Below, piece by piece: positions 1 to 54,783 of a DNA stretch of 54,783 nt. Below the pieces are notes generated by a model. That model was given only the letters and a program-made list of their open reading frames with translations. It was not told the origin of the DNA and did not search any database. Numbering within the stretch: the stretch's first letter is position 1; each line of letters starts with the position of its first letter. The stretch spans positions 1 to 54,783 of the IMG/VR virus record IMGVR_UViG_3300025086_000031; one strand, 5' to 3'. The translations under genes were made by a program, and so were the position numbers. This DNA comes from a virus (Duplodnaviria; Caudoviricetes).

Positions 1-93
1 AGTTAAGCTTTTGTTGATAGTGTTAATTGTGTCGCTTACACTTGTGTCAAGGTTAGCTTGTTCCATTTCAAATTGTTCTATTAAGTCGTTCAT
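1..93 (-). CDS. hypothetical protein, 5' part only (runs off window start)
   Basis: ATG at 93 after an A-rich leader; frame open to window edge (MNDLIEQFEMEQANLDTSVSDTINTINKSLT). Confidence 0.6.
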   Translation of the reverse strand, partial: MNDLIEQFEMEQANLDTSVSDTINTINKSLT

Positions 94-123
94 AGTTGTA
101 TAGTTTTAGTTATTACTCCTTAG

Positions 124-414
124 TTAAATTTTCTCTATTACGTGACTAACTAATCCCTCTAATGCTCTCGCATTCTCTGAGTCAGCTAATCTTATAGCTT
201 TCATTATATCTCCCCTCTGACAAGCCGACATAAAACTTCCCTGTCCACAAGCGATATGTTTGATTGTTTGTAAGTCATTTGACTCGAGCATCATACGTGC
301 TTGACTTGAGCAAGAAATGTTAGAGCTCTTTAGAGCTATTGTCTCGAGTAAATATACTGCCGTTTCGTTAAAGTATTCTCTGGCTACCTCTGTTGTCTTG
401 ATTGAATTTTTCAT
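124..414 (-). CDS. hypothetical protein (probably early)
   Basis: ORF track 124..498; start moved to ATG 414 (MKNSIK) because a promoter lies at 445-477 and 414 has an A-rich leader. Confidence 0.7.
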   Translation of the reverse strand: MKNSIKTTEVAREYFNETAVYLLETIALKSSNISCSSQARMMLESNDLQTIKHIACGQGSFMSACQRGDIMKAIRLADSENARALEGLVSHVIEKI

Positions 415-444
415 AGTTATAGTTTTTAATTGTTTCGTATGGTA

Positions 445-477
445 CAAATGTAATGTAAAAAACAAATAACTTCCAAA
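445..477 (-). promoter_or_regulatory. Bacteroidota sigma70-type promoter (leftward)
   Basis: minus strand TTTG (477-474), 21 nt, then TACATTTG (452-445); matches TTTG-N19-21-TAnnTTTG. Confidence 0.75.
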
Positions 478-521
478 TAAAATGTAAAATAATTTCACTT
501 AACAGAGGGAAAAAAAATGAA

Positions 522-540
522 ATTTAGAATGATTCTAAAT
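522..540. promoter_or_regulatory. perfect 9-1-9 palindromic operator
   Basis: ATTTAGAAT-G-ATTCTAAAT; degenerate second copy at 761-779. Confidence 0.55.
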
Positions 541-570
541 AATAAACCTGTATTACAAGCTACTAATGGA

Positions 571-634
571 ATACGTGCGATATGCGTGCGTGATGTGCGT
601 GTGTGGTGTGCGTGTATGTGCGTGTGCATACGCA
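571..634. repeat. alternating purine-pyrimidine (GTGCGT-like) low-complexity tract
   Basis: repeated TGCGTG units; 29 nt of uninterrupted RY alternation at 606-634. Confidence 0.8.
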
Positions 635-760
635 GTCTTAGACTTGAGGAAACATAGCTTAAATTTGATTTCAGTGTGTTAGGTGGATTACGGATTAATT
701 TTGTAAGGGAGTTAGCCCCTTGCTCTACGCATCACACGAAACATAGTCAACCCCAAACTG

Positions 761-779
761 ATCTGGACTAATTCTAAAT
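761..779. promoter_or_regulatory. degenerate copy of the 9-1-9 operator
   Basis: ATCTGGACT-A-ATTCTAAAT; right arm identical to 532-540, left arm 6/9. Confidence 0.4.
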
Positions 780-1016
780 AACAGAGAGAAAAGACTTCGG
801 GTATGTGGTAGTATGTATGTAATTATTCTGAGGGTAGGTAGAGGGGGATATTATATGTATAAATTTAGATAATAGATAGCAAAAATCGATGTTTCAAATC
901 CTACTTGTATAGATATATCTACCCACCCCCCAAAAAAATATCGGTTTCGGTATCAGTTGCGTACTCGTTACATTATATTATTATCCCAAACCTATACTTA
1001 TCTCACATTTTTTTTA

Positions 1017-1024
1017 TATATTTG
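1017..1024 (+). promoter_or_regulatory. -7 promoter element TATATTTG
   Basis: exact TAnnTTTG, 4 nt upstream of ATG 1029. Confidence 0.65.
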
Positions 1025-1028
1025 CCCT

Positions 1029-1301
1029 ATGCCAAGAAATTACAAAGACGAATACAATAAGTTTCATAAGAACGATAAGGCTAAAAAAAAGCGTGCTACA
1101 CTCAATAAAATACGTAGAGATAAAAACATATACGGTAAGGGTGGTAAGGACGTTTCTCATATGGCTGATGGATCCATTATTATGGAAGACCCTTCTAAGA
1201 ATAGGGGTAATAAGACTAGGACTGCTGGTGATCGTAAAGCTAGGGGTGGAAAAACATTTAAAGCTAAAAAAGGATACAAGCTTAATAAACGTAAAAGGTA
1301 A
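1029..1301 (+). CDS. small basic protein, degenerate HNH-like phage family
   Basis: RNYKxEY...KKRA...GKDVSH...E.PS.NR pattern; start moved from 957 to ATG 1029. Confidence 0.6.
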   Translation: MPRNYKDEYNKFHKNDKAKKKRATLNKIRRDKNIYGKGGKDVSHMADGSIIMEDPSKNRGNKTRTAGDRKARGGKTFKAKKGYKLNKRKR

Positions 1302-1684
1302 TGTGCATAAAAGCTAAGAAAACTAAACAACTAGGGATGAATCCCAGCACCGCATCAAACAGACTAAAAAAACTATTATTATTCAGCTTCGCTAAGAAAT
1401 TAAAAGTTAACTGGTGTTATCAGTGTGGATCAGAAATAACAAGGGCTAGTAAGATGACTGTAGAGCATAAAACGCCTTGGTTAGATTCAGCAGACCCTGC
1501 TGGTAATTTCTTTGACTTAGATAATATAGCTTTTTCACATGCTTCTTGTAATTACGCTGCTGCCAGATCAAAAGAGGGGGCTCCATGTCCGTCAACTACA
1601 GCGTATAGAAAAGGTTGTAGATGTGATGGATGTAAGAAGTCCAGAGTTGAATATCGAAAGAATAGATCTAAGGTTAGAAATTAA
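1301..1684 (+). CDS. HNH endonuclease with Zn-binding motifs
   Basis: CYQC...VEHKTPW...DNIAFSHASCN plus C-terminal CRCDGC. Confidence 0.75.
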   Translation: MCIKAKKTKQLGMNPSTASNRLKKLLLFSFAKKLKVNWCYQCGSEITRASKMTVEHKTPWLDSADPAGNFFDLDNIAFSHASCNYAAARSKEGAPCPSTTAYRKGCRCDGCKKSRVEYRKNRSKVRN

Positions 1685-2154
1685 CAAGGCCCCGCCCCCA
1701 TTTCTATAGACATTCCATCACCCATATCCTCCATAGACATAGGTTCATCCTCCATACCCATAGCTTTTAAAACGTGGCCAGGCATAAAGTCGAATAAATT
1801 AATCATAGCTTCATCACCCAATCTACCAGCAAAAGATCCTAAGTGAAACATAACGCTATTACCTTTGTCGATCATTCCTTTTATTAAACTAGGAGTGGCT
1901 CCAGATTCTAACGCCTCTATTTCCATCCCTAAGTATTCATCTACTAACATAGCTAGATTAATTAGATCATCAGCTTCTTGATCTCTATGTCCTTGTTTTA
2001 CCATAGCAGAAAAAGATTCCTTAGCTCCTGGACATATATGAAAGTTTTGAGTTTGATAACCCATGACATCCATCTCTCCATTTTCATCGTGACTAGACAT
2101 TTCTTTGGAGTGAGAGCTCATAGGCTCTATTATAATCATCATTGTTTCATTCAT
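1681..2154 (-). CDS. hypothetical protein
   Basis: 157-aa ORF, acidic and Met-rich, in operon with the upstream minus-strand genes. Confidence 0.7.
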   Translation of the reverse strand: MNETMMIIIEPMSSHSKEMSSHDENGEMDVMGYQTQNFHICPGAKESFSAMVKQGHRDQEADDLINLAMLVDEYLGMEIEALESGATPSLIKGMIDKGNSVMFHLGSFAGRLGDEAMINLFDFMPGHVLKAMGMEDEPMSMEDMGDGMSIEMGAGPC

Positions 2155-2173
2155 AACTAAATAGTTTTATTTA

Positions 2174-4864
2174 TTAATCCATTGGTGGACCTTCTGGACC
2201 GTCACCAGAACCCGAAGGTGGTGTTCCTCCCCCTGTTGGTGGTGGTGCTGCAGGTGGTTGCATCATTCCCTTTAGTATAGCTAATTCTGTTTTACACTCT
2301 TCTAGCTCTTGATTTAGTTTTTCTAACACAGATCTATTTGCTGGATCGTTTGGATCTAGTTCAGCTATTTTATTTTCTAGTGCCATTATTTTAGCTCCTA
2401 AATAAATCTCTCCATCCTTAACCTCACCAGTTCTTCTGGTTGGGTCATGAATCTGAGCTATATTAAATCCTCCGCTAACACCAGATCCTCCACCTCCTGG
2501 TGAGAAATGGCTAGCAACATTACTAAAACCCCCCTCATTCATGAATTTCATTCTGTTCATATCAAAGTCTTTACTAAACCCACCGTTTCTGTATGTAGGA
2601 GTTTGTCCTTCTGACATCATCATTTGTTGATGCTCTATACTTGGACCTCCGAAAAACCCAAATCCAGAACCAAAACCTCCTTCAGTTGTTTGAGTTGTTT
2701 CAGCTGCTTCAGCTGTTTCAGATTCTTCTTCCTGTTTTTTCTCTTCCTTTTGTTTTTTCTCTCTATCTGTATCGTCAACCTCATCCTCACCATAATATCT
2801 GTCTCTCATTTTTTGAATCGAATCCTTCACAGAAACCCTTTCCTCTTCTTCTCTGTCTTTACCAGAGCCAAATTGATTGTAATTTAAATTTCTAGGACCA
2901 ACAAAGTCTCTTCTATTTACATCAGTATCTCCATCTGCACCAGAAGTTTGAACTAGATTAGCATTTGCATCGGTATTATTAGCAGCAGGTTGCTGTACAC
3001 TTATTAAGTCTTTCATTAATCTATCGTGAGCATCAGCACCAAACTCGCTTTTTATAATACCAGCATCTCTCCTTAGGTCACCCTCATTATATGCCTCACC
3101 AGTTTTTATATGTGTTCCGTTTTTGACAGATGTTAAAATAGCGTTTATAGATTGTGTCTCCCGTCTTGAAGGACCTTTTGTGCCTGTACCTCCTGTCTCA
3201 CCACCTGTTGCACCACCTGTTGTATCATCACCTTTAAATACTTCTGTAATGTCATCATCAAAACTACCTACTTCATCCGTGAAAGTTAATGGGCCACCTG
3301 TTGGAGTTGGAAGTTCACCAGTCGTTTTGCCTGAAGGAATTAATCCTATTTCTTTTTTAGGTAATGCCTCTGTGCCCTGCATACGAGCATCCTTCCATCC
3401 AGACTGATCTACATATTGATTAGCAAGGAATAGTCTATGATCGGCCTCTTGCTCTGGGGTAAGGTAGTCGTTAGTCCAGTTGGAATAAAATTTATCTTCT
3501 TTTTTATCATACTTTACAGTACCCTGTCGCATATCACGTGGAAGGTGATCAAATGTTTCAGCAAATACAGGTCTATCACCAAATATCCTTTTGTCTTGTC
3601 CATCGGCTAGCATTTGAATAATTTCATTTTTAGTGTTTCCACCAGATCCATCTTCACCCGCACCTTGGCTATATAGATATTGAATATGTTTCCATTCATT
3701 ACTTGGTTGAGGGGTCCAATATTCGTCATCTAAAGACTCGTCCCCAAAAGAAGCTCTATAGTTTTCCTCAAAATCCATAGGGGCACCAATAAATTTACTC
3801 ATACCTTTACGTTCCAGATCTCCCACCTTACCTTCTCTTGATTGGAATGATGGATAATATCCATTTTCTGGTTGATATTTATTAAAATGATCTGGATGCA
3901 TCTTAGCTAAAGCATCTTTTACCAGGGGAGCACTTAATTGTTGATCTAAAAGATCTCCGAATTGACTACCATCAATACCTCTAAATACTTCTTCTATGTT
4001 GTGTCCAGAGTCTTTGAAATATGGAGCGAGTATATTGTAATATTCCTCCATGGCTTTAAAGTGGTTTCTACGAATGCTCTTTTGCCTGCCGCCTGCAACC
4101 CAATCTTCATAAGCTTTTAACTCACGTTTATAATTCCGATTTTCAGGGTCTATCTTTTTTAAATATTTACTATCATCACCCTTTTTTGTTCCTGTTAAAC
4201 CTAACTCTTTTAAATGAGCAGCATTATCATTTATACTACCACTTCTAGGGACTGGTCTGTATTTCACCGATTTTAGATCTGCTACAACGTCAGGAGGTAA
4301 GCTCAAAATCATCTCAGTTATACTAAAAGGATGTTCGTTAGTAGCTTCACCCTGTGGTAAATCACGTGATCTTTTTTGAGTATAATCAAGCTCTTCATAA
4401 CCAGTTCCTAACCATCCATCACCCCACTGCTTATCTCTACCAGACGCTGACGAAATTTGTTGTTTATTTCCTGGGGTTCTTCTTTTATCATTTTGATCAA
4501 AATCAAAAAATTGACCATAAAATTTTCTTGCCTCGTTATCACTTGACTTCCATAATTTCTTTTTACCACTTGGAAGAGAGAAGTTAAAACCAGGGAAATT
4601 TGTGTCCTGATCTATATGTAGTGCGTGAGTTCCTGTAAAACCAGAGCTTTCACCCTCACCTCCGCCAGAACCAGAACTTTTACCAGATCCTTTACCAGAT
4701 CCTTTACCAGAGCCAGAACTAAAATCTAAACTTATATCACTAACAGTATCAACTATATTGTCCACTACCATTTCTGCCCATTCGCCAACACTTGCAATTC
4801 CTTCTTGTGCTTTAGGAGTGTTTCTGTTTAGTTTGTATCTTTTTTTCTTATTCATGTAAGCCAT
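2174..4864 (-). CDS. large low-complexity protein, possible virion-internal/cargo protein
   Basis: 896-aa ORF; Gly/Ser, acidic and Pro-rich tracts; C-terminal coiled coil; AQEG/YRNGG/MNEGG motifs. Confidence 0.75.
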   Translation of the reverse strand: MAYMNKKKRYKLNRNTPKAQEGIASVGEWAEMVVDNIVDTVSDISLDFSSGSGKGSGKGSGKSSGSGGGEGESSGFTGTHALHIDQDTNFPGFNFSLPSGKKKLWKSSDNEARKFYGQFFDFDQNDKRRTPGNKQQISSASGRDKQWGDGWLGTGYEELDYTQKRSRDLPQGEATNEHPFSITEMILSLPPDVVADLKSVKYRPVPRSGSINDNAAHLKELGLTGTKKGDDSKYLKKIDPENRNYKRELKAYEDWVAGGRQKSIRRNHFKAMEEYYNILAPYFKDSGHNIEEVFRGIDGSQFGDLLDQQLSAPLVKDALAKMHPDHFNKYQPENGYYPSFQSREGKVGDLERKGMSKFIGAPMDFEENYRASFGDESLDDEYWTPQPSNEWKHIQYLYSQGAGEDGSGGNTKNEIIQMLADGQDKRIFGDRPVFAETFDHLPRDMRQGTVKYDKKEDKFYSNWTNDYLTPEQEADHRLFLANQYVDQSGWKDARMQGTEALPKKEIGLIPSGKTTGELPTPTGGPLTFTDEVGSFDDDITEVFKGDDTTGGATGGETGGTGTKGPSRRETQSINAILTSVKNGTHIKTGEAYNEGDLRRDAGIIKSEFGADAHDRLMKDLISVQQPAANNTDANANLVQTSGADGDTDVNRRDFVGPRNLNYNQFGSGKDREEEERVSVKDSIQKMRDRYYGEDEVDDTDREKKQKEEKKQEEESETAEAAETTQTTEGGFGSGFGFFGGPSIEHQQMMMSEGQTPTYRNGGFSKDFDMNRMKFMNEGGFSNVASHFSPGGGGSGVSGGFNIAQIHDPTRRTGEVKDGEIYLGAKIMALENKIAELDPNDPANRSVLEKLNQELEECKTELAILKGMMQPPAAPPPTGGGTPPSGSGDGPEGPPMD
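4679..4714. repeat. 3 x 12-bp tandem repeat encoding GSGK units
   Basis: TTTACCAGATCC x2 plus TTTACCAGAGCC. Confidence 0.85.
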
Positions 4865-5177
4865 AATTGTATTCTTTTAGTAGCCTGTAAAATTTAGTAA
4901 CTAATATTTTTCCTTTTTGTGATATCATATATCTTCTAGCTCTATTATGTGCTTTTTCTAGATATATAGTCACATATCCTTTATTTAACAGCTCTGGAAG
5001 GTTCCTTGTTATAAAACTATTTGAACATCTATAATGTTTAGCTATAGTTAAACCTGTAAAGTAGTTAGAGTCGTAAATAAAAAATAAAAACTCAATATCA
5101 CTTACTTTTAGGTTGTACTTATCTCTAAAATCAAACAAAACATTTCTATAATGTTTAAGATAATTCTCCCTATCCAA
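4848..5177 (-). CDS. MarR-like winged-helix DNA-binding protein
   Basis: 109 aa, TTG start; LPELLNKGYV...RARRYMISQKGK wing motif. Confidence 0.65.
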   Translation of the reverse strand: MDRENYLKHYRNVLFDFRDKYNLKVSDIEFLFFIYDSNYFTGLTIAKHYRCSNSFITRNLPELLNKGYVTIYLEKAHNRARRYMISQKGKILVTKFYRLLKEYNYGLHE

Positions 5178-5202
5178 AGTATTAAATTTAATTAAACTAA
5201 AG

Positions 5203-5249
5203 CAAATATACTAAATATTTCTTATATTTGGAATTAATTACTATATTTG
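5203..5249. promoter_or_regulatory. divergent promoter region
   Basis: TATATTTG on minus strand (5210-5203) and twice on plus strand (5223-5230, 5242-5249), between divergent operons. Confidence 0.7.
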
Positions 5250-5275
5250 TACGGAACAATTTAAAATAGAATAAA

Positions 5276-5641
5276 ATGGCATTATCAGGAACAAAAGCAC
5301 AGGAAGCTACTCTAGGACAATACGGATCAATATTCGTTAACGACACAGACCTAGTAACTCCACCTTCTGACAAAATTATATGTGCTATAACATTTATGGC
5401 AGATACAACTGTAAATACTTTGACTTGTGAGAATACTGATTCAGGATCTAGAATATATCCAAACACAGCTAACCATGCTCACGCAGCGGGAACAGGAGAT
5501 GAAGGAACAGGAGGAGAAGATATTTTAGTTGGAACAATATTCCCTAAAGGTCTTACAATATACGGAAGATGGACGACTTTTAAAATGCAGGCTGCTGATG
5601 CTGATGGAGGAGTAATATGTTACCTGGCACCAAAACATTAA
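5276..5641 (+). CDS. small virion structural protein (putative)
   Basis: 121 aa, beta-rich, FPKGLTIYGRW motif; first gene of the fibre cluster. Confidence 0.6.
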   Translation: MALSGTKAQEATLGQYGSIFVNDTDLVTPPSDKIICAITFMADTTVNTLTCENTDSGSRIYPNTANHAHAAGTGDEGTGGEDILVGTIFPKGLTIYGRWTTFKMQAADADGGVICYLAPKH

Positions 5642-5644
5642 GAT

Positions 5645-5995
5645 ATGGCGTTAGGGTTAGGAGCTTCATTAGTATGTGGTGATTTAGTAGGAGCAGGATC
5701 TTCTTCCGCAGCGGTAGTCGTAGAGGATTACATGTGGGAGGCTACTACCTCAACTGGATCTGGATCTACATATAACGCAGTAACACCTATACCAACCCTG
5801 TATGACTTTAATGATACTTGGGATTTAGATACAGCTACTGGATTAATAAATGACATGTATGATTATATGCCTGCCGATCCTGATGATGAATTAGAATTAA
5901 CATATGATGAGGGATATTGGAATGTGGATGCTAGTGGTGATGTTCAACCAATAGATGATACAGTATTCCCGAACCCTTATAATAGTGAAGGTTAA
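5645..5995 (+). CDS. small tail-associated protein (putative)
   Basis: MALGLG N-terminus typical of phage fibre proteins; very acidic, repeated W-D/N motifs. Confidence 0.55.
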   Translation: MALGLGASLVCGDLVGAGSSSAAVVVEDYMWEATTSTGSGSTYNAVTPIPTLYDFNDTWDLDTATGLINDMYDYMPADPDDELELTYDEGYWNVDASGDVQPIDDTVFPNPYNSEG

Positions 5996-6024
5996 ATATA
6001 AATAATATATAAAAAAGAAATAAT

Positions 6025-8199
6025 ATGGCAACACCAAATATAGTCCCTAGAGCTGACAGGGAGGGAGGTCTAGGAACTTCAGCAAAAGCTTGGGGCAAAC
6101 TATTTATCGAACAGGGTGCATCAGGAGGGACACCTGCTGCTAGCATTACAAACCTTGATGCAGATGAAGTAGCGTTAGATATAAACGCTTCTAATACAAC
6201 AGCTAATATTTTAGATATATTCTCTACAACTCTAACAGAGGCGGCTGGACTTCAGGTTTATTATGCGGGAGGTGCAAAAAGTATGGGTAATGGTAGGGGT
6301 GTTATTAATTTAGATGTGGTTGACTCTGGAGCAACAAATGAAATTCATAGTTCAACTATAGATTACAATAGAACAACTAACACCACTGGTTCAAAAACAA
6401 CTAGAGCTAGTTATATTGATATATCAGATACAGCAAGTGGCAATACTGGAACTCTATCTCATACTGGTCAATATATTAATATTTCAACTATTAACAACGG
6501 TGGAGCAAACGACAATAGCGATATCACTCAAATGGGTATTGTTAATAAAATTGCCTTAGGTACAGTAGCTAACAATGTAGGTTTATATCAAAATATAGCA
6601 GATGGAGGTATGGATGTTAAATTCGTTAGTTCTGCTGATACTGGAGATTACTTTAGTATAGCTACAGGTGCTGCTGGAGCAACAACAATAACTACAGTAG
6701 ACGATGACGCAACTGCTGCAAACTTAACATTTACCATAGATGGTGCTATAAATTTCAATGCTGCTGCTGGAACTGTATTTAATGAAGATAGTGCAGATGT
6801 AGATTTTAGAATAGAGTCTAATGACGAAACACATATGTTCTTCCTTGATGGAGGAAATAACAGAGTAAGTATTGGTAACTCTGCAGATGCTCCAGAAGCA
6901 ACTCTCGAAGTTTCTAATCATGCTAGTGCGGGAGCTACTGGGGTTCCTTTGATGGCACTTATCAATAGTGATGTTGATCAAATAGCTTTACAAATAAAGA
7001 CAGAAAACACAACAGCCAATATTATAGATATAGATGCTGAATCTCTAACTACGGGGTCAGCTATTTATATAGATGCAAATGAGTATGAAAATGGTAGTGG
7101 TATAATTCATGTTGATTTTGATGATGCTCAAACTACTACTCTAAATAGGGGTAAACAGGGTATAATACATGTTGATTATGTTAAGGATGTAGCTACAGCA
7201 TCAGGTCAAACTATGAATATTATAGGTATTACTTCTATTATGGACGATAATGCCACCAATGTGGGTACTCACACTATGACAGCGTTTTATGGTTCATGTG
7301 ACTACGCAAGCACTGGTGGAGCTGTTGAAGGTATAGGAATGGAGCTAGTTGTTACGGATGCAGATGTCAATACAGGTATTAAAATGGAAGTAGAAGATGG
7401 GATTAGTAATTACGATCTGAAAATGCTTAGTTCTGCTAACGCAGGTGATTACGCTTACATACAGGTAGGGGCTGAAGGGGCTACTACTATAGGAACGTTT
7501 GATGTTGACACAGCAGTAGCACATTTAAAATTCCTTGTTGACGGAGATATTTTGATGGATAGCATTACTGGTATAACCAAATTTTATAAAAACCCTAATG
7601 TGGCTGACTTTTTACAATTAACTATAGGTACTAATGGTGATGCTAAGTTTGTAACTACAGATGCTGCTGGAAATGATGCTCACATTGAACTTGAAGCTGA
7701 TGGTAATATTGTATTAGATGCTGCTGGAAGTATAACTTTTGAACGGGGTGGTAATAGTGCTTCTATGCCTGAATCAAATGGTAAGGTTGTGGTTCAAACA
7801 ACTGAACTGAAGGTTATGCCTCACCATTTTGTGGGAAATGGAGACTCTGGAAGATCAGTTTTTGTTGCGGATCAACAAACTAATAAATTAGGTATTCACC
7901 AATTTGACACATCTGACGAGCTATATGCTCACGTTGAGATACCTTTTGGACATACAGTAACAGAAGTTCATGTCTATTGTAGTGATACTATTACTAACGG
8001 TGTAACTGTTGGGGCTTATAATTATCAAACTGGAGCGGATAACGCTGTAACAACAACAACTGGAAATACAAACGCAGATATAGCTTTAAGTAGTAATACT
8101 ATAGCTGGTGGTGGTACTCAGGATTTATGGATAAAAGTAGAATTAGGAGCTGCAGATAAGTATTTATGGGGAGCAAAAGTAACTCTAGCGGTAACTTAA
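6025..8199 (+). CDS. tail fibre/spike protein
   Basis: 724 aa, rich in G/A/T/D/N; internal repeats; VFNEDSADVDFRIES fibre motif. Confidence 0.75.
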   Translation: MATPNIVPRADREGGLGTSAKAWGKLFIEQGASGGTPAASITNLDADEVALDINASNTTANILDIFSTTLTEAAGLQVYYAGGAKSMGNGRGVINLDVVDSGATNEIHSSTIDYNRTTNTTGSKTTRASYIDISDTASGNTGTLSHTGQYINISTINNGGANDNSDITQMGIVNKIALGTVANNVGLYQNIADGGMDVKFVSSADTGDYFSIATGAAGATTITTVDDDATAANLTFTIDGAINFNAAAGTVFNEDSADVDFRIESNDETHMFFLDGGNNRVSIGNSADAPEATLEVSNHASAGATGVPLMALINSDVDQIALQIKTENTTANIIDIDAESLTTGSAIYIDANEYENGSGIIHVDFDDAQTTTLNRGKQGIIHVDYVKDVATASGQTMNIIGITSIMDDNATNVGTHTMTAFYGSCDYASTGGAVEGIGMELVVTDADVNTGIKMEVEDGISNYDLKMLSSANAGDYAYIQVGAEGATTIGTFDVDTAVAHLKFLVDGDILMDSITGITKFYKNPNVADFLQLTIGTNGDAKFVTTDAAGNDAHIELEADGNIVLDAAGSITFERGGNSASMPESNGKVVVQTTELKVMPHHFVGNGDSGRSVFVADQQTNKLGIHQFDTSDELYAHVEIPFGHTVTEVHVYCSDTITNGVTVGAYNYQTGADNAVTTTTGNTNADIALSSNTIAGGGTQDLWIKVELGAADKYLWGAKVTLAVT

Positions 8200-8220
8200 T
8201 AATAAATAACAAATAATAAT

Positions 8221-8520
8221 ATGGCTTTAGCATCAAAAAAATCAGCAGAGATACATGATAAAACAGGAGGTGATTTAACATCAATGACAAATGCGTATAA
8301 TGCTGATAAGCATCACAATTTGATAAATTTTCCTAGTGAAGCGGCCTTGTTGCATCAAATAGAATTAATGCAGGAAGATATAGATGAATTAAGAAGATAT
8401 ATAGTGAGTGCTGAATTGTTATTACCAGACACAATGGGGGACTCAATACCCACATCAGATCCAGGGGTAGCGGGTCGAATATGGAATAGTAGTGGAATTT
8501 TAAAAGTAAGTAGAGGATAA
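8221..8520 (+). CDS. small tail-associated protein
   Basis: coiled coil plus C-terminal PTSDPGVAGRIWNSSGILKVS fibre-type motif. Confidence 0.6.
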   Translation: MALASKKSAEIHDKTGGDLTSMTNAYNADKHHNLINFPSEAALLHQIELMQEDIDELRRYIVSAELLLPDTMGDSIPTSDPGVAGRIWNSSGILKVSRG

Positions 8521-8521
8521 T

Positions 8522-9892
8522 ATGGCAACATTAACAGGACAAAATATAAAAGACACTTATAAGACTTTAGTAAAGACGGAATCTACTGTAGGTTTTAGTG
8601 GGGCTACACCTACTAGAATTGAGGATGGTGACGGAAACCAAAGTGCTTTATATCTAGGAAAGACAAGGGCTAATTTAATTGGAAGTTTATCTTTTAATTT
8701 GTCTACAACATCCACACCTAGAGCTGACCTACATATAGTATCAACATCAACTCAATCTATATTGATTCAGAATTCTAATGGATACAATAAGTTTTATGTT
8801 GGAGATTATTTGGGTGGGTATAATACAAAGATCGGAGATATAGACTCCAGCTCTCCTGGAAACAATACATACTTTTACGTGGAAGATTCTAGCAGTAGAA
8901 TAGTATCTAAAACAACTTACTTCGGTGTTAATCAAACTGTACCTACATGTACGTTGCATGTTGGATCTAATTCAGGTACAGCTTTATTTTCTTTAGGGAC
9001 AAGCACAGATGCTTTTAAAATTACTAGCAGTAGTAATACAACATTATTTACTGTAGATACTACTAACGATAAAGTTAGTATTAATGCAGACGTAGAAGTA
9101 AAAGGAAACCTTAGAAGAAGTTCTGAAAGATATTATCTGGAAGAGTTCTTTAAGAGATTACCACAAGGAAATGCTGACATTCAAAATTCTGCTGAAGCAA
9201 CACGAATGATAACTAATCCAGACTTTGAATTAGTGGGAACTAACGCTGTAACTGGTGATGCAACATTTTCTTCTACTAGAGCTGGTATAGTTCTAACAAC
9301 AAACGGAACCGATGAAGATCAAGTTGTAATAGCTCCACATTTAGATTCCAACCAATCAGCCTGGACAAATATTAAGTTTGGAACTGAAAATCAAGTAGAG
9401 TGGGAATGTGCTATCAGCACAAGTGCTACTATAACTGATTATTCTATTTGGGCTGGATTAAAAGCTTCATTGGATCCATTGTACACAACTGACACTGATC
9501 AAGCCTTTTTCTTATTTTGCACTGATGATGAGCAGGGTGCTTTAACAACAAATGCTAATTTACATTTTGTTTATTCCACAGATGCATCTGGAGCTGTTGT
9601 TGATTATGTTACTGACCTAGGTATAGCGGTAGCAGCTTCTACCATATATAGATTAAGAATAGAGATAGACTCAAATAGACAGGTTTCTGTATTTGTAAAT
9701 GATGTTCAATATGGTTTAGTTACCTCAGCAACTGCTGGTGGAGCAACGCAGAGTGTTACTACAACAAAATCTTTAGCGTTAAAAGATAATGAAGATCTAA
9801 TACCTTATATTGGGGTAGAACAAAAAGCAGGGTCTAAAACATCTGATTTAACAGTTCATTACCAAAAAATTAGCAGGATATTATTTGAGTAA
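8522..9892 (+). CDS. tail fibre protein with C-terminal lectin-like beta-sandwich
   Basis: MATLTG..IKDTY N-terminus, P...LHV repeats, beta-rich C-terminal domain. Confidence 0.7.
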   Translation: MATLTGQNIKDTYKTLVKTESTVGFSGATPTRIEDGDGNQSALYLGKTRANLIGSLSFNLSTTSTPRADLHIVSTSTQSILIQNSNGYNKFYVGDYLGGYNTKIGDIDSSSPGNNTYFYVEDSSSRIVSKTTYFGVNQTVPTCTLHVGSNSGTALFSLGTSTDAFKITSSSNTTLFTVDTTNDKVSINADVEVKGNLRRSSERYYLEEFFKRLPQGNADIQNSAEATRMITNPDFELVGTNAVTGDATFSSTRAGIVLTTNGTDEDQVVIAPHLDSNQSAWTNIKFGTENQVEWECAISTSATITDYSIWAGLKASLDPLYTTDTDQAFFLFCTDDEQGALTTNANLHFVYSTDASGAVVDYVTDLGIAVAASTIYRLRIEIDSNRQVSVFVNDVQYGLVTSATAGGATQSVTTTKSLALKDNEDLIPYIGVEQKAGSKTSDLTVHYQKISRILFE

Positions 9893-10308
9893 TGGAATTT
9901 AATATAGATCTAAATAATATAAATAAGTTCTTTTACTTTTGTAAAGCTGGCACTGATGGTTTGTTTAATGCTGCTAACGATGTTGTTTGTTATCCTGTAA
10001 GTCATTTTATTGGTTTTAGCAATTTAGACAATACTGATGGAACAGCACTAACCATGTGTTTCTCTCCATTACAAGGACCTCTTGAATTAGCAGCTAATGC
10101 TTATCCAGCTGATGTTTCAGATAAAATAACTCTTACAATAGAGGCTAATAAAGCTAAAAAGGTTATATCAGAGATCATAGGAGGTATAAACTCACCAATT
10201 TTTAGAGATAACGGTATAATTGTTGTTGCTGACAGTATGAATGAAGAATTTATATCATCATATATAACGGCAGTATCTATAACTCTACAAACACCTGCAG
10301 CAGCATAA
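9892..10308 (+). CDS. structural protein, paralog of 19357..19719
   Basis: co-linear motifs shared with the gene after the capsid gene (K.(F/L)YF, C(Y/F)P, LT, ADS...F.S..ITA). Confidence 0.65.
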   Translation: MEFNIDLNNINKFFYFCKAGTDGLFNAANDVVCYPVSHFIGFSNLDNTDGTALTMCFSPLQGPLELAANAYPADVSDKITLTIEANKAKKVISEIIGGINSPIFRDNGIIVVADSMNEEFISSYITAVSITLQTPAAA

Positions 10309-10323
10309 TTATAAATATTATCA

Positions 10324-10355
10324 TTTGTATTAATAAAAGTTTTTTACTATATTAG
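10324..10355 (+). promoter_or_regulatory. variant Bacteroidota promoter
   Basis: TTTG, 20 nt, TATATTAG in intergenic DNA. Confidence 0.5.
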
Positions 10356-10380
10356 TGGAAATTAAATTTAATACAATATT

Positions 10381-10761
10381 ATGAAAAACACAGAACAACT
10401 CATAGAGGAGGTATGCGAATCTATGAAAAATCTTCTTTTAGAGAAGAATCGATCTTATGGCGACTCAGCCACCAACCCATCAAATGTATTTTCAAGTGGA
10501 TCAGCAATAGACTCAATATGTGCACGTATAGATGATAAGTTAATGCGTATACAAAATAAAGGAATCAATGATAAAACAGAAGATACTGTGTCTGACCTTA
10601 TAGGGTATTTAATATTATTAAAGGTGGCATTATATAAAGAGAAAAATGATGAATATAATATATTTAAAGAAACTATATCTCAAGGTGGACATGCTAATAT
10701 AAATGGCAAACCTATAGCAACAATAGAAGACTTAGATATATATTACGAAAATAAAAAATAA
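10381..10761 (+). CDS. DUF1599/Nmad1-like nucleotide-modification-associated protein
   Basis: LLEKNRSYGDS...RIDDKLMRI...EDTVSDLIGYLIL signature. Confidence 0.75.
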   Translation: MKNTEQLIEEVCESMKNLLLEKNRSYGDSATNPSNVFSSGSAIDSICARIDDKLMRIQNKGINDKTEDTVSDLIGYLILLKVALYKEKNDEYNIFKETISQGGHANINGKPIATIEDLDIYYENKK

Positions 10762-10768
10762 TATAATT

Positions 10769-11044
10769 ATGGAATCTATAAATCCTATAATCAGAAAAAT
10801 TACGATAGGAGACTTAAAGCAAGGACTTACATATAAAGTAGGTCAATTAATGAATGCGGGAAATATTGAAATAACAGCCATTATACAAGATGAGGCTGCC
10901 TGGTATAAACATCAGCAAGTTGTGTATGATGTATATGTTAAAGCTAGAGGTGATGAATTTTCAAGACCTTGGAAAAGATTTTTTGATCAGCCTACAGCTA
11001 TAGAATACGATATTCAAGAGAGAGAAAAATACGAAGTTAATTAA
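10769..11044 (+). CDS. hypothetical phage protein
   Basis: 91-aa ORF in operon (IRKITIG...YKVGQ...PWKRF...IEYD). Confidence 0.7.
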   Translation: MESINPIIRKITIGDLKQGLTYKVGQLMNAGNIEITAIIQDEAAWYKHQQVVYDVYVKARGDEFSRPWKRFFDQPTAIEYDIQEREKYEVN

Positions 11045-11045
11045 T

Positions 11046-11627
11046 ATGAAACCAATTAGAGATTATTATTTTGTTAAGGTTGAAAAAACCCATGAAGACA
11101 CTATTATTATAAATGATAAAGAGCTTTATATGGATACCAGCTTTGAAGATATGAAGCATGCTAGGCAGTATGGTATAGTTGTTGCAGTACCTACAACCCT
11201 ATCTTTTGGGTTGAAGATGGATATTAAAGAGGGGGATAAAGTATATTGTCACCACTTTTTAGCTAGCGAGGAGAGTAGAGTTAAATATCATGAAGAGGAA
11301 AATATATTTCAAATAAGGTGTGACGCTATATATGCTAGGGTTAGAAAGGGTAAGTTAAAGATGTTAAATCACTGGAATTTTGTAGAGCAGAAAAAAGAAG
11401 ATAAAGATAACTATATGAGTAAATCTGGAATATATTTAAAACCAGAAAGAGAAGATAAGGAATTGCATGGGTACATAAAGTACATGAATAAAGAAATGAA
11501 AGAATGGGGTGCAAAGGTTGGTGATGAAGTTGTTTTTTCAGAAAATTCAGAATACGACATGAAGATAGAAGGTGAAAAATTGCTTAGGATGAGAAATATT
11601 GATATCTTAGCAAAAATAGAAAGATGA
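11046..11627 (+). CDS. groES: co-chaperonin GroES-like protein, two tandem domains
   Basis: MKPIRD..FV...GIVVAVP...IKEGDKV, then SKSGIYL...VGDEVVF...IEGEKLLRMR..DILA. Confidence 0.75.
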   Translation: MKPIRDYYFVKVEKTHEDTIIINDKELYMDTSFEDMKHARQYGIVVAVPTTLSFGLKMDIKEGDKVYCHHFLASEESRVKYHEEENIFQIRCDAIYARVRKGKLKMLNHWNFVEQKKEDKDNYMSKSGIYLKPEREDKELHGYIKYMNKEMKEWGAKVGDEVVFSENSEYDMKIEGEKLLRMRNIDILAKIER

Positions 11628-11917
11628 TAAATACCCAAGAAATAATAGACATATGTGTATCAAACTCTTATGATTTATTGACAGGTAGAAAGTCTGTAGA
11701 AGATATATTAGACTCATCATCTCACCCTTATTTTTTATGGAATGTTGTGGAGGAAGATTTAGATCAAGAAATTTTTGATGGGTTTCTGGATTTTATGATT
11801 AATTATTATGAGGAAATGGAACACTATGAAAGATGTGCAGTTTTATTAAATATAAAAGTAAATGAAAGAAGTAAATGTAAGCAAGAAATTAGAAAGACTA
11901 ATAGAATCTGGGAATAA
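11624..11917 (+). CDS. hypothetical protein with UVR-like helical motif
   Basis: YYEEMEHYERCAVL. Confidence 0.6.
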   Translation: MINTQEIIDICVSNSYDLLTGRKSVEDILDSSSHPYFLWNVVEEDLDQEIFDGFLDFMINYYEEMEHYERCAVLLNIKVNERSKCKQEIRKTNRIWE

Positions 11918-12155
11918 AGCTTTTGACTTACTATTAGAAGAAGTAAAGAAACCTATAGACCCAGAGTTGCAAGATGATAAAGCCAGAAATGCTATGAAGG
12001 CAAAAAAAGAATGCTTCATGGATGCTCAAGATATATTGATGGCTATACATAAGATACAAAATCAAATTAATGAAGGTGTTTCAACTGAACAACAAACTGA
12101 ATTAGAGGAAAAATCTTTTAAAGCTGGATTCTCAGAAAAGTACGCCAAAAAATAG
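11862..12155 (+). CDS. probable terminase small subunit
   Basis: small helical protein directly upstream of terL; positional inference. Confidence 0.5.
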   Translation: MKEVNVSKKLERLIESGNKAFDLLLEEVKKPIDPELQDDKARNAMKAKKECFMDAQDILMAIHKIQNQINEGVSTEQQTELEEKSFKAGFSEKYAKK

Positions 12156-12174
12156 AGAGTATAATTTATTTTAT

Positions 12175-12182
12175 TATATTTG
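12175..12182 (+). promoter_or_regulatory. -7 promoter element TATATTTG
   Basis: exact motif upstream of terL. Confidence 0.6.
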
Positions 12183-12203
12183 CATAATTGGCTAAAATTT
12201 ATT

Positions 12204-14228
12204 ATGGCAGGGTATATAAAAGTAAATGGTTTAAAATTCAAGCTTCCTGTTAAACCCAATAAGAAGGATATATTATTTTCAAATCTGAAGAAGAAGAATC
12301 AGAAGTGGAAAAGAACTGATATGCCTGAGGGTCTTAACGAGGACACCGTACCCAAATACTCATGGTTTATAGATCAAGAATTTAAAAGGAGAGATGAAGG
12401 TGTTTGGTTTATGAATAATGGGGAACCCACCTATATAACGGGAGAACATTACTATTATTTAAATTGGTGTAAAATGGATATAGGATATCCCGAATATAGA
12501 GATAGAGATAGAAGATTCTTTATCTTCTGGGATATATGTAAACAAGATCCAGACTGCTTTGGAATGATTATGGTTAAACATAGAAGAGAGGGTGCCTCAT
12601 ACAAAGGTGCAGCTATGTTACTACATGAAATAACGGCAAGATATAATTCTCATGGTGGTATAACAAGTAAAACTGGTGCTGACGCAAAATCTCTATTTAC
12701 AGATAAGCTTGTTTATATGTTTAGGAGTTTACCTTTCTTCTTTCAACCAATAATAGATGGTAGTGATAATCCTAAAAGCACTCTTAGTTTTAACACTCCT
12801 GGTCAAAAGATAACAAAAAACTACGCTAAGGTAACAAAATCTGAAGCATTGAATAGTAGGATAGATTGGAGAAATACTAGAGAGAACTCATATGACTCCG
12901 TTAAACTTATAAGATACTTATGTGATGAGGCTGGAAAATGGACGGAGGCTAGTGTGGAAAAAAACTGGGAAGTTGTTAGATCGTGTTTAACTTTAGGAGA
13001 TAAAATAATAGGAAGATGTTTTATGCCATCTACTGTAAATGAACTTGAAGTGTCTGGGGGTGAGAATTTTAAAAATATCTGGTATGATAGTGATATAAAA
13101 GAGAGAGATGCTAATGGTAGAACTAGATCAGGTATGTATTCTTATTTTACGCCAGCGTATGATGGGTATGAAGGGTTTATAGATGAATACGGATTTTCCG
13201 TTATTGACACACCTAGTAAGGAGCAAGCTAAGTTTATAGGTAAAAATATAGGATCTAAAGAATATTTACAAAACATAAGAGATGCTTATAAAGGTAATAC
13301 GACTAAGTTATCTGAAGAAAAAAGACAAAGGCCATTCTCTATAGATGAAGCGTTTAGAAGTGATTCGAGATACAGTCCTTTTGATGTTGAGAGAATATAT
13401 CAACAAATGGATTATAATGAAGAGGCTAGGAACTTAATAGTAAAAGGTGATTTTATTTGGAAGAATGGAGAAAAGGATACAACCGTGATGTGGAAACCAG
13501 GATCACAAGGTAGATGGAGAGTATCTTGGATACCTCCAGAAGAAAGGAGAAATAAATTTAAAATGGTTTACAATATAAAAGCTCCTGGAAATGACATAGA
13601 GATGGTAGCTGGATGTGACCCTTATGATCACGACACAACTACTGATGGTAGGAGATCTGATGCTGCTTGTTATATTTATAAGAAATTTAGCATGATGGAT
13701 GATTTTTCTAATCAGTTTGTTTGTGAGTATATAGCTAGACCTCCTAAAGCTGAAATGTTTTATGAAGACGTATTAAAAACTTGTGTGTTTTATGGGAGCC
13801 CAATATTAATAGAGAATAATAAGATAGGTATAATAAAGTATTTTGAAAGAAGAGGTTATTATAATTATCTAATGGACAGACCAGAATCAACACATACAGA
13901 GAGTAGTAGAAAACAAAAAACAAAAGGAATACCATCTACTGGTGTGGCTGTGCTTAATGCTCAAACAGAAGCGGTAGCTAGTTATGTTTATGACTATGTG
14001 GGTATGAATAATGATACTCAAGAGATGGGAAAATGTTATTTTAATAGACTTTTAGATGACTGGAGTAGATTTGAACCATCGAACAGAACAAAGTATGACG
14101 CTACGGTAGCTTCAAGTTTGGCTCTTTTAGCCGCACAAAAATATGTAATAGAAAAGAAAATTCCAAAAATAAATCTTAACTTTGTAAAAAAATATAGGAA
14201 TGCAGGATTAATGTCTAAGAAAATATAA
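12204..14228 (+). CDS. terL: terminase large subunit
   Basis: KHRREGAS Walker A, YLCDEAGKW Walker B, PST coupling motif, GCDPYD nuclease motif, IENN, C-terminal YDA; start moved to ATG 12204. Confidence 0.92.
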   Translation: MAGYIKVNGLKFKLPVKPNKKDILFSNLKKKNQKWKRTDMPEGLNEDTVPKYSWFIDQEFKRRDEGVWFMNNGEPTYITGEHYYYLNWCKMDIGYPEYRDRDRRFFIFWDICKQDPDCFGMIMVKHRREGASYKGAAMLLHEITARYNSHGGITSKTGADAKSLFTDKLVYMFRSLPFFFQPIIDGSDNPKSTLSFNTPGQKITKNYAKVTKSEALNSRIDWRNTRENSYDSVKLIRYLCDEAGKWTEASVEKNWEVVRSCLTLGDKIIGRCFMPSTVNELEVSGGENFKNIWYDSDIKERDANGRTRSGMYSYFTPAYDGYEGFIDEYGFSVIDTPSKEQAKFIGKNIGSKEYLQNIRDAYKGNTTKLSEEKRQRPFSIDEAFRSDSRYSPFDVERIYQQMDYNEEARNLIVKGDFIWKNGEKDTTVMWKPGSQGRWRVSWIPPEERRNKFKMVYNIKAPGNDIEMVAGCDPYDHDTTTDGRRSDAACYIYKKFSMMDDFSNQFVCEYIARPPKAEMFYEDVLKTCVFYGSPILIENNKIGIIKYFERRGYYNYLMDRPESTHTESSRKQKTKGIPSTGVAVLNAQTEAVASYVYDYVGMNNDTQEMGKCYFNRLLDDWSRFEPSNRTKYDATVASSLALLAAQKYVIEKKIPKINLNFVKKYRNAGLMSKKI

Positions 14229-16625
14229 ATGAAAAAACAATTTGAATTAATAGGAGGGTATCCAACAGTCTTCGCAACAAATGAAGAGAAAGCCACAAAA
14301 GAATATGGTCTTCAGTATTTTAAAACCATGTATTCCGATTGGAAGAATAGTACAGAGCTAGCTTATCAAGATAAAAAAAGAGCTTATCAAAAAATGAGGT
14401 CTTATGCAGAAGGTACTCAAAGCGTTTCTAAATATAAAGATTTGTTAGATGTTGAGGGAGATTCTTCATACATGAATATAGACTGGACTCCAGTATCTAT
14501 AATACCAAAATTTGTTGATGTAGTTTGTGGAGACATGACAAACAGGGAGTTTGCTGTAAAAGCTAATGCTATCGACAAACTGTCTTCTGATGAGAGAAAA
14601 AAAGCTAAGAGAGAAATGATGGCAGATATGATGAATGCTCCAATTAGACAAAAGATTTCTAAATTAACAGGCTTTGATCATAATAAAAAAGGTTTTATTC
14701 CTGAAAGTATGGAAGAGATTGAATTGTTTATGACCTTAAACTATAAGCAAGCACATGAAATATCTATAGAGAAAGGTATAGAGTTTGTTTTTCAACAAAA
14801 TGATTTTGATGAGATAAAGAAAAAATGCATAAGAGATTTGGTTGTGGTGGGTACAGCGGGATTAAAAACTCACATAGACCCATCTGAAGGGATAAAAATA
14901 AGATATGTTGATCCTTTAAACTTAATTACCTCATACTCTCAAACTTCTGACTATAGAAACATTCAACATGCAGGAGAAGTGTACACAGTTACCATAGCTC
15001 AATTAAAGCAGATGGCTGGAGAACAATTTACTGATGATGAGTACAATGATATAGCACAAAACCACGCTGCTAAAGATAAAGATGAAGATAGCTTATACGG
15101 AAGATCTTTTGGAAATCATTCATCTTATGGAAATGAGCACGATAGATTTTCTGTGCAGATAATGGATTGTGAATTTATATCAACATATGATTTAAGTTAT
15201 GAGAAAAAAGATAATGCATTTGGAGGATTTTCTGTTAGTAAAAGAAAGAAGGGGTATAAGCCTCCTAAAAAATCTAAATATAAAAGAGAACAGTTAAGTA
15301 GCACAGTGAAAGTTGTTTACTGTGGAAAGTATATTGTTGGAACTGATTATATATTTGATTATGGATTAGCTAAGAATATGTCTAGACCTAAATCTAACTT
15401 GTCAGAAACAAAATTATCATATGTAATATATAGTCCAAACCTGAACAATATGCGTAATGTGTCTTTAGTTCAGAGAATGATACCTTTTGCTGATCAAATA
15501 CAATTAGCACATTTAAAAATGCAACAAGTCATAGCTAAAGCTAGACCAAAGGGAGCTGCTTTTGAAATAGGATCTTTAGAAAATGTATCTAAAGGTGATG
15601 GAGGAACATTTACACCTCTAGAATTACAGGAGATTTATGATCAAACTGGTAATATATATTATAGACGTGTGGATGATGAAGGTGTAGCTTCTAATACTGT
15701 TCCTATACAAGAACTTGAGAATGGTATTGGTAGAGATATGATGCAACTTATACAAATATACCAACATAATCTAGGAATGATTCGTGACGTAACAGGAGTT
15801 AACGAAGCTAGAGATGGTGCTAAACCTTCCAGTGAAGCGTTGGTTGGTGTTCAAAAAATACAATTAATGGCTTCTAATAATGCTACTAGAGCTATTGACG
15901 ATGGGTTTAATAAGATAGTTGAAAACTTATCCAAGTCTATTTGTATGAAACTTCAAGATATAGTTGAGTACGATAAACCTGTAAAAGGCTATATATCTGC
16001 ACTTGGAAAATCTGTAATGAAAACTATAGAGATTAATAAAAATGTTTCTCTTCATGATTTTGGTATAGGTATTGAAATTGCTCCAGACGAACAAGAAAAA
16101 GCTCAATTAGAACAAGCCATACAAATGTCTCTAGCTCAAAAAGAATTAAGAATAGAAGACGCTATAACTATAAGAGATATTAATAATCCTAAATTAGGAT
16201 CTAAAATGTTAATGTTAAGAAGAAAGAAATATCAAGCGGAGCAAATGCAGATGGCACAGATGCAGTCTCAATCAAACGCACAACAACAACAGCAATCAGC
16301 TGCCATGGCCGCACAAATGAAGCAACAGGAATTACAAATGCAAGCTCAAATAGATGCTAAAATGAAGGAGATGGACGCTCAGTTTGATATGCAAAAAATG
16401 CAAATGGAATATCAGATGAAGAATCAATTTGAGGAAGCTTCTCATATTAGAAGATTGAAAGAAATACAGGCTGGTAATATTGGAAAAGTTGCAGCTAACA
16501 AAGCTCAAGGGGAGTCTAGAGAAAAAACAGTAGAGAAGAGTGCACACTTTCAATCTAAGATGATTGAGCAAAGAAAAGGTAAAGAAGGACCCATAGGGGA
16601 TCCAGATTTAGAATTAGGAATGTAA
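14229..16625 (+). CDS. portal protein (crAss-like)
   Basis: 798 aa directly after terL; IIPKFVDVV.G, IRDVTGVNEARDG, Gln-rich C-terminal barrel. Confidence 0.88.
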   Translation: MKKQFELIGGYPTVFATNEEKATKEYGLQYFKTMYSDWKNSTELAYQDKKRAYQKMRSYAEGTQSVSKYKDLLDVEGDSSYMNIDWTPVSIIPKFVDVVCGDMTNREFAVKANAIDKLSSDERKKAKREMMADMMNAPIRQKISKLTGFDHNKKGFIPESMEEIELFMTLNYKQAHEISIEKGIEFVFQQNDFDEIKKKCIRDLVVVGTAGLKTHIDPSEGIKIRYVDPLNLITSYSQTSDYRNIQHAGEVYTVTIAQLKQMAGEQFTDDEYNDIAQNHAAKDKDEDSLYGRSFGNHSSYGNEHDRFSVQIMDCEFISTYDLSYEKKDNAFGGFSVSKRKKGYKPPKKSKYKREQLSSTVKVVYCGKYIVGTDYIFDYGLAKNMSRPKSNLSETKLSYVIYSPNLNNMRNVSLVQRMIPFADQIQLAHLKMQQVIAKARPKGAAFEIGSLENVSKGDGGTFTPLELQEIYDQTGNIYYRRVDDEGVASNTVPIQELENGIGRDMMQLIQIYQHNLGMIRDVTGVNEARDGAKPSSEALVGVQKIQLMASNNATRAIDDGFNKIVENLSKSICMKLQDIVEYDKPVKGYISALGKSVMKTIEINKNVSLHDFGIGIEIAPDEQEKAQLEQAIQMSLAQKELRIEDAITIRDINNPKLGSKMLMLRRKKYQAEQMQMAQMQSQSNAQQQQQSAAMAAQMKQQELQMQAQIDAKMKEMDAQFDMQKMQMEYQMKNQFEEASHIRRLKEIQAGNIGKVAANKAQGESREKTVEKSAHFQSKMIEQRKGKEGPIGDPDLELGM

Positions 16626-16642
16626 AAAAAACTTATGGATAA

Positions 16643-16673
16643 TTTGATTATATCTGTAATTGTTTTATTTTTG
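16643..16673 (+). promoter_or_regulatory. promoter of the capsid operon
   Basis: TTTG, 19 nt, TATTTTTG. Confidence 0.65.
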
Positions 16674-16702
16674 CAAAAAGGTTTAATTTAATTTAATATA
16701 TT

Positions 16703-17833
16703 ATGGCAGATGAAATGGGCGATATAATCGCTGAACAATTAAGTGGTAATGTTGTAGAAGAACAACCTAAAGAGTTACAATCAGAAGTTATAGATTTAAC
16801 AGGGGGTTCAGAACCACAAACAGAAACCACAACGGAAAGTAAAACTGATGAAACTGTAGAGGCTACACAAGAGGCTCCATCGGAATCACAGGATAATATT
16901 GATCGTTCTTTGAATAATGAATCTAGTAATCAACCTAAAAAAGAGGTTGTAGATGCTAACGAAGTTTCTGAAAGAAACAAAAAGGAGTTTTTAAAATTTG
17001 TAAACGAACAGTTTAAACAAGAATTTGACTCTATTGATTCTTTTAGTAACGCTTTATCAACTGAGAAAACGTCTTTCGCTAACGAACAGTTAGAAAAGAT
17101 GAATAATTTTGTCAGTGAGACAGGCAGGAGTATAGTAGACTACATTAAAACACAGGCTGTTGACTATTCTAAAATGTCTAACGAAGATGTTATGAGATTA
17201 ACTTTAAAACAAGAAAATCCTGAATTAAGTATGGATGAAGTAAATGTTTTAATAGACTCTAAATACAAGTTAGGTAAGGATAAATACGGTGATGCTGAAA
17301 AAACTCTTGGTAAAATTGAACTAAAGAAGGATGTTGCTAACGCAAGGAAGAGTCTTATGGAGATGCAGGAAAAATATAGAATGCCTGTTCAAAATAATGA
17401 TGATTCAGCTGAGAGGGAAACCGCTCAGAAAGATTGGGTTAATAATATGTCATCTGAAGTTGATGAGGTTGAGTCTATAACATTTGATATTAATGACTCT
17501 GGAGAACAATTTACTTTTTCCTTAACGGATGGTCATAGAGAAGGTTTAGTGGATGCAAATTCTAACTTAAATAATTTCTTTGATAAATACGTTGAGAATG
17601 GTAATTGGAATTTTGATAAGTTAAATACTGATATGTTTGTTTTGAATAATTTTCAAGATATAATAAGAAGTGTGGCTAATCAATATAGGTCTAAGGGAAC
17701 CGAGCAGGTAGTAAAGGATATTAAAAATCCTTCGTTTAATAACGAACCTAGACAAAACACAGAGAAGAGAAGAGATATTTTAGACGAACTAGATGACCAA
17801 ATAAATGGAGAAGGATCAATGTGGAATAGATAA
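16703..17833 (+). CDS. scaffold-like protein between portal and capsid genes
   Basis: acidic disordered N-terminus and helical core; position. Confidence 0.7.
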   Translation: MADEMGDIIAEQLSGNVVEEQPKELQSEVIDLTGGSEPQTETTTESKTDETVEATQEAPSESQDNIDRSLNNESSNQPKKEVVDANEVSERNKKEFLKFVNEQFKQEFDSIDSFSNALSTEKTSFANEQLEKMNNFVSETGRSIVDYIKTQAVDYSKMSNEDVMRLTLKQENPELSMDEVNVLIDSKYKLGKDKYGDAEKTLGKIELKKDVANARKSLMEMQEKYRMPVQNNDDSAERETAQKDWVNNMSSEVDEVESITFDINDSGEQFTFSLTDGHREGLVDANSNLNNFFDKYVENGNWNFDKLNTDMFVLNNFQDIIRSVANQYRSKGTEQVVKDIKNPSFNNEPRQNTEKRRDILDELDDQINGEGSMWNR

Positions 17834-17865
17834 TAATAATAATTAATAGTTAAAAAATATAAAAA

Positions 17866-19329
17866 ATGGCTACAGTAAGTTTAGGCGGACAAGTTCATAT
17901 TAAGCCTTCTGCAGTTCAAATTGCTACCAATGAGAACTACGTAAGTAACTTAACTACGAACTCTTTACGTCAAAGAGATGTCTCTGATAAACTTGTTAAG
18001 CGTTATGGCGAACAAGGTATTACGGGACTTATGGAACTAATGGGATCAAAAGCTCCTAGTTCTAACACAACATTTGAACACTACGAAGAAGCGTTCAGAC
18101 ACAACAGTGTAAGTGCAACATTTTCAAGTGCATCAGCAGATAATGCTGCGGCAGTAACACTAACAATAGCATCGGATTCATACCAATCAAACTTTGCAGG
18201 TGGAACTAATGAGTTTTCTCCAGTAAGACCTGGTGACATATTAAGAGATAAAGATGGTGACATGTGGTATTGTATATCATCAAACTTTCCTAATACTTCT
18301 GGTTATACAGTGGTAGTTCACTCTATTGATGGAGCTAACGTTGCTAAAACAGGTACAGGTGATGCTTATGAATTTGCTATCATTGGTAATGCTCATCCAG
18401 AAGGAGGATCACAACCAGATGGTTTATCTCCGTTAATTCACGAATACTCTAACAAGTGTATGATCTTAAAAGAATCTTTTGAAGTAACAGGTTCTGAGGC
18501 TACAAATGTTGTTTACGTAAAAGTTGACAATGAAAAAATGGGCTCAGGATATGTATGGTACTTAAAAGGTGAATCAGATACTTATAAGAGATTTATGGAT
18601 TACTCTGAGATTATGATGATGTTAGGTGAAGATATTACTAACTCTACCCTTACGAGTTCTGCATCACCAGTTACTACTGCATTTAAGAGTGGTAATAATG
18701 TTGCTGACAACTCAACACTTAGAGGAACTCAAGGTCTTTTACCTTGGATAGAAACAGATGGACAGTCTATGGACTTAGGTTCTGCTTCTATTACAATGGC
18801 GGATTTTGATGCTGTTATTAAATCATTAGATAAATATAGAGGTGCTAAAGAATACGCTATGTATTCAGGTATTGATCTATCTTTAGATGTTGATGATTTA
18901 TTAGCTTCTCAAGGTGCTTATGCTGCGGGTGGTGCTAACTATGGTACTTTCCAAAATAATAAGAACATGGCGTTAAACTTAGGGTTTAATTCTTTCACAA
19001 GAGGAGGTTATACATTTCATAAGAAAACTTATGATTTATTTAATCACCCAAGATTATTAGGTGCTACTGGATTTAACTACGGTGGATATGGTGTTTGCAT
19101 TCCTATGGATATGCGTAAAGATGCTAAATCTGGCGAAAGTATTCCATCGTTGAGAATACGATATAAAGCGGCTAATGGTTATTCGAGAGATATGGAGCAC
19201 TGGTTAACGGGTTCTGCTATTCTACAAAACAAAACTAACACTACTGACGTGCTACAATCGCACTACAGATGTGAAAGAGGTTTTGAAGGATTTGCGGCTA
19301 ACCGTTACATGTTGATCAAGAAATCTTAA
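17866..19329 (+). CDS. major capsid protein (crAss-like HK97 fold)
   Basis: 487 aa; G.A.PEG, ILKESFEVTGS, LGFNSFTRGGYTFHK, CERGFEGFAAN motifs; position. Confidence 0.88.
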   Translation: MATVSLGGQVHIKPSAVQIATNENYVSNLTTNSLRQRDVSDKLVKRYGEQGITGLMELMGSKAPSSNTTFEHYEEAFRHNSVSATFSSASADNAAAVTLTIASDSYQSNFAGGTNEFSPVRPGDILRDKDGDMWYCISSNFPNTSGYTVVVHSIDGANVAKTGTGDAYEFAIIGNAHPEGGSQPDGLSPLIHEYSNKCMILKESFEVTGSEATNVVYVKVDNEKMGSGYVWYLKGESDTYKRFMDYSEIMMMLGEDITNSTLTSSASPVTTAFKSGNNVADNSTLRGTQGLLPWIETDGQSMDLGSASITMADFDAVIKSLDKYRGAKEYAMYSGIDLSLDVDDLLASQGAYAAGGANYGTFQNNKNMALNLGFNSFTRGGYTFHKKTYDLFNHPRLLGATGFNYGGYGVCIPMDMRKDAKSGESIPSLRIRYKAANGYSRDMEHWLTGSAILQNKTNTTDVLQSHYRCERGFEGFAANRYMLIKKS

Positions 19330-19356
19330 TTATTAACCTTATAAACTTTATATAAA

Positions 19357-19719
19357 ATGGATAAATATTTATATTTCGCAAGTGCTGCTCCTGATGGAAC
19401 AGCGGGTACCGAAGAGGTAGCTTGTTTTCCTGCTGCACAAATGTCTCACATGGAGATGGCATCAGCGACTTCGATGAGAGTTTACTTTGAATCTAGTCAA
19501 GAAAATGATGCTGACTCAGGTATAGATGCAGCTCACGTTGTGCTTACCGTTGCTACTGGTAAACATAAAGAGGCTATGCAAGATATGGTTAAAGCTATAG
19601 TAGAACCTTCGATTGCTGGAAGTAATATGTTTGTAAATATTGCAGACAGTGAAACTTCAGCATTTTGCAGTGCACACATTACAGCTTGTGCTTCTATTGC
19701 AGTGGTTGACGCATCGTAA
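19357..19719 (+). CDS. small structural protein after the capsid gene (auxiliary capsid/head protein?)
   Basis: position; Ala/Ser-rich; paralog at 9892. Confidence 0.65.
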   Translation: MDKYLYFASAAPDGTAGTEEVACFPAAQMSHMEMASATSMRVYFESSQENDADSGIDAAHVVLTVATGKHKEAMQDMVKAIVEPSIAGSNMFVNIADSETSAFCSAHITACASIAVVDAS

Positions 19720-19728
19720 TAATTGCTA

Positions 19729-19803
19729 ACTGTCTTGAAATGATATACAGGCAGTATAAAGAACATATCTAAGGAGGGGGAGTTTCTCCCCTTCCAAAGG
19801 TAT
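19729..19803 (+). other. two intergenic stem-loops
   Basis: ACTGTCTTG/CAGGCAGT (19729-19755) and ATATCT-AA-GGAGGGGGAG-ttt-CTCCCCTTCC-AA-AGGTAT (19765-19803). Confidence 0.55.
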
Positions 19804-19832
19804 TTAATAATAATTTTAATTTAATTTTAGAA

Positions 19833-20729
19833 ATGACAAAGAAAACAACAACAACTACAAAGACTGTAGAGCCAGTGGTTACGAAAACTATTGAGACTCC
19901 TATAGCAACAAAAACAAATACCAATGGTATTGCTAACCTTAATCAAGGTAAAAAGAACACAAGAAAACCAACTACATACAGATTATATAAAGAACGTAAA
20001 GATAGAAAAACGGGTAAGACAAAATTCCCTATCGTTCATATGTTAAAAGCAGAAGACGTTATTTATGATCCAGAAAAAGGAATAAATAGAAAAATAAGAT
20101 ATATACCTGGTGAGCCTTCTATATTTGAGGATGAACAAAAAGAGGACTCAATGGTTAAATCTCCTATAACGTTTAATAATGGTTTATTAATGGTTGACTA
20201 CACTAATCCTACTTTAAAGAAGTATTTAGATATGTGTAATGCTAACGCTAGTAATCCTGATAGAATAGCTCAAGGACCTCCCGTATTTAAGAGATTAGAT
20301 TTTGAAAAAGATGCTAAGGAAAAAATGGCAAAAGAAATTCAATCTATGGACGCTTTAAGAACTGTTTTTGAAATGCCTTTAAATAAATTGTTAGGATATG
20401 CACAAGTTTTAGGTGTTAAAATGAACAAGTCTACTGATGAGATTAGATATGATATGAAAGTCTTAGCTGAAAAAGATCCTGTTAAATTTATAGCTGGGTT
20501 AGATGATCCTAAAATGGAAATTAAGCAAACTATACTTAGAGGTAAAGATGCTGGTATATTAGATTGGGACACTCAAAAGGTGACTTGGGTTCAAGGAAAT
20601 CAACGTCCTGTTATAACTCATATACCTTTAGGTGTTAGGCCTATAGACTGTTTGGCGGATATGTGTATGACAGATAAAGGAAGTGGAATTATAGACCAAA
20701 TTAAAGTAAAAATGGCATCTATGAATTAA
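19833..20729 (+). CDS. conserved head-associated protein of the crAss-like capsid module
   Basis: RKIRYIPGE.SIF.DEQ...I.F.NG.L, DP.KF motifs; position. Confidence 0.65.
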   Translation: MTKKTTTTTKTVEPVVTKTIETPIATKTNTNGIANLNQGKKNTRKPTTYRLYKERKDRKTGKTKFPIVHMLKAEDVIYDPEKGINRKIRYIPGEPSIFEDEQKEDSMVKSPITFNNGLLMVDYTNPTLKKYLDMCNANASNPDRIAQGPPVFKRLDFEKDAKEKMAKEIQSMDALRTVFEMPLNKLLGYAQVLGVKMNKSTDEIRYDMKVLAEKDPVKFIAGLDDPKMEIKQTILRGKDAGILDWDTQKVTWVQGNQRPVITHIPLGVRPIDCLADMCMTDKGSGIIDQIKVKMASMN

Positions 20730-20753
20730 TCATTAGATTTAATAATACTATTT

Positions 20754-20789
20754 AAAGGGGGTTGCAGGTTTGTTACCTCCTTTTTTTTT
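20754..20789 (+). terminator. rho-independent terminator (imperfect stem)
   Basis: GGGGGTTGCA-ggtt-TGTTACCTCC followed by T9. Confidence 0.6.
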
Positions 20790-20799
20790 GCTATATTTG
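20769..20799 (+). promoter_or_regulatory. promoter of the tail operon, overlapping the terminator
   Basis: TTTG, 19 nt, TATATTTG. Confidence 0.7.
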
Positions 20800-20816
20800 T
20801 TTAAAATAAATGAGTA

Positions 20817-21707
20817 ATGAGTATAGATGAATTATACAGGTTTGTACAGCTTATAGCGAATAAAGAGCAACGAGGGTTTATAAAACCTTCTGAATTTAAC
20901 TTATTAGCACAACAGGCTCAATTAGATTTAATACATGATAGGGTTGCTAGATATAAGACTGAAGCTGAGGCTATGAGTAAAGGATCTAAGGTTTTAGTTC
21001 AGAATCATTCTGTGCTTGATGATGTTAGGAGTGTGGTTTCTAGAAAAGAACTAGAATATGATGATAGTGGTCTTGGGGTTTGGAAGTACCCTACAGGTGA
21101 GTTGGATACGGTAACTAAAAAAGTTAGTGGAGAATACCTTCATTTTTTAAGACTTTATCATGGATCTTCTGTGGGAGCCAGCCCAAGTAATGTTCAGCCT
21201 GGAGTAACTCATACAAATGATGACGGTGGAGAACCAAACAAAGAACTTAGAAGGGGTAGAATAGATCTAGTAACACATGATCAACTATCTTATAGGCTTC
21301 ATAGTGAAGTGCTATATCCAGACTCCAATCACAAGGTGGCTGTAATGTTTGATAAAGGATTTGAGATATACGGATATGATAATGTGGCTAATGAAATAAT
21401 AGAGCTTAAAGGAGATGATATTGCTAATATATTCCTTGTTTATATAGAAAAACCACCAGCTCCAAATTGGGGGTATCAAATGGTTAATAATCAATATGTA
21501 TATAATCCATCAAGTGCTAATACTCAAGAGTTAACTCTTCCTAGTAAAACTCATAAAGAAATTGCTCAAAGAATGTTATCCTACATAGGTATATCTCTAA
21601 GGGATTCAGAACCAATGAATTATGCGGAAGCTAAAGTTAAAGAGCAGAGTGCTTCAAGTCCATCAGTAGGAAGACCTAGAATAAATCCACCAACAAGAAG
21701 AAGATAA
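20817..21707 (+). CDS. tail ring/adaptor protein
   Basis: NKEQRGFI.P.EFN..A.QAQ and YIEKP..PNWGY motifs; position in crAss-like tail module. Confidence 0.7.
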   Translation: MSIDELYRFVQLIANKEQRGFIKPSEFNLLAQQAQLDLIHDRVARYKTEAEAMSKGSKVLVQNHSVLDDVRSVVSRKELEYDDSGLGVWKYPTGELDTVTKKVSGEYLHFLRLYHGSSVGASPSNVQPGVTHTNDDGGEPNKELRRGRIDLVTHDQLSYRLHSEVLYPDSNHKVAVMFDKGFEIYGYDNVANEIIELKGDDIANIFLVYIEKPPAPNWGYQMVNNQYVYNPSSANTQELTLPSKTHKEIAQRMLSYIGISLRDSEPMNYAEAKVKEQSASSPSVGRPRINPPTRRR

Positions 21708-23341
21708 TGGCAACAACAAGATATAAAATAGCGGAACAGGTACTTAGAATAGTAAATGGTGGATCCCCCACAGAAGATAGCTCTATTGATATAAGAGAGG
21801 TGATGCTTTTGGTTGATCAAGAGAGGGATGCTCTTATAAAGTCTGAAATAATGGACTGGTCATACACTAAGTCTACAGCTACTGCTAAGGGTGAATTAGA
21901 AATAAATGGAGGGTGGATATCTCAAGCTACAGTTAATGTAGGAACAGATGAAAGTAGGAATGGTGCTCTTGTTGCTCCTTTACATTTTGGTTATGTTTCA
22001 CTACCTAATGATATGGGTATACAGAAAGTGGAATCTTGTGGTACTAGGTTCACAAGACAGACGAGTGTATATAGAGTAAAGGGAACAATTTTAAAAACAA
22101 CCTACAAAAGAGACAAAATAGATATAGTATTTAATAGTGGTCCTAAATTTTTAGACAAAAAATATAATGTTTCTTTTGATTTTACTATAGGAACTACATT
22201 AATGTCCAACGGATCTACAACACAGGATCAGTACGGTGGAGTTAAGACTCATAAAATAAATTTTAATGTTGACACAACTGGTTATAATTCGTATGAGAAT
22301 CAACACTTTAATTTTATTAAAGCTTTAGTTAATAGTCCTGGTTTTAAAAAGTTTGTTAAAGATTTTGATATTCATTACGGTGTTACAGAAAATGATCTAA
22401 ATGACAATAATATTATTGATGCAGCAGCATCAGTGCTTCACGTAATTCAGGTTAGGTTGTCAACAAGTTATGGTTCTGATATTAGTAATTTTACAATTAA
22501 TGGATCTGGAAAAAATAGTATTTTTGCTGGACCAAATGCTGAGTATGGTGGTGCTAGTATATCGAGCACAATAATTGATGACAATATAGGTTTTGGTTGG
22601 GTGATTGAAAAATTAGAGGACAGTGTTAACTCTTCTAGTGGAACGGAAACAGCCTTAGAAAACTCCCATGGAATAGGGTTTATAATCAATGACACTATGT
22701 ATACTACTGAGTTTGTTTCTCCTAAAGTTCAAGTAACTTATGAGGATGTTATAGATAAGTTTATATTAGAAAATGCTGATAAAATTGCTAAAGAGCAGAA
22801 TATTATATGTCACAAAAGCCAAGAGGGAGTTGCTATAACGGGTATACTGTATACGATAGCATTTCAAGAAATATTTCCAAGAGGTGGTTTTGATATAGAT
22901 ATGTTAACACCAGGTAATGCTTTTAAAATGGAACTTACGGAATCCAGCGTTGATCCAACACCAGCGGCAGAAGGGTATAATCAAATAATATTTCACAGAA
23001 TGCCATCAGGTAGTGAGCACAATTCTCTATACGATAAAACAGTTCGTAAAACGGGGAGGCAGCATTACTATATAGAAAATTTTGTGGAGTCTGGAGAATC
23101 AACAAATAATATTGGTGGAGCAGCTATATATTTATACAAGAAATATGATTTAGATATATTCACAAATAAGCATGGAAAAACTTTAAGGGTTCACTATATA
23201 GGTGCGTCAAACAGAGTGGAAGATCATGTGCTTTACCCTATACCAGCAGATTACGAAAAAATAATAATAAAAAATTTAGTTGAATTACTAACTGTTATGA
23301 AAAATGCTAGTGATGATATGGCTAATGATAATATAGATTAA
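21707..23341 (+). CDS. tail ring protein with large internal insertion
   Basis: ring-like termini (GG....DS.ID.REV; YPIPAD...D..ND) flank about 300 aa of extra sequence. Confidence 0.6.
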   Translation: MATTRYKIAEQVLRIVNGGSPTEDSSIDIREVMLLVDQERDALIKSEIMDWSYTKSTATAKGELEINGGWISQATVNVGTDESRNGALVAPLHFGYVSLPNDMGIQKVESCGTRFTRQTSVYRVKGTILKTTYKRDKIDIVFNSGPKFLDKKYNVSFDFTIGTTLMSNGSTTQDQYGGVKTHKINFNVDTTGYNSYENQHFNFIKALVNSPGFKKFVKDFDIHYGVTENDLNDNNIIDAAASVLHVIQVRLSTSYGSDISNFTINGSGKNSIFAGPNAEYGGASISSTIIDDNIGFGWVIEKLEDSVNSSSGTETALENSHGIGFIINDTMYTTEFVSPKVQVTYEDVIDKFILENADKIAKEQNIICHKSQEGVAITGILYTIAFQEIFPRGGFDIDMLTPGNAFKMELTESSVDPTPAAEGYNQIIFHRMPSGSEHNSLYDKTVRKTGRQHYYIENFVESGESTNNIGGAAIYLYKKYDLDIFTNKHGKTLRVHYIGASNRVEDHVLYPIPADYEKIIIKNLVELLTVMKNASDDMANDNID

Positions 23342-23343
23342 TA

Positions 23344-24069
23344 ATGGCACAGTTTATACCAGTTGAAGAAGTAATACAAAACCTTCTCATAGAAGAGGGT
23401 AAGTCTAGTGAACATGAATACTTGAGGTATTTTAATATAGCTATGAGTGGTCTTAAGGAGCTTAACTTTGATACAGTGAGACAAATAAAATCCATAGAGC
23501 TTACTATAGATCATAAGAATACTGTCAATTTACCAACTGATTATGTTTCATATCTTAAAATAGCTACAACTAATAGTAACGGTGAATTAAACTACTTAGG
23601 AGCTAGAGACAGAATAAACCTGGTTCATGGAACAACATCTTCTAATACAGAAGATAAAACTCAACATCCAGTATTTACTGACAACACTCCTGGAGATGGA
23701 TTATGGGGAAGATATGGTCAGGGCGGTGGAAATAATGCTAATGGCTATTATAGAGAAAATTTTGAAGAAGAAACTATTGAGTTTTCTAGTGTTACAGGAA
23801 CTGTTACGATAGAATATATTTCTGATGGATCATCTGATCTAGAAGGGGAACAAATAAAGATACATTCTTTAGCTGAAGAAGCTTTAAAAGCGTATATATA
23901 TTGGAGATCAATATACAGAAAAAGAGCTATTAATATGAATGAAAAAATGGTAGCTAAAAAAGAATACTATAACCAAAAGAGACTTGCTAGAGCTAGAATG
24001 CAGTCATTCAATAAGCAGGAGGCTATGCAGACTACAAGAAAAGCTTTTAAGCAGGCTCCTAAATTATAA
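23344..24069 (+). CDS. tail tubular protein (P22 gp4-like position)
   Basis: GLKELNFD, LPTDYVSY, IEYISDG, AEEALKAYI motifs. Confidence 0.7.
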   Translation: MAQFIPVEEVIQNLLIEEGKSSEHEYLRYFNIAMSGLKELNFDTVRQIKSIELTIDHKNTVNLPTDYVSYLKIATTNSNGELNYLGARDRINLVHGTTSSNTEDKTQHPVFTDNTPGDGLWGRYGQGGGNNANGYYRENFEEETIEFSSVTGTVTIEYISDGSSDLEGEQIKIHSLAEEALKAYIYWRSIYRKRAINMNEKMVAKKEYYNQKRLARARMQSFNKQEAMQTTRKAFKQAPKL

Positions 24070-24073
24070 TTAA

Positions 24074-27000
24074 ATGCCTAGTAAACAGTCTAAAAAAATA
24101 TTTGTTGGCGGGTTAGATAGAGATACTGATCTTAGAGCCTCGAAGAATGGTGATTATCACCACGCTTTGAATATAAGGAATATGTCTTCAGAGGCTAGCA
24201 CAGAGGGGGTTGTAGAAAACATAAAAGGTAATCTAAAATCTGGCTACACATTTCCTACTCCACCTGCACAAGGTAAAAGGAGAATAACTCTATTTATGCC
24301 TTGGTTTAATTATTTTTGGAATTATGGCGGATCTTCATCTGTAGGAGAGGGTACCAGTCAATCTGGTATTTTAGATGGTTTTAATGGTCAACCTGTCTCC
24401 CCTCTTGTTGGTTATGTTTCAGACCCTAATACAAGCACTTATGACACTTATGGTGGACCATCCATATTTTTACTAAACTTTGATATAGCTATAGGTTTTT
24501 CTTTGTCTGAAATTCAAAATCCTACTAATGTGTTTCAAATAGCATATAATGGAGAAAACCTTACAGATATGTATAATTATTTAACCTTTTGGGTTCAAGT
24601 AAACTCTGCTTCCTTATCTGCGTTAGGCTTAACTGTATCTGTTATTAATAATAATAGTCCATACTTTAATAATGAATATTTCTTTGGTGAATCTACACTA
24701 GAAAATATTACGAGTCATGAAGACTACACTGCGGGTCAGATTTATGCTTACGCTCTATTGTTTGAGGCACCTTATTCTAATGACGGTTTTTCCGAGGAGG
24801 GTCTGTTTTATATAGATTTAAAAGAATCTTCGTCAGCACAGCCTTTATACTCAGGGACAGAAGATGACTTAACTGGAATATTATTTACCGTAAATTCCGA
24901 TGGAGAAGTTCCTTATTTTGTTAGTCCAGAACAAACTGTTATAAGTGATGGGTATGGTTACGCAGATGAACCTGAGTTACTAAATAATTCTACAGACTGG
25001 TCTGTTTCAGAGGAATCTGATGAAGGGGAGTTATATATAACAGAATATTTAAATGAAATAGAATCTGTGGGATGGACAGTGGGAATGTATAATATTACTG
25101 AGGGAGCTTCTGCTCAGAATAAAACTTTTATAAAGGCAAACGCTACTATAGTAAATGACATTACAGATGGTGGTGGGGAGATTAACTACAGCACTATAGG
25201 TGCATATGAAGATACTAAAAACGATAAGATATATTGGATGGTTGCTAGCGATTCGCAATTTCATTTAATATTAGAATACGATATAAAAACAGACACTATA
25301 ATAACAGTATTCAGAGATTCTGGAGATAGTGGTACTTGTGTGTTTAATTGGAATAAAGATTTCTTAATAAACGATATAGATAAAGTTGGGGACGTTTTAT
25401 ACTGGACTTCTAGAATGTATGGAGAGCCTTGTTCTATAAATGTTAGAAAATCAAAAAACAGTATACAGGCTATAGAAGTGTATAATGGTCCATATATCTT
25501 AGATGAGGAGGGTGGAACGAATGATATAAGTTTAAGAGACCACTACCCATATGACCTGTATAATCCAAACTACCCTTCAGAAGACAAAAGACAATACATA
25601 GAAGTTATTAAGAGGCCTCCTGAGTATGCCCCTACGTATGTGTACTCTAGTGACGCTGCAGTAGCTAAAAACCATCTTTTTGGGAATTTATTCCAATTTA
25701 GGTATAGATATATGTTCTACGACAATGAAGTAAGTGCATGGTCTCCTATTAGTGATATTGTACCGTCTTCATTTGATAAAGTCAATATATCACAAACCAA
25801 CATAGCTCCTTTTGTTGATAATTTCTTAACAATATCTGTGAAAAATTCATCTGGTATAGTAAAGAAGATAGAGATAGCTGGTAGAAAATGTAAAGATTTA
25901 GGAGTTATAACTAGAGGTAATAGGGGTCCTTACTCCATTGTAGCGACAATAGATAATGATTTTAGTGCTTGGCAATTAAATTCCAATTCAGAACAACAAA
26001 TAGCTTTTTATAATGATCAAGCATATCCGCCTGTTCAAGCAGGAGAAGGAGAGAGGTTATTTGATGCTGTACCTAGATCAGCACATACACAAACTATTTT
26101 AGGAAACAATAGATTAGCATACGGTAATTATACCGAAGGGTTTGATGTTCCAAAAGTTCAATTATCTGTTACTCCTCAATATGGGTTTACTCAATCAGAT
26201 GCATCTCAACCATACGGTGGCCCTGAGTATGTGGATCCAGTAACTGTAGATTTAAATGGAGTTGCTCAACAGGGAGAGGCAGTGCCTTCTTTTAAAAGTG
26301 GAGCCTTTCATAGTTTTGGTATAGCTTATTATGATGAGAAAGGAAGGTGTTCTACGGTATTAACTGATGATACATCTAGATGTTATGTTAGATTTCCTAC
26401 AGAAAGAACAAATGCAGATATACCAACTGGAGTTACTCAGTTTGATCTTAATGGAGCTGTAACAATGCAGTGGTCTATAAGCCATCGAGCTCCTACTTGG
26501 GCTAAATATTATAGATGGTTTTATTCAGGAAATAATACTGTAGATGAGTTTATTCAATTTAGAGTATTGCAAGCATTTAACAATCAGGATCCAGCATCTA
26601 ATGATAACAGAATATTCTTAAACTTAAGAGGTTTAAAGGGGTCTGATGATTCATATATAACAAATGCTGAGTTAGATCCTAATGCAGTTCCCAACCCTGA
26701 TATAAGTATATTAGATTATGAATTTACAAAAGGTGACAGGGTAAGGATTATAACTCAGGGGACTCAAGTTGGAGCAACTTTTCCTGGTAATGCAGTATTG
26801 ACACCTCCAGCTGCTGGAACAGAACAGGCAAATATTTTAAACAATAATGGAACTGTTGCAAACTACATTGACGCTAAAGTTTCAGGTTTTGAATTTTATT
26901 CTCATAACAATCCTAATATACCTATACGAACTAACGCAACTCCCGCAACAAATGCTCTTAATGATGACGGGTCTGAGGATGGATGGTATTTAATCATTGA

Positions 27001-28996
27001 TGAGTTAATAGATGCAACTGGAACCCCTATAGCTAACTACAGTGCAGCAAATGTTCAGGCAGGAACTGACTTTTTAGAGCAGGCTATAGTTGAGGTGTAT
27101 AAGATAAAACCAGATGCAGAGCCAGGAGAATTATTATATTTTGAGTTTAGTGAACTATATGATGTTAATCAACCTAGTCGTACACACTCAGGTACTTTAG
27201 CTGACCAAGGAGGTGGTTTCACTTTTGATAGCAACGGAAATGCTACGTCTGCCACTCCAGCAACAGGAGAGTTTTTGTTTGGAGATGTATACTATAAAAG
27301 GAGAAACATGCAAATGTTTTCGTTAATTGGTGGTGTAGCCACAAGAGGTTTTCAAGAGTTTTATGTAGAAGATTATTTTTTAAATGACTTTACGGACAGT
27401 AATCATATTAGTGTAGGTAGAGCAAATATTTATTCAGCTTTCTACAAACAACAAAATAAAGAAGCTTCTGTAACTTACTCTGATGTTTACCAGCCAGCCA
27501 CTAGCTTTAATGGTTTAAGCACATTTGATTACAATGTAGGAAATTGGGAAGACTATAGTAGAATATATGGAACTATACAAAAATTACATTATAGAGAAAC
27601 GGATATAGTAATGATACAGGAGGACACTACCTATAAAATACCTATTCAAAGAGATATATTACTTAGTGCTGACGGTAAAGGTACGTTAAGTGCGTCAAAT
27701 AAAGTATTAAACCCTGTGATTCCTTTTGCAGGTAATTATGGTATAAGTAGAAATCCTGAGTCATTTGTTGCTAATGGAAACGTGCTGTATTGGACTGATA
27801 TAAGAAGAGGGGCTGTTTTAAGGTTATCTGGGGATGGCATAACTCCTATATCTGATGCTAAGATGCATGATTACTTTAGAGATAAGGAAGAAGAATATAG
27901 AGCTTATGATCCTCAATTTAGATGGGATGAGTATTATGGAGAAATAGTAGGACCAATTAAAGCTGGTTATCATAAGAAATTTAAAATAAAGGGAGGTTTT
28001 AACCCTAAACATGAAGAATATGTAGTTCAAATGGATCCTATACCTTTACCAGATTTACACTGGGGTGAGATTGGCACAACATATAATACTGCAGAAGAAT
28101 GGAACTCAGCGGGGTGGTATGAGTATGAAATTTATGGACAGGATGGTTCTCCAAACAAAAATCTAATTGAAGGCTCTGTGGCTGCATGGAGAGATAAGCA
28201 AAAGAGGTGGACAAGTTTCTATTCTCATATTGCTGAGTATTACTGTAAAATAAACAGATTGTTTGTTTCTTGGGATGAAGGGTTTTTGTATTTACATGAT
28301 GTAGATGATGAGAATTATAACACTTTTTATGGCACAACTTACAATACAGAGTTATCTTTCTCTATCAACGAAGGTCCATCTACAGTTAAAGGATTCAAAA
28401 CTATTACTCTAGAAGCTAATCAGGCAGTTGAATTAGACTCAGAAGGAGTAGAAGAGGAAGAGGAAACGTCTTATGATATCAATCTAGTAACTGATATGAC
28501 AGAAACCTTTATTGATAGACATAACTTTGATCAAAGAGAAAATAAACAGTATACACAAATACCTTTTGTGACTGGAAATAGTACAGGGTCAGAGATTATA
28601 GGTTTAGGTCTTGGAACTGGAATTAACAATGATGACTCTGGTCTTGGTGTGATAGCTGGATCTAGCACAAACTTTGGAGCTGCCAATATAATTTTGGGGA
28701 CATCTACAGACGTAACCAATTCTGATTACGGAGATCAATTATATTATAATAACGGAACAGAAGATGTTTTAGTAGGTACTATATCTGAGATAAATAGTAA
28801 TAATGTACTAACTCTTTCTTCTGCTGTAGAGACTTTTAATAATCAGTTTTTGTTTATAAAAAGAAATGGTTTTGCTGAAGGAGATAGAATGAAAGGTAGG
28901 TATATGGAAGTAAAACTAAGGAAAAGGTCTAAAAGATTATTGGAAATATTTAGTGGAAGTTCTACAATATTTAATAGTGAGTTAAGTGACGACTAA
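24074..28996 (+). CDS. tail stabilisation/muzzle protein (P22 gp10-like)
   Basis: 1640 aa; F.GGLD.D.D...G.Y..ALN start, FQFRYRY...E.SAWSP, GNY.EG, YGIS.NPES, D..RG.VLRL..DG, MKGRY end. Confidence 0.82.
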   Translation: MPSKQSKKIFVGGLDRDTDLRASKNGDYHHALNIRNMSSEASTEGVVENIKGNLKSGYTFPTPPAQGKRRITLFMPWFNYFWNYGGSSSVGEGTSQSGILDGFNGQPVSPLVGYVSDPNTSTYDTYGGPSIFLLNFDIAIGFSLSEIQNPTNVFQIAYNGENLTDMYNYLTFWVQVNSASLSALGLTVSVINNNSPYFNNEYFFGESTLENITSHEDYTAGQIYAYALLFEAPYSNDGFSEEGLFYIDLKESSSAQPLYSGTEDDLTGILFTVNSDGEVPYFVSPEQTVISDGYGYADEPELLNNSTDWSVSEESDEGELYITEYLNEIESVGWTVGMYNITEGASAQNKTFIKANATIVNDITDGGGEINYSTIGAYEDTKNDKIYWMVASDSQFHLILEYDIKTDTIITVFRDSGDSGTCVFNWNKDFLINDIDKVGDVLYWTSRMYGEPCSINVRKSKNSIQAIEVYNGPYILDEEGGTNDISLRDHYPYDLYNPNYPSEDKRQYIEVIKRPPEYAPTYVYSSDAAVAKNHLFGNLFQFRYRYMFYDNEVSAWSPISDIVPSSFDKVNISQTNIAPFVDNFLTISVKNSSGIVKKIEIAGRKCKDLGVITRGNRGPYSIVATIDNDFSAWQLNSNSEQQIAFYNDQAYPPVQAGEGERLFDAVPRSAHTQTILGNNRLAYGNYTEGFDVPKVQLSVTPQYGFTQSDASQPYGGPEYVDPVTVDLNGVAQQGEAVPSFKSGAFHSFGIAYYDEKGRCSTVLTDDTSRCYVRFPTERTNADIPTGVTQFDLNGAVTMQWSISHRAPTWAKYYRWFYSGNNTVDEFIQFRVLQAFNNQDPASNDNRIFLNLRGLKGSDDSYITNAELDPNAVPNPDISILDYEFTKGDRVRIITQGTQVGATFPGNAVLTPPAAGTEQANILNNNGTVANYIDAKVSGFEFYSHNNPNIPIRTNATPATNALNDDGSEDGWYLIIDELIDATGTPIANYSAANVQAGTDFLEQAIVEVYKIKPDAEPGELLYFEFSELYDVNQPSRTHSGTLADQGGGFTFDSNGNATSATPATGEFLFGDVYYKRRNMQMFSLIGGVATRGFQEFYVEDYFLNDFTDSNHISVGRANIYSAFYKQQNKEASVTYSDVYQPATSFNGLSTFDYNVGNWEDYSRIYGTIQKLHYRETDIVMIQEDTTYKIPIQRDILLSADGKGTLSASNKVLNPVIPFAGNYGISRNPESFVANGNVLYWTDIRRGAVLRLSGDGITPISDAKMHDYFRDKEEEYRAYDPQFRWDEYYGEIVGPIKAGYHKKFKIKGGFNPKHEEYVVQMDPIPLPDLHWGEIGTTYNTAEEWNSAGWYEYEIYGQDGSPNKNLIEGSVAAWRDKQKRWTSFYSHIAEYYCKINRLFVSWDEGFLYLHDVDDENYNTFYGTTYNTELSFSINEGPSTVKGFKTITLEANQAVELDSEGVEEEEETSYDINLVTDMTETFIDRHNFDQRENKQYTQIPFVTGNSTGSEIIGLGLGTGINNDDSGLGVIAGSSTNFGAANIILGTSTDVTNSDYGDQLYYNNGTEDVLVGTISEINSNNVLTLSSAVETFNNQFLFIKRNGFAEGDRMKGRYMEVKLRKRSKRLLEIFSGSSTIFNSELSDD

Positions 28997-28997
28997 C

Positions 28998-29028
28998 TTG
29001 TACAAGTGAAAAATAATAAATATATTTG
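28998..29028 (+). promoter_or_regulatory. promoter of the ejection-protein operon
   Basis: TTG, 20 nt, TATATTTG, 5 nt before ATG 29034. Confidence 0.7.
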
Positions 29029-29033
29029 TAAAA

Positions 29034-30521
29034 ATGAATAAAAAATATACATATAAGCCTACATCTTCCGTAAAATACGGAAAAGGAGGGAAAAATAAGA
29101 AAAAATCTTACAGAGATAATTACAGTAAAAAAATAGACGGTAATCATTTTCAAGACTATGGCTTTCTATCTCCTCTTGTTTCTCCTATCGTTGAGCTATT
29201 TGGTATAAGTAGTATGAATGAGTTTTTGGGCTATGATGACTTAGTAAATGATCCTGATTTTGAAAGTATATATCAGATGGGTGTAGATCAACAAGCAGAT
29301 GCTGCAGGTACAGGTACAGATATGGCAACTGGCATAGCAGCTGGCACATATGGTCTTGATGCAGAGGGTGAACTTGATTTACAATCTGTAGGCACACTTC
29401 AAGATCAAATTGATAATATAGGTATAGCTAGACCTAAGAAAACTTCTACTGAATTTACGGAAGGTATAAAAGATACTATAAGTCAACAGACAACAGGTGT
29501 TTTAGGTGAGATAGGAAAGACGGGTAAGATGACAGGAATACGAGATGTTATGCAATCTGCTGATCAAGCATTTATAGGAGCTCAAGAGAAAGCTGCTGGA
29601 ATGGATGAGAGATACCAACAACAGCTAACAGACATAGAAAAATTTGAAACTGGTCAAGTATCTCAATTAGTTGGTCAACAGGCTCAACAGCAGTTTGGTG
29701 CAGAGTCATCATTATTTGATTTAGCTGGAGATTTAGCTGCTCAGTCAGCACAGGCAGGTGGTGATTTATCAGCGTCAGCATTAGCAGGTATAGTGGAGCT
29801 TCAAGGTCAAAACGTAGCTGCTTGGGGAGATCTTATTTCTGGAGGTTTGGAGGCTATTCTTGCTGCAATTAATCCATTTGATTTTGATAGTGATAAGAAA
29901 TTAAAGAAGAATATTGAAAAGGTGGGAGAAACTGAATCAGGCGTTCCTGTTAGTGATTTTGAATACAAAAAAGATAAAGACGCTCCAGAGGGTCCTGGTA
30001 GATATAGAGGTGTTATAGCACAAGATCTTATGGGGACAGAGCATGAGGGGGCTGTATCGAAAAAAGATAAAGGAACTTTAAGTGTTGATTATGGTCAGTT
30101 AGATGTACAGCTTCAAAAAATAGAGGAAGAGGGTAAGAGAATGAAAGCTGAAAATGGAGCTAAAATGCAGGAGTATGAGGAAGGAGCAAAGCAAGATATG
30201 ATGCCAGCGGAAGAGGCTGATGTAACTCCAGGAAAGTTTTCTCACAAAGAAAATCCTATTGATATAGTTCAAGATGGAGAAAAGATAGGAGAAATGACTG
30301 GTGGTGAGGCTATTATGCCTGTTAAAGACGTAAAAATATTTGAAGAATTATTAGCTGAAGGAGATAAAGATGGTGTGTTTGATAAGCTAGAACAATTATT
30401 TAATAAATGGGATCGTAAAGCTGAAATGCATAAAGAGAAGGATTTAGACCAAAGAGAGGCTATGGCTATGGGTGGAGCTAAAATGCGTTACCAACCTAAA
30501 TCAACAATAAATTATAGATAA
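29034..30521 (+). CDS. probable ejection/cargo protein with internal peptidase S74-like domain
   Basis: Ala/Gly/Gln-rich helices; SDKKLKKNI...GVIAQD...VDY; PG.FSH..NPI...E.TGGE module. Confidence 0.7.
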   Translation: MNKKYTYKPTSSVKYGKGGKNKKKSYRDNYSKKIDGNHFQDYGFLSPLVSPIVELFGISSMNEFLGYDDLVNDPDFESIYQMGVDQQADAAGTGTDMATGIAAGTYGLDAEGELDLQSVGTLQDQIDNIGIARPKKTSTEFTEGIKDTISQQTTGVLGEIGKTGKMTGIRDVMQSADQAFIGAQEKAAGMDERYQQQLTDIEKFETGQVSQLVGQQAQQQFGAESSLFDLAGDLAAQSAQAGGDLSASALAGIVELQGQNVAAWGDLISGGLEAILAAINPFDFDSDKKLKKNIEKVGETESGVPVSDFEYKKDKDAPEGPGRYRGVIAQDLMGTEHEGAVSKKDKGTLSVDYGQLDVQLQKIEEEGKRMKAENGAKMQEYEEGAKQDMMPAEEADVTPGKFSHKENPIDIVQDGEKIGEMTGGEAIMPVKDVKIFEELLAEGDKDGVFDKLEQLFNKWDRKAEMHKEKDLDQREAMAMGGAKMRYQPKSTINYR

Positions 30522-30523
30522 TT

Positions 30524-32581
30524 ATGGCTGGAGGATTTACTAGCGGTTTTGACCCTCAGATATTTGATTTTGCTGGTCACAGACTAAAAAAAGAAGAACT
30601 TAGACATAGAAAGAGACAGTCTGAAAAGAAGAAAGCTGAGGATAAGATGAAGCAGTCTGCTGTTAATCCGTCTAAGATAGATCCTAAGTTTCCTGAAAAA
30701 TTCATGCCTGGTCAGGAAGAATTACTAAGACAATTAGATTCTTATGCCGCTCTACATGCTAATTCATTAAATCCAAAAAACACTGCTGACGATGATATAG
30801 AAGGACAATTTGATCCTAATATATATTCTATATACAGAAATATGGAGCGTCAAGTGATGTTATTTTCAGAGCATACCGCAGGGTATGTAACAGATTATAA
30901 AAATCATCATGATCAGGTGTATCAAGTAGATGAGTTTGGTAATAACACTTATAATCTAGATATGGTAGAACAGGAGCCTGTGCATTTAACCAAAGAAGAT
31001 GTAGAAGGTAAAATGGGAAAAGGTGAGAGTATGGATGATTACAGCTGGATGTGGAACTCTGAAGGAACAGTTCATGATGATGGAGTAGGGCAACAAACAG
31101 CATTAAAAAATGAAAACGGAGAATATCAATATGAGGTAGGCCCTAATGGAGAGCAGTATTTATTAGGTCAGGATGGGAATAGGTTAACAGCTTACGAACT
31201 AGACGGAAATAATGAGGTGGTTCAATCAAAGTCTGGAATATACAAATTTGAGTCTATCTACAATCAAGAATATAATACTGACTTAATTAAGTTTAATGAA
31301 AAAGGAAATATAGTATATGGAGAAGAGGGTAGCGAAACTGCTTTCTATGATTATTGGAGCAGGGACTTTACTAAACTAGACAAAAAACAATATTCTACAA
31401 ATGGATTATATGAAATATCTCAAGGATTAAAATTTGAAGGAGCGTACGATGAGGCTGTTGGAGGTACAAATTCTTATTTAACTCCTGAAGCTATGAATGG
31501 TTTATGGTTTCAAGCTACTCAGGCCTACCAATGGAATAGTGATTTAAATGAAGGTAAAGGTGATTGGTCAAATGATTACGGTACTATAGCTTCTATGCAG
31601 GTTGCAGATATGATACTAAAAGAACAAGGAAATAATCAACCTAGTGTAGGAGCTAAAAATGATATTGTTAGAAAAATTCAATTAGGAAATTCAAAAGGTA
31701 AAGAAGAAGAATTATTAGGAGAATTGCCAGAATCTTTAAAGGGTTCTAGTAAATACGCTCCAGGTAAAAAAATAGAGACTTATCAAGATTACATGACTGA
31801 GATGATTCTAGAACAGTGGAAAGCTAGACATACTAGCGTGAAGATTAATAATCCAACTGTTACAGGAGTAGAGAATAAAGATATTTTATTTGACTGGGAT
31901 AACGCTGGTGTTCAACAAACTCAGATGTCAATCGGTCAAGAGGGTATGTCTGTTAATAATGATATGGGTTATGTTACTCAATTAGATAAAGATGTTAATC
32001 TTGATAGACCTTGGAGACCTACTGATATAAGTGATATAACTGATCATAATGATGTTGGATTCCAGGCTTTTGATCCTTCTTTAACTAAAATATTACAAAA
32101 AGGTGGAGCTCAGGGTGATGTTATAACAGGAACAACAGGATTTAGGGCGATAGATAAAAGAACGGGACAGTTAATGCATAACGCAACTTTTGATAAATCT
32201 AGCGGGTCATACGTATTTACAGATGCTGAAGCAGCAGAAAATGCTATAATAGTATTTGGTTTTGATGGATACTGGAAAGCTAAAGACCCTGACGATATTA
32301 GAAAGTTATATACTGGAGATAATGAAGGCATAATAGAAGGTTGGGAAAGTATAACTATAGATGAAATATTGTCTAATGATAAAGGTATACCAGGATTCTT
32401 CCCTATAAATAGTTCAACTTTAAGTGTTAGAGAATTAAAAGCTTATCAAAAAGGTATTGATAAAATGAAAGATATTAAGAAAGTTATAATAAAGGATGGT
32501 AAGAAAGAGGAGATAGCTATGAATGGTGAAGTAATAGGTGATGAATGGGGATTTCCTGGAGCTAATACAATGACAGCATAA
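30524..32581 (+). CDS. probable ejection/cargo protein
   Basis: 685 aa between the first cargo gene and the giant gene; positional inference. Confidence 0.6.
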   Translation: MAGGFTSGFDPQIFDFAGHRLKKEELRHRKRQSEKKKAEDKMKQSAVNPSKIDPKFPEKFMPGQEELLRQLDSYAALHANSLNPKNTADDDIEGQFDPNIYSIYRNMERQVMLFSEHTAGYVTDYKNHHDQVYQVDEFGNNTYNLDMVEQEPVHLTKEDVEGKMGKGESMDDYSWMWNSEGTVHDDGVGQQTALKNENGEYQYEVGPNGEQYLLGQDGNRLTAYELDGNNEVVQSKSGIYKFESIYNQEYNTDLIKFNEKGNIVYGEEGSETAFYDYWSRDFTKLDKKQYSTNGLYEISQGLKFEGAYDEAVGGTNSYLTPEAMNGLWFQATQAYQWNSDLNEGKGDWSNDYGTIASMQVADMILKEQGNNQPSVGAKNDIVRKIQLGNSKGKEEELLGELPESLKGSSKYAPGKKIETYQDYMTEMILEQWKARHTSVKINNPTVTGVENKDILFDWDNAGVQQTQMSIGQEGMSVNNDMGYVTQLDKDVNLDRPWRPTDISDITDHNDVGFQAFDPSLTKILQKGGAQGDVITGTTGFRAIDKRTGQLMHNATFDKSSGSYVFTDAEAAENAIIVFGFDGYWKAKDPDDIRKLYTGDNEGIIEGWESITIDEILSNDKGIPGFFPINSSTLSVRELKAYQKGIDKMKDIKKVIIKDGKKEEIAMNGEVIGDEWGFPGANTMTA

Positions 32582-32599
32582 AATTAAAATTAATTAAAT

Positions 32600-35500
32600 A
32601 TGGCAGTAGTATATCAAAAAGATAAAAACGCTATTAGATTCGTTGCAGATTTCTACAAGAAGTTTAAGCCTAATCATAAGCTTACTCAGGTTGAGATTGA
32701 CTCGATCTTTGCCCAGTACGATGGTGATTATGAAACCATGGTTAAAGACATTTACGGTGCACTAACAGAATACACACCTAGTGATAGTGACATAACAAGT
32801 GTAATTAACCGTTACGCTTTAAAAAAAAAAGATTCGGCAAATGGTTTATTAGAATCGGCAACTGGAGAATCGGAGCAATTAGAAATAGACGAAAATAAAG
32901 AGGGTTTTACAGCTGAAGATGGAGCCTTTGTAACTGATCTTAATTTAAGTACAGACGAAGAAATACATAAAGGTTTAGAGGGTGCGAAAGCAGGCACTTC
33001 AGCAACTCTCAATTATAAAACTAAAGAGCCTAGAGTTTTAGAGGGTAGACAAGATTATCCTATACATGTTTATGCAGATGGCGGTTATCAGGGTGTATTG
33101 AAGCCTGGGGGTAAAATGAAAACCTCTCCAGCATCTAAAATAGTAGAAATTCCAACTGACAAATACTTTAAAGCACAAGATGGAGCCATAGTTCCTAATG
33201 AAGAAAATAATCAAGATGTGAGCATCGAGAATGAAGAAGATGTTTGGAATTATGATTATATACTAAAAACTTTCACTAAAAACGGATCTCCTGTAGATGC
33301 CTCACAAGTTCCTATTAATATTATGGGGGATCTAAAGATAGATATACAAAATCAACATGATCTTCAAAAAAGAGAAAAATCAAGAAATGATGCTGAGATT
33401 CAAGCAGGGTTAAAAAATGTAGAGTTTAACCAAAACTTTGAACAATTCTACGGACAAGAAGGTGACTTAAATTTCTACAAGGCAGCACAGCTATACGCTG
33501 AAAACCCTGAAAATTTTAATCTCCTATTAGAGAGTACAGAGGAGGGTCAATTTGTAGATTATGAGGGTATGCAAATACCTTTAACAACATCTATATCTGA
33601 AAGTGGGAAAGATTTAATATCCGCTGCTAATCCTGACACCAATACATTTTTCCATGAAGTGCCCGTAGGTGGAGGTTCTAATGAAGAAATTTTATCAGAA
33701 TACGGAATAGAGTCAGGTCTTGTTACGGGGGATGAAAATCAATCATTTCAATCTGTAGATGATGACGGTTTAACTCAGTATGAGACTATTTTAAACATGG
33801 ATAATCATATGGCTAGCTTATTAAATCAAAGGAGCGAACTTGTTGGTGGTAAACATGTATATAAAGAGGATAAGAAATCAAAGTTTTTAAGGCCAAAAGC
33901 TCTGTATGAAGAGGGTGTAGACCAAACAACGACACTTGGAAATATAAATTACAACACGCTTAGTGAGGATCAGAGATTTCAATATGAAAAATTAACAGAA
34001 CAGATAAATAATGTTAAAGGAGCTAAAGCTAAATTAAATGTACAATTATTAACATCTTCCAATAAACACGGTGTAAATGACGTAAAAACAGCTTATGGTG
34101 GATTAAAGACTCATGAGGATAGAGTATCTTTTTTTAATAGTAGTAGTGATCAAATAAACGATAAGGTAGATAGGTCTGAAAGTTATCAAATGAACTTAGT
34201 TGTAAGTGAGTTAAAAAATGAAATACAACAAGATTTAAGTGATGAATTTTCTGTTGACACAGAAGCTAAAGATCTTTTACAAAAATATCAAACCAATAAA
34301 GGGATAAAATTCAAAGGCCCTGAAGAAATGCTTGGAGATAAGGTTTTTATGAATCTTTATAGTGACTTTCAGAAGAGTAGACTTAACAAGATTAATATGA
34401 CTATTGCTGATATAGATTGGCAAAATGAAGAAACTTTTAAAACTCAAGTTAAGCTAAACGCTTCCTTAAAAAATATAAACAAACAACTTGAAAGGTTAGA
34501 GTTACAAAAGGAGAATGAGAAAATAGATGAGGATGAATATATTGAACAATCAACTAAATTAAATCAGCAAATATCTATTCTTAGAGAAAAAATGGAGGAG
34601 AATAGGGGAAAAAGAGGTTACGAGAGAGGTACGGAAATGTTTACAGAAACGGGAGAGAGGATAGAAGGACCTGTAGCTACAGAAGAAGATAAAATTATTC
34701 AACAGCAAATAACAAATAAAGAGGCAGAATTTATGCAAGCTTTAAGTCAGGCTGAGGATTATGGTGCGTTTGTTGATAAATTAATGAGAGCTCAAGATGG
34801 TTTATACTCTACTGAGTTAATGAATCAGGATATATGGAAGAATGAAAAAATGACTCTTCCTAGTGGTAAAGAGATGACTCTAGAGGAGATGTATAGTTTT
34901 ATACAGGCTCAATCTGGTGATACAGGTGCTCTTTGGAGTCTAGGTATTGGTGGTGGAGCAAAGGAGTTGAGAGAGCAATTTGACAGCGAAGCTGAAAGAA
35001 ATACTGGTGTTATTGGTTTAAGGCAACAGCTAAGAACTATAGATAAGTCAATCCCTATGATGATAGCTAAAAACTTTGGAGAGGGATCTAAGGAAGATGC
35101 TGTATTTATGATTGAGATGTTGAAAAATTTTAAAGGTAGGTATTATGAGAATCAAACTCAGTTAGTAGCTATGTCTAATGTATTAACATTCAATGTTGAT
35201 CCAGGAAAAGAATGGGGGGAGAAAACTGGAGCAGGATTATTTTTAAGACAAATGTCAGAGAGTTTTGGTCACGCTGTACATAAAAGGCATGTTCATAGCG
35301 AGGATGATATGATTAATTACTATGATGATATAGCTAATGCCTACGGAATAGAGTTAACAGACCAACAAAAGGTAGCTGGAGAAATAAGTTTAAATGACAT
35401 GGTGGCTCAAGGTGTGGGTACTACAGTTCCTATTATGATTGAAATGATTGCTACTATGCCTTTAGCTGGTGCTGGGTTAAAAACTCTTACCAAAGTGCCT

Positions 35501-38500
35501 TTGATTAAGAATGCTATGGTTGCTGCTAAAACTACAGATGTAGGTAAATTTTGGTGGAATTTTAGTGAGAATGTAGTTAGAGGTGCTGTAGCTTTTGAGA
35601 TGACATCAGGTGATCAGGCTACATGGAGAATGGGTGCTGCTGAGGGAGCTACAGAGCAAGTGATGAACTCTTTATTTAAAAGAACTCCTGTAACTAGATC
35701 TCTATTAACATTATATAGAAGTTTTGGAAAACCAGGTGTTAAAGTTGCTACCCTGCCTCCAAGAATCCTTGCGGGTGGTGGTGCTGAGCTTTTAGCGGAG
35801 TATTCAGGTGAGTTTGTTGAGAACTTAACTAATATGGGTTTTAACTGGGAAGAAGCTTTAATGGCTACTGTTGGTCAATCAAGAGACGAAAGGATAAATA
35901 AGTTAATGACTACAGCTATTATTTGTGTAGGTTTATCTACAGCTTTTACAACTTTAACAGCTAATAGCATAGAACAGAATTTTCAAGACATGCTAGATGG
36001 TGGTCAGTTAGGTCCTGAAGACACTAAATTAGTTCAAGACTTCTTAGGTGTTATGGATGAATATAAAAAATCACCACAAGGAGAACAATTAACATTATGG
36101 GGAGATGATGATTTTGACACTATGGTTGGAGAGACTCCAGATCACTTAAGTGGAGTAAATGGAGATGACGAAGGAGATACTCCTGGAGGTCCTACTATTC
36201 CTTTAGGGGAAGGTCCAGGTGGTTTACCTACTATTAAAGATGAGCGTGATGAAGATATTGGTATGCCAGCTTCTGGCGGTAGACAATTAACTCTTTTTGA
36301 AGACGAGTCAGTAAGGAGTTCTGCAGGAAATACAAGTTCGGTTAATCCTGGAAATAGATTATTTAATGACCCAAACCCAGAAACTTCACAAATAGCAAAA
36401 AATTATATAAATACTAATTCTCCTCAGATTGGAGTTCAACATTCAGATGCTACTCCAGTAACTGATATTAACGAAGAAAACTCTAAAAATATAGCTGATG
36501 CATATGAGGCTATGGAAAATAACCCTAACGATCCTAAAGTTCAGAAAGCTTACACAGCTCTAGCTAATGAAACACAAATGCAATATCAAGAATTAATAAA
36601 TGCTGGCTATACCATTGAAGTTTACAACGGTAAAGGAGAGCCTTATGCTAATAGTGACGAAATGATAAAAGATGTTAGGGATAATAAGCATTTGTATATA
36701 TTTGGAACAGAAACTGGTTTTGGTCAAGGTCAGATTACAGATCAAATGAGAGCAGAAAACCCCTTGCTTCAACCTACAGAATTTCAAGATGTTAACGGTA
36801 ATCCATTACTTGTTAATGATTTATTTAGAGCTGTTCATGATTTTTTTGGTCATACAGAGCTAGGTAATGGGTTTGGAATCAAAGGGGAGGAAAATGCTTG
36901 GCTTAATCACTCTAGAATGTTTAGTCATGACGCTAGAAGAGCTATGACAACAGAGACTAGAGGTCAAAACTCATGGGTTAATTTTAATCAAAAGTTAAGA
37001 AGAGAAGATGGGAGTATGCCTAAGAAGGGAGATCCTGATTATGTAAGACCTCAAGATAGACCTTTTGCAGACCAGAAAATAGGATTACTTCCTGATGAGT
37101 TTGTATTCCAACAACCATCAACGCCAAGTGTTACAGCTGACCCAGCGGTAGAAGTTACTCAAGATACTCCATTTAAGTATAATAGATCTAAAAAGGTATA
37201 CGAGGGAACTGTTAATAACAAACCATTTGTAATAGCTAAAAGATATGGTAAACAAGAATGGATAGAAGCTTTGTCTGGAGAAGTGTTAGGAAGAACTAAA
37301 AAAGAAGCTATAAAAACTTTAAAGTTAGCTATGGAAGGTCCTGTGGCTATGGATCTAATGGAGTCTACTGATCAAATAACAGAAGAGTTAGCTGGCATAA
37401 TAGATTTAATAAATGCTTCTACAAATGCTCATGATTCTGATGTTGATCCGAATACAAAATCTCCAGAAAATATAGAAAGTCTTGTAGATAGAACAATTAG
37501 AGGTATTGACTCAGAATTAGATAGAATAAATCGAAATAGAGGTAAGAACCTGTATATGGACGTAACTATGGGGTTAGGACCAGTGGCGTGGGAAGCCTTC
37601 TTAAAAGCTTTAAAAACAGGCTTAAAAGCGGGACAGAGTGTTTCCGTTGCTTTCAATAAAGCTGTAGAGTCTATAAAAGGATTAGATGAATTTAAGGAAG
37701 AAAGTATAGAATCTCTTAAGAAAAGGTTCTTATTTAATAATGATGGTGTTGTTAAGTTTGCTGAGGAAGCTATAATTAATAAAGTTACTGCACCTAAATT
37801 TCTTGAGGCTTTACAAGAGAAATATCCAGATCAGTATAACGAGATAGAAGCTAAAGAGATATATAAAATAGCTAAGTTAAGAGTTAATCCTAAAGTTGTT
37901 AGAAGTAATTATACTAGAAGTGAACTTAAACAAATAGATAACTTACAAAACAAAATAGATCAGCATAATAATGTTGACATGAAAAATGATCGTAGCTTAT
38001 CAGATCCTATGCAAATATTATTTGACGGAGGATTTGTAGTATTAAAGAATGGTAAACCTGTAATAAAAACTCTTCCTTTTAATTTTAATGGAGCTCCTAT
38101 ATTCCAAGGATTAAATGAGCAACAAAAAATAGAATTAGCTTCAGATTTACTTATACAGGATTTTAATACAAACAGCTCTAAAATAGATTTAGAAAGAGCT
38201 ACAGGTTGGTATAGTAAAACAAAAAACTTAATACAACAGAAGTTTGGTGGAAATGCACCAATATTCTTCGAGCTACTAGGCGTTACATCTCCACAAGCAC
38301 CACCTCAAGTTAACTTTAGAAAATCTACTGAAGTTTTAAGATCTTATTCAGAGGGTAAGTTTGATGAATCTTTAGAGATATACGATAATAAAGTTAAAGC
38401 TATAATGGCTCAATATGATCAAGGTGTTTTTGGTGTGGGTAAAAAGGCTGTAATAAAAGCTAAAGAACTTATAAAGCAAGCCTCTTCTGATCAAGATGTT

Positions 38501-41500
38501 GTGGCCGCTATAAAAAAGAAAAACGGAAAGTCATTCGGTCTTCCAGTAGTTACCTCAGGTATTGTTAGAGTTTTATATGGTAATTGGCTATCTAATAATC
38601 CAGCTAATAAAACAGGACAGTTTTACAATAACTTGTCTTTAAGAGATAGAAGTGCTACTATTGATGTTTGGGCTGCTAGGAATATGAGAAGAATAGTATA
38701 TTCTCAAGGAGGTTTTGTACCATTTAGAAGAAGACAATCTCAAGAAACAACAGTAGGTAATAAAGATTTTTCTTTTGCACAAAGTGTATATGCTGTAGCT
38801 GCTAAGAAGCTAAACTTAAACCCTGACGACCTACAAGCTGCTATGTGGTTTATAGAAAAACAAATATATGACGAATCTGGATTTAGTGGAACTGATAGAA
38901 CTGGAGCAGCTAAAGATCAAGCAACCATGGAAAACGCTGTAAATTCTGCTAAGATAACAGATAGAGTTATGGTGGGTGCTAGCACCTTTATAGGTAATAC
39001 AAGTCCAGAACAGAAAAACAGAATATATAGTGCTACAGCTAGAGCTATACAAAAAGCTTTAGAAAGAAATGCTACTGACGAAGAGATTGCCGCTGTGATA
39101 GCAGAGACTATGCAGGGTTCTGTAAGAATGGATCAAGCACTTCAAAACTTAGACGCTGTAGTTTCTTTATTAGGTGCTATGGGTAGACCATATCAGTCGG
39201 AAGGTATATATATGAATCAAACAGAAGATACTATAAATTTAGAAATGTTAGTTGATGCTGGAACAGATTTATCTCCTTTATTTGATGAGCTATTAAATAC
39301 AGCTATTAACAATGAGCAAGAGTCTGTGTTTGCATCTAAAGTGACAACAAAACAAGATCCTAACGCTAGACCTTTTAGGAGAATAGAGTTTGACTCTCCC
39401 ATGACACTTACTGATGCTAGAATGTTTGCTAATGAGCATTTTGGGCCTAATGGTGTAGAGGGATTAACTCTTAATTACAATCAAGAAGGTGAGGTTACGG
39501 GTATGTCAATGCAATTTGTTCCTGAATATTTAATGGAACCTATGGGTGAGGGTTTAACGATGGAAAATATAAAAGAATATGAGTCAAGATGGGAGGATGG
39601 TGCAAATAAAGCTATAAGAGAAATACAAGAAAAATACGGTGAAGATATTTTTAATACCGTAGAAAATGGATATATTAACACAAAAGTTTTTACAAATGGG
39701 GAATACGAAACAACTACAAGACAAGAAAAGTCGTTTGAAACAGACATCAATAGAGAGCTTGCCAGAAGGCAAAGAGCTATTAATAGCGGGGACAACGCCC
39801 AGGACATCTCTGATCTCAGAACAGGAGATGAATATTCTAGCGGAAGCGTTCAGCGTTTTCAAATCTTAACAGATTTTGCAGACAAATTAGATCAGATATA
39901 TAAAGATTTAGGTGGTAATGCTTATGCAGATCCATTTATGTCAATTCCTATTATTAGAGCCGCCCTCAAAACAGCTTCTATTACCCTTAGAGCCACTTCT
40001 AGTGTAGCTAAAGCTGTAGATGCAGCTATAGATTACTTAAATAGAGCTCAAGCTGATGGGGATAAATTTATTCCTAATCAAGAAGCTGAGATAAGAGAAT
40101 TATTCAAAAATTTCCTATCAACACAAGAAGGGTTGTTTAACCCTAAAGATCCTGGAATGTCTGGAGAAACTGAACTGACAGAAGAAGAAGCATCTCAACT
40201 TGAAGAGCAAGAGGCTCGTTTACAGGAAATGAGAGAAAGACGAGTTCTTGAGATGATTGACGCTTTAAATTCTGATATAGACCTTAAAGATTGGACGGAT
40301 GCAGACTACTCAGAAACTTTAGAAGAGTTACAGAAAGATCAAGATGCAGCATTCTCTAGGGGTAAAGATAATTTCTTTGGAAGGTTAGCGGATTTTAGAA
40401 GGTCTTTAGACAATATGTTTGTTAAATTAAAAGAGCAAACAGTAGATACTAAATTTAGAATAAAAAGATCTATTAGAAATATAGGTAAAGATTTAAATCT
40501 TAGTGAGACAGCTTCTAATGCACTCGCATCTATAACTCTATGGTTAACGGTTCCAGGTACAGCTAAAGAACTTATAGATCAAGCTAATAAAAAAATATGG
40601 GGAGCTTTATCTTCTGCTCAAATAAAACTGGTAGGTCAACTATCTACACTTGAAAGAATAATAGAGCTTGATAATTTATCTGACGCTCAAAAATCAGCAG
40701 CTGATGCTATTGTTAAGAACTTAAATATTTTATCTAAAAAACTTGGTAAAGCTAAAACAAAAGAGGAAAAAGCCGCTATAAAAGAACAAATAAAACAATC
40801 TGAAGCTCAAATAGATAACATATATAAAGATAACTCCAGTGTTAGTGTCAAGAAAAACGAGGATGGCTCAGGTTATTATTTAGAATATGTAACGAAAGAT
40901 AAGAGTGGAAAAGATCTTTTTATTAAAATGAAACCTGGTATAGCCTCAATAACTAATCCAACTACTAAGAGTAAGGTTTGGCCTTGGAGGATGAAGCATC
41001 CAGAGGTTAAAAATCCTAAAGGAGAAGGTTATGTCATGATGAATAAAGAGATTGCTGAAGGTATGATTAACAGCATGAAGTTGAAGGAAGGTGATGGGTT
41101 TAAAGTTATTAGAGAGACTACAGATAAATTATTTGAAGAATATCGTAATGAGTTAAAAAGAAATTTTGAAGCGGGGTTAATAGATGAGGCAACTTATAAT
41201 GAACTTAAAGATCTTAAATATAACCCTAGAAAGTTTGTTGATCACGTAATATTTACGGAGAGAAACTTGAATGAACAGAGGAAATCAGGTCGTGCTAATA
41301 AGGGTGATCATTTAGAGTCTCCTTTACAAATGTTAAAACAGGGTAGTGATCAGGTTCTTTTTATGGATCCAGTTAAGTTATTACAAAACACATTAGCTAT
41401 CGGAGCTAAATTAAGAGCTGAGAATGAGGTTAGAAGAGGTATATATGATATAATATCTCAAGCTACAAAGAAGGGGTTTGAGTACGTTAATGGAACAAAT

Positions 41501-44077
41501 ATGGCTGTAGAGGAAATAGGATATATACTAAAAGACGGAGAACAGGTGAGACCTGGATATGTGGAAATGAGCTATAATGAAGGTGGTAAAAAGATTAGGT
41601 TTGCCATGAAAAATGCTTCTTATGAAAGTTTATTTGCTCATCCTAGAGAAATGGTTCCTGCTGGGGATCAACTTAACATGATAACTGGACCCTTAAAATG
41701 GGGTGGTAGTATGCTTAAAACATTTGCTACTGGTGTTGGTGCACCATTTTTCTTTATTGCTAACGTGTTTTATGATTTTGCTCAGCAAGTTATGTTTACA
41801 GACACCTATAACGGTAATTGGTACGGATCAACTCTAGCAACAAAATTCGGAATAGCAGCTTCAGATTGGTTATCTGTAATGAAGGATGCAGCAACAAATG
41901 GACCACTTAGCCAGGAATATAAGATGCTTGGAGGTTCTTTAGAATTTATGACTAGATACGGATTAATGGATTACTCAACAGATTTATTGGTAAATGAAAA
42001 GGAGTTGTCAGAAAGAGTTAAAGAGATAATGTCTAATCCTGAAAACAAACTCAATGAAGATCAGGCTAGAGATCAAGCTATTCGAGAACAAGTGAGTAGA
42101 ATGTATGGTGATAACGCTCCTTACACAAACCCTAATACAAAAAGTGGATGGGAGATAATTAAAAGAGTTGTGTCATCTATGAACTCAACATCTGAAATGA
42201 CGGGTAGATTAGCTAATACTCGTAGATGGACTAAAAAATATATACAAGAGTATAAAGATAAAAACGATGGTCAAGAACCTACGGGTGAGGATCTTATACA
42301 AATCAAGAAAAGAGCTGTGGCTAATGCGGTTGATTACGCTAACTTTAATAATGGGGGGAAATCTATTAAGTTTTTTGATTCTTTAGGGTTTGCTTACCTT
42401 AATGCTGCATCACAAGTTCTTGATAAGAGTGTTAGGTATGTTAGTGAAAATCCAGCTCAATTCGCTTGGGATGCGGCACAATGGGCTGTAACATTTGGAG
42501 CTGGTATAATGGCTTACAACTTGCAGTATTTTGATATCTTAGATGAGGACGAAGAAGAAAGATTACAGAATAATTTAAATGATGCGATAGAGAGTGGGGA
42601 TAATAAATTAGAGAAAAGGATAAGAGAAAAGCTGTACAAAAACAGAAGATACTTTATAAATCATATTAGCGATTATGATATGGAGAATTATCACTGTATA
42701 ATATTACCTGGTAAAGTTACAGATATAGTGAGTCAAGAGAAAGAAATAGCTTTACAAGATCAATTAAAGATTGCTGAAAGCATGCCTATAGGGGAGGATA
42801 GAGATAAAAGAATAGCTGAAATTAAAGAGCAGTTATCTGATAATAGAGTTGTAACTCCTAGATATTTAAAGATACCTAGCGATGCTAGAATAAATGCTTT
42901 TAGAGTTGGTGTTGAAGATCTTACGTTTAAGCATATTACTGGATCTAACTACAGGGTTCAATCTGAAGACGCTTTATCATTTACTCCGTGGGGTAGAGGT
43001 GATGAGAAAAATTCTTACGGTAGAATATTACAGAAAGCTATACCAGCTGGTGGTGGTAATCCTAGGGATTTAGTAGCTTCAAATCCTCTCCTTAATGTAA
43101 TATTAAAAACAACTCAAAATTATGACGCTTTTTACAATAGACCTATATGGAAAGATTATAATGAAGGTGCTAATGGGTATACTCAGTATGAAGGTTCTTT
43201 TGATAAATATGAAGACAAGTGGCTAAGAGATTTATCTAAGAGACTTGATACAATGGGGTTGTGGGAAGGAGGTTTTCCTATTACAACTACAAAATCAGTT
43301 TTAAGTTCTTTATTTACCAATATGGATAGAAACCCAGTTAACGCTATAGTTAACCATAGTTATGTAGCTGCTACTGGAGGTCTTAATGAGTATGAGAAAG
43401 AACAATATGGAAATCAAATGAATATGTTTTTAAATGATGTTTTAGGCCCAGTAACAAAAAGGTATGTTGGAGATATTGATCTTCTTAGAAATCAAAAATC
43501 TAAATTACAAGCTGAAGCTGATCATATGAGAGAGACAGAAGATAGATTCCAAGCTAACTTAAGGCTTTCTTATCAAGCTGTTATAAACAAGAATGGAATA
43601 AGAAAAGATCCTGACACAGGAAATTGGATAGATGCTGACGGTAAGGTTATGAGACTTGAGGATTCAGATGGAGATGGATTATATGATGCTAAAGACTTTT
43701 TCTTATCTGAATCAGACAGAGTAATAAATCAAGTGGAGGATGAGCTTAGAGGTAGATTGGGTGAAGATGAGATTATAGATCAAAACTTATGGAACGTGGA
43801 AGAACAGAAAAAGCGAATACATAGAATGGTTGTTATGGATTGGAAGTATGGTGAAAACAGTTCTGATATTCAAAGGGCTATTATAGATTTTAAACAAGGT
43901 AATAAAATGACAGCAGCCTTTATGATATATCAAATAAGAAAAGAGTCAATGGGTGACTCGCAACAATATAGCTCTTTAATGAAGACTATTAGAGAAGAAA
44001 ATATAATTTCAGATCCTCAAGTTATGTATATGATGAAACAATTTGCAATAGCTGATGCTGAAAAAATTACAGAGTAA
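32600..44077 (+). CDS. giant virion-associated polyvalent protein (3825 aa), LPD38-like C-terminal region
   Basis: uninterrupted ORF; FRAVHDFFGH/GEENAW/TTETRGQNSW domain, TIDVW...QAAMW domain, DY.NF..GG...YLNA..Q..DK motif. Confidence 0.8.
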   Translation: MAVVYQKDKNAIRFVADFYKKFKPNHKLTQVEIDSIFAQYDGDYETMVKDIYGALTEYTPSDSDITSVINRYALKKKDSANGLLESATGESEQLEIDENKEGFTAEDGAFVTDLNLSTDEEIHKGLEGAKAGTSATLNYKTKEPRVLEGRQDYPIHVYADGGYQGVLKPGGKMKTSPASKIVEIPTDKYFKAQDGAIVPNEENNQDVSIENEEDVWNYDYILKTFTKNGSPVDASQVPINIMGDLKIDIQNQHDLQKREKSRNDAEIQAGLKNVEFNQNFEQFYGQEGDLNFYKAAQLYAENPENFNLLLESTEEGQFVDYEGMQIPLTTSISESGKDLISAANPDTNTFFHEVPVGGGSNEEILSEYGIESGLVTGDENQSFQSVDDDGLTQYETILNMDNHMASLLNQRSELVGGKHVYKEDKKSKFLRPKALYEEGVDQTTTLGNINYNTLSEDQRFQYEKLTEQINNVKGAKAKLNVQLLTSSNKHGVNDVKTAYGGLKTHEDRVSFFNSSSDQINDKVDRSESYQMNLVVSELKNEIQQDLSDEFSVDTEAKDLLQKYQTNKGIKFKGPEEMLGDKVFMNLYSDFQKSRLNKINMTIADIDWQNEETFKTQVKLNASLKNINKQLERLELQKENEKIDEDEYIEQSTKLNQQISILREKMEENRGKRGYERGTEMFTETGERIEGPVATEEDKIIQQQITNKEAEFMQALSQAEDYGAFVDKLMRAQDGLYSTELMNQDIWKNEKMTLPSGKEMTLEEMYSFIQAQSGDTGALWSLGIGGGAKELREQFDSEAERNTGVIGLRQQLRTIDKSIPMMIAKNFGEGSKEDAVFMIEMLKNFKGRYYENQTQLVAMSNVLTFNVDPGKEWGEKTGAGLFLRQMSESFGHAVHKRHVHSEDDMINYYDDIANAYGIELTDQQKVAGEISLNDMVAQGVGTTVPIMIEMIATMPLAGAGLKTLTKVPLIKNAMVAAKTTDVGKFWWNFSENVVRGAVAFEMTSGDQATWRMGAAEGATEQVMNSLFKRTPVTRSLLTLYRSFGKPGVKVATLPPRILAGGGAELLAEYSGEFVENLTNMGFNWEEALMATVGQSRDERINKLMTTAIICVGLSTAFTTLTANSIEQNFQDMLDGGQLGPEDTKLVQDFLGVMDEYKKSPQGEQLTLWGDDDFDTMVGETPDHLSGVNGDDEGDTPGGPTIPLGEGPGGLPTIKDERDEDIGMPASGGRQLTLFEDESVRSSAGNTSSVNPGNRLFNDPNPETSQIAKNYINTNSPQIGVQHSDATPVTDINEENSKNIADAYEAMENNPNDPKVQKAYTALANETQMQYQELINAGYTIEVYNGKGEPYANSDEMIKDVRDNKHLYIFGTETGFGQGQITDQMRAENPLLQPTEFQDVNGNPLLVNDLFRAVHDFFGHTELGNGFGIKGEENAWLNHSRMFSHDARRAMTTETRGQNSWVNFNQKLRREDGSMPKKGDPDYVRPQDRPFADQKIGLLPDEFVFQQPSTPSVTADPAVEVTQDTPFKYNRSKKVYEGTVNNKPFVIAKRYGKQEWIEALSGEVLGRTKKEAIKTLKLAMEGPVAMDLMESTDQITEELAGIIDLINASTNAHDSDVDPNTKSPENIESLVDRTIRGIDSELDRINRNRGKNLYMDVTMGLGPVAWEAFLKALKTGLKAGQSVSVAFNKAVESIKGLDEFKEESIESLKKRFLFNNDGVVKFAEEAIINKVTAPKFLEALQEKYPDQYNEIEAKEIYKIAKLRVNPKVVRSNYTRSELKQIDNLQNKIDQHNNVDMKNDRSLSDPMQILFDGGFVVLKNGKPVIKTLPFNFNGAPIFQGLNEQQKIELASDLLIQDFNTNSSKIDLERATGWYSKTKNLIQQKFGGNAPIFFELLGVTSPQAPPQVNFRKSTEVLRSYSEGKFDESLEIYDNKVKAIMAQYDQGVFGVGKKAVIKAKELIKQASSDQDVVAAIKKKNGKSFGLPVVTSGIVRVLYGNWLSNNPANKTGQFYNNLSLRDRSATIDVWAARNMRRIVYSQGGFVPFRRRQSQETTVGNKDFSFAQSVYAVAAKKLNLNPDDLQAAMWFIEKQIYDESGFSGTDRTGAAKDQATMENAVNSAKITDRVMVGASTFIGNTSPEQKNRIYSATARAIQKALERNATDEEIAAVIAETMQGSVRMDQALQNLDAVVSLLGAMGRPYQSEGIYMNQTEDTINLEMLVDAGTDLSPLFDELLNTAINNEQESVFASKVTTKQDPNARPFRRIEFDSPMTLTDARMFANEHFGPNGVEGLTLNYNQEGEVTGMSMQFVPEYLMEPMGEGLTMENIKEYESRWEDGANKAIREIQEKYGEDIFNTVENGYINTKVFTNGEYETTTRQEKSFETDINRELARRQRAINSGDNAQDISDLRTGDEYSSGSVQRFQILTDFADKLDQIYKDLGGNAYADPFMSIPIIRAALKTASITLRATSSVAKAVDAAIDYLNRAQADGDKFIPNQEAEIRELFKNFLSTQEGLFNPKDPGMSGETELTEEEASQLEEQEARLQEMRERRVLEMIDALNSDIDLKDWTDADYSETLEELQKDQDAAFSRGKDNFFGRLADFRRSLDNMFVKLKEQTVDTKFRIKRSIRNIGKDLNLSETASNALASITLWLTVPGTAKELIDQANKKIWGALSSAQIKLVGQLSTLERIIELDNLSDAQKSAADAIVKNLNILSKKLGKAKTKEEKAAIKEQIKQSEAQIDNIYKDNSSVSVKKNEDGSGYYLEYVTKDKSGKDLFIKMKPGIASITNPTTKSKVWPWRMKHPEVKNPKGEGYVMMNKEIAEGMINSMKLKEGDGFKVIRETTDKLFEEYRNELKRNFEAGLIDEATYNELKDLKYNPRKFVDHVIFTERNLNEQRKSGRANKGDHLESPLQMLKQGSDQVLFMDPVKLLQNTLAIGAKLRAENEVRRGIYDIISQATKKGFEYVNGTNMAVEEIGYILKDGEQVRPGYVEMSYNEGGKKIRFAMKNASYESLFAHPREMVPAGDQLNMITGPLKWGGSMLKTFATGVGAPFFFIANVFYDFAQQVMFTDTYNGNWYGSTLATKFGIAASDWLSVMKDAATNGPLSQEYKMLGGSLEFMTRYGLMDYSTDLLVNEKELSERVKEIMSNPENKLNEDQARDQAIREQVSRMYGDNAPYTNPNTKSGWEIIKRVVSSMNSTSEMTGRLANTRRWTKKYIQEYKDKNDGQEPTGEDLIQIKKRAVANAVDYANFNNGGKSIKFFDSLGFAYLNAASQVLDKSVRYVSENPAQFAWDAAQWAVTFGAGIMAYNLQYFDILDEDEEERLQNNLNDAIESGDNKLEKRIREKLYKNRRYFINHISDYDMENYHCIILPGKVTDIVSQEKEIALQDQLKIAESMPIGEDRDKRIAEIKEQLSDNRVVTPRYLKIPSDARINAFRVGVEDLTFKHITGSNYRVQSEDALSFTPWGRGDEKNSYGRILQKAIPAGGGNPRDLVASNPLLNVILKTTQNYDAFYNRPIWKDYNEGANGYTQYEGSFDKYEDKWLRDLSKRLDTMGLWEGGFPITTTKSVLSSLFTNMDRNPVNAIVNHSYVAATGGLNEYEKEQYGNQMNMFLNDVLGPVTKRYVGDIDLLRNQKSKLQAEADHMRETEDRFQANLRLSYQAVINKNGIRKDPDTGNWIDADGKVMRLEDSDGDGLYDAKDFFLSESDRVINQVEDELRGRLGEDEIIDQNLWNVEEQKKRIHRMVVMDWKYGENSSDIQRAIIDFKQGNKMTAAFMIYQIRKESMGDSQQYSSLMKTIREENIISDPQVMYMMKQFAIADAEKITE
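32818..32830 (+). other. candidate slippery site TTT-A10
   Basis: T TTA AAA AAA AAA in the reading frame; -1 frame stays open for 22 more codons with a patterned peptide. Confidence 0.55.
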
Positions 44078-44101
44078 TAGATATAATGATTAAAAAATAA
44101 C

Positions 44102-44109
44102 TATATTTA
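44102..44109 (+). promoter_or_regulatory. variant -7 element TATATTTA
   Basis: 7/8 match, 4 nt before ATG 44114. Confidence 0.45.
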
Positions 44110-44113
44110 CAAG

Positions 44114-45187
44114 ATGAAAAAGGACATAAGTAAAATACTTTATATAATAATGATGATAGTGGTATTTGGTATATCCACTGCTTTTAGTCAAGGAGACTTT
44201 TTTAAGTATTCCACTTTCTACACTTCAATGACTATGAACACTCCTTTTGTTGAGAGGGGTGACTATGTAGCTGCAGATAAAGGCTATGAGGATGTAACTC
44301 AAGTCCATCCATACGATTATAATTTAACTCTCGGCTTGAGAAAAATAGCACGATTTGATTATGAATACAAAGTTAAAACATGGTATTATGGAACTGAAAA
44401 AGCTGTTGCAGATAATGTTACTATTGGTAATAGCGTTGGTTGGGAGTATCTACTTAATTATTCATTTATACGTAATCGTGGTGATAAATATACTGAGCAA
44501 AATTTCTGGCTTAGATACCTTGGAGATAAATGTGTAACAAAAGTTCAGTATAAGGATAATCAGAGAGTTAATTTAAGATATAACTCATTCGATACAAGAT
44601 TTAGGATTAATAAGGGAAATTGGGATTTTACTATTGGTGGAGTATTTCGTATGCACCCAGTATATGGTGTCACTCCAATAGAAGATTTCTGGATTCCTGG
44701 AGAGTCTACTTTTCAACAGTTAGCAGAGGATTTTGGATATGCTCCAGAACAATGGGTTCAGGGGTTTTATGTTAATCAAAACTGGTACGATGTTAGTGGT
44801 GGAGACTCCGTTTTGGTCGCTACCTCGAATGATGAGTTCTTCAACCACTACTTCGGTGATGCAGTGGAAACATATAATGAGAGAGAGTTAGAAAAACTTG
44901 GAATGCAGAAAGAATTAAGTGCTGTTATAGGAATAGCATACTATAAATATACCCCTAAAATGTGGATGCACGCTTGGGTTAATTGCATGCCTGTTCACTA
45001 CGGAATGGATGAGTATTCATTTGAATATGGTAAAGAAGATTGGGATAATATGGAGTGGGATGCTGGTATGGTATTTGGATCTAGAATAACCAAGAACTTG
45101 GGAATGTTTGTGGAGGGAACTCATATGCGTTATTGGATGAAACCTGTATATGAAGTAAAGTTTGGTTTTAACTATTTAATATTTTAA
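44114..45187 (+). CDS. outer-membrane beta-barrel protein (putative)
   Basis: signal peptide ending AFS-Q; aromatic amphipathic strands; C-terminal YEVKFGFNYLIF beta-signal. Confidence 0.72.
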   Translation: MKKDISKILYIIMMIVVFGISTAFSQGDFFKYSTFYTSMTMNTPFVERGDYVAADKGYEDVTQVHPYDYNLTLGLRKIARFDYEYKVKTWYYGTEKAVADNVTIGNSVGWEYLLNYSFIRNRGDKYTEQNFWLRYLGDKCVTKVQYKDNQRVNLRYNSFDTRFRINKGNWDFTIGGVFRMHPVYGVTPIEDFWIPGESTFQQLAEDFGYAPEQWVQGFYVNQNWYDVSGGDSVLVATSNDEFFNHYFGDAVETYNERELEKLGMQKELSAVIGIAYYKYTPKMWMHAWVNCMPVHYGMDEYSFEYGKEDWDNMEWDAGMVFGSRITKNLGMFVEGTHMRYWMKPVYEVKFGFNYLIF

Positions 45188-45189
45188 TT

Positions 45190-45381
45190 ATGAAAAAACT
45201 ATTATTCTTATTGGTACTATGTTCAGGGTGCTCAATGTTATTTAATCCTGATAATTACAATCCAAACCCCACCCCAAAACCTATCGTTGAGGAGCCAAAA
45301 GATTCAATTAGGGTTGATACTATAAGATTAACAAACGGTATTGATCATATTATTATGTTAGATACAGTAAAAATAAAATAG
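45190..45381 (+). CDS. small lipoprotein
   Basis: MKKLLFLLVLCSG-C lipobox, Pro-rich linker. Confidence 0.65.
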   Translation: MKKLLFLLVLCSGCSMLFNPDNYNPNPTPKPIVEEPKDSIRVDTIRLTNGIDHIIMLDTVKIK

Positions 45382-45383
45382 AT

Positions 45384-46301
45384 ATGAAAAAACTATTAAT
45401 AATATTATTTGCTTTCATTAGCTCTTTAACTTACTCTCAGCAATATGATTTTGAAGCTATATGTTTAGCTTGTGCTGAAGCAGAAGGTTTTTATTGTGGT
45501 GATGATCCCACAAACTGGACTCAATATTCTCCTAATGGTTGTGTTCAAAACTCTTGGATAAACGATGGATGGGTGGACTGTGTTGATGCTACTGATGAAG
45601 GAGAAGATGTTGTTCCAACATCCCCTGATGAATGTGCTCCTCCCCCACCACAATGTGACACTATTTATGTGGATGTTCCAGTAATAGAATATGTATATGA
45701 AACTGACACAGTTGAAGTTGAGGTTCCTTTTTACATTTATGAAACAATCATACAGCTAGATACAATAGTCGAGACGGAATATATAACTCAGATTGTTATA
45801 GATACTATTATTGAAACACAGCTAGACACAATTTACAACACAGAATATATAACTCAAATAGTAATTGACACTGTGATTCAGGAGGTTGAGGTTTTTGTTC
45901 CTGAGTATATATATGTTACAGACACTGTATATGCGGAGGTGCTAGATACTATGTTTATAGATGTCATACAAGAAGTGGAGGTTGTTGTATATGATACTAT
46001 AGTTGAAACAGAAATTGAATATGTGGAGTTTTTTGTTACAGATACTATTGTTCAGTATGATACTATAGTAAACACAGAATACGTTGAAATATTTGTTATT
46101 GATACTGTAGTAGAATATATTGAGGTTGTAGAAATTGAATATATAGACTGTGACACTGGTTTACCTTGCGGATCTGGAATGGAAGAAATATTAGATAAAT
46201 CTATTAATACTGGATTGTTATACGATCTAAACGGGAAAGCTATAAGAAAAACAGAAGGAATATATATAAAAAATGGTAAAATTAAATATTTAATAAGATG
46301 A
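45384..46301 (+). CDS. secreted protein: LDLa-like domain, DT-rich repeats, T9SS-type C-terminal domain
   Basis: signal peptide TYS-Q; CVQNSWINDGWVDCVDATDE; many DT(I/V) repeats; SGMEEI...LYDLNGK...GIYIKNGK. Confidence 0.72.
   Translation: MKKLLIILFAFISSLTYSQQYDFEAICLACAEAEGFYCGDDPTNWTQYSPNGCVQNSWINDGWVDCVDATDEGEDVVPTSPDECAPPPPQCDTIYVDVPVIEYVYETDTVEVEVPFYIYETIIQLDTIVETEYITQIVIDTIIETQLDTIYNTEYITQIVIDTVIQEVEVFVPEYIYVTDTVYAEVLDTMFIDVIQEVEVVVYDTIVETEIEYVEFFVTDTIVQYDTIVNTEYVEIFVIDTVVEYIEVVEIEYIDCDTGLPCGSGMEEILDKSINTGLLYDLNGKAIRKTEGIYIKNGKIKYLIR
45753..45884 (+). repeat. 66-bp (22-aa) imperfect tandem duplication
   Basis: QLDTIVETEYITQIVIDT / QLDTIYNTEYITQIVIDT. Confidence 0.8.
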
Positions 46302-46891
46302 AAATAAAAAAAGAATACATGGGCGGAGGAGTCAATAGAATGAATAAAAATATGTACGAAAAGGGAGGGTTATCTGAAGCTCAAAAGAAAATGGACAAAA
46401 ATAATAATAATGAAATAGACTCTGAAGATCTAGCTATGCTTAGAAACGCTGAAGAGGGAATGAAGATGAAGTACGCTTATGGAGGTAAAAATAAAATGAT
46501 GTATCAAGATGGGGGAATGAATAATATAAGCTCTATGTCATTGGAAGAGCTGCAAAAACTACTACAATCTCTTGAGCAACAACAACAATCTAGTGAAATG
46601 AAGGGTCGTATGCCATCACAAAGAGATATAGAAATGAGGGCTAGGAGTGAGGGTCGTATACCTCAAGGAACTCCAATGGAGGTTAGTGGTCAGGTTATGG
46701 ATACTCCAATAGGTCCAATGCATCATGGACCAACAAGTAGTGAGCTTCATCAACAAGCTGAGCAAGATGCGTCAGATAGAGAACTGCAGGTGCGGATTCA
46801 TGATATTCGAAAAGCTATAAAAAACTACGAACCAAATAAGGGAACGGGTGGAAATTACCAGAAAGGAGGAAGATTACCTAGATTTATGTAA
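46298..46891 (+). CDS. YxxGG-repeat protein with an EF-hand-like loop
   Basis: YMGGG, YEKGG, YAYGG, YQDGG, YQKGG; DKNNNNEIDSED. Confidence 0.7.
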   Translation: MKIKKEYMGGGVNRMNKNMYEKGGLSEAQKKMDKNNNNEIDSEDLAMLRNAEEGMKMKYAYGGKNKMMYQDGGMNNISSMSLEELQKLLQSLEQQQQSSEMKGRMPSQRDIEMRARSEGRIPQGTPMEVSGQVMDTPIGPMHHGPTSSELHQQAEQDASDRELQVRIHDIRKAIKNYEPNKGTGGNYQKGGRLPRFM

Positions 46892-47104
46892 ATGAATATA
46901 TTTAAAGACGATAATAATTGGAATGAAAAGGCTATAATTGGTTTTGTAGCTTTTATAATAATGTGTATAATAATGATCGCTGACCTAGCAACTGGATGGT
47001 ATGGTTATGACCTAGTTATAAATGAGTTTGTATATGATTCGTTTGTTTGGGTTGTCCTTGGTTGTTTTGGTATCAGTGGCGTAGAAAAATTTGCTAAGAA
47101 ATGA
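46892..47104 (+). CDS. small two-TM membrane protein (holin-like)
   Basis: two hydrophobic segments and a basic C-terminus. Confidence 0.6.
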   Translation: MNIFKDDNNWNEKAIIGFVAFIIMCIIMIADLATGWYGYDLVINEFVYDSFVWVVLGCFGISGVEKFAKK

Positions 47105-47412
47105 GTTTGTATGCTAACATAAATAAGAGAAAAAAAGCTGGAACCAGTAGGTCTAAAAAAGACTCTACTATAAGTGATAAGGCTTATTCTGATATGAAAA
47201 AGGGTTTTCCTAAAGGGAGAATGGGAATGAAGATTAATAAGTATAATAAAGGTGGTAAGATGGAGGGGTTGACAGATCGTCAAATGGAAACATTGGAAAA
47301 ACATAAGGAACATCATACCAAAAAACATATGGATTTAATGATAAAACTTATGAAAGAAGGTAAAACATTTACTGAGGCTCATAAAGTAGCTATGGATAAG
47401 GTGGGAAAATAA
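47101..47412 (+). CDS. small basic protein, two modules joined by a YxxGG linker
   Basis: SLYANIN.RKKAG module plus His-rich KH..HH..KHM module. Confidence 0.65.
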   Translation: MSLYANINKRKKAGTSRSKKDSTISDKAYSDMKKGFPKGRMGMKINKYNKGGKMEGLTDRQMETLEKHKEHHTKKHMDLMIKLMKEGKTFTEAHKVAMDKVGK

Positions 47413-47413
47413 T

Positions 47414-47716
47414 ATGGCCAAGTTAAATAAAAGAAAGAAGACAGCAGCTTGGACCAGAAAAGAAGGGAAAAATCCTAGTGGAGGATTAAATAAAAAGGGT
47501 AGAGACTCTTATAAAAGAGAAAACCCTGGCAGTAAATTAAAAGCTCCTGTTACAGGGAAGGTTAAAAAGGGTAGTAAAGCTGCCAAGAGACGTAAGTCTT
47601 TTTGTGCTAGAATGGGTGGAATGAAGGGGCCTATGAAAGACAGTAAAGGTAGACCAACAAGGAAAGCTTTAGCACTTAGAAAATGGAAATGTAGAGTTAA
47701 TAAAAAAAAGAAATAA
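47414..47716 (+). CDS. small basic protein, DUF6321-like
   Basis: AW.RKEGKNP.GGLN.KGR...RRKSFCARM...LRKW.C. Confidence 0.7.
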   Translation: MAKLNKRKKTAAWTRKEGKNPSGGLNKKGRDSYKRENPGSKLKAPVTGKVKKGSKAAKRRKSFCARMGGMKGPMKDSKGRPTRKALALRKWKCRVNKKKK

Positions 47717-47718
47717 TC

Positions 47719-48000
47719 ATGAAAGAAATATCAGAAGATTCAAAATTTCAAGTAAGCCTAAAAACATTAGGTGGAATATCTATGTTAATAGCTACATTAG
47801 TTGGTATGTGGTTTACGCTACAAGCTGATATAGATGAAGCCAAATTACTTCCTGAGCCTCCTAAACCAGAGGTTACTCAAATGGAGTTCAAAATGAAAGA
47901 TGAATATATAAGAGCTTCAATTCTAAAAACAGAAGAGGATGTTAAGGAAATAAAAGATGACATTAAATATCTTAGAGATAAGATGGATAACATGAAGTAA
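47719..48000 (+). CDS. single-TM coiled-coil protein
   Basis: N-terminal TM helix then heptad coiled coil. Confidence 0.65.
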   Translation: MKEISEDSKFQVSLKTLGGISMLIATLVGMWFTLQADIDEAKLLPEPPKPEVTQMEFKMKDEYIRASILKTEEDVKEIKDDIKYLRDKMDNMK

Positions 48001-48001
48001 T

Positions 48002-48394
48002 ATGAAATATTTAGACTTAAAATTATTAGTAGTATTTATATTAATCCTTATCATAGGATCTAAAGCTACGGGACAAGAGTTTATTAATCAAGATAATTTT
48101 AACCAGAAAATAGCTAAAGATATAGTGGCTGTAGAATTTTGGGTTGAATGGAACTCTTCTAATGAATTTGTTGATCTTTCAAATTTAAATGACTGCTCAA
48201 AGTATAGGATTGACATAGCTGAATATCCTGATCTTCAAGCTAAATACGAAGTAACTTGTATACCTACTGTTATTATATTTGAGAGTGGAGAGGAGAAAGA
48301 AAGATTTAAAGCTAATATAATGTTTGAACTTGAAGCTGATAAAAAAGAAGTGCAAAAAAGCATTGATCAAATCATGATCGCAAAATTCAATTAA
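48002..48394 (+). CDS. exported thioredoxin-fold protein lacking CxxC
   Basis: signal peptide ending A-T-G then Q; VEFWVEWNSSN in place of WCxxC; Y.V..IPT.IIF..GEE..R. Confidence 0.7.
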   Translation: MKYLDLKLLVVFILILIIGSKATGQEFINQDNFNQKIAKDIVAVEFWVEWNSSNEFVDLSNLNDCSKYRIDIAEYPDLQAKYEVTCIPTVIIFESGEEKERFKANIMFELEADKKEVQKSIDQIMIAKFN

Positions 48395-48395
48395 T

Positions 48396-48812
48396 ATGTA
48401 TACTTATAAAGCAAAATTAGACAGAGTAGTCGATGGAGACACTATAGATGTTAATATAGATCTAGGATTTGATATTAGCGTTCATAAAAGAGTTAGGTTA
48501 GCAGATATAGATACTCCAGAATCTAGGACTAGAGATTTAGAAGAAAAGAAAAGAGGGTTAGCCGCTAAATACAGGTTGACTGAAATTCTTGATAAAGGAA
48601 GCTTGGTTGTAGAAAGTAAAGAGGTTGGAAAATATGGTAGGGTTTTAGGTGTTTTAACTGTTTACCCTGACAATATGGATTTACCAATTAATGTTAATGA
48701 AACATTAGTTAGTGAAGGACATGCAGTTGAATACAACGGTGGAAAGAGAAATAAAAAAAAGGTGGAAGAAGACTCATCTGATTTAAATGAGGACGTTCCC
48801 TTTGGAGATTAA
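48396..48812 (+). CDS. thermonuclease (SNase-like)
   Basis: RVVDGDT, RL..IDTPE, GKYGRVL, L..EGHA. Confidence 0.88.
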   Translation: MYTYKAKLDRVVDGDTIDVNIDLGFDISVHKRVRLADIDTPESRTRDLEEKKRGLAAKYRLTEILDKGSLVVESKEVGKYGRVLGVLTVYPDNMDLPINVNETLVSEGHAVEYNGGKRNKKKVEEDSSDLNEDVPFGD

Positions 48813-48835
48813 TAATAATTAAAAACAAAAAATAT

Positions 48836-49018
48836 ATGATTAATTGGATTAATTCCTGGACATCAGGAAATAAAAAAGATAGGTATGAATTAACATTCAG
48901 AATAAGTACACTTACTATTTTTGAATTAATGTTTTGCCCTTGCTTGGTTTGTGAAAACAAAAAGGGAAGTTGTAAAAGATTTAGATTTATGATTTTTAAT
49001 TTTGGGTTTGAGCTTTGA
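48836..49018 (+). CDS. small hypothetical protein
   Basis: 60-aa ORF with A-rich leader; fills the gap in the operon. Confidence 0.55.
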   Translation: MINWINSWTSGNKKDRYELTFRISTLTIFELMFCPCLVCENKKGSCKRFRFMIFNFGFEL

Positions 49019-49695
49019 TATCACAAGTAAATAAAAATAAAACACAAAAAGGAACTGAACTAAAGAAGGTTCCATCAATAAAAAGATCTAAGGGTCTTCA
49101 AGGTGCTATAGATTGGGTGGTTGAAAATGATGCTACGGAAGAAAAGGATAAATTAAGACACTTAATGGAGGCTACAGCCTTCTTAGAAAATTCTTTTGGT
49201 GCAAATGAAAAAGCTTACAATAGAGACTACACTAACTCGCACTGGTCTATAGATGATGGTTTTTTAAACGATCTTGTAACTAAGAAAGATAGTAAGTATG
49301 ATAAAGTTTACAATGATTATTTTGCTAAGTATGATGCTATTGATGCAGATAGAGGTAATTTAAAAGATATGTTAAATGCTAATGATGAAATAGCCTCAGC
49401 GTTATCAGCTAGAATAAAGTATGCTATCTCACCAGATCCTCTTCCTGATACTGATGTTGACTCTGTTGTTGATTATTGGTATAAACATTATAATGCTAAT
49501 AAGGATTTTACAAAGGATGATATTGATAGAAAGAAAGATGAATACAGAAAGTTTTTAGAATCTAAAAGCGAATCATCTACTGAAGAAGAACAAGAGTTTA
49601 GAGACACAAAGACAAAAGAAAATACTGGACATTATTATCCGATGGGATTTACGGGTGGTAAAAGTAACTCTGTAGAGGAATTATTTAATAATTAG
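49015..49695 (+). CDS. putative lysozyme-fold protein
   Basis: L..TA..E..FG ... AR..Y...P.PLP ... YW.KHYN pattern seen in phage muramidase-like proteins; start uncertain (TTG). Confidence 0.45.
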   Translation: MISQVNKNKTQKGTELKKVPSIKRSKGLQGAIDWVVENDATEEKDKLRHLMEATAFLENSFGANEKAYNRDYTNSHWSIDDGFLNDLVTKKDSKYDKVYNDYFAKYDAIDADRGNLKDMLNANDEIASALSARIKYAISPDPLPDTDVDSVVDYWYKHYNANKDFTKDDIDRKKDEYRKFLESKSESSTEEEQEFRDTKTKENTGHYYPMGFTGGKSNSVEELFNN

Positions 49696-49703
49696 ATAAT
49701 GTT

Positions 49704-49735
49704 TTTGTTTTACAGATAAAAAATGATTATATTTG
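49704..49735 (+). promoter_or_regulatory. Bacteroidota-type promoter
   Basis: TTTG, 20 nt, TATATTTG. Confidence 0.7.
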
Positions 49736-49769
49736 ATAAAAATTAGTTAACAATTTAAAATAAAAATAA

Positions 49770-50180
49770 ATGGCAACAACAACTGCACAAATTACGTTAT
49801 CTTCTAGTGATCTATTAACAGATTCTTTGAGTTTAACTACGACAGCTACTTTGTATGATGCTGGAACAACAACAGGTGTTACTCAGACTAGCGGTTTATC
49901 TAGAAAAACAACCACTGCTACAGATGTGGTAACTTTGTTTAATGCTGCTCCACACACTGAGTATGGTGCTAATGGAGCTCATAAAGTTTACGTCAAAAAC
50001 TGTTCTTCAACTAGATCGGAGTTTATTACAGTTACTATTAATACTGAGGAAGTAGGTAGATTATATGCTGGAGACTGGATGTTTATGCCTTGGGGTGCTC
50101 ATGATACAGATAATGATATCAAAGTTACACCAAGCGTAGCAACAAGTATGACTTTTGAGTACATGTTATTCATAGGGTAA
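49770..50180 (+). CDS. probable structural protein
   Basis: Thr-rich, beta-rich, VY.KN...L.AGDW.F.PW. Confidence 0.6.
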   Translation: MATTTAQITLSSSDLLTDSLSLTTTATLYDAGTTTGVTQTSGLSRKTTTATDVVTLFNAAPHTEYGANGAHKVYVKNCSSTRSEFITVTINTEEVGRLYAGDWMFMPWGAHDTDNDIKVTPSVATSMTFEYMLFIG

Positions 50181-50678
50181 ATGGAACTTGAGGTAGTAAG
50201 GTTTTCTAGTGAGTCTGATTCTACGAATGGGATTCTATTTGACTCTAGCAATAAACTAGATGGTAGAAAATTCTTATGTTACACTCTAGAAGATGAACAG
50301 AGAGACAAGAAGGTTAAAGGGGAAACTCGTATACCAGCGGGATCTTATAAAATTAAGGTTCGGAAAGTTGGTGGATTCCATGCAAGATATTCTAAAAAGT
50401 TTGGTAAAATGCATCGTGGCATGCTTCATGTCACCAATGTTCCTGGTTTTGATTATATACTCATTCATTGTGGTAATACTGATGAGCACACGTCTGGGTG
50501 TCTACTTGTTGGGGACTCGCAGGAAAACAACCAAATCAAGAAGGACGGTTTTATAGGTAAATCTACTCAATCTTATAAGAGGGTATATGATTATATAATG
50601 AAGGCTATTGAGTGTGATGATAGTGTTACAATAACATATATAGATTTTGATTCACCATCCACACCTATTAGTTGTTAA
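50181..50678 (+). CDS. DUF5675-like endolysin (putative L,D-peptidase)
   Basis: CYTLED...ETRIPAG.Y...VPGF..ILIH.GN....T.GCLLVG. Confidence 0.8.
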   Translation: MELEVVRFSSESDSTNGILFDSSNKLDGRKFLCYTLEDEQRDKKVKGETRIPAGSYKIKVRKVGGFHARYSKKFGKMHRGMLHVTNVPGFDYILIHCGNTDEHTSGCLLVGDSQENNQIKKDGFIGKSTQSYKRVYDYIMKAIECDDSVTITYIDFDSPSTPISC

Positions 50679-50730
50679 TAATTTTTTACAACAAACCTTT
50701 AAAAACCTAATAAATATTTGTATATTGGAT

Positions 50731-50807
50731 TTATGTTAACATTCGTGTTTACATAGTTTTAGTTTTAAGTTTCGATAAGCCCATCTCCCAGATGGGTTTA
50801 TTGTTTT
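50731..50807 (+). ncRNA. candidate small RNA
   Basis: variant promoter TATATTGG (50721-50728), UUCG-capped hairpin, U-rich linker, terminator hairpin. Confidence 0.5.
50775..50807. terminator. terminator between convergent gene blocks
   Basis: ATAAGCCCATCT-ccc-AGATGGGTTTAT then TGTTTT. Confidence 0.75.
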
Positions 50808-50812
50808 ATAAC

Positions 50813-51103
50813 TTAAACTTTATCCTCTTCTTTAGGAGACGGAGTGAATACTCCCTCATCAATATTAATAGTTCCAGAACCATATTTTTTATTCATCTTA
50901 TCCATCATCTTTTTCCCTTTTGTCTGATTGCCTTTAAATTTAGCTACCATATCCTCTTCCATTTTTTCAAGCTCTTTCATTTGAGCTCCCACTAAGATCA
51001 TGTCCGTTTTAAGTTTACCAAAATCTACTGTTAGTTGATTTTTTTCACTAGCAATTTCTTTTATTTCATTGATTTCTTTTTCTTCTAAATTTTTTGTTTC
51101 CAT
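50813..51103 (-). CDS. coiled-coil hypothetical protein
   Basis: heptads plus KYG.G.INI..G C-terminal motif. Confidence 0.7.
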   Translation of the reverse strand: METKNLEEKEINEIKEIASEKNQLTVDFGKLKTDMILVGAQMKELEKMEEDMVAKFKGNQTKGKKMMDKMNKKYGSGTINIDEGVFTPSPKEEDKV

Positions 51104-51104
51104 T

Positions 51105-51503
51105 TTATTTACTTTTATTATTGTTTTTATTACTTTTTATTTTCTCGATTGATCTACCAGCGAAGTACGCTGAGTATACTACAAGTAGGAGCTGGGTGTA
51201 AATTGGACCGTACATTGGATTCATTTTAAACTCCCCTACATTACCGTCAAAGAATGACATAACTACCAGCATAATAGTTAAAAAAGCTAGAGTTAGAGGC
51301 CTAATATTAGCTGGTAACCATCCCGCTTTAGCGTCAGCCTCCCATCTTCTAGTAACTTGCTCTTGAGCGTTCATCTGAGACTTAGCTATAAGCTCTTTCA
51401 TCCTCAATTTTAAGGACATCTTTTCCTCTTCTGTTGTTACACACTCATCTATTATAGTTGATGCGTTTCCTATTAAACTTTTAAATATGTCTCCTAGTAT
51501 CAT
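51105..51503 (-). CDS. holin (3TM/GTA-holin-like)
   Basis: T.EEK...RWEAD...WL..NIRP, TM helices, AYF.GRS.EK. Confidence 0.75.
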   Translation of the reverse strand: MILGDIFKSLIGNASTIIDECVTTEEEKMSLKLRMKELIAKSQMNAQEQVTRRWEADAKAGWLPANIRPLTLAFLTIMLVVMSFFDGNVGEFKMNPMYGPIYTQLLLVVYSAYFAGRSIEKIKSNKNNNKSK

Positions 51504-51969
51504 TACGCCTTTCTTTTCTTGTATATTTTTTTTTCAGTTTCTCTACAACTTCCATAATTTGTTTTTGAGTCCCTGGCATGTAAAGATCGTAACTTTTTTT
51601 CTGTTTTGCAAGCGTGTTCTTAAATAATTTCCACCTAAGATTGAACGCTTCTGTTCTAAGACCTTTACATTCTATGATCCATCCTTGCTCAAGATTAGTA
51701 AAGTCAGGAAGGTATGTAGCTTGTGATATATTTTCAGAAGATTTTAAAAATACATTCTTCCCCTTCCTCTTCTTCTTCTCAATACATTCACCCTTATATA
51801 TAAACTTATCTATAAGAACAAATCTATCTTCTTCATATTTAAAAGGTATGCCCGCCACCTTAAGGCATTGATATGTAAACTTCTCTAGCTTAGATTTAAA
51901 TTTAACACCATTAAATGTGGTGGCTGTGGCATTCCTTACTTTTTTATTGTATTTCCTTTTTCTTTTCAT
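51481..51969 (-). CDS. PD-(D/E)XK nuclease (T7 endonuclease I/DUF1064-like)
   Basis: FKSKLE...YE...YLPDF...IIECKG. Confidence 0.8.
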   Translation of the reverse strand: MKRKRKYNKKVRNATATTFNGVKFKSKLEKFTYQCLKVAGIPFKYEEDRFVLIDKFIYKGECIEKKKRKGKNVFLKSSENISQATYLPDFTNLEQGWIIECKGLRTEAFNLRWKLFKNTLAKQKKSYDLYMPGTQKQIMEVVEKLKKKYTRKERRNDTRRHI

Positions 51970-52406
51970 TATTCCTCCATTATATAATTGCCGTCTTTTG
52001 ATGACTCAGCGTTATCATTATCTATAGGTATCTTAATCATATTCCTAAACTCTATTAATTTCTTATATTCAAATGCGTTATATTTGTCTTCATAAAAATA
52101 ATATATACCATTTATTTCTGGCCCAACACACACCTTAGTTCCGTTTGTTAAAATATATGTGTAGTGGGTGTCAAAAAAATCTATACTTTTCCAAGCGTGA
52201 TAAAACCCTAAACCACCTGGGGGATATATCCTTATACCGTCACTTGTTATGTCTAGATATTGAGATGTTTCCATTTTGGTAGTATTATATGCTGTATAAT
52301 TATCTACATCAGATCTGTAAACATCTTCAGAGTAATATAACCCACTCTCAATTTGTGCGAATACCTGACCCGTCAGCATAAACGCAATAAAAATCATTTT
52401 CTTCAT
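51969..52406 (-). CDS. secreted hypothetical protein
   Basis: signal peptide MKKMIFIAFMLTGQVFA-Q. Confidence 0.65.
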   Translation of the reverse strand: MKKMIFIAFMLTGQVFAQIESGLYYSEDVYRSDVDNYTAYNTTKMETSQYLDITSDGIRIYPPGGLGFYHAWKSIDFFDTHYTYILTNGTKVCVGPEINGIYYFYEDKYNAFEYKKLIEFRNMIKIPIDNDNAESSKDGNYIMEE

Positions 52407-52421
52407 AATTAATAATTTTAG

Positions 52422-52703
52422 TTAATATATATCGTTACTTAAACCCAACTCTAGAGATTCTAATATTTCCTCTAAAGTTATTTCAACTTCTTTTTTAGTT
52501 TTTTTACCTATGTCAAACATTATTTTATCCATAGATCTTTCGCAATTCATTAGGTCTTTTATATTGTTCTCGGTAAAGCACCTATCTATTATAATTTCAT
52601 TTTTATTTTTACTAACCAATCTTCTTCCAATTTTATTATAGTTAACATTCTGATAATAACATTTTAGTTTAAGTGAATATATTATTTTCCTCATTTTACT
52701 CAA
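52422..52703 (-). CDS. hypothetical protein
   Basis: 93-aa ORF overlapping the primase-helicase stop. Confidence 0.6.
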   Translation of the reverse strand: MSKMRKIIYSLKLKCYYQNVNYNKIGRRLVSKNKNEIIIDRCFTENNIKDLMNCERSMDKIMFDIGKKTKKEVEITLEEILESLELGLSNDIY

Positions 52704-54486
52704 AATCCTTTCTATCTACCCACTCCTGCTCTGGTGAATATGTAGTTTTTTCCCTCCATAAACTGTGTGTTTGGCTAACACCATCTAAAGGACAGCTCAT
52801 TTGGTGATCCAAATATCTACCAGATCTTCTATCATACTTAAGAGACTCTTCTCCTGGAACCCCTACAAGCTTTTGAAACTTAACCTTTTGAACACTAAAA
52901 GCAACAGATGTGTTGTTAATATCCATTGAGTTGTCTCTATGTATACATATAACATTATCAGCTTTATTAAACCAGTTTTGACTACCACTTATATCATATG
53001 CTGTAGGTTTTTTATATCCACCATTGTCATCTCTGTCCATTTTTCTAGGGTGTGCTATAATAATAAACTTAAGATCATTAACCTGTTCAAATCTTCGTAT
53101 ATGAGTCAAGCATTCTCCTATGTATGTTGTTTCATCTTTACCTTGAAACTTATGATCTAATTGATTAAATGGATCTAACAGACAACCTTTTATACCGTGT
53201 CTCAATACTAAATGTTTAAACTTGGATAGTATATTATCGAGACTAAAATCATCTTCAGGATATATAGCGTAGAAATGATTATGTAAAAAGTCTATGGCTT
53301 TCTCATACTCATATATTGTCATTCTATCATTAACATCTACATCTGATGTGTTACCTATATACATTTCAGCTAGAGTGTCGAACAGGTCTCCCACAGGGTA
53401 GTTTTCTGGGGAAAATATTCCCCACTTCCACCCGTATAAAACAGAGGCGTTTAACATTATCTGTAAAGCCATCATAGTTTTACCTGAGCCTGGAATACCT
53501 GTCCACACATCTAGTTCTGAAGTTCTGAGGGTATAGTGATTGTCTAATACTTGATATCCTGTAGTTAATCCTTTCTTTTTACCATTATTAAAAACATCTA
53601 TCATGTAATCTTGCTCAGATTTAACAGTAAAAATACCGTCCACAGGATATGGTTCAGCGTCTTTTATTATTTTTTCTAATGCTAACACACCCTCATCAAC
53701 CAGCATTTGATTAGCGTCTTTTATTTCTTCTGGAAACTTAACTATATAACATCTCTCTCTACCTATTCTTCTACTAAGTTCCTCTAATAAAACCCTACCA
53801 TTAGTGTCATTATCTGAACATATATATATCTTTTCCATTTCTTCAAAATATTCCCAGCAGTTGTCTAGATATGAGAATTTATTGTCATAGTTTTTAGTCC
53901 CAGGATTAGGTGCTCCATCAGGAACTGACACACAATTATCTATACCTATTTCATTTAGAGATAGCTTATCCATTTCTCCCTCTACTATATATACTTCTTT
54001 ATGATCCTTTATATCGTCAAGTCCATAGAATATTTTTTCAGCATCTTTAAATTGTTTAAAGTTTTTCTCCCCATCTCTATACTTAATATTGATCAACTCC
54101 CCATCTCTGAAGTAGTTAAAGCAAATAGTATTTCTATTTTCAGATACTTGAGGCATATATTCTTTTGTTTGACTGATTTTATTTTTTATTAAAACTCTCT
54201 GAGATATCCCTCTAGACTTGAACCAGTCCACCATTTCATCTGACAGATCAGTTGAGTTACTCATTTCGGGTCTAGAATATTCTATATTCTTTTCCTTTTT
54301 ATAAGTTTTATATTGATTAATAATACCACTATCTGAGCAGTGGTGACACATATATGCTCCAGTCTCTCCATTTATAGCTAGACATTTTTCTTTAGATTTT
54401 TTACGATCTGTTGAACAATTATAACATATGTGTCTTACCTCGCTTGATGTATCATTAATTCGTATTCTATCATTATTTAGGCTCAT
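52696..54486 (-). CDS. primase-helicase (T7 gp4/Twinkle-like)
   Basis: Zn finger (CYNC...CHHC), TOPRIM (VEGEMD, DND..G), Walker A TGIPGSGKT, LLDPFN, AHPRK, ISGS...NKAD. Confidence 0.92.
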   Translation of the reverse strand: MSLNNDRIRINDTSSEVRHICYNCSTDRKKSKEKCLAINGETGAYMCHHCSDSGIINQYKTYKKEKNIEYSRPEMSNSTDLSDEMVDWFKSRGISQRVLIKNKISQTKEYMPQVSENRNTICFNYFRDGELINIKYRDGEKNFKQFKDAEKIFYGLDDIKDHKEVYIVEGEMDKLSLNEIGIDNCVSVPDGAPNPGTKNYDNKFSYLDNCWEYFEEMEKIYICSDNDTNGRVLLEELSRRIGRERCYIVKFPEEIKDANQMLVDEGVLALEKIIKDAEPYPVDGIFTVKSEQDYMIDVFNNGKKKGLTTGYQVLDNHYTLRTSELDVWTGIPGSGKTMMALQIMLNASVLYGWKWGIFSPENYPVGDLFDTLAEMYIGNTSDVDVNDRMTIYEYEKAIDFLHNHFYAIYPEDDFSLDNILSKFKHLVLRHGIKGCLLDPFNQLDHKFQGKDETTYIGECLTHIRRFEQVNDLKFIIIAHPRKMDRDDNGGYKKPTAYDISGSQNWFNKADNVICIHRDNSMDINNTSVAFSVQKVKFQKLVGVPGEESLKYDRRSGRYLDHQMSCPLDGVSQTHSLWREKTTYSPEQEWVDRKDFE

Positions 54487-54782
54487 TTAAATAAATCGTT
54501 TACATTAAATTCTTGTTTCTTTTTCTCTTCTTCTTTCACTTTCTCATCCTTCCAATACTCTCCATTCAACCAAGTGAGTGGGTGTTTTCTAAACTTTGGA
54601 TCAGGAGTCTCTTTTATATAGGGTGGTACAGCATCTATAATTATTTGCATTGTCTTAATATTATATTTAATAAACTTATCTTGACACTTATGCATACCAG
54701 TCTTTTTATTGTAAAGAGTCCAAAATACTTTAAACATAGCTAGTTTTATTTCTTTATCCTCGTTTGTCTCTTTAGGAGATGA
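54483..54782 (-). CDS. replication initiator/loader-like protein, 3' part only
   Basis: F..FW.LY.KK...FRKHP.TWLNG..W.DE; frame is open upstream of 54737 to the window edge. Confidence 0.65.
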   Translation of the reverse strand, partial: SSPKETNEDKEIKLAMFKVFWTLYNKKTGMHKCQDKFIKYNIKTMQIIIDAVPPYIKETPDPKFRKHPLTWLNGEYWKDEKVKEEEKKKQEFNVNDLFK

Positions 54783-54783
54783 T

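What the first reader, a model, noticed from the sequence alone, without database searches (positions are those of the whole stretch)
32818..32898. Hidden -1 frameshift product of the giant gene: slippery TTT-A10 followed by a dual-coded basic/aromatic tail
Seen: at codons 74-77 the gene reads T TTA AAA AAA AAA, which contains overlapping X XXY YYZ heptamers and an A10 run. Frame 0 continues as an acidic linker (DSANGLLESATGESEQ) using TCG for all three Ser, odd for this AT-rich genome. The -1 frame reads RFGKWFIRIGNWRIGAIRNRRK-stop (TAA 32896-32898), with a repeating R-(F/I)-G-x-W pattern and no acidic residue. Known: such sites drive -1 ribosomal frameshifting or RNAP slippage, and phages use them to fix protein ratios. 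Inference: the gene makes both a 3825-aa protein and a 99-aa isoform sharing the N-terminal domain but ending in a cationic amphipathic membrane- or DNA-binding tail. ORF callers would miss this, and I do not know it as described for ejection proteins.
Basis: partly seen in the sequence, partly recalled or inferred. Interest (0 to 1): 0.82.

Follow-up and report, generated by a model that had tools for sequence, protein, structure and literature searches.

The report
Conserved frameshift in giant phage gene
A run of ten A's near the start of a giant marine-phage gene is unchanged in distant relatives, and it very probably lets the phage also make a 99-residue protein whose basic tail is read in a shifted frame.

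Summary
Codons 74-77 of the 3825-codon ORF (32600-44077) read TTA AAA AAA AAA, giving A10 at 32821-32830. The -1 frame then gives 22 basic/aromatic residues and a TAA at 32896-98.

Comparative evidence supports a real recoding site.
- Run length: 34 homologous loci from viral and marine metagenome contigs reach the site, and 33 have exactly A10 in the same codon phase. That is 24 of 25 distinct sequences, with N-domain identity down to about 31-44%.
- Frozen codons: L-K-K-K is the only one of 146 four-codon windows with no substitution. Control Lys and Leu columns use mixed codons.
- Periodicity: downstream, substitution periodicity switches to the -1 frame (chi2=50, p=1e-11).
- Selection: pN/pS is 0.37 in the -1 frame against 1.15 in frame 0. 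The N-domain scores 0.40 in its own frame.
- Tail: the peptide is conserved and always open for 22-26 codons.

No RNA structure is conserved downstream and no nucleotide element upstream. I therefore favour RNA-polymerase slippage (A11 transcripts) over ribosomal -1 shifting. Neither mechanism nor the product has been shown directly, and the tail's function is unknown.

This is a new member of a known kind, comparable to Thermus dnaX or Citrobacter tssM1. I found no description of it in print.

The parts
32600..44077 (+). Giant ORF, 3825 aa. It closes the virion structural module and is probably a packaged or ejected 'polyvalent'-type protein.
   Evidence: ORF list and translation. Neighbours are virion structural proteins, portal, terminase and capsid. 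An internal domain is 41-51% identical to a domain of phage proteins annotated as lysin or large polyvalent protein.
32600..32830 (+). N-domain, codons 1-77, shared by both products. It is a small four-helix domain ending in the invariant L-K-K-K.
   Evidence: HMMER against 1.84 G representatives gave 18 hits. The AlphaFold model of the natural short form P0006 has helices 9-23, 29-39, 43-54 and 61-71 with pLDDT about 80-85. Its own-frame pN/pS is 0.40.
32821..32830 (+). A10 run, the shift site. It is the last base of Leu74 TTA plus three AAA Lys codons.
   Evidence: It is the longest homopolymer in the window. It is A10 in the same phase in 33 of the 34 loci that reach the site. There are no substitutions in 12 nucleotides across 23 distinct sequences, and it is the only such window of 146.
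32830..32898 (+). -1-frame tail of 22 codons (RFGKWFIRIGNWRIGAIRNRRK) plus stop TAA at 32896-98, net charge +8. It overlaps the frame-0 linker.
   Evidence: Translation. The tail is conserved and open for 22-26 codons in all relatives. Its pN/pS is 0.37 against 1.15 for frame 0. Substitution periodicity is in the -1 phase.
32831..32898 (+). Frame-0 acidic Ser/Gly/Glu linker of the giant protein (codons 78-100), dual-coded with the tail. Its amino acids are poorly constrained.
   Evidence: pN/pS is 1.15. The net charge of the stretch is -6. The three rare TCG Ser codons coincide with (F/I)-G in the -1 frame.
32832..32852 (+). +1 frame after the run: six codons (IRQMVY), then TAG at 32850-52. 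This is what an A9 transcript would give. It is not conserved.
   Evidence: +1 open length ranges from 6 to more than 40 codons among relatives. pN/pS is 1.05.

Best explanation
The A10 run at codons 74-77 is a conserved programmed recoding site. Most expression gives the 3825-aa virion protein. A set fraction is shifted into the -1 frame at the run and ends 22 codons later. That gives a 99-aa protein made of the four-helix N-domain plus a strongly basic Arg/Trp/Gly/Ile-rich tail.

The -1 frame is the constrained one in the overlap. Frame 0 there is only a tolerant acidic linker.

Mechanism I commit to: RNA polymerase slips on the ten-A tract and adds one A. The resulting A11 transcripts are then translated normally into the short form. 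Ribosomal -1 slippage on A AAA AAA is the main alternative and would give the same protein.

What is shown and what is inferred:
- Shown: conservation of the run, of the open -1 frame and of its peptide, and purifying selection in the -1 frame.
- Inferred: that the product is made, the mechanism, the ratio of products and the role of the tail.

My guess for the role is that the tail tethers the shared N-domain to a membrane surface or to nucleic acid during assembly or ejection of the giant protein. I hold this at low confidence.

Odds: a functional trans-frame product exists, about 0.8. Of that, roughly 0.5 is by transcription, 0.3 by the ribosome, and the rest by both or another route.
For: 1. 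Run conservation.
- The site is reached in 34 loci: the window, 10 from viral contigs, 21 of 22 from metagenome contigs (L035 stops before the site), and L038/L039. Of these, 33 have exactly A10 starting at the third base of the Leu codon.
- They make up 25 distinct sequences, of which 24 have A10.
- N-domain identity falls to 41-44%. It is lower still in the L038 clade, which was found with P0018 (31% to the window).
- One of the two search patterns did not include the Lys run, and patterns are degenerate peptides, so AAG versions could have been found.

2. Frozen synonymous sites.
- Across 23 distinct sequences, codons 74-77 have 0 parsimony changes at all 12 positions. The N-domain averages 3.4 changes per third position.
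- This is the only zero window of 146.
- Control columns: Lys7 is AAA 10 / AAG 9. Lys9 is 16 / 6. Leu55 uses 4 codons. Lys75-77 are AAA in 23 of 23, and Leu74 is TTA in 23 of 23.

3. Periodicity switch. Changes at frame-0 positions 1/2/3:
- N-domain: 129/86/243.
- Overlap codons 78-95: 15/46/23. Chi2 = 50.1, p = 1.3e-11 against the N-domain; chi2 = 33.9, p = 4e-8 against downstream.
- Downstream: 91/53/104.

4. pN/pS over all 253 pairs.
- Overlap: frame 0 is 1.15, the -1 frame 0.37, the +1 frame 1.05. The N-domain is 0.40.
- Twelve chosen representatives gave 1.17, 0.35, 1.02 and 0.39.
- Control: in 18 of 18 sliding 18-codon windows of the N-domain, frame 0 is lowest (0.12-0.72) and the -1 frame is 1.33-4.88.

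5. The tail.
- The peptide is conserved as R[FL]G[KR][WF][FY][IV]R[IF]G.W[RY]IG.., with a stop after 22-26 codons in every locus.
- In the distant clade it reads ..KFGWGRYYVRWGNWWFGLFRG.
- By chance only 3% of positions have 22 or more open -1 codons.

6. Mechanism.
- No downstream structure: z = +0.75 for the window and 0 conserved pairs in 11 diverse sequences.
- Codons 68-73 upstream vary freely, with 3-7 third-position changes each.
- All ten A's are frozen, including the silent third base of Leu74. A heptamer would not need that.
- Bacterial RNA polymerase slips efficiently on runs of 9 A or T; Thermus dnaX makes tau and gamma this way (passages of PMC5009743).
- Citrobacter tssM1 uses an A11 run, and both forms and their ratio are needed (abstract of PMC4256274).
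- Ribosome sliding was weak on A9 and A10 and robust only from A11 in an E. coli cell-free system (section 11 of PMC4363877).
Against: - There is no direct evidence of A11 RNA or of the 99-aa protein.
- Contigs from three RNA libraries of two studies (X17, X18, X20) cross the run with A10 and no gap. Contigs drop minor variants, and DNA carry-over is possible, so this neither shows nor excludes slippage.
- One locus (L024) has A9 in its DNA.
- Four singleton protein clusters in the big protein library are short ORFs that run from the N-domain straight into a shifted frame: P0006, P0007, P0009 and P0013, seen on 3, 2, 1 and 1 contigs. The tract is therefore also variable or error-prone at the DNA or assembly level.
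- L022, a low-coverage contig, has a partly different, Lys-rich tail.
- The tail model is of low confidence, pLDDT 45-60.
- Its helical amphipathicity is not significant; 2-21% of shuffles reach the same moment.
- The p-values treat sites as independent and use a tree built from the same alignment. The sequences are metagenomic and phylogenetically related.
- Neither the host nor the polymerase that transcribes this gene is known.
Confidence: 0.8

Rival explanations
1. The product and site are as above, but the shift is made by the ribosome. Either tandem -1 slippage of tRNA-Lys on A AAA AAA, or sliding on the poly(A) stretch, occurs on ordinary A10 mRNA.
For: Two overlapping in-frame A AAA AAA heptamers are present and invariant. 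Iterated AAA codons cause pausing and frame loss in E. coli (abstract of PMC4363877). The -1 ORF evidence fits this reading equally well.
Against: There is no downstream stem-loop or pseudoknot, either in the window or conserved. There is no conserved upstream element. The tenth A (Leu74 TTA, 23 of 23) is frozen although a heptamer does not need it. Sliding gave little product on A9 or A10 and needed A11 (section 11 of PMC4363877).
Confidence: 0.3
2. The tract is a DNA-level contingency tract. Replication slippage makes heritable A9, A10 and A11 subpopulations, and the short form comes only from variant genomes.
For: L024 carries A9. Short ORFs with shifted tails exist in other assemblies, one on a 62-kb contig.
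Against: 24 of 25 distinct sequences have A10. Variant genomes would lose the N-domain from the giant protein. A tail made only in rare, probably defective genomes would not keep a pN/pS of 0.37. The variants are singletons and could be homopolymer errors.
Confidence: 0.07
3. No second protein is made. The run is kept as a poly-lysine or poly(A) translational attenuator, or as part of the domain's L-K-K-K motif. The stretch after it is conserved as a nucleotide element (the repeated GAWTCGG), not as a reading frame.
For: L-K-K-K is conserved at the protein level in all 12 phage-type HMMER hits. A local nucleotide repeat exists. AAA runs lower protein output (abstract of PMC4363877).
Against: This does not explain the three-base periodicity in the -1 phase, the pN/pS of 0.37 in the -1 frame against 1.15 and 1.05 in the other two, or the always-open -1 frame. 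In the distant L038 clade the nucleotides differ, with GATGGGG in place of GATTCGG and a 21-nt insertion, yet the tail's residue pattern is kept.
Confidence: 0.1
4. The feature is a chance result of an AT-rich genome, seen as conserved only because the relatives are close.
For: The genome is 34% G+C and AAA makes up 71% of Lys codons. 2 of 11 K-K-K triplets in the window are all-AAA.
Against: Flanking synonymous sites are near saturation, with pS 0.64 in the N-domain. The run has no change, and the control Lys and Leu columns are mixed.
Confidence: 0.02

Closest known systems
Thermus thermophilus dnaX (tau/gamma) by transcriptional slippage on a run of nine A/T (passages of PMC5009743)
   Same: The long product is encoded in one uninterrupted ORF. 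A homopolymer run of 9-10 lies inside the coding sequence. Shifted transcripts give a short product with the same N-terminus that ends at a nearby out-of-frame stop. No RNA structure is needed.
   Different: Here the shift is at 2% of the gene rather than mid-gene. The -1 tail is 22-26 residues and is itself under purifying selection, so it is more than a stop. Only one of the two alternative frames is conserved. The gene is a phage virion gene. Slippage is not shown here.
Citrobacter rodentium / Yersinia tssM1 A11 slippage (abstract of PMC4256274)
   Same: A poly(A) tract of 10-11 gives two length variants of a large envelope-machine protein. In that system both forms and their ratio are needed.
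   Different: In tssM1 the DNA frame encodes the short form and slippage restores the long one. Here the DNA frame encodes the long form. The proteins are unrelated.
Phage lambda G/GT and other tail-assembly-chaperone frameshifts (Figure 4 legend of PMC5009743)
   Same: A phage morphogenesis gene makes two proteins with a common N-terminal part at a fixed ratio through a -1 shift.
   Different: In lambda the shift extends the protein and happens near the 3' end of G on a ribosomal slippery heptamer. Here the shift truncates a giant protein after its first domain, on a ten-A run. The gene family and the position in the module are different.
Potyvirus P3N-PIPO (abstract start of PMC4552492 in the listing; passage)
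   Same: A short overlapping ORF hidden inside a very long ORF is reached by polymerase slippage on an A-run. It was first detected through conservation of the overlapping frame.
   Different: That is an RNA virus using a viral RNA-dependent polymerase and a GAAAAAA-type site. The motif is recalled and comes from no call.

Membership tests
Programmed transcriptional slippage site (Thermus dnaX, Shigella spa13, Citrobacter tssM1 type) | Homopolymeric A or T run of about 9 or more inside the coding sequence | tested here: met
   A10 lies at 32821-32830. It is A10 in 33 of the 34 loci that reach the site.
Programmed transcriptional slippage site (Thermus dnaX, Shigella spa13, Citrobacter tssM1 type) | Run length is kept at silent positions, beyond what the protein needs | tested here: met
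   There are 0 changes in 12 nt across 23 distinct sequences. Leu74 is TTA in 23 of 23 and Lys75-77 are AAA in 23 of 23, while control Lys and Leu columns are mixed.
Programmed transcriptional slippage site (Thermus dnaX, Shigella spa13, Citrobacter tssM1 type) | mRNA is heterogeneous in run length while DNA is uniform | tested here: inconclusive
   Only Logan contigs of RNA libraries could be laid. Three contigs cross the run with A10 and no gap. Contigs cannot show minor forms.
Programmed transcriptional slippage site (Thermus dnaX, Shigella spa13, Citrobacter tssM1 type) | The alternative-frame product is conserved or functional | tested here: met
   The -1 frame is open for 22-26 codons in all loci. 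Its pN/pS is 0.37 against 1.15 in frame 0, and periodicity is in the -1 phase.
Canonical -1 programmed ribosomal frameshift cassette | In-frame slippery heptamer X XXY YYZ | tested here: met
A AAA AAA occurs twice, overlapping, and is invariant.
Canonical -1 programmed ribosomal frameshift cassette | Stimulatory stem-loop or pseudoknot a few bases downstream | tested here: not met
   The 120 nt downstream fold no better than shuffles, z = +0.75. RNAalifold on 11 diverse sequences gave 0 pairs.
Canonical -1 programmed ribosomal frameshift cassette | Conserved upstream stimulator (Shine-Dalgarno-like, as in E. coli dnaX) | tested here: not met
   Third positions of codons 68-73 change 3-7 times each on the tree, so no frozen nucleotides lie upstream.
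Ribosome sliding on poly(A) | About 11 consecutive A in the mRNA for robust sliding (E. coli cell-free system; section 11 of PMC4363877) | tested here: not met
   The run encoded in DNA is A10. That length gave little product in the study cited. Host ribosomes may differ.
DNA-level phase-variable homopolymer tract | Run length is polymorphic among closely related genomes | tested here: not met
   24 of 25 distinct sequences have A10 and one has A9. Four singleton short-ORF clusters exist in the protein library.
Phage packaged or ejected giant 'polyvalent' protein (context of the gene) | The gene lies in the virion module and shares domains with proteins annotated as such | tested here: inconclusive
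   It follows virion structural genes. Residues about 1250-1500 are 41-51% identical to a domain of proteins annotated lysin or large polyvalent protein, and the C-terminal part is 29% identical to a Cellulophaga phage virion structural protein. Presence in virions is not testable here.

The most novel reading that the evidence does not exclude
A whole clade of uncultured marine podoviruses may depend on obligatory polymerase slippage at a fixed A10 tract, setting the ratio between two products. One is a giant ejected polyvalent protein. The other is a 99-residue adaptor that carries the same N-terminal docking domain fused to an Arg/Trp/Gly-rich tail that seeks membrane or nucleic acid. The adaptor would nucleate or anchor the giant protein during packaging or ejection. 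The frame-0 linker would have evolved purely as the shadow of the hidden frame. The distant capsid relatives are the Cellulophaga phi38:1 and Flavobacterium phages.
Probability: 0.2. Interest if true: 0.75.

Novelty: new member of a known kind. Interest (0 to 1): 0.66.

Why it matters
- It adds a well-supported recoding site in a phage gene family with no cultured member and no annotation. I found no description of it in print.
- The site recurs in marine metagenomes. Of the 24 sequencing runs listed, 20 hold at least part of the stretch, and those 20 come from 13 studies.
- Gene callers report only the giant ORF. When an assembly has the wrong run length, they split the gene.
- The hidden frame is more constrained than the annotated frame, which makes this a clean test case for overlap-detection methods.
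- If slippage is confirmed, it would be a phage structural-gene example of productive transcriptional slippage, and a way to study polymerase or ribosome slippage in Bacteroidota-type hosts.
- The 99-aa protein is a concrete lead to how giant internal proteins are handled.

Tried and rejected
- Close DNA and protein searches in 50,697 phage records found nothing for this region or for the N-domain. No cultured relative carries the site.
- The upstream gene as an anchor gave only one locus.
- P0015 as a query in viral contigs gave no locus. The clade with an acidic N-terminal extension (P0013, P0015, P0016) could not be checked at the DNA level.
- Tandem Repeats Finder saw no array in the overlap.
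- Pfam, PHROGs, the ESM Atlas and Foldseek against PDB gave no usable match for the N-domain or for P0006. PHROGs gave only phrog_14682 at E = 0.0056, of unknown function. Foldseek's best E-value was 0.63.
- Complex prediction on two copies of the short form returned 'no answer', so nothing follows from it.
- Hydrophobic-moment analysis did not establish an amphipathic helix.
- RNA-library contigs showed only A10. The X15 contig ended before the run.
- Supplements of the cited papers were not opened.
- Four literature searches found no description of this case. The library lacks most subscription journals.
Full report
**What is in the sequence**

The window is an IMG/VR virus record of 54.8 kb with 34% G+C. 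ORF 32600-44077 (+) encodes 3825 aa.

- Codons 73-78 are GCT TTA AAA AAA AAA GAT. That puts TTT at 32818-20 and ten A's at 32821-32830.
- Frame 0 continues as an acidic Ser/Gly/Glu stretch in which all three Ser are TCG.
- The -1 frame reads 22 residues (RFGKWFIRIGNWRIGAIRNRRK) and stops at TAA 32896-98.
- Upstream, that frame is closed by TAA at 32806-08 and has no start codon. It can only be entered by a frame change.

Residues 1-77 plus 22 give 99.

**Chance**

In-frame X XXY YYZ heptamers are commonplace here, with 113 in the 24 ORFs. The heptamer alone means nothing. Several other features are unusual:

- A10 is the longest homopolymer in the window; the next are A8 and two T9.
- Only 3.0% of codon positions in this gene are followed by 22 or more open -1 codons.
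- TCG is 31 of 1004 Ser codons, and three of those are in this stretch.
- GAWTCGG occurs three times in the window, all within 32831-32873.
- Two of 11 K-K-K triplets in the window are all-AAA.

**Relatives**

Searches of the phage collection found nothing for this region.

A HMMER search with residues 1-77 against 1.84 billion representatives gave 18 hits.
- Twelve are phage-type proteins that all end the domain with L-K-K-(K).
- Four of those twelve are short ORFs of 98-148 aa that run from the domain directly into a shifted frame. One, P0006, carries a tail very like the window's -1 tail. Each is a singleton cluster seen on 1-3 contigs.

- One locus, L035, ends before the site.
- Of the 34 loci that reach it, 33 have exactly A10 starting at the third base of the Leu codon. 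One, L024, has A9.
- They make 25 distinct sequences.
- N-domain identity to the window falls to 41-44%. It is lower in the L038/L039 clade, whose gene starts at 1480 and stays open to the locus end.
- In all ten viral loci examined, frame 0 stays open to the locus end.

**The hidden frame is the constrained one**

I used 23 distinct A10 sequences. L024 was left out because of its frame, and L038 because of an insertion. I aligned codons, built a tree and counted parsimony changes.

| Region | Changes at frame-0 positions 1/2/3 |
|---|---|
| N-domain | 129/86/243 (usual pattern) |
| Codons 74-77 | 0/0/0 |
| Codons 78-95 | 15/46/23 |
| Downstream | 91/53/104 |

- In codons 78-95 the most variable position is the third position of the -1 frame.
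- The overlap differs from the N-domain (chi2 = 50.1, p = 1.3e-11) and from the downstream part (chi2 = 33.9, p = 4e-8).
- L-K-K-K is the only one of 146 four-codon windows with no change.
- Conserved Lys7 and Lys9 use AAA and AAG at 10/9 and 16/6. Leu55 uses four codons. Lys75-77 are AAA and Leu74 is TTA in 23 of 23.

Pairwise pN/pS over all 253 pairs:

| Region and frame | pN/pS |
|---|---|
| N-domain, own frame | 0.40 |
| Overlap, frame 0 | 1.15 |
| Overlap, -1 frame | 0.37 |
| Overlap, +1 frame | 1.05 |

- Twelve chosen representatives gave the same picture.
- As a control, frame 0 is the lowest in 18 of 18 sliding windows inside the N-domain.

The tail peptide is conserved, as R[FL]G[KR][WF][FY][IV]R[IF]G.W[RY]IG.., with a stop after 22-26 codons. 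In the distant clade the nucleotides differ and 21 nt are inserted, yet the tail keeps the same Arg/Trp/Gly/aromatic pattern.

The +1 frame varies from 6 to more than 40 open codons and shows no constraint.

The rare TCG codons are explained by this arrangement. Ser in frame 0 followed by Gly in the -1 frame forces T-C-G-G.

These p-values are approximate. Sites are treated as independent, the tree comes from the same data, and the sequences are related.

**Mechanism**

- No structure follows the run, either in the window (z = +0.75) or as a conserved fold in 11 diverse sequences (0 pairs).
- Nothing upstream is frozen.
- All ten A's are frozen, including a silent one that a heptamer would not need.
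- Bacterial RNA polymerase slips efficiently on runs of nine A or T, and Thermus dnaX uses this to make two products (passages of PMC5009743).
- Citrobacter tssM1 uses A11, and both forms are needed (abstract of PMC4256274).
- Ribosome sliding was weak on A9 and A10 and robust from A11 (section 11 of PMC4363877).

I therefore favour polymerase slippage giving A11 transcripts. Ribosomal -1 slippage on A AAA AAA is the main alternative.

Contigs of three RNA libraries from two studies cross the run with A10 and no gap. This shows the region is present in RNA libraries. It says nothing about minor forms.

**What the products are**

The gene closes the structural module, which contains terminase, portal, capsid and virion proteins. 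The capsid protein is 27% identical to those of Cellulophaga phi38:1-like and Flavobacterium podophages.

An internal domain of the giant protein is 41-51% identical to a domain in phage proteins annotated as lysin or large polyvalent protein.

A model of the natural short form P0006, using an alignment of unaltered N-domain and tail translations, has mean pLDDT 70.5. It shows a four-helix N-domain (pLDDT 80-85) and a low-confidence hairpin tail. Foldseek found no PDB match.

The tail has net charge +5 to +8, while the same nucleotides in frame 0 give -5 to -6. Helical amphipathicity is not significant. The role of the tail, whether membrane or nucleic-acid tethering of the shared domain, is a guess.

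**Against my reading**

- No RNA or protein evidence exists.
- One A9 locus and four shifted singleton ORFs show that the tract also varies or is mis-assembled at the DNA level.
- L022 has a partly different tail.
- The P0013/P0015/P0016 clade could not be checked at the DNA level.

**Novelty**

Four literature searches found no description of this site. The kind of event is well known from dnaX, tssM1, lambda G/GT and P3N-PIPO. This is a new, well-supported member in a new gene family of uncultured marine phages.

Noticed in passing
P0002, P0010, P0012 (hits): The phage N-domain matches a roughly 40-residue helical unit that is repeated 19, 6 and 9 times in long Pro/Ala/Ser-linked proteins that look eukaryotic (P0002 has E = 4.7e-40 over 19 stretches). 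No Pfam family covers it. The origin and meaning of this shared module are unexplained.
   Followed up: partly
window 51526-51534 (- strand gene 51481-51969): This is a second long run. A9 encodes K-K-K at codons 146-148 of a 162-aa endonuclease/resolvase-like gene. One shifted frame stays open past the normal stop for at least 34 more codons. Conservation was not examined.
   Followed up: partly
L024:1501-1800: This is the only locus with A9. The N-domain there runs into a 16-residue +1-type tail, and the giant ORF continues in another frame. It is either an assembly error or a genome that would need slippage to make the fused giant protein.
   Followed up: no
L022:1501-1845: In this low-coverage contig the middle of the overlap is replaced by a Lys/Glu-rich stretch. 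The -1 frame is still open for 26 codons and keeps the first eight tail residues.
   Followed up: no
window 36350-37100 (giant protein residues about 1250-1500): This domain is 41-51% identical to a domain found in cyanophage and other phage proteins annotated variously as lysin, large polyvalent protein or RelA/SpoT. It matches phrog_3170, of unknown function. It contains an HDFFGH-like motif and its function is unassigned.
   Followed up: partly
window 32650-33050, runs X16 and X19: Two oligo-dT-primed marine RNA libraries hold a small share of this stretch. Internal priming on the A10 run could explain why a phage gene appears in poly(A)-selected libraries.
   Followed up: no
window 2174-4864 (-), 6025-8199, 8522-9892, 30524-32581, 44114-45187: Five ORFs, four of them of 456-896 aa, have no PHROG or Pfam match at E <= 0.001. 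No RNA polymerase was recognised in the window, so it is unknown which polymerase transcribes the giant gene.
   Followed up: partly
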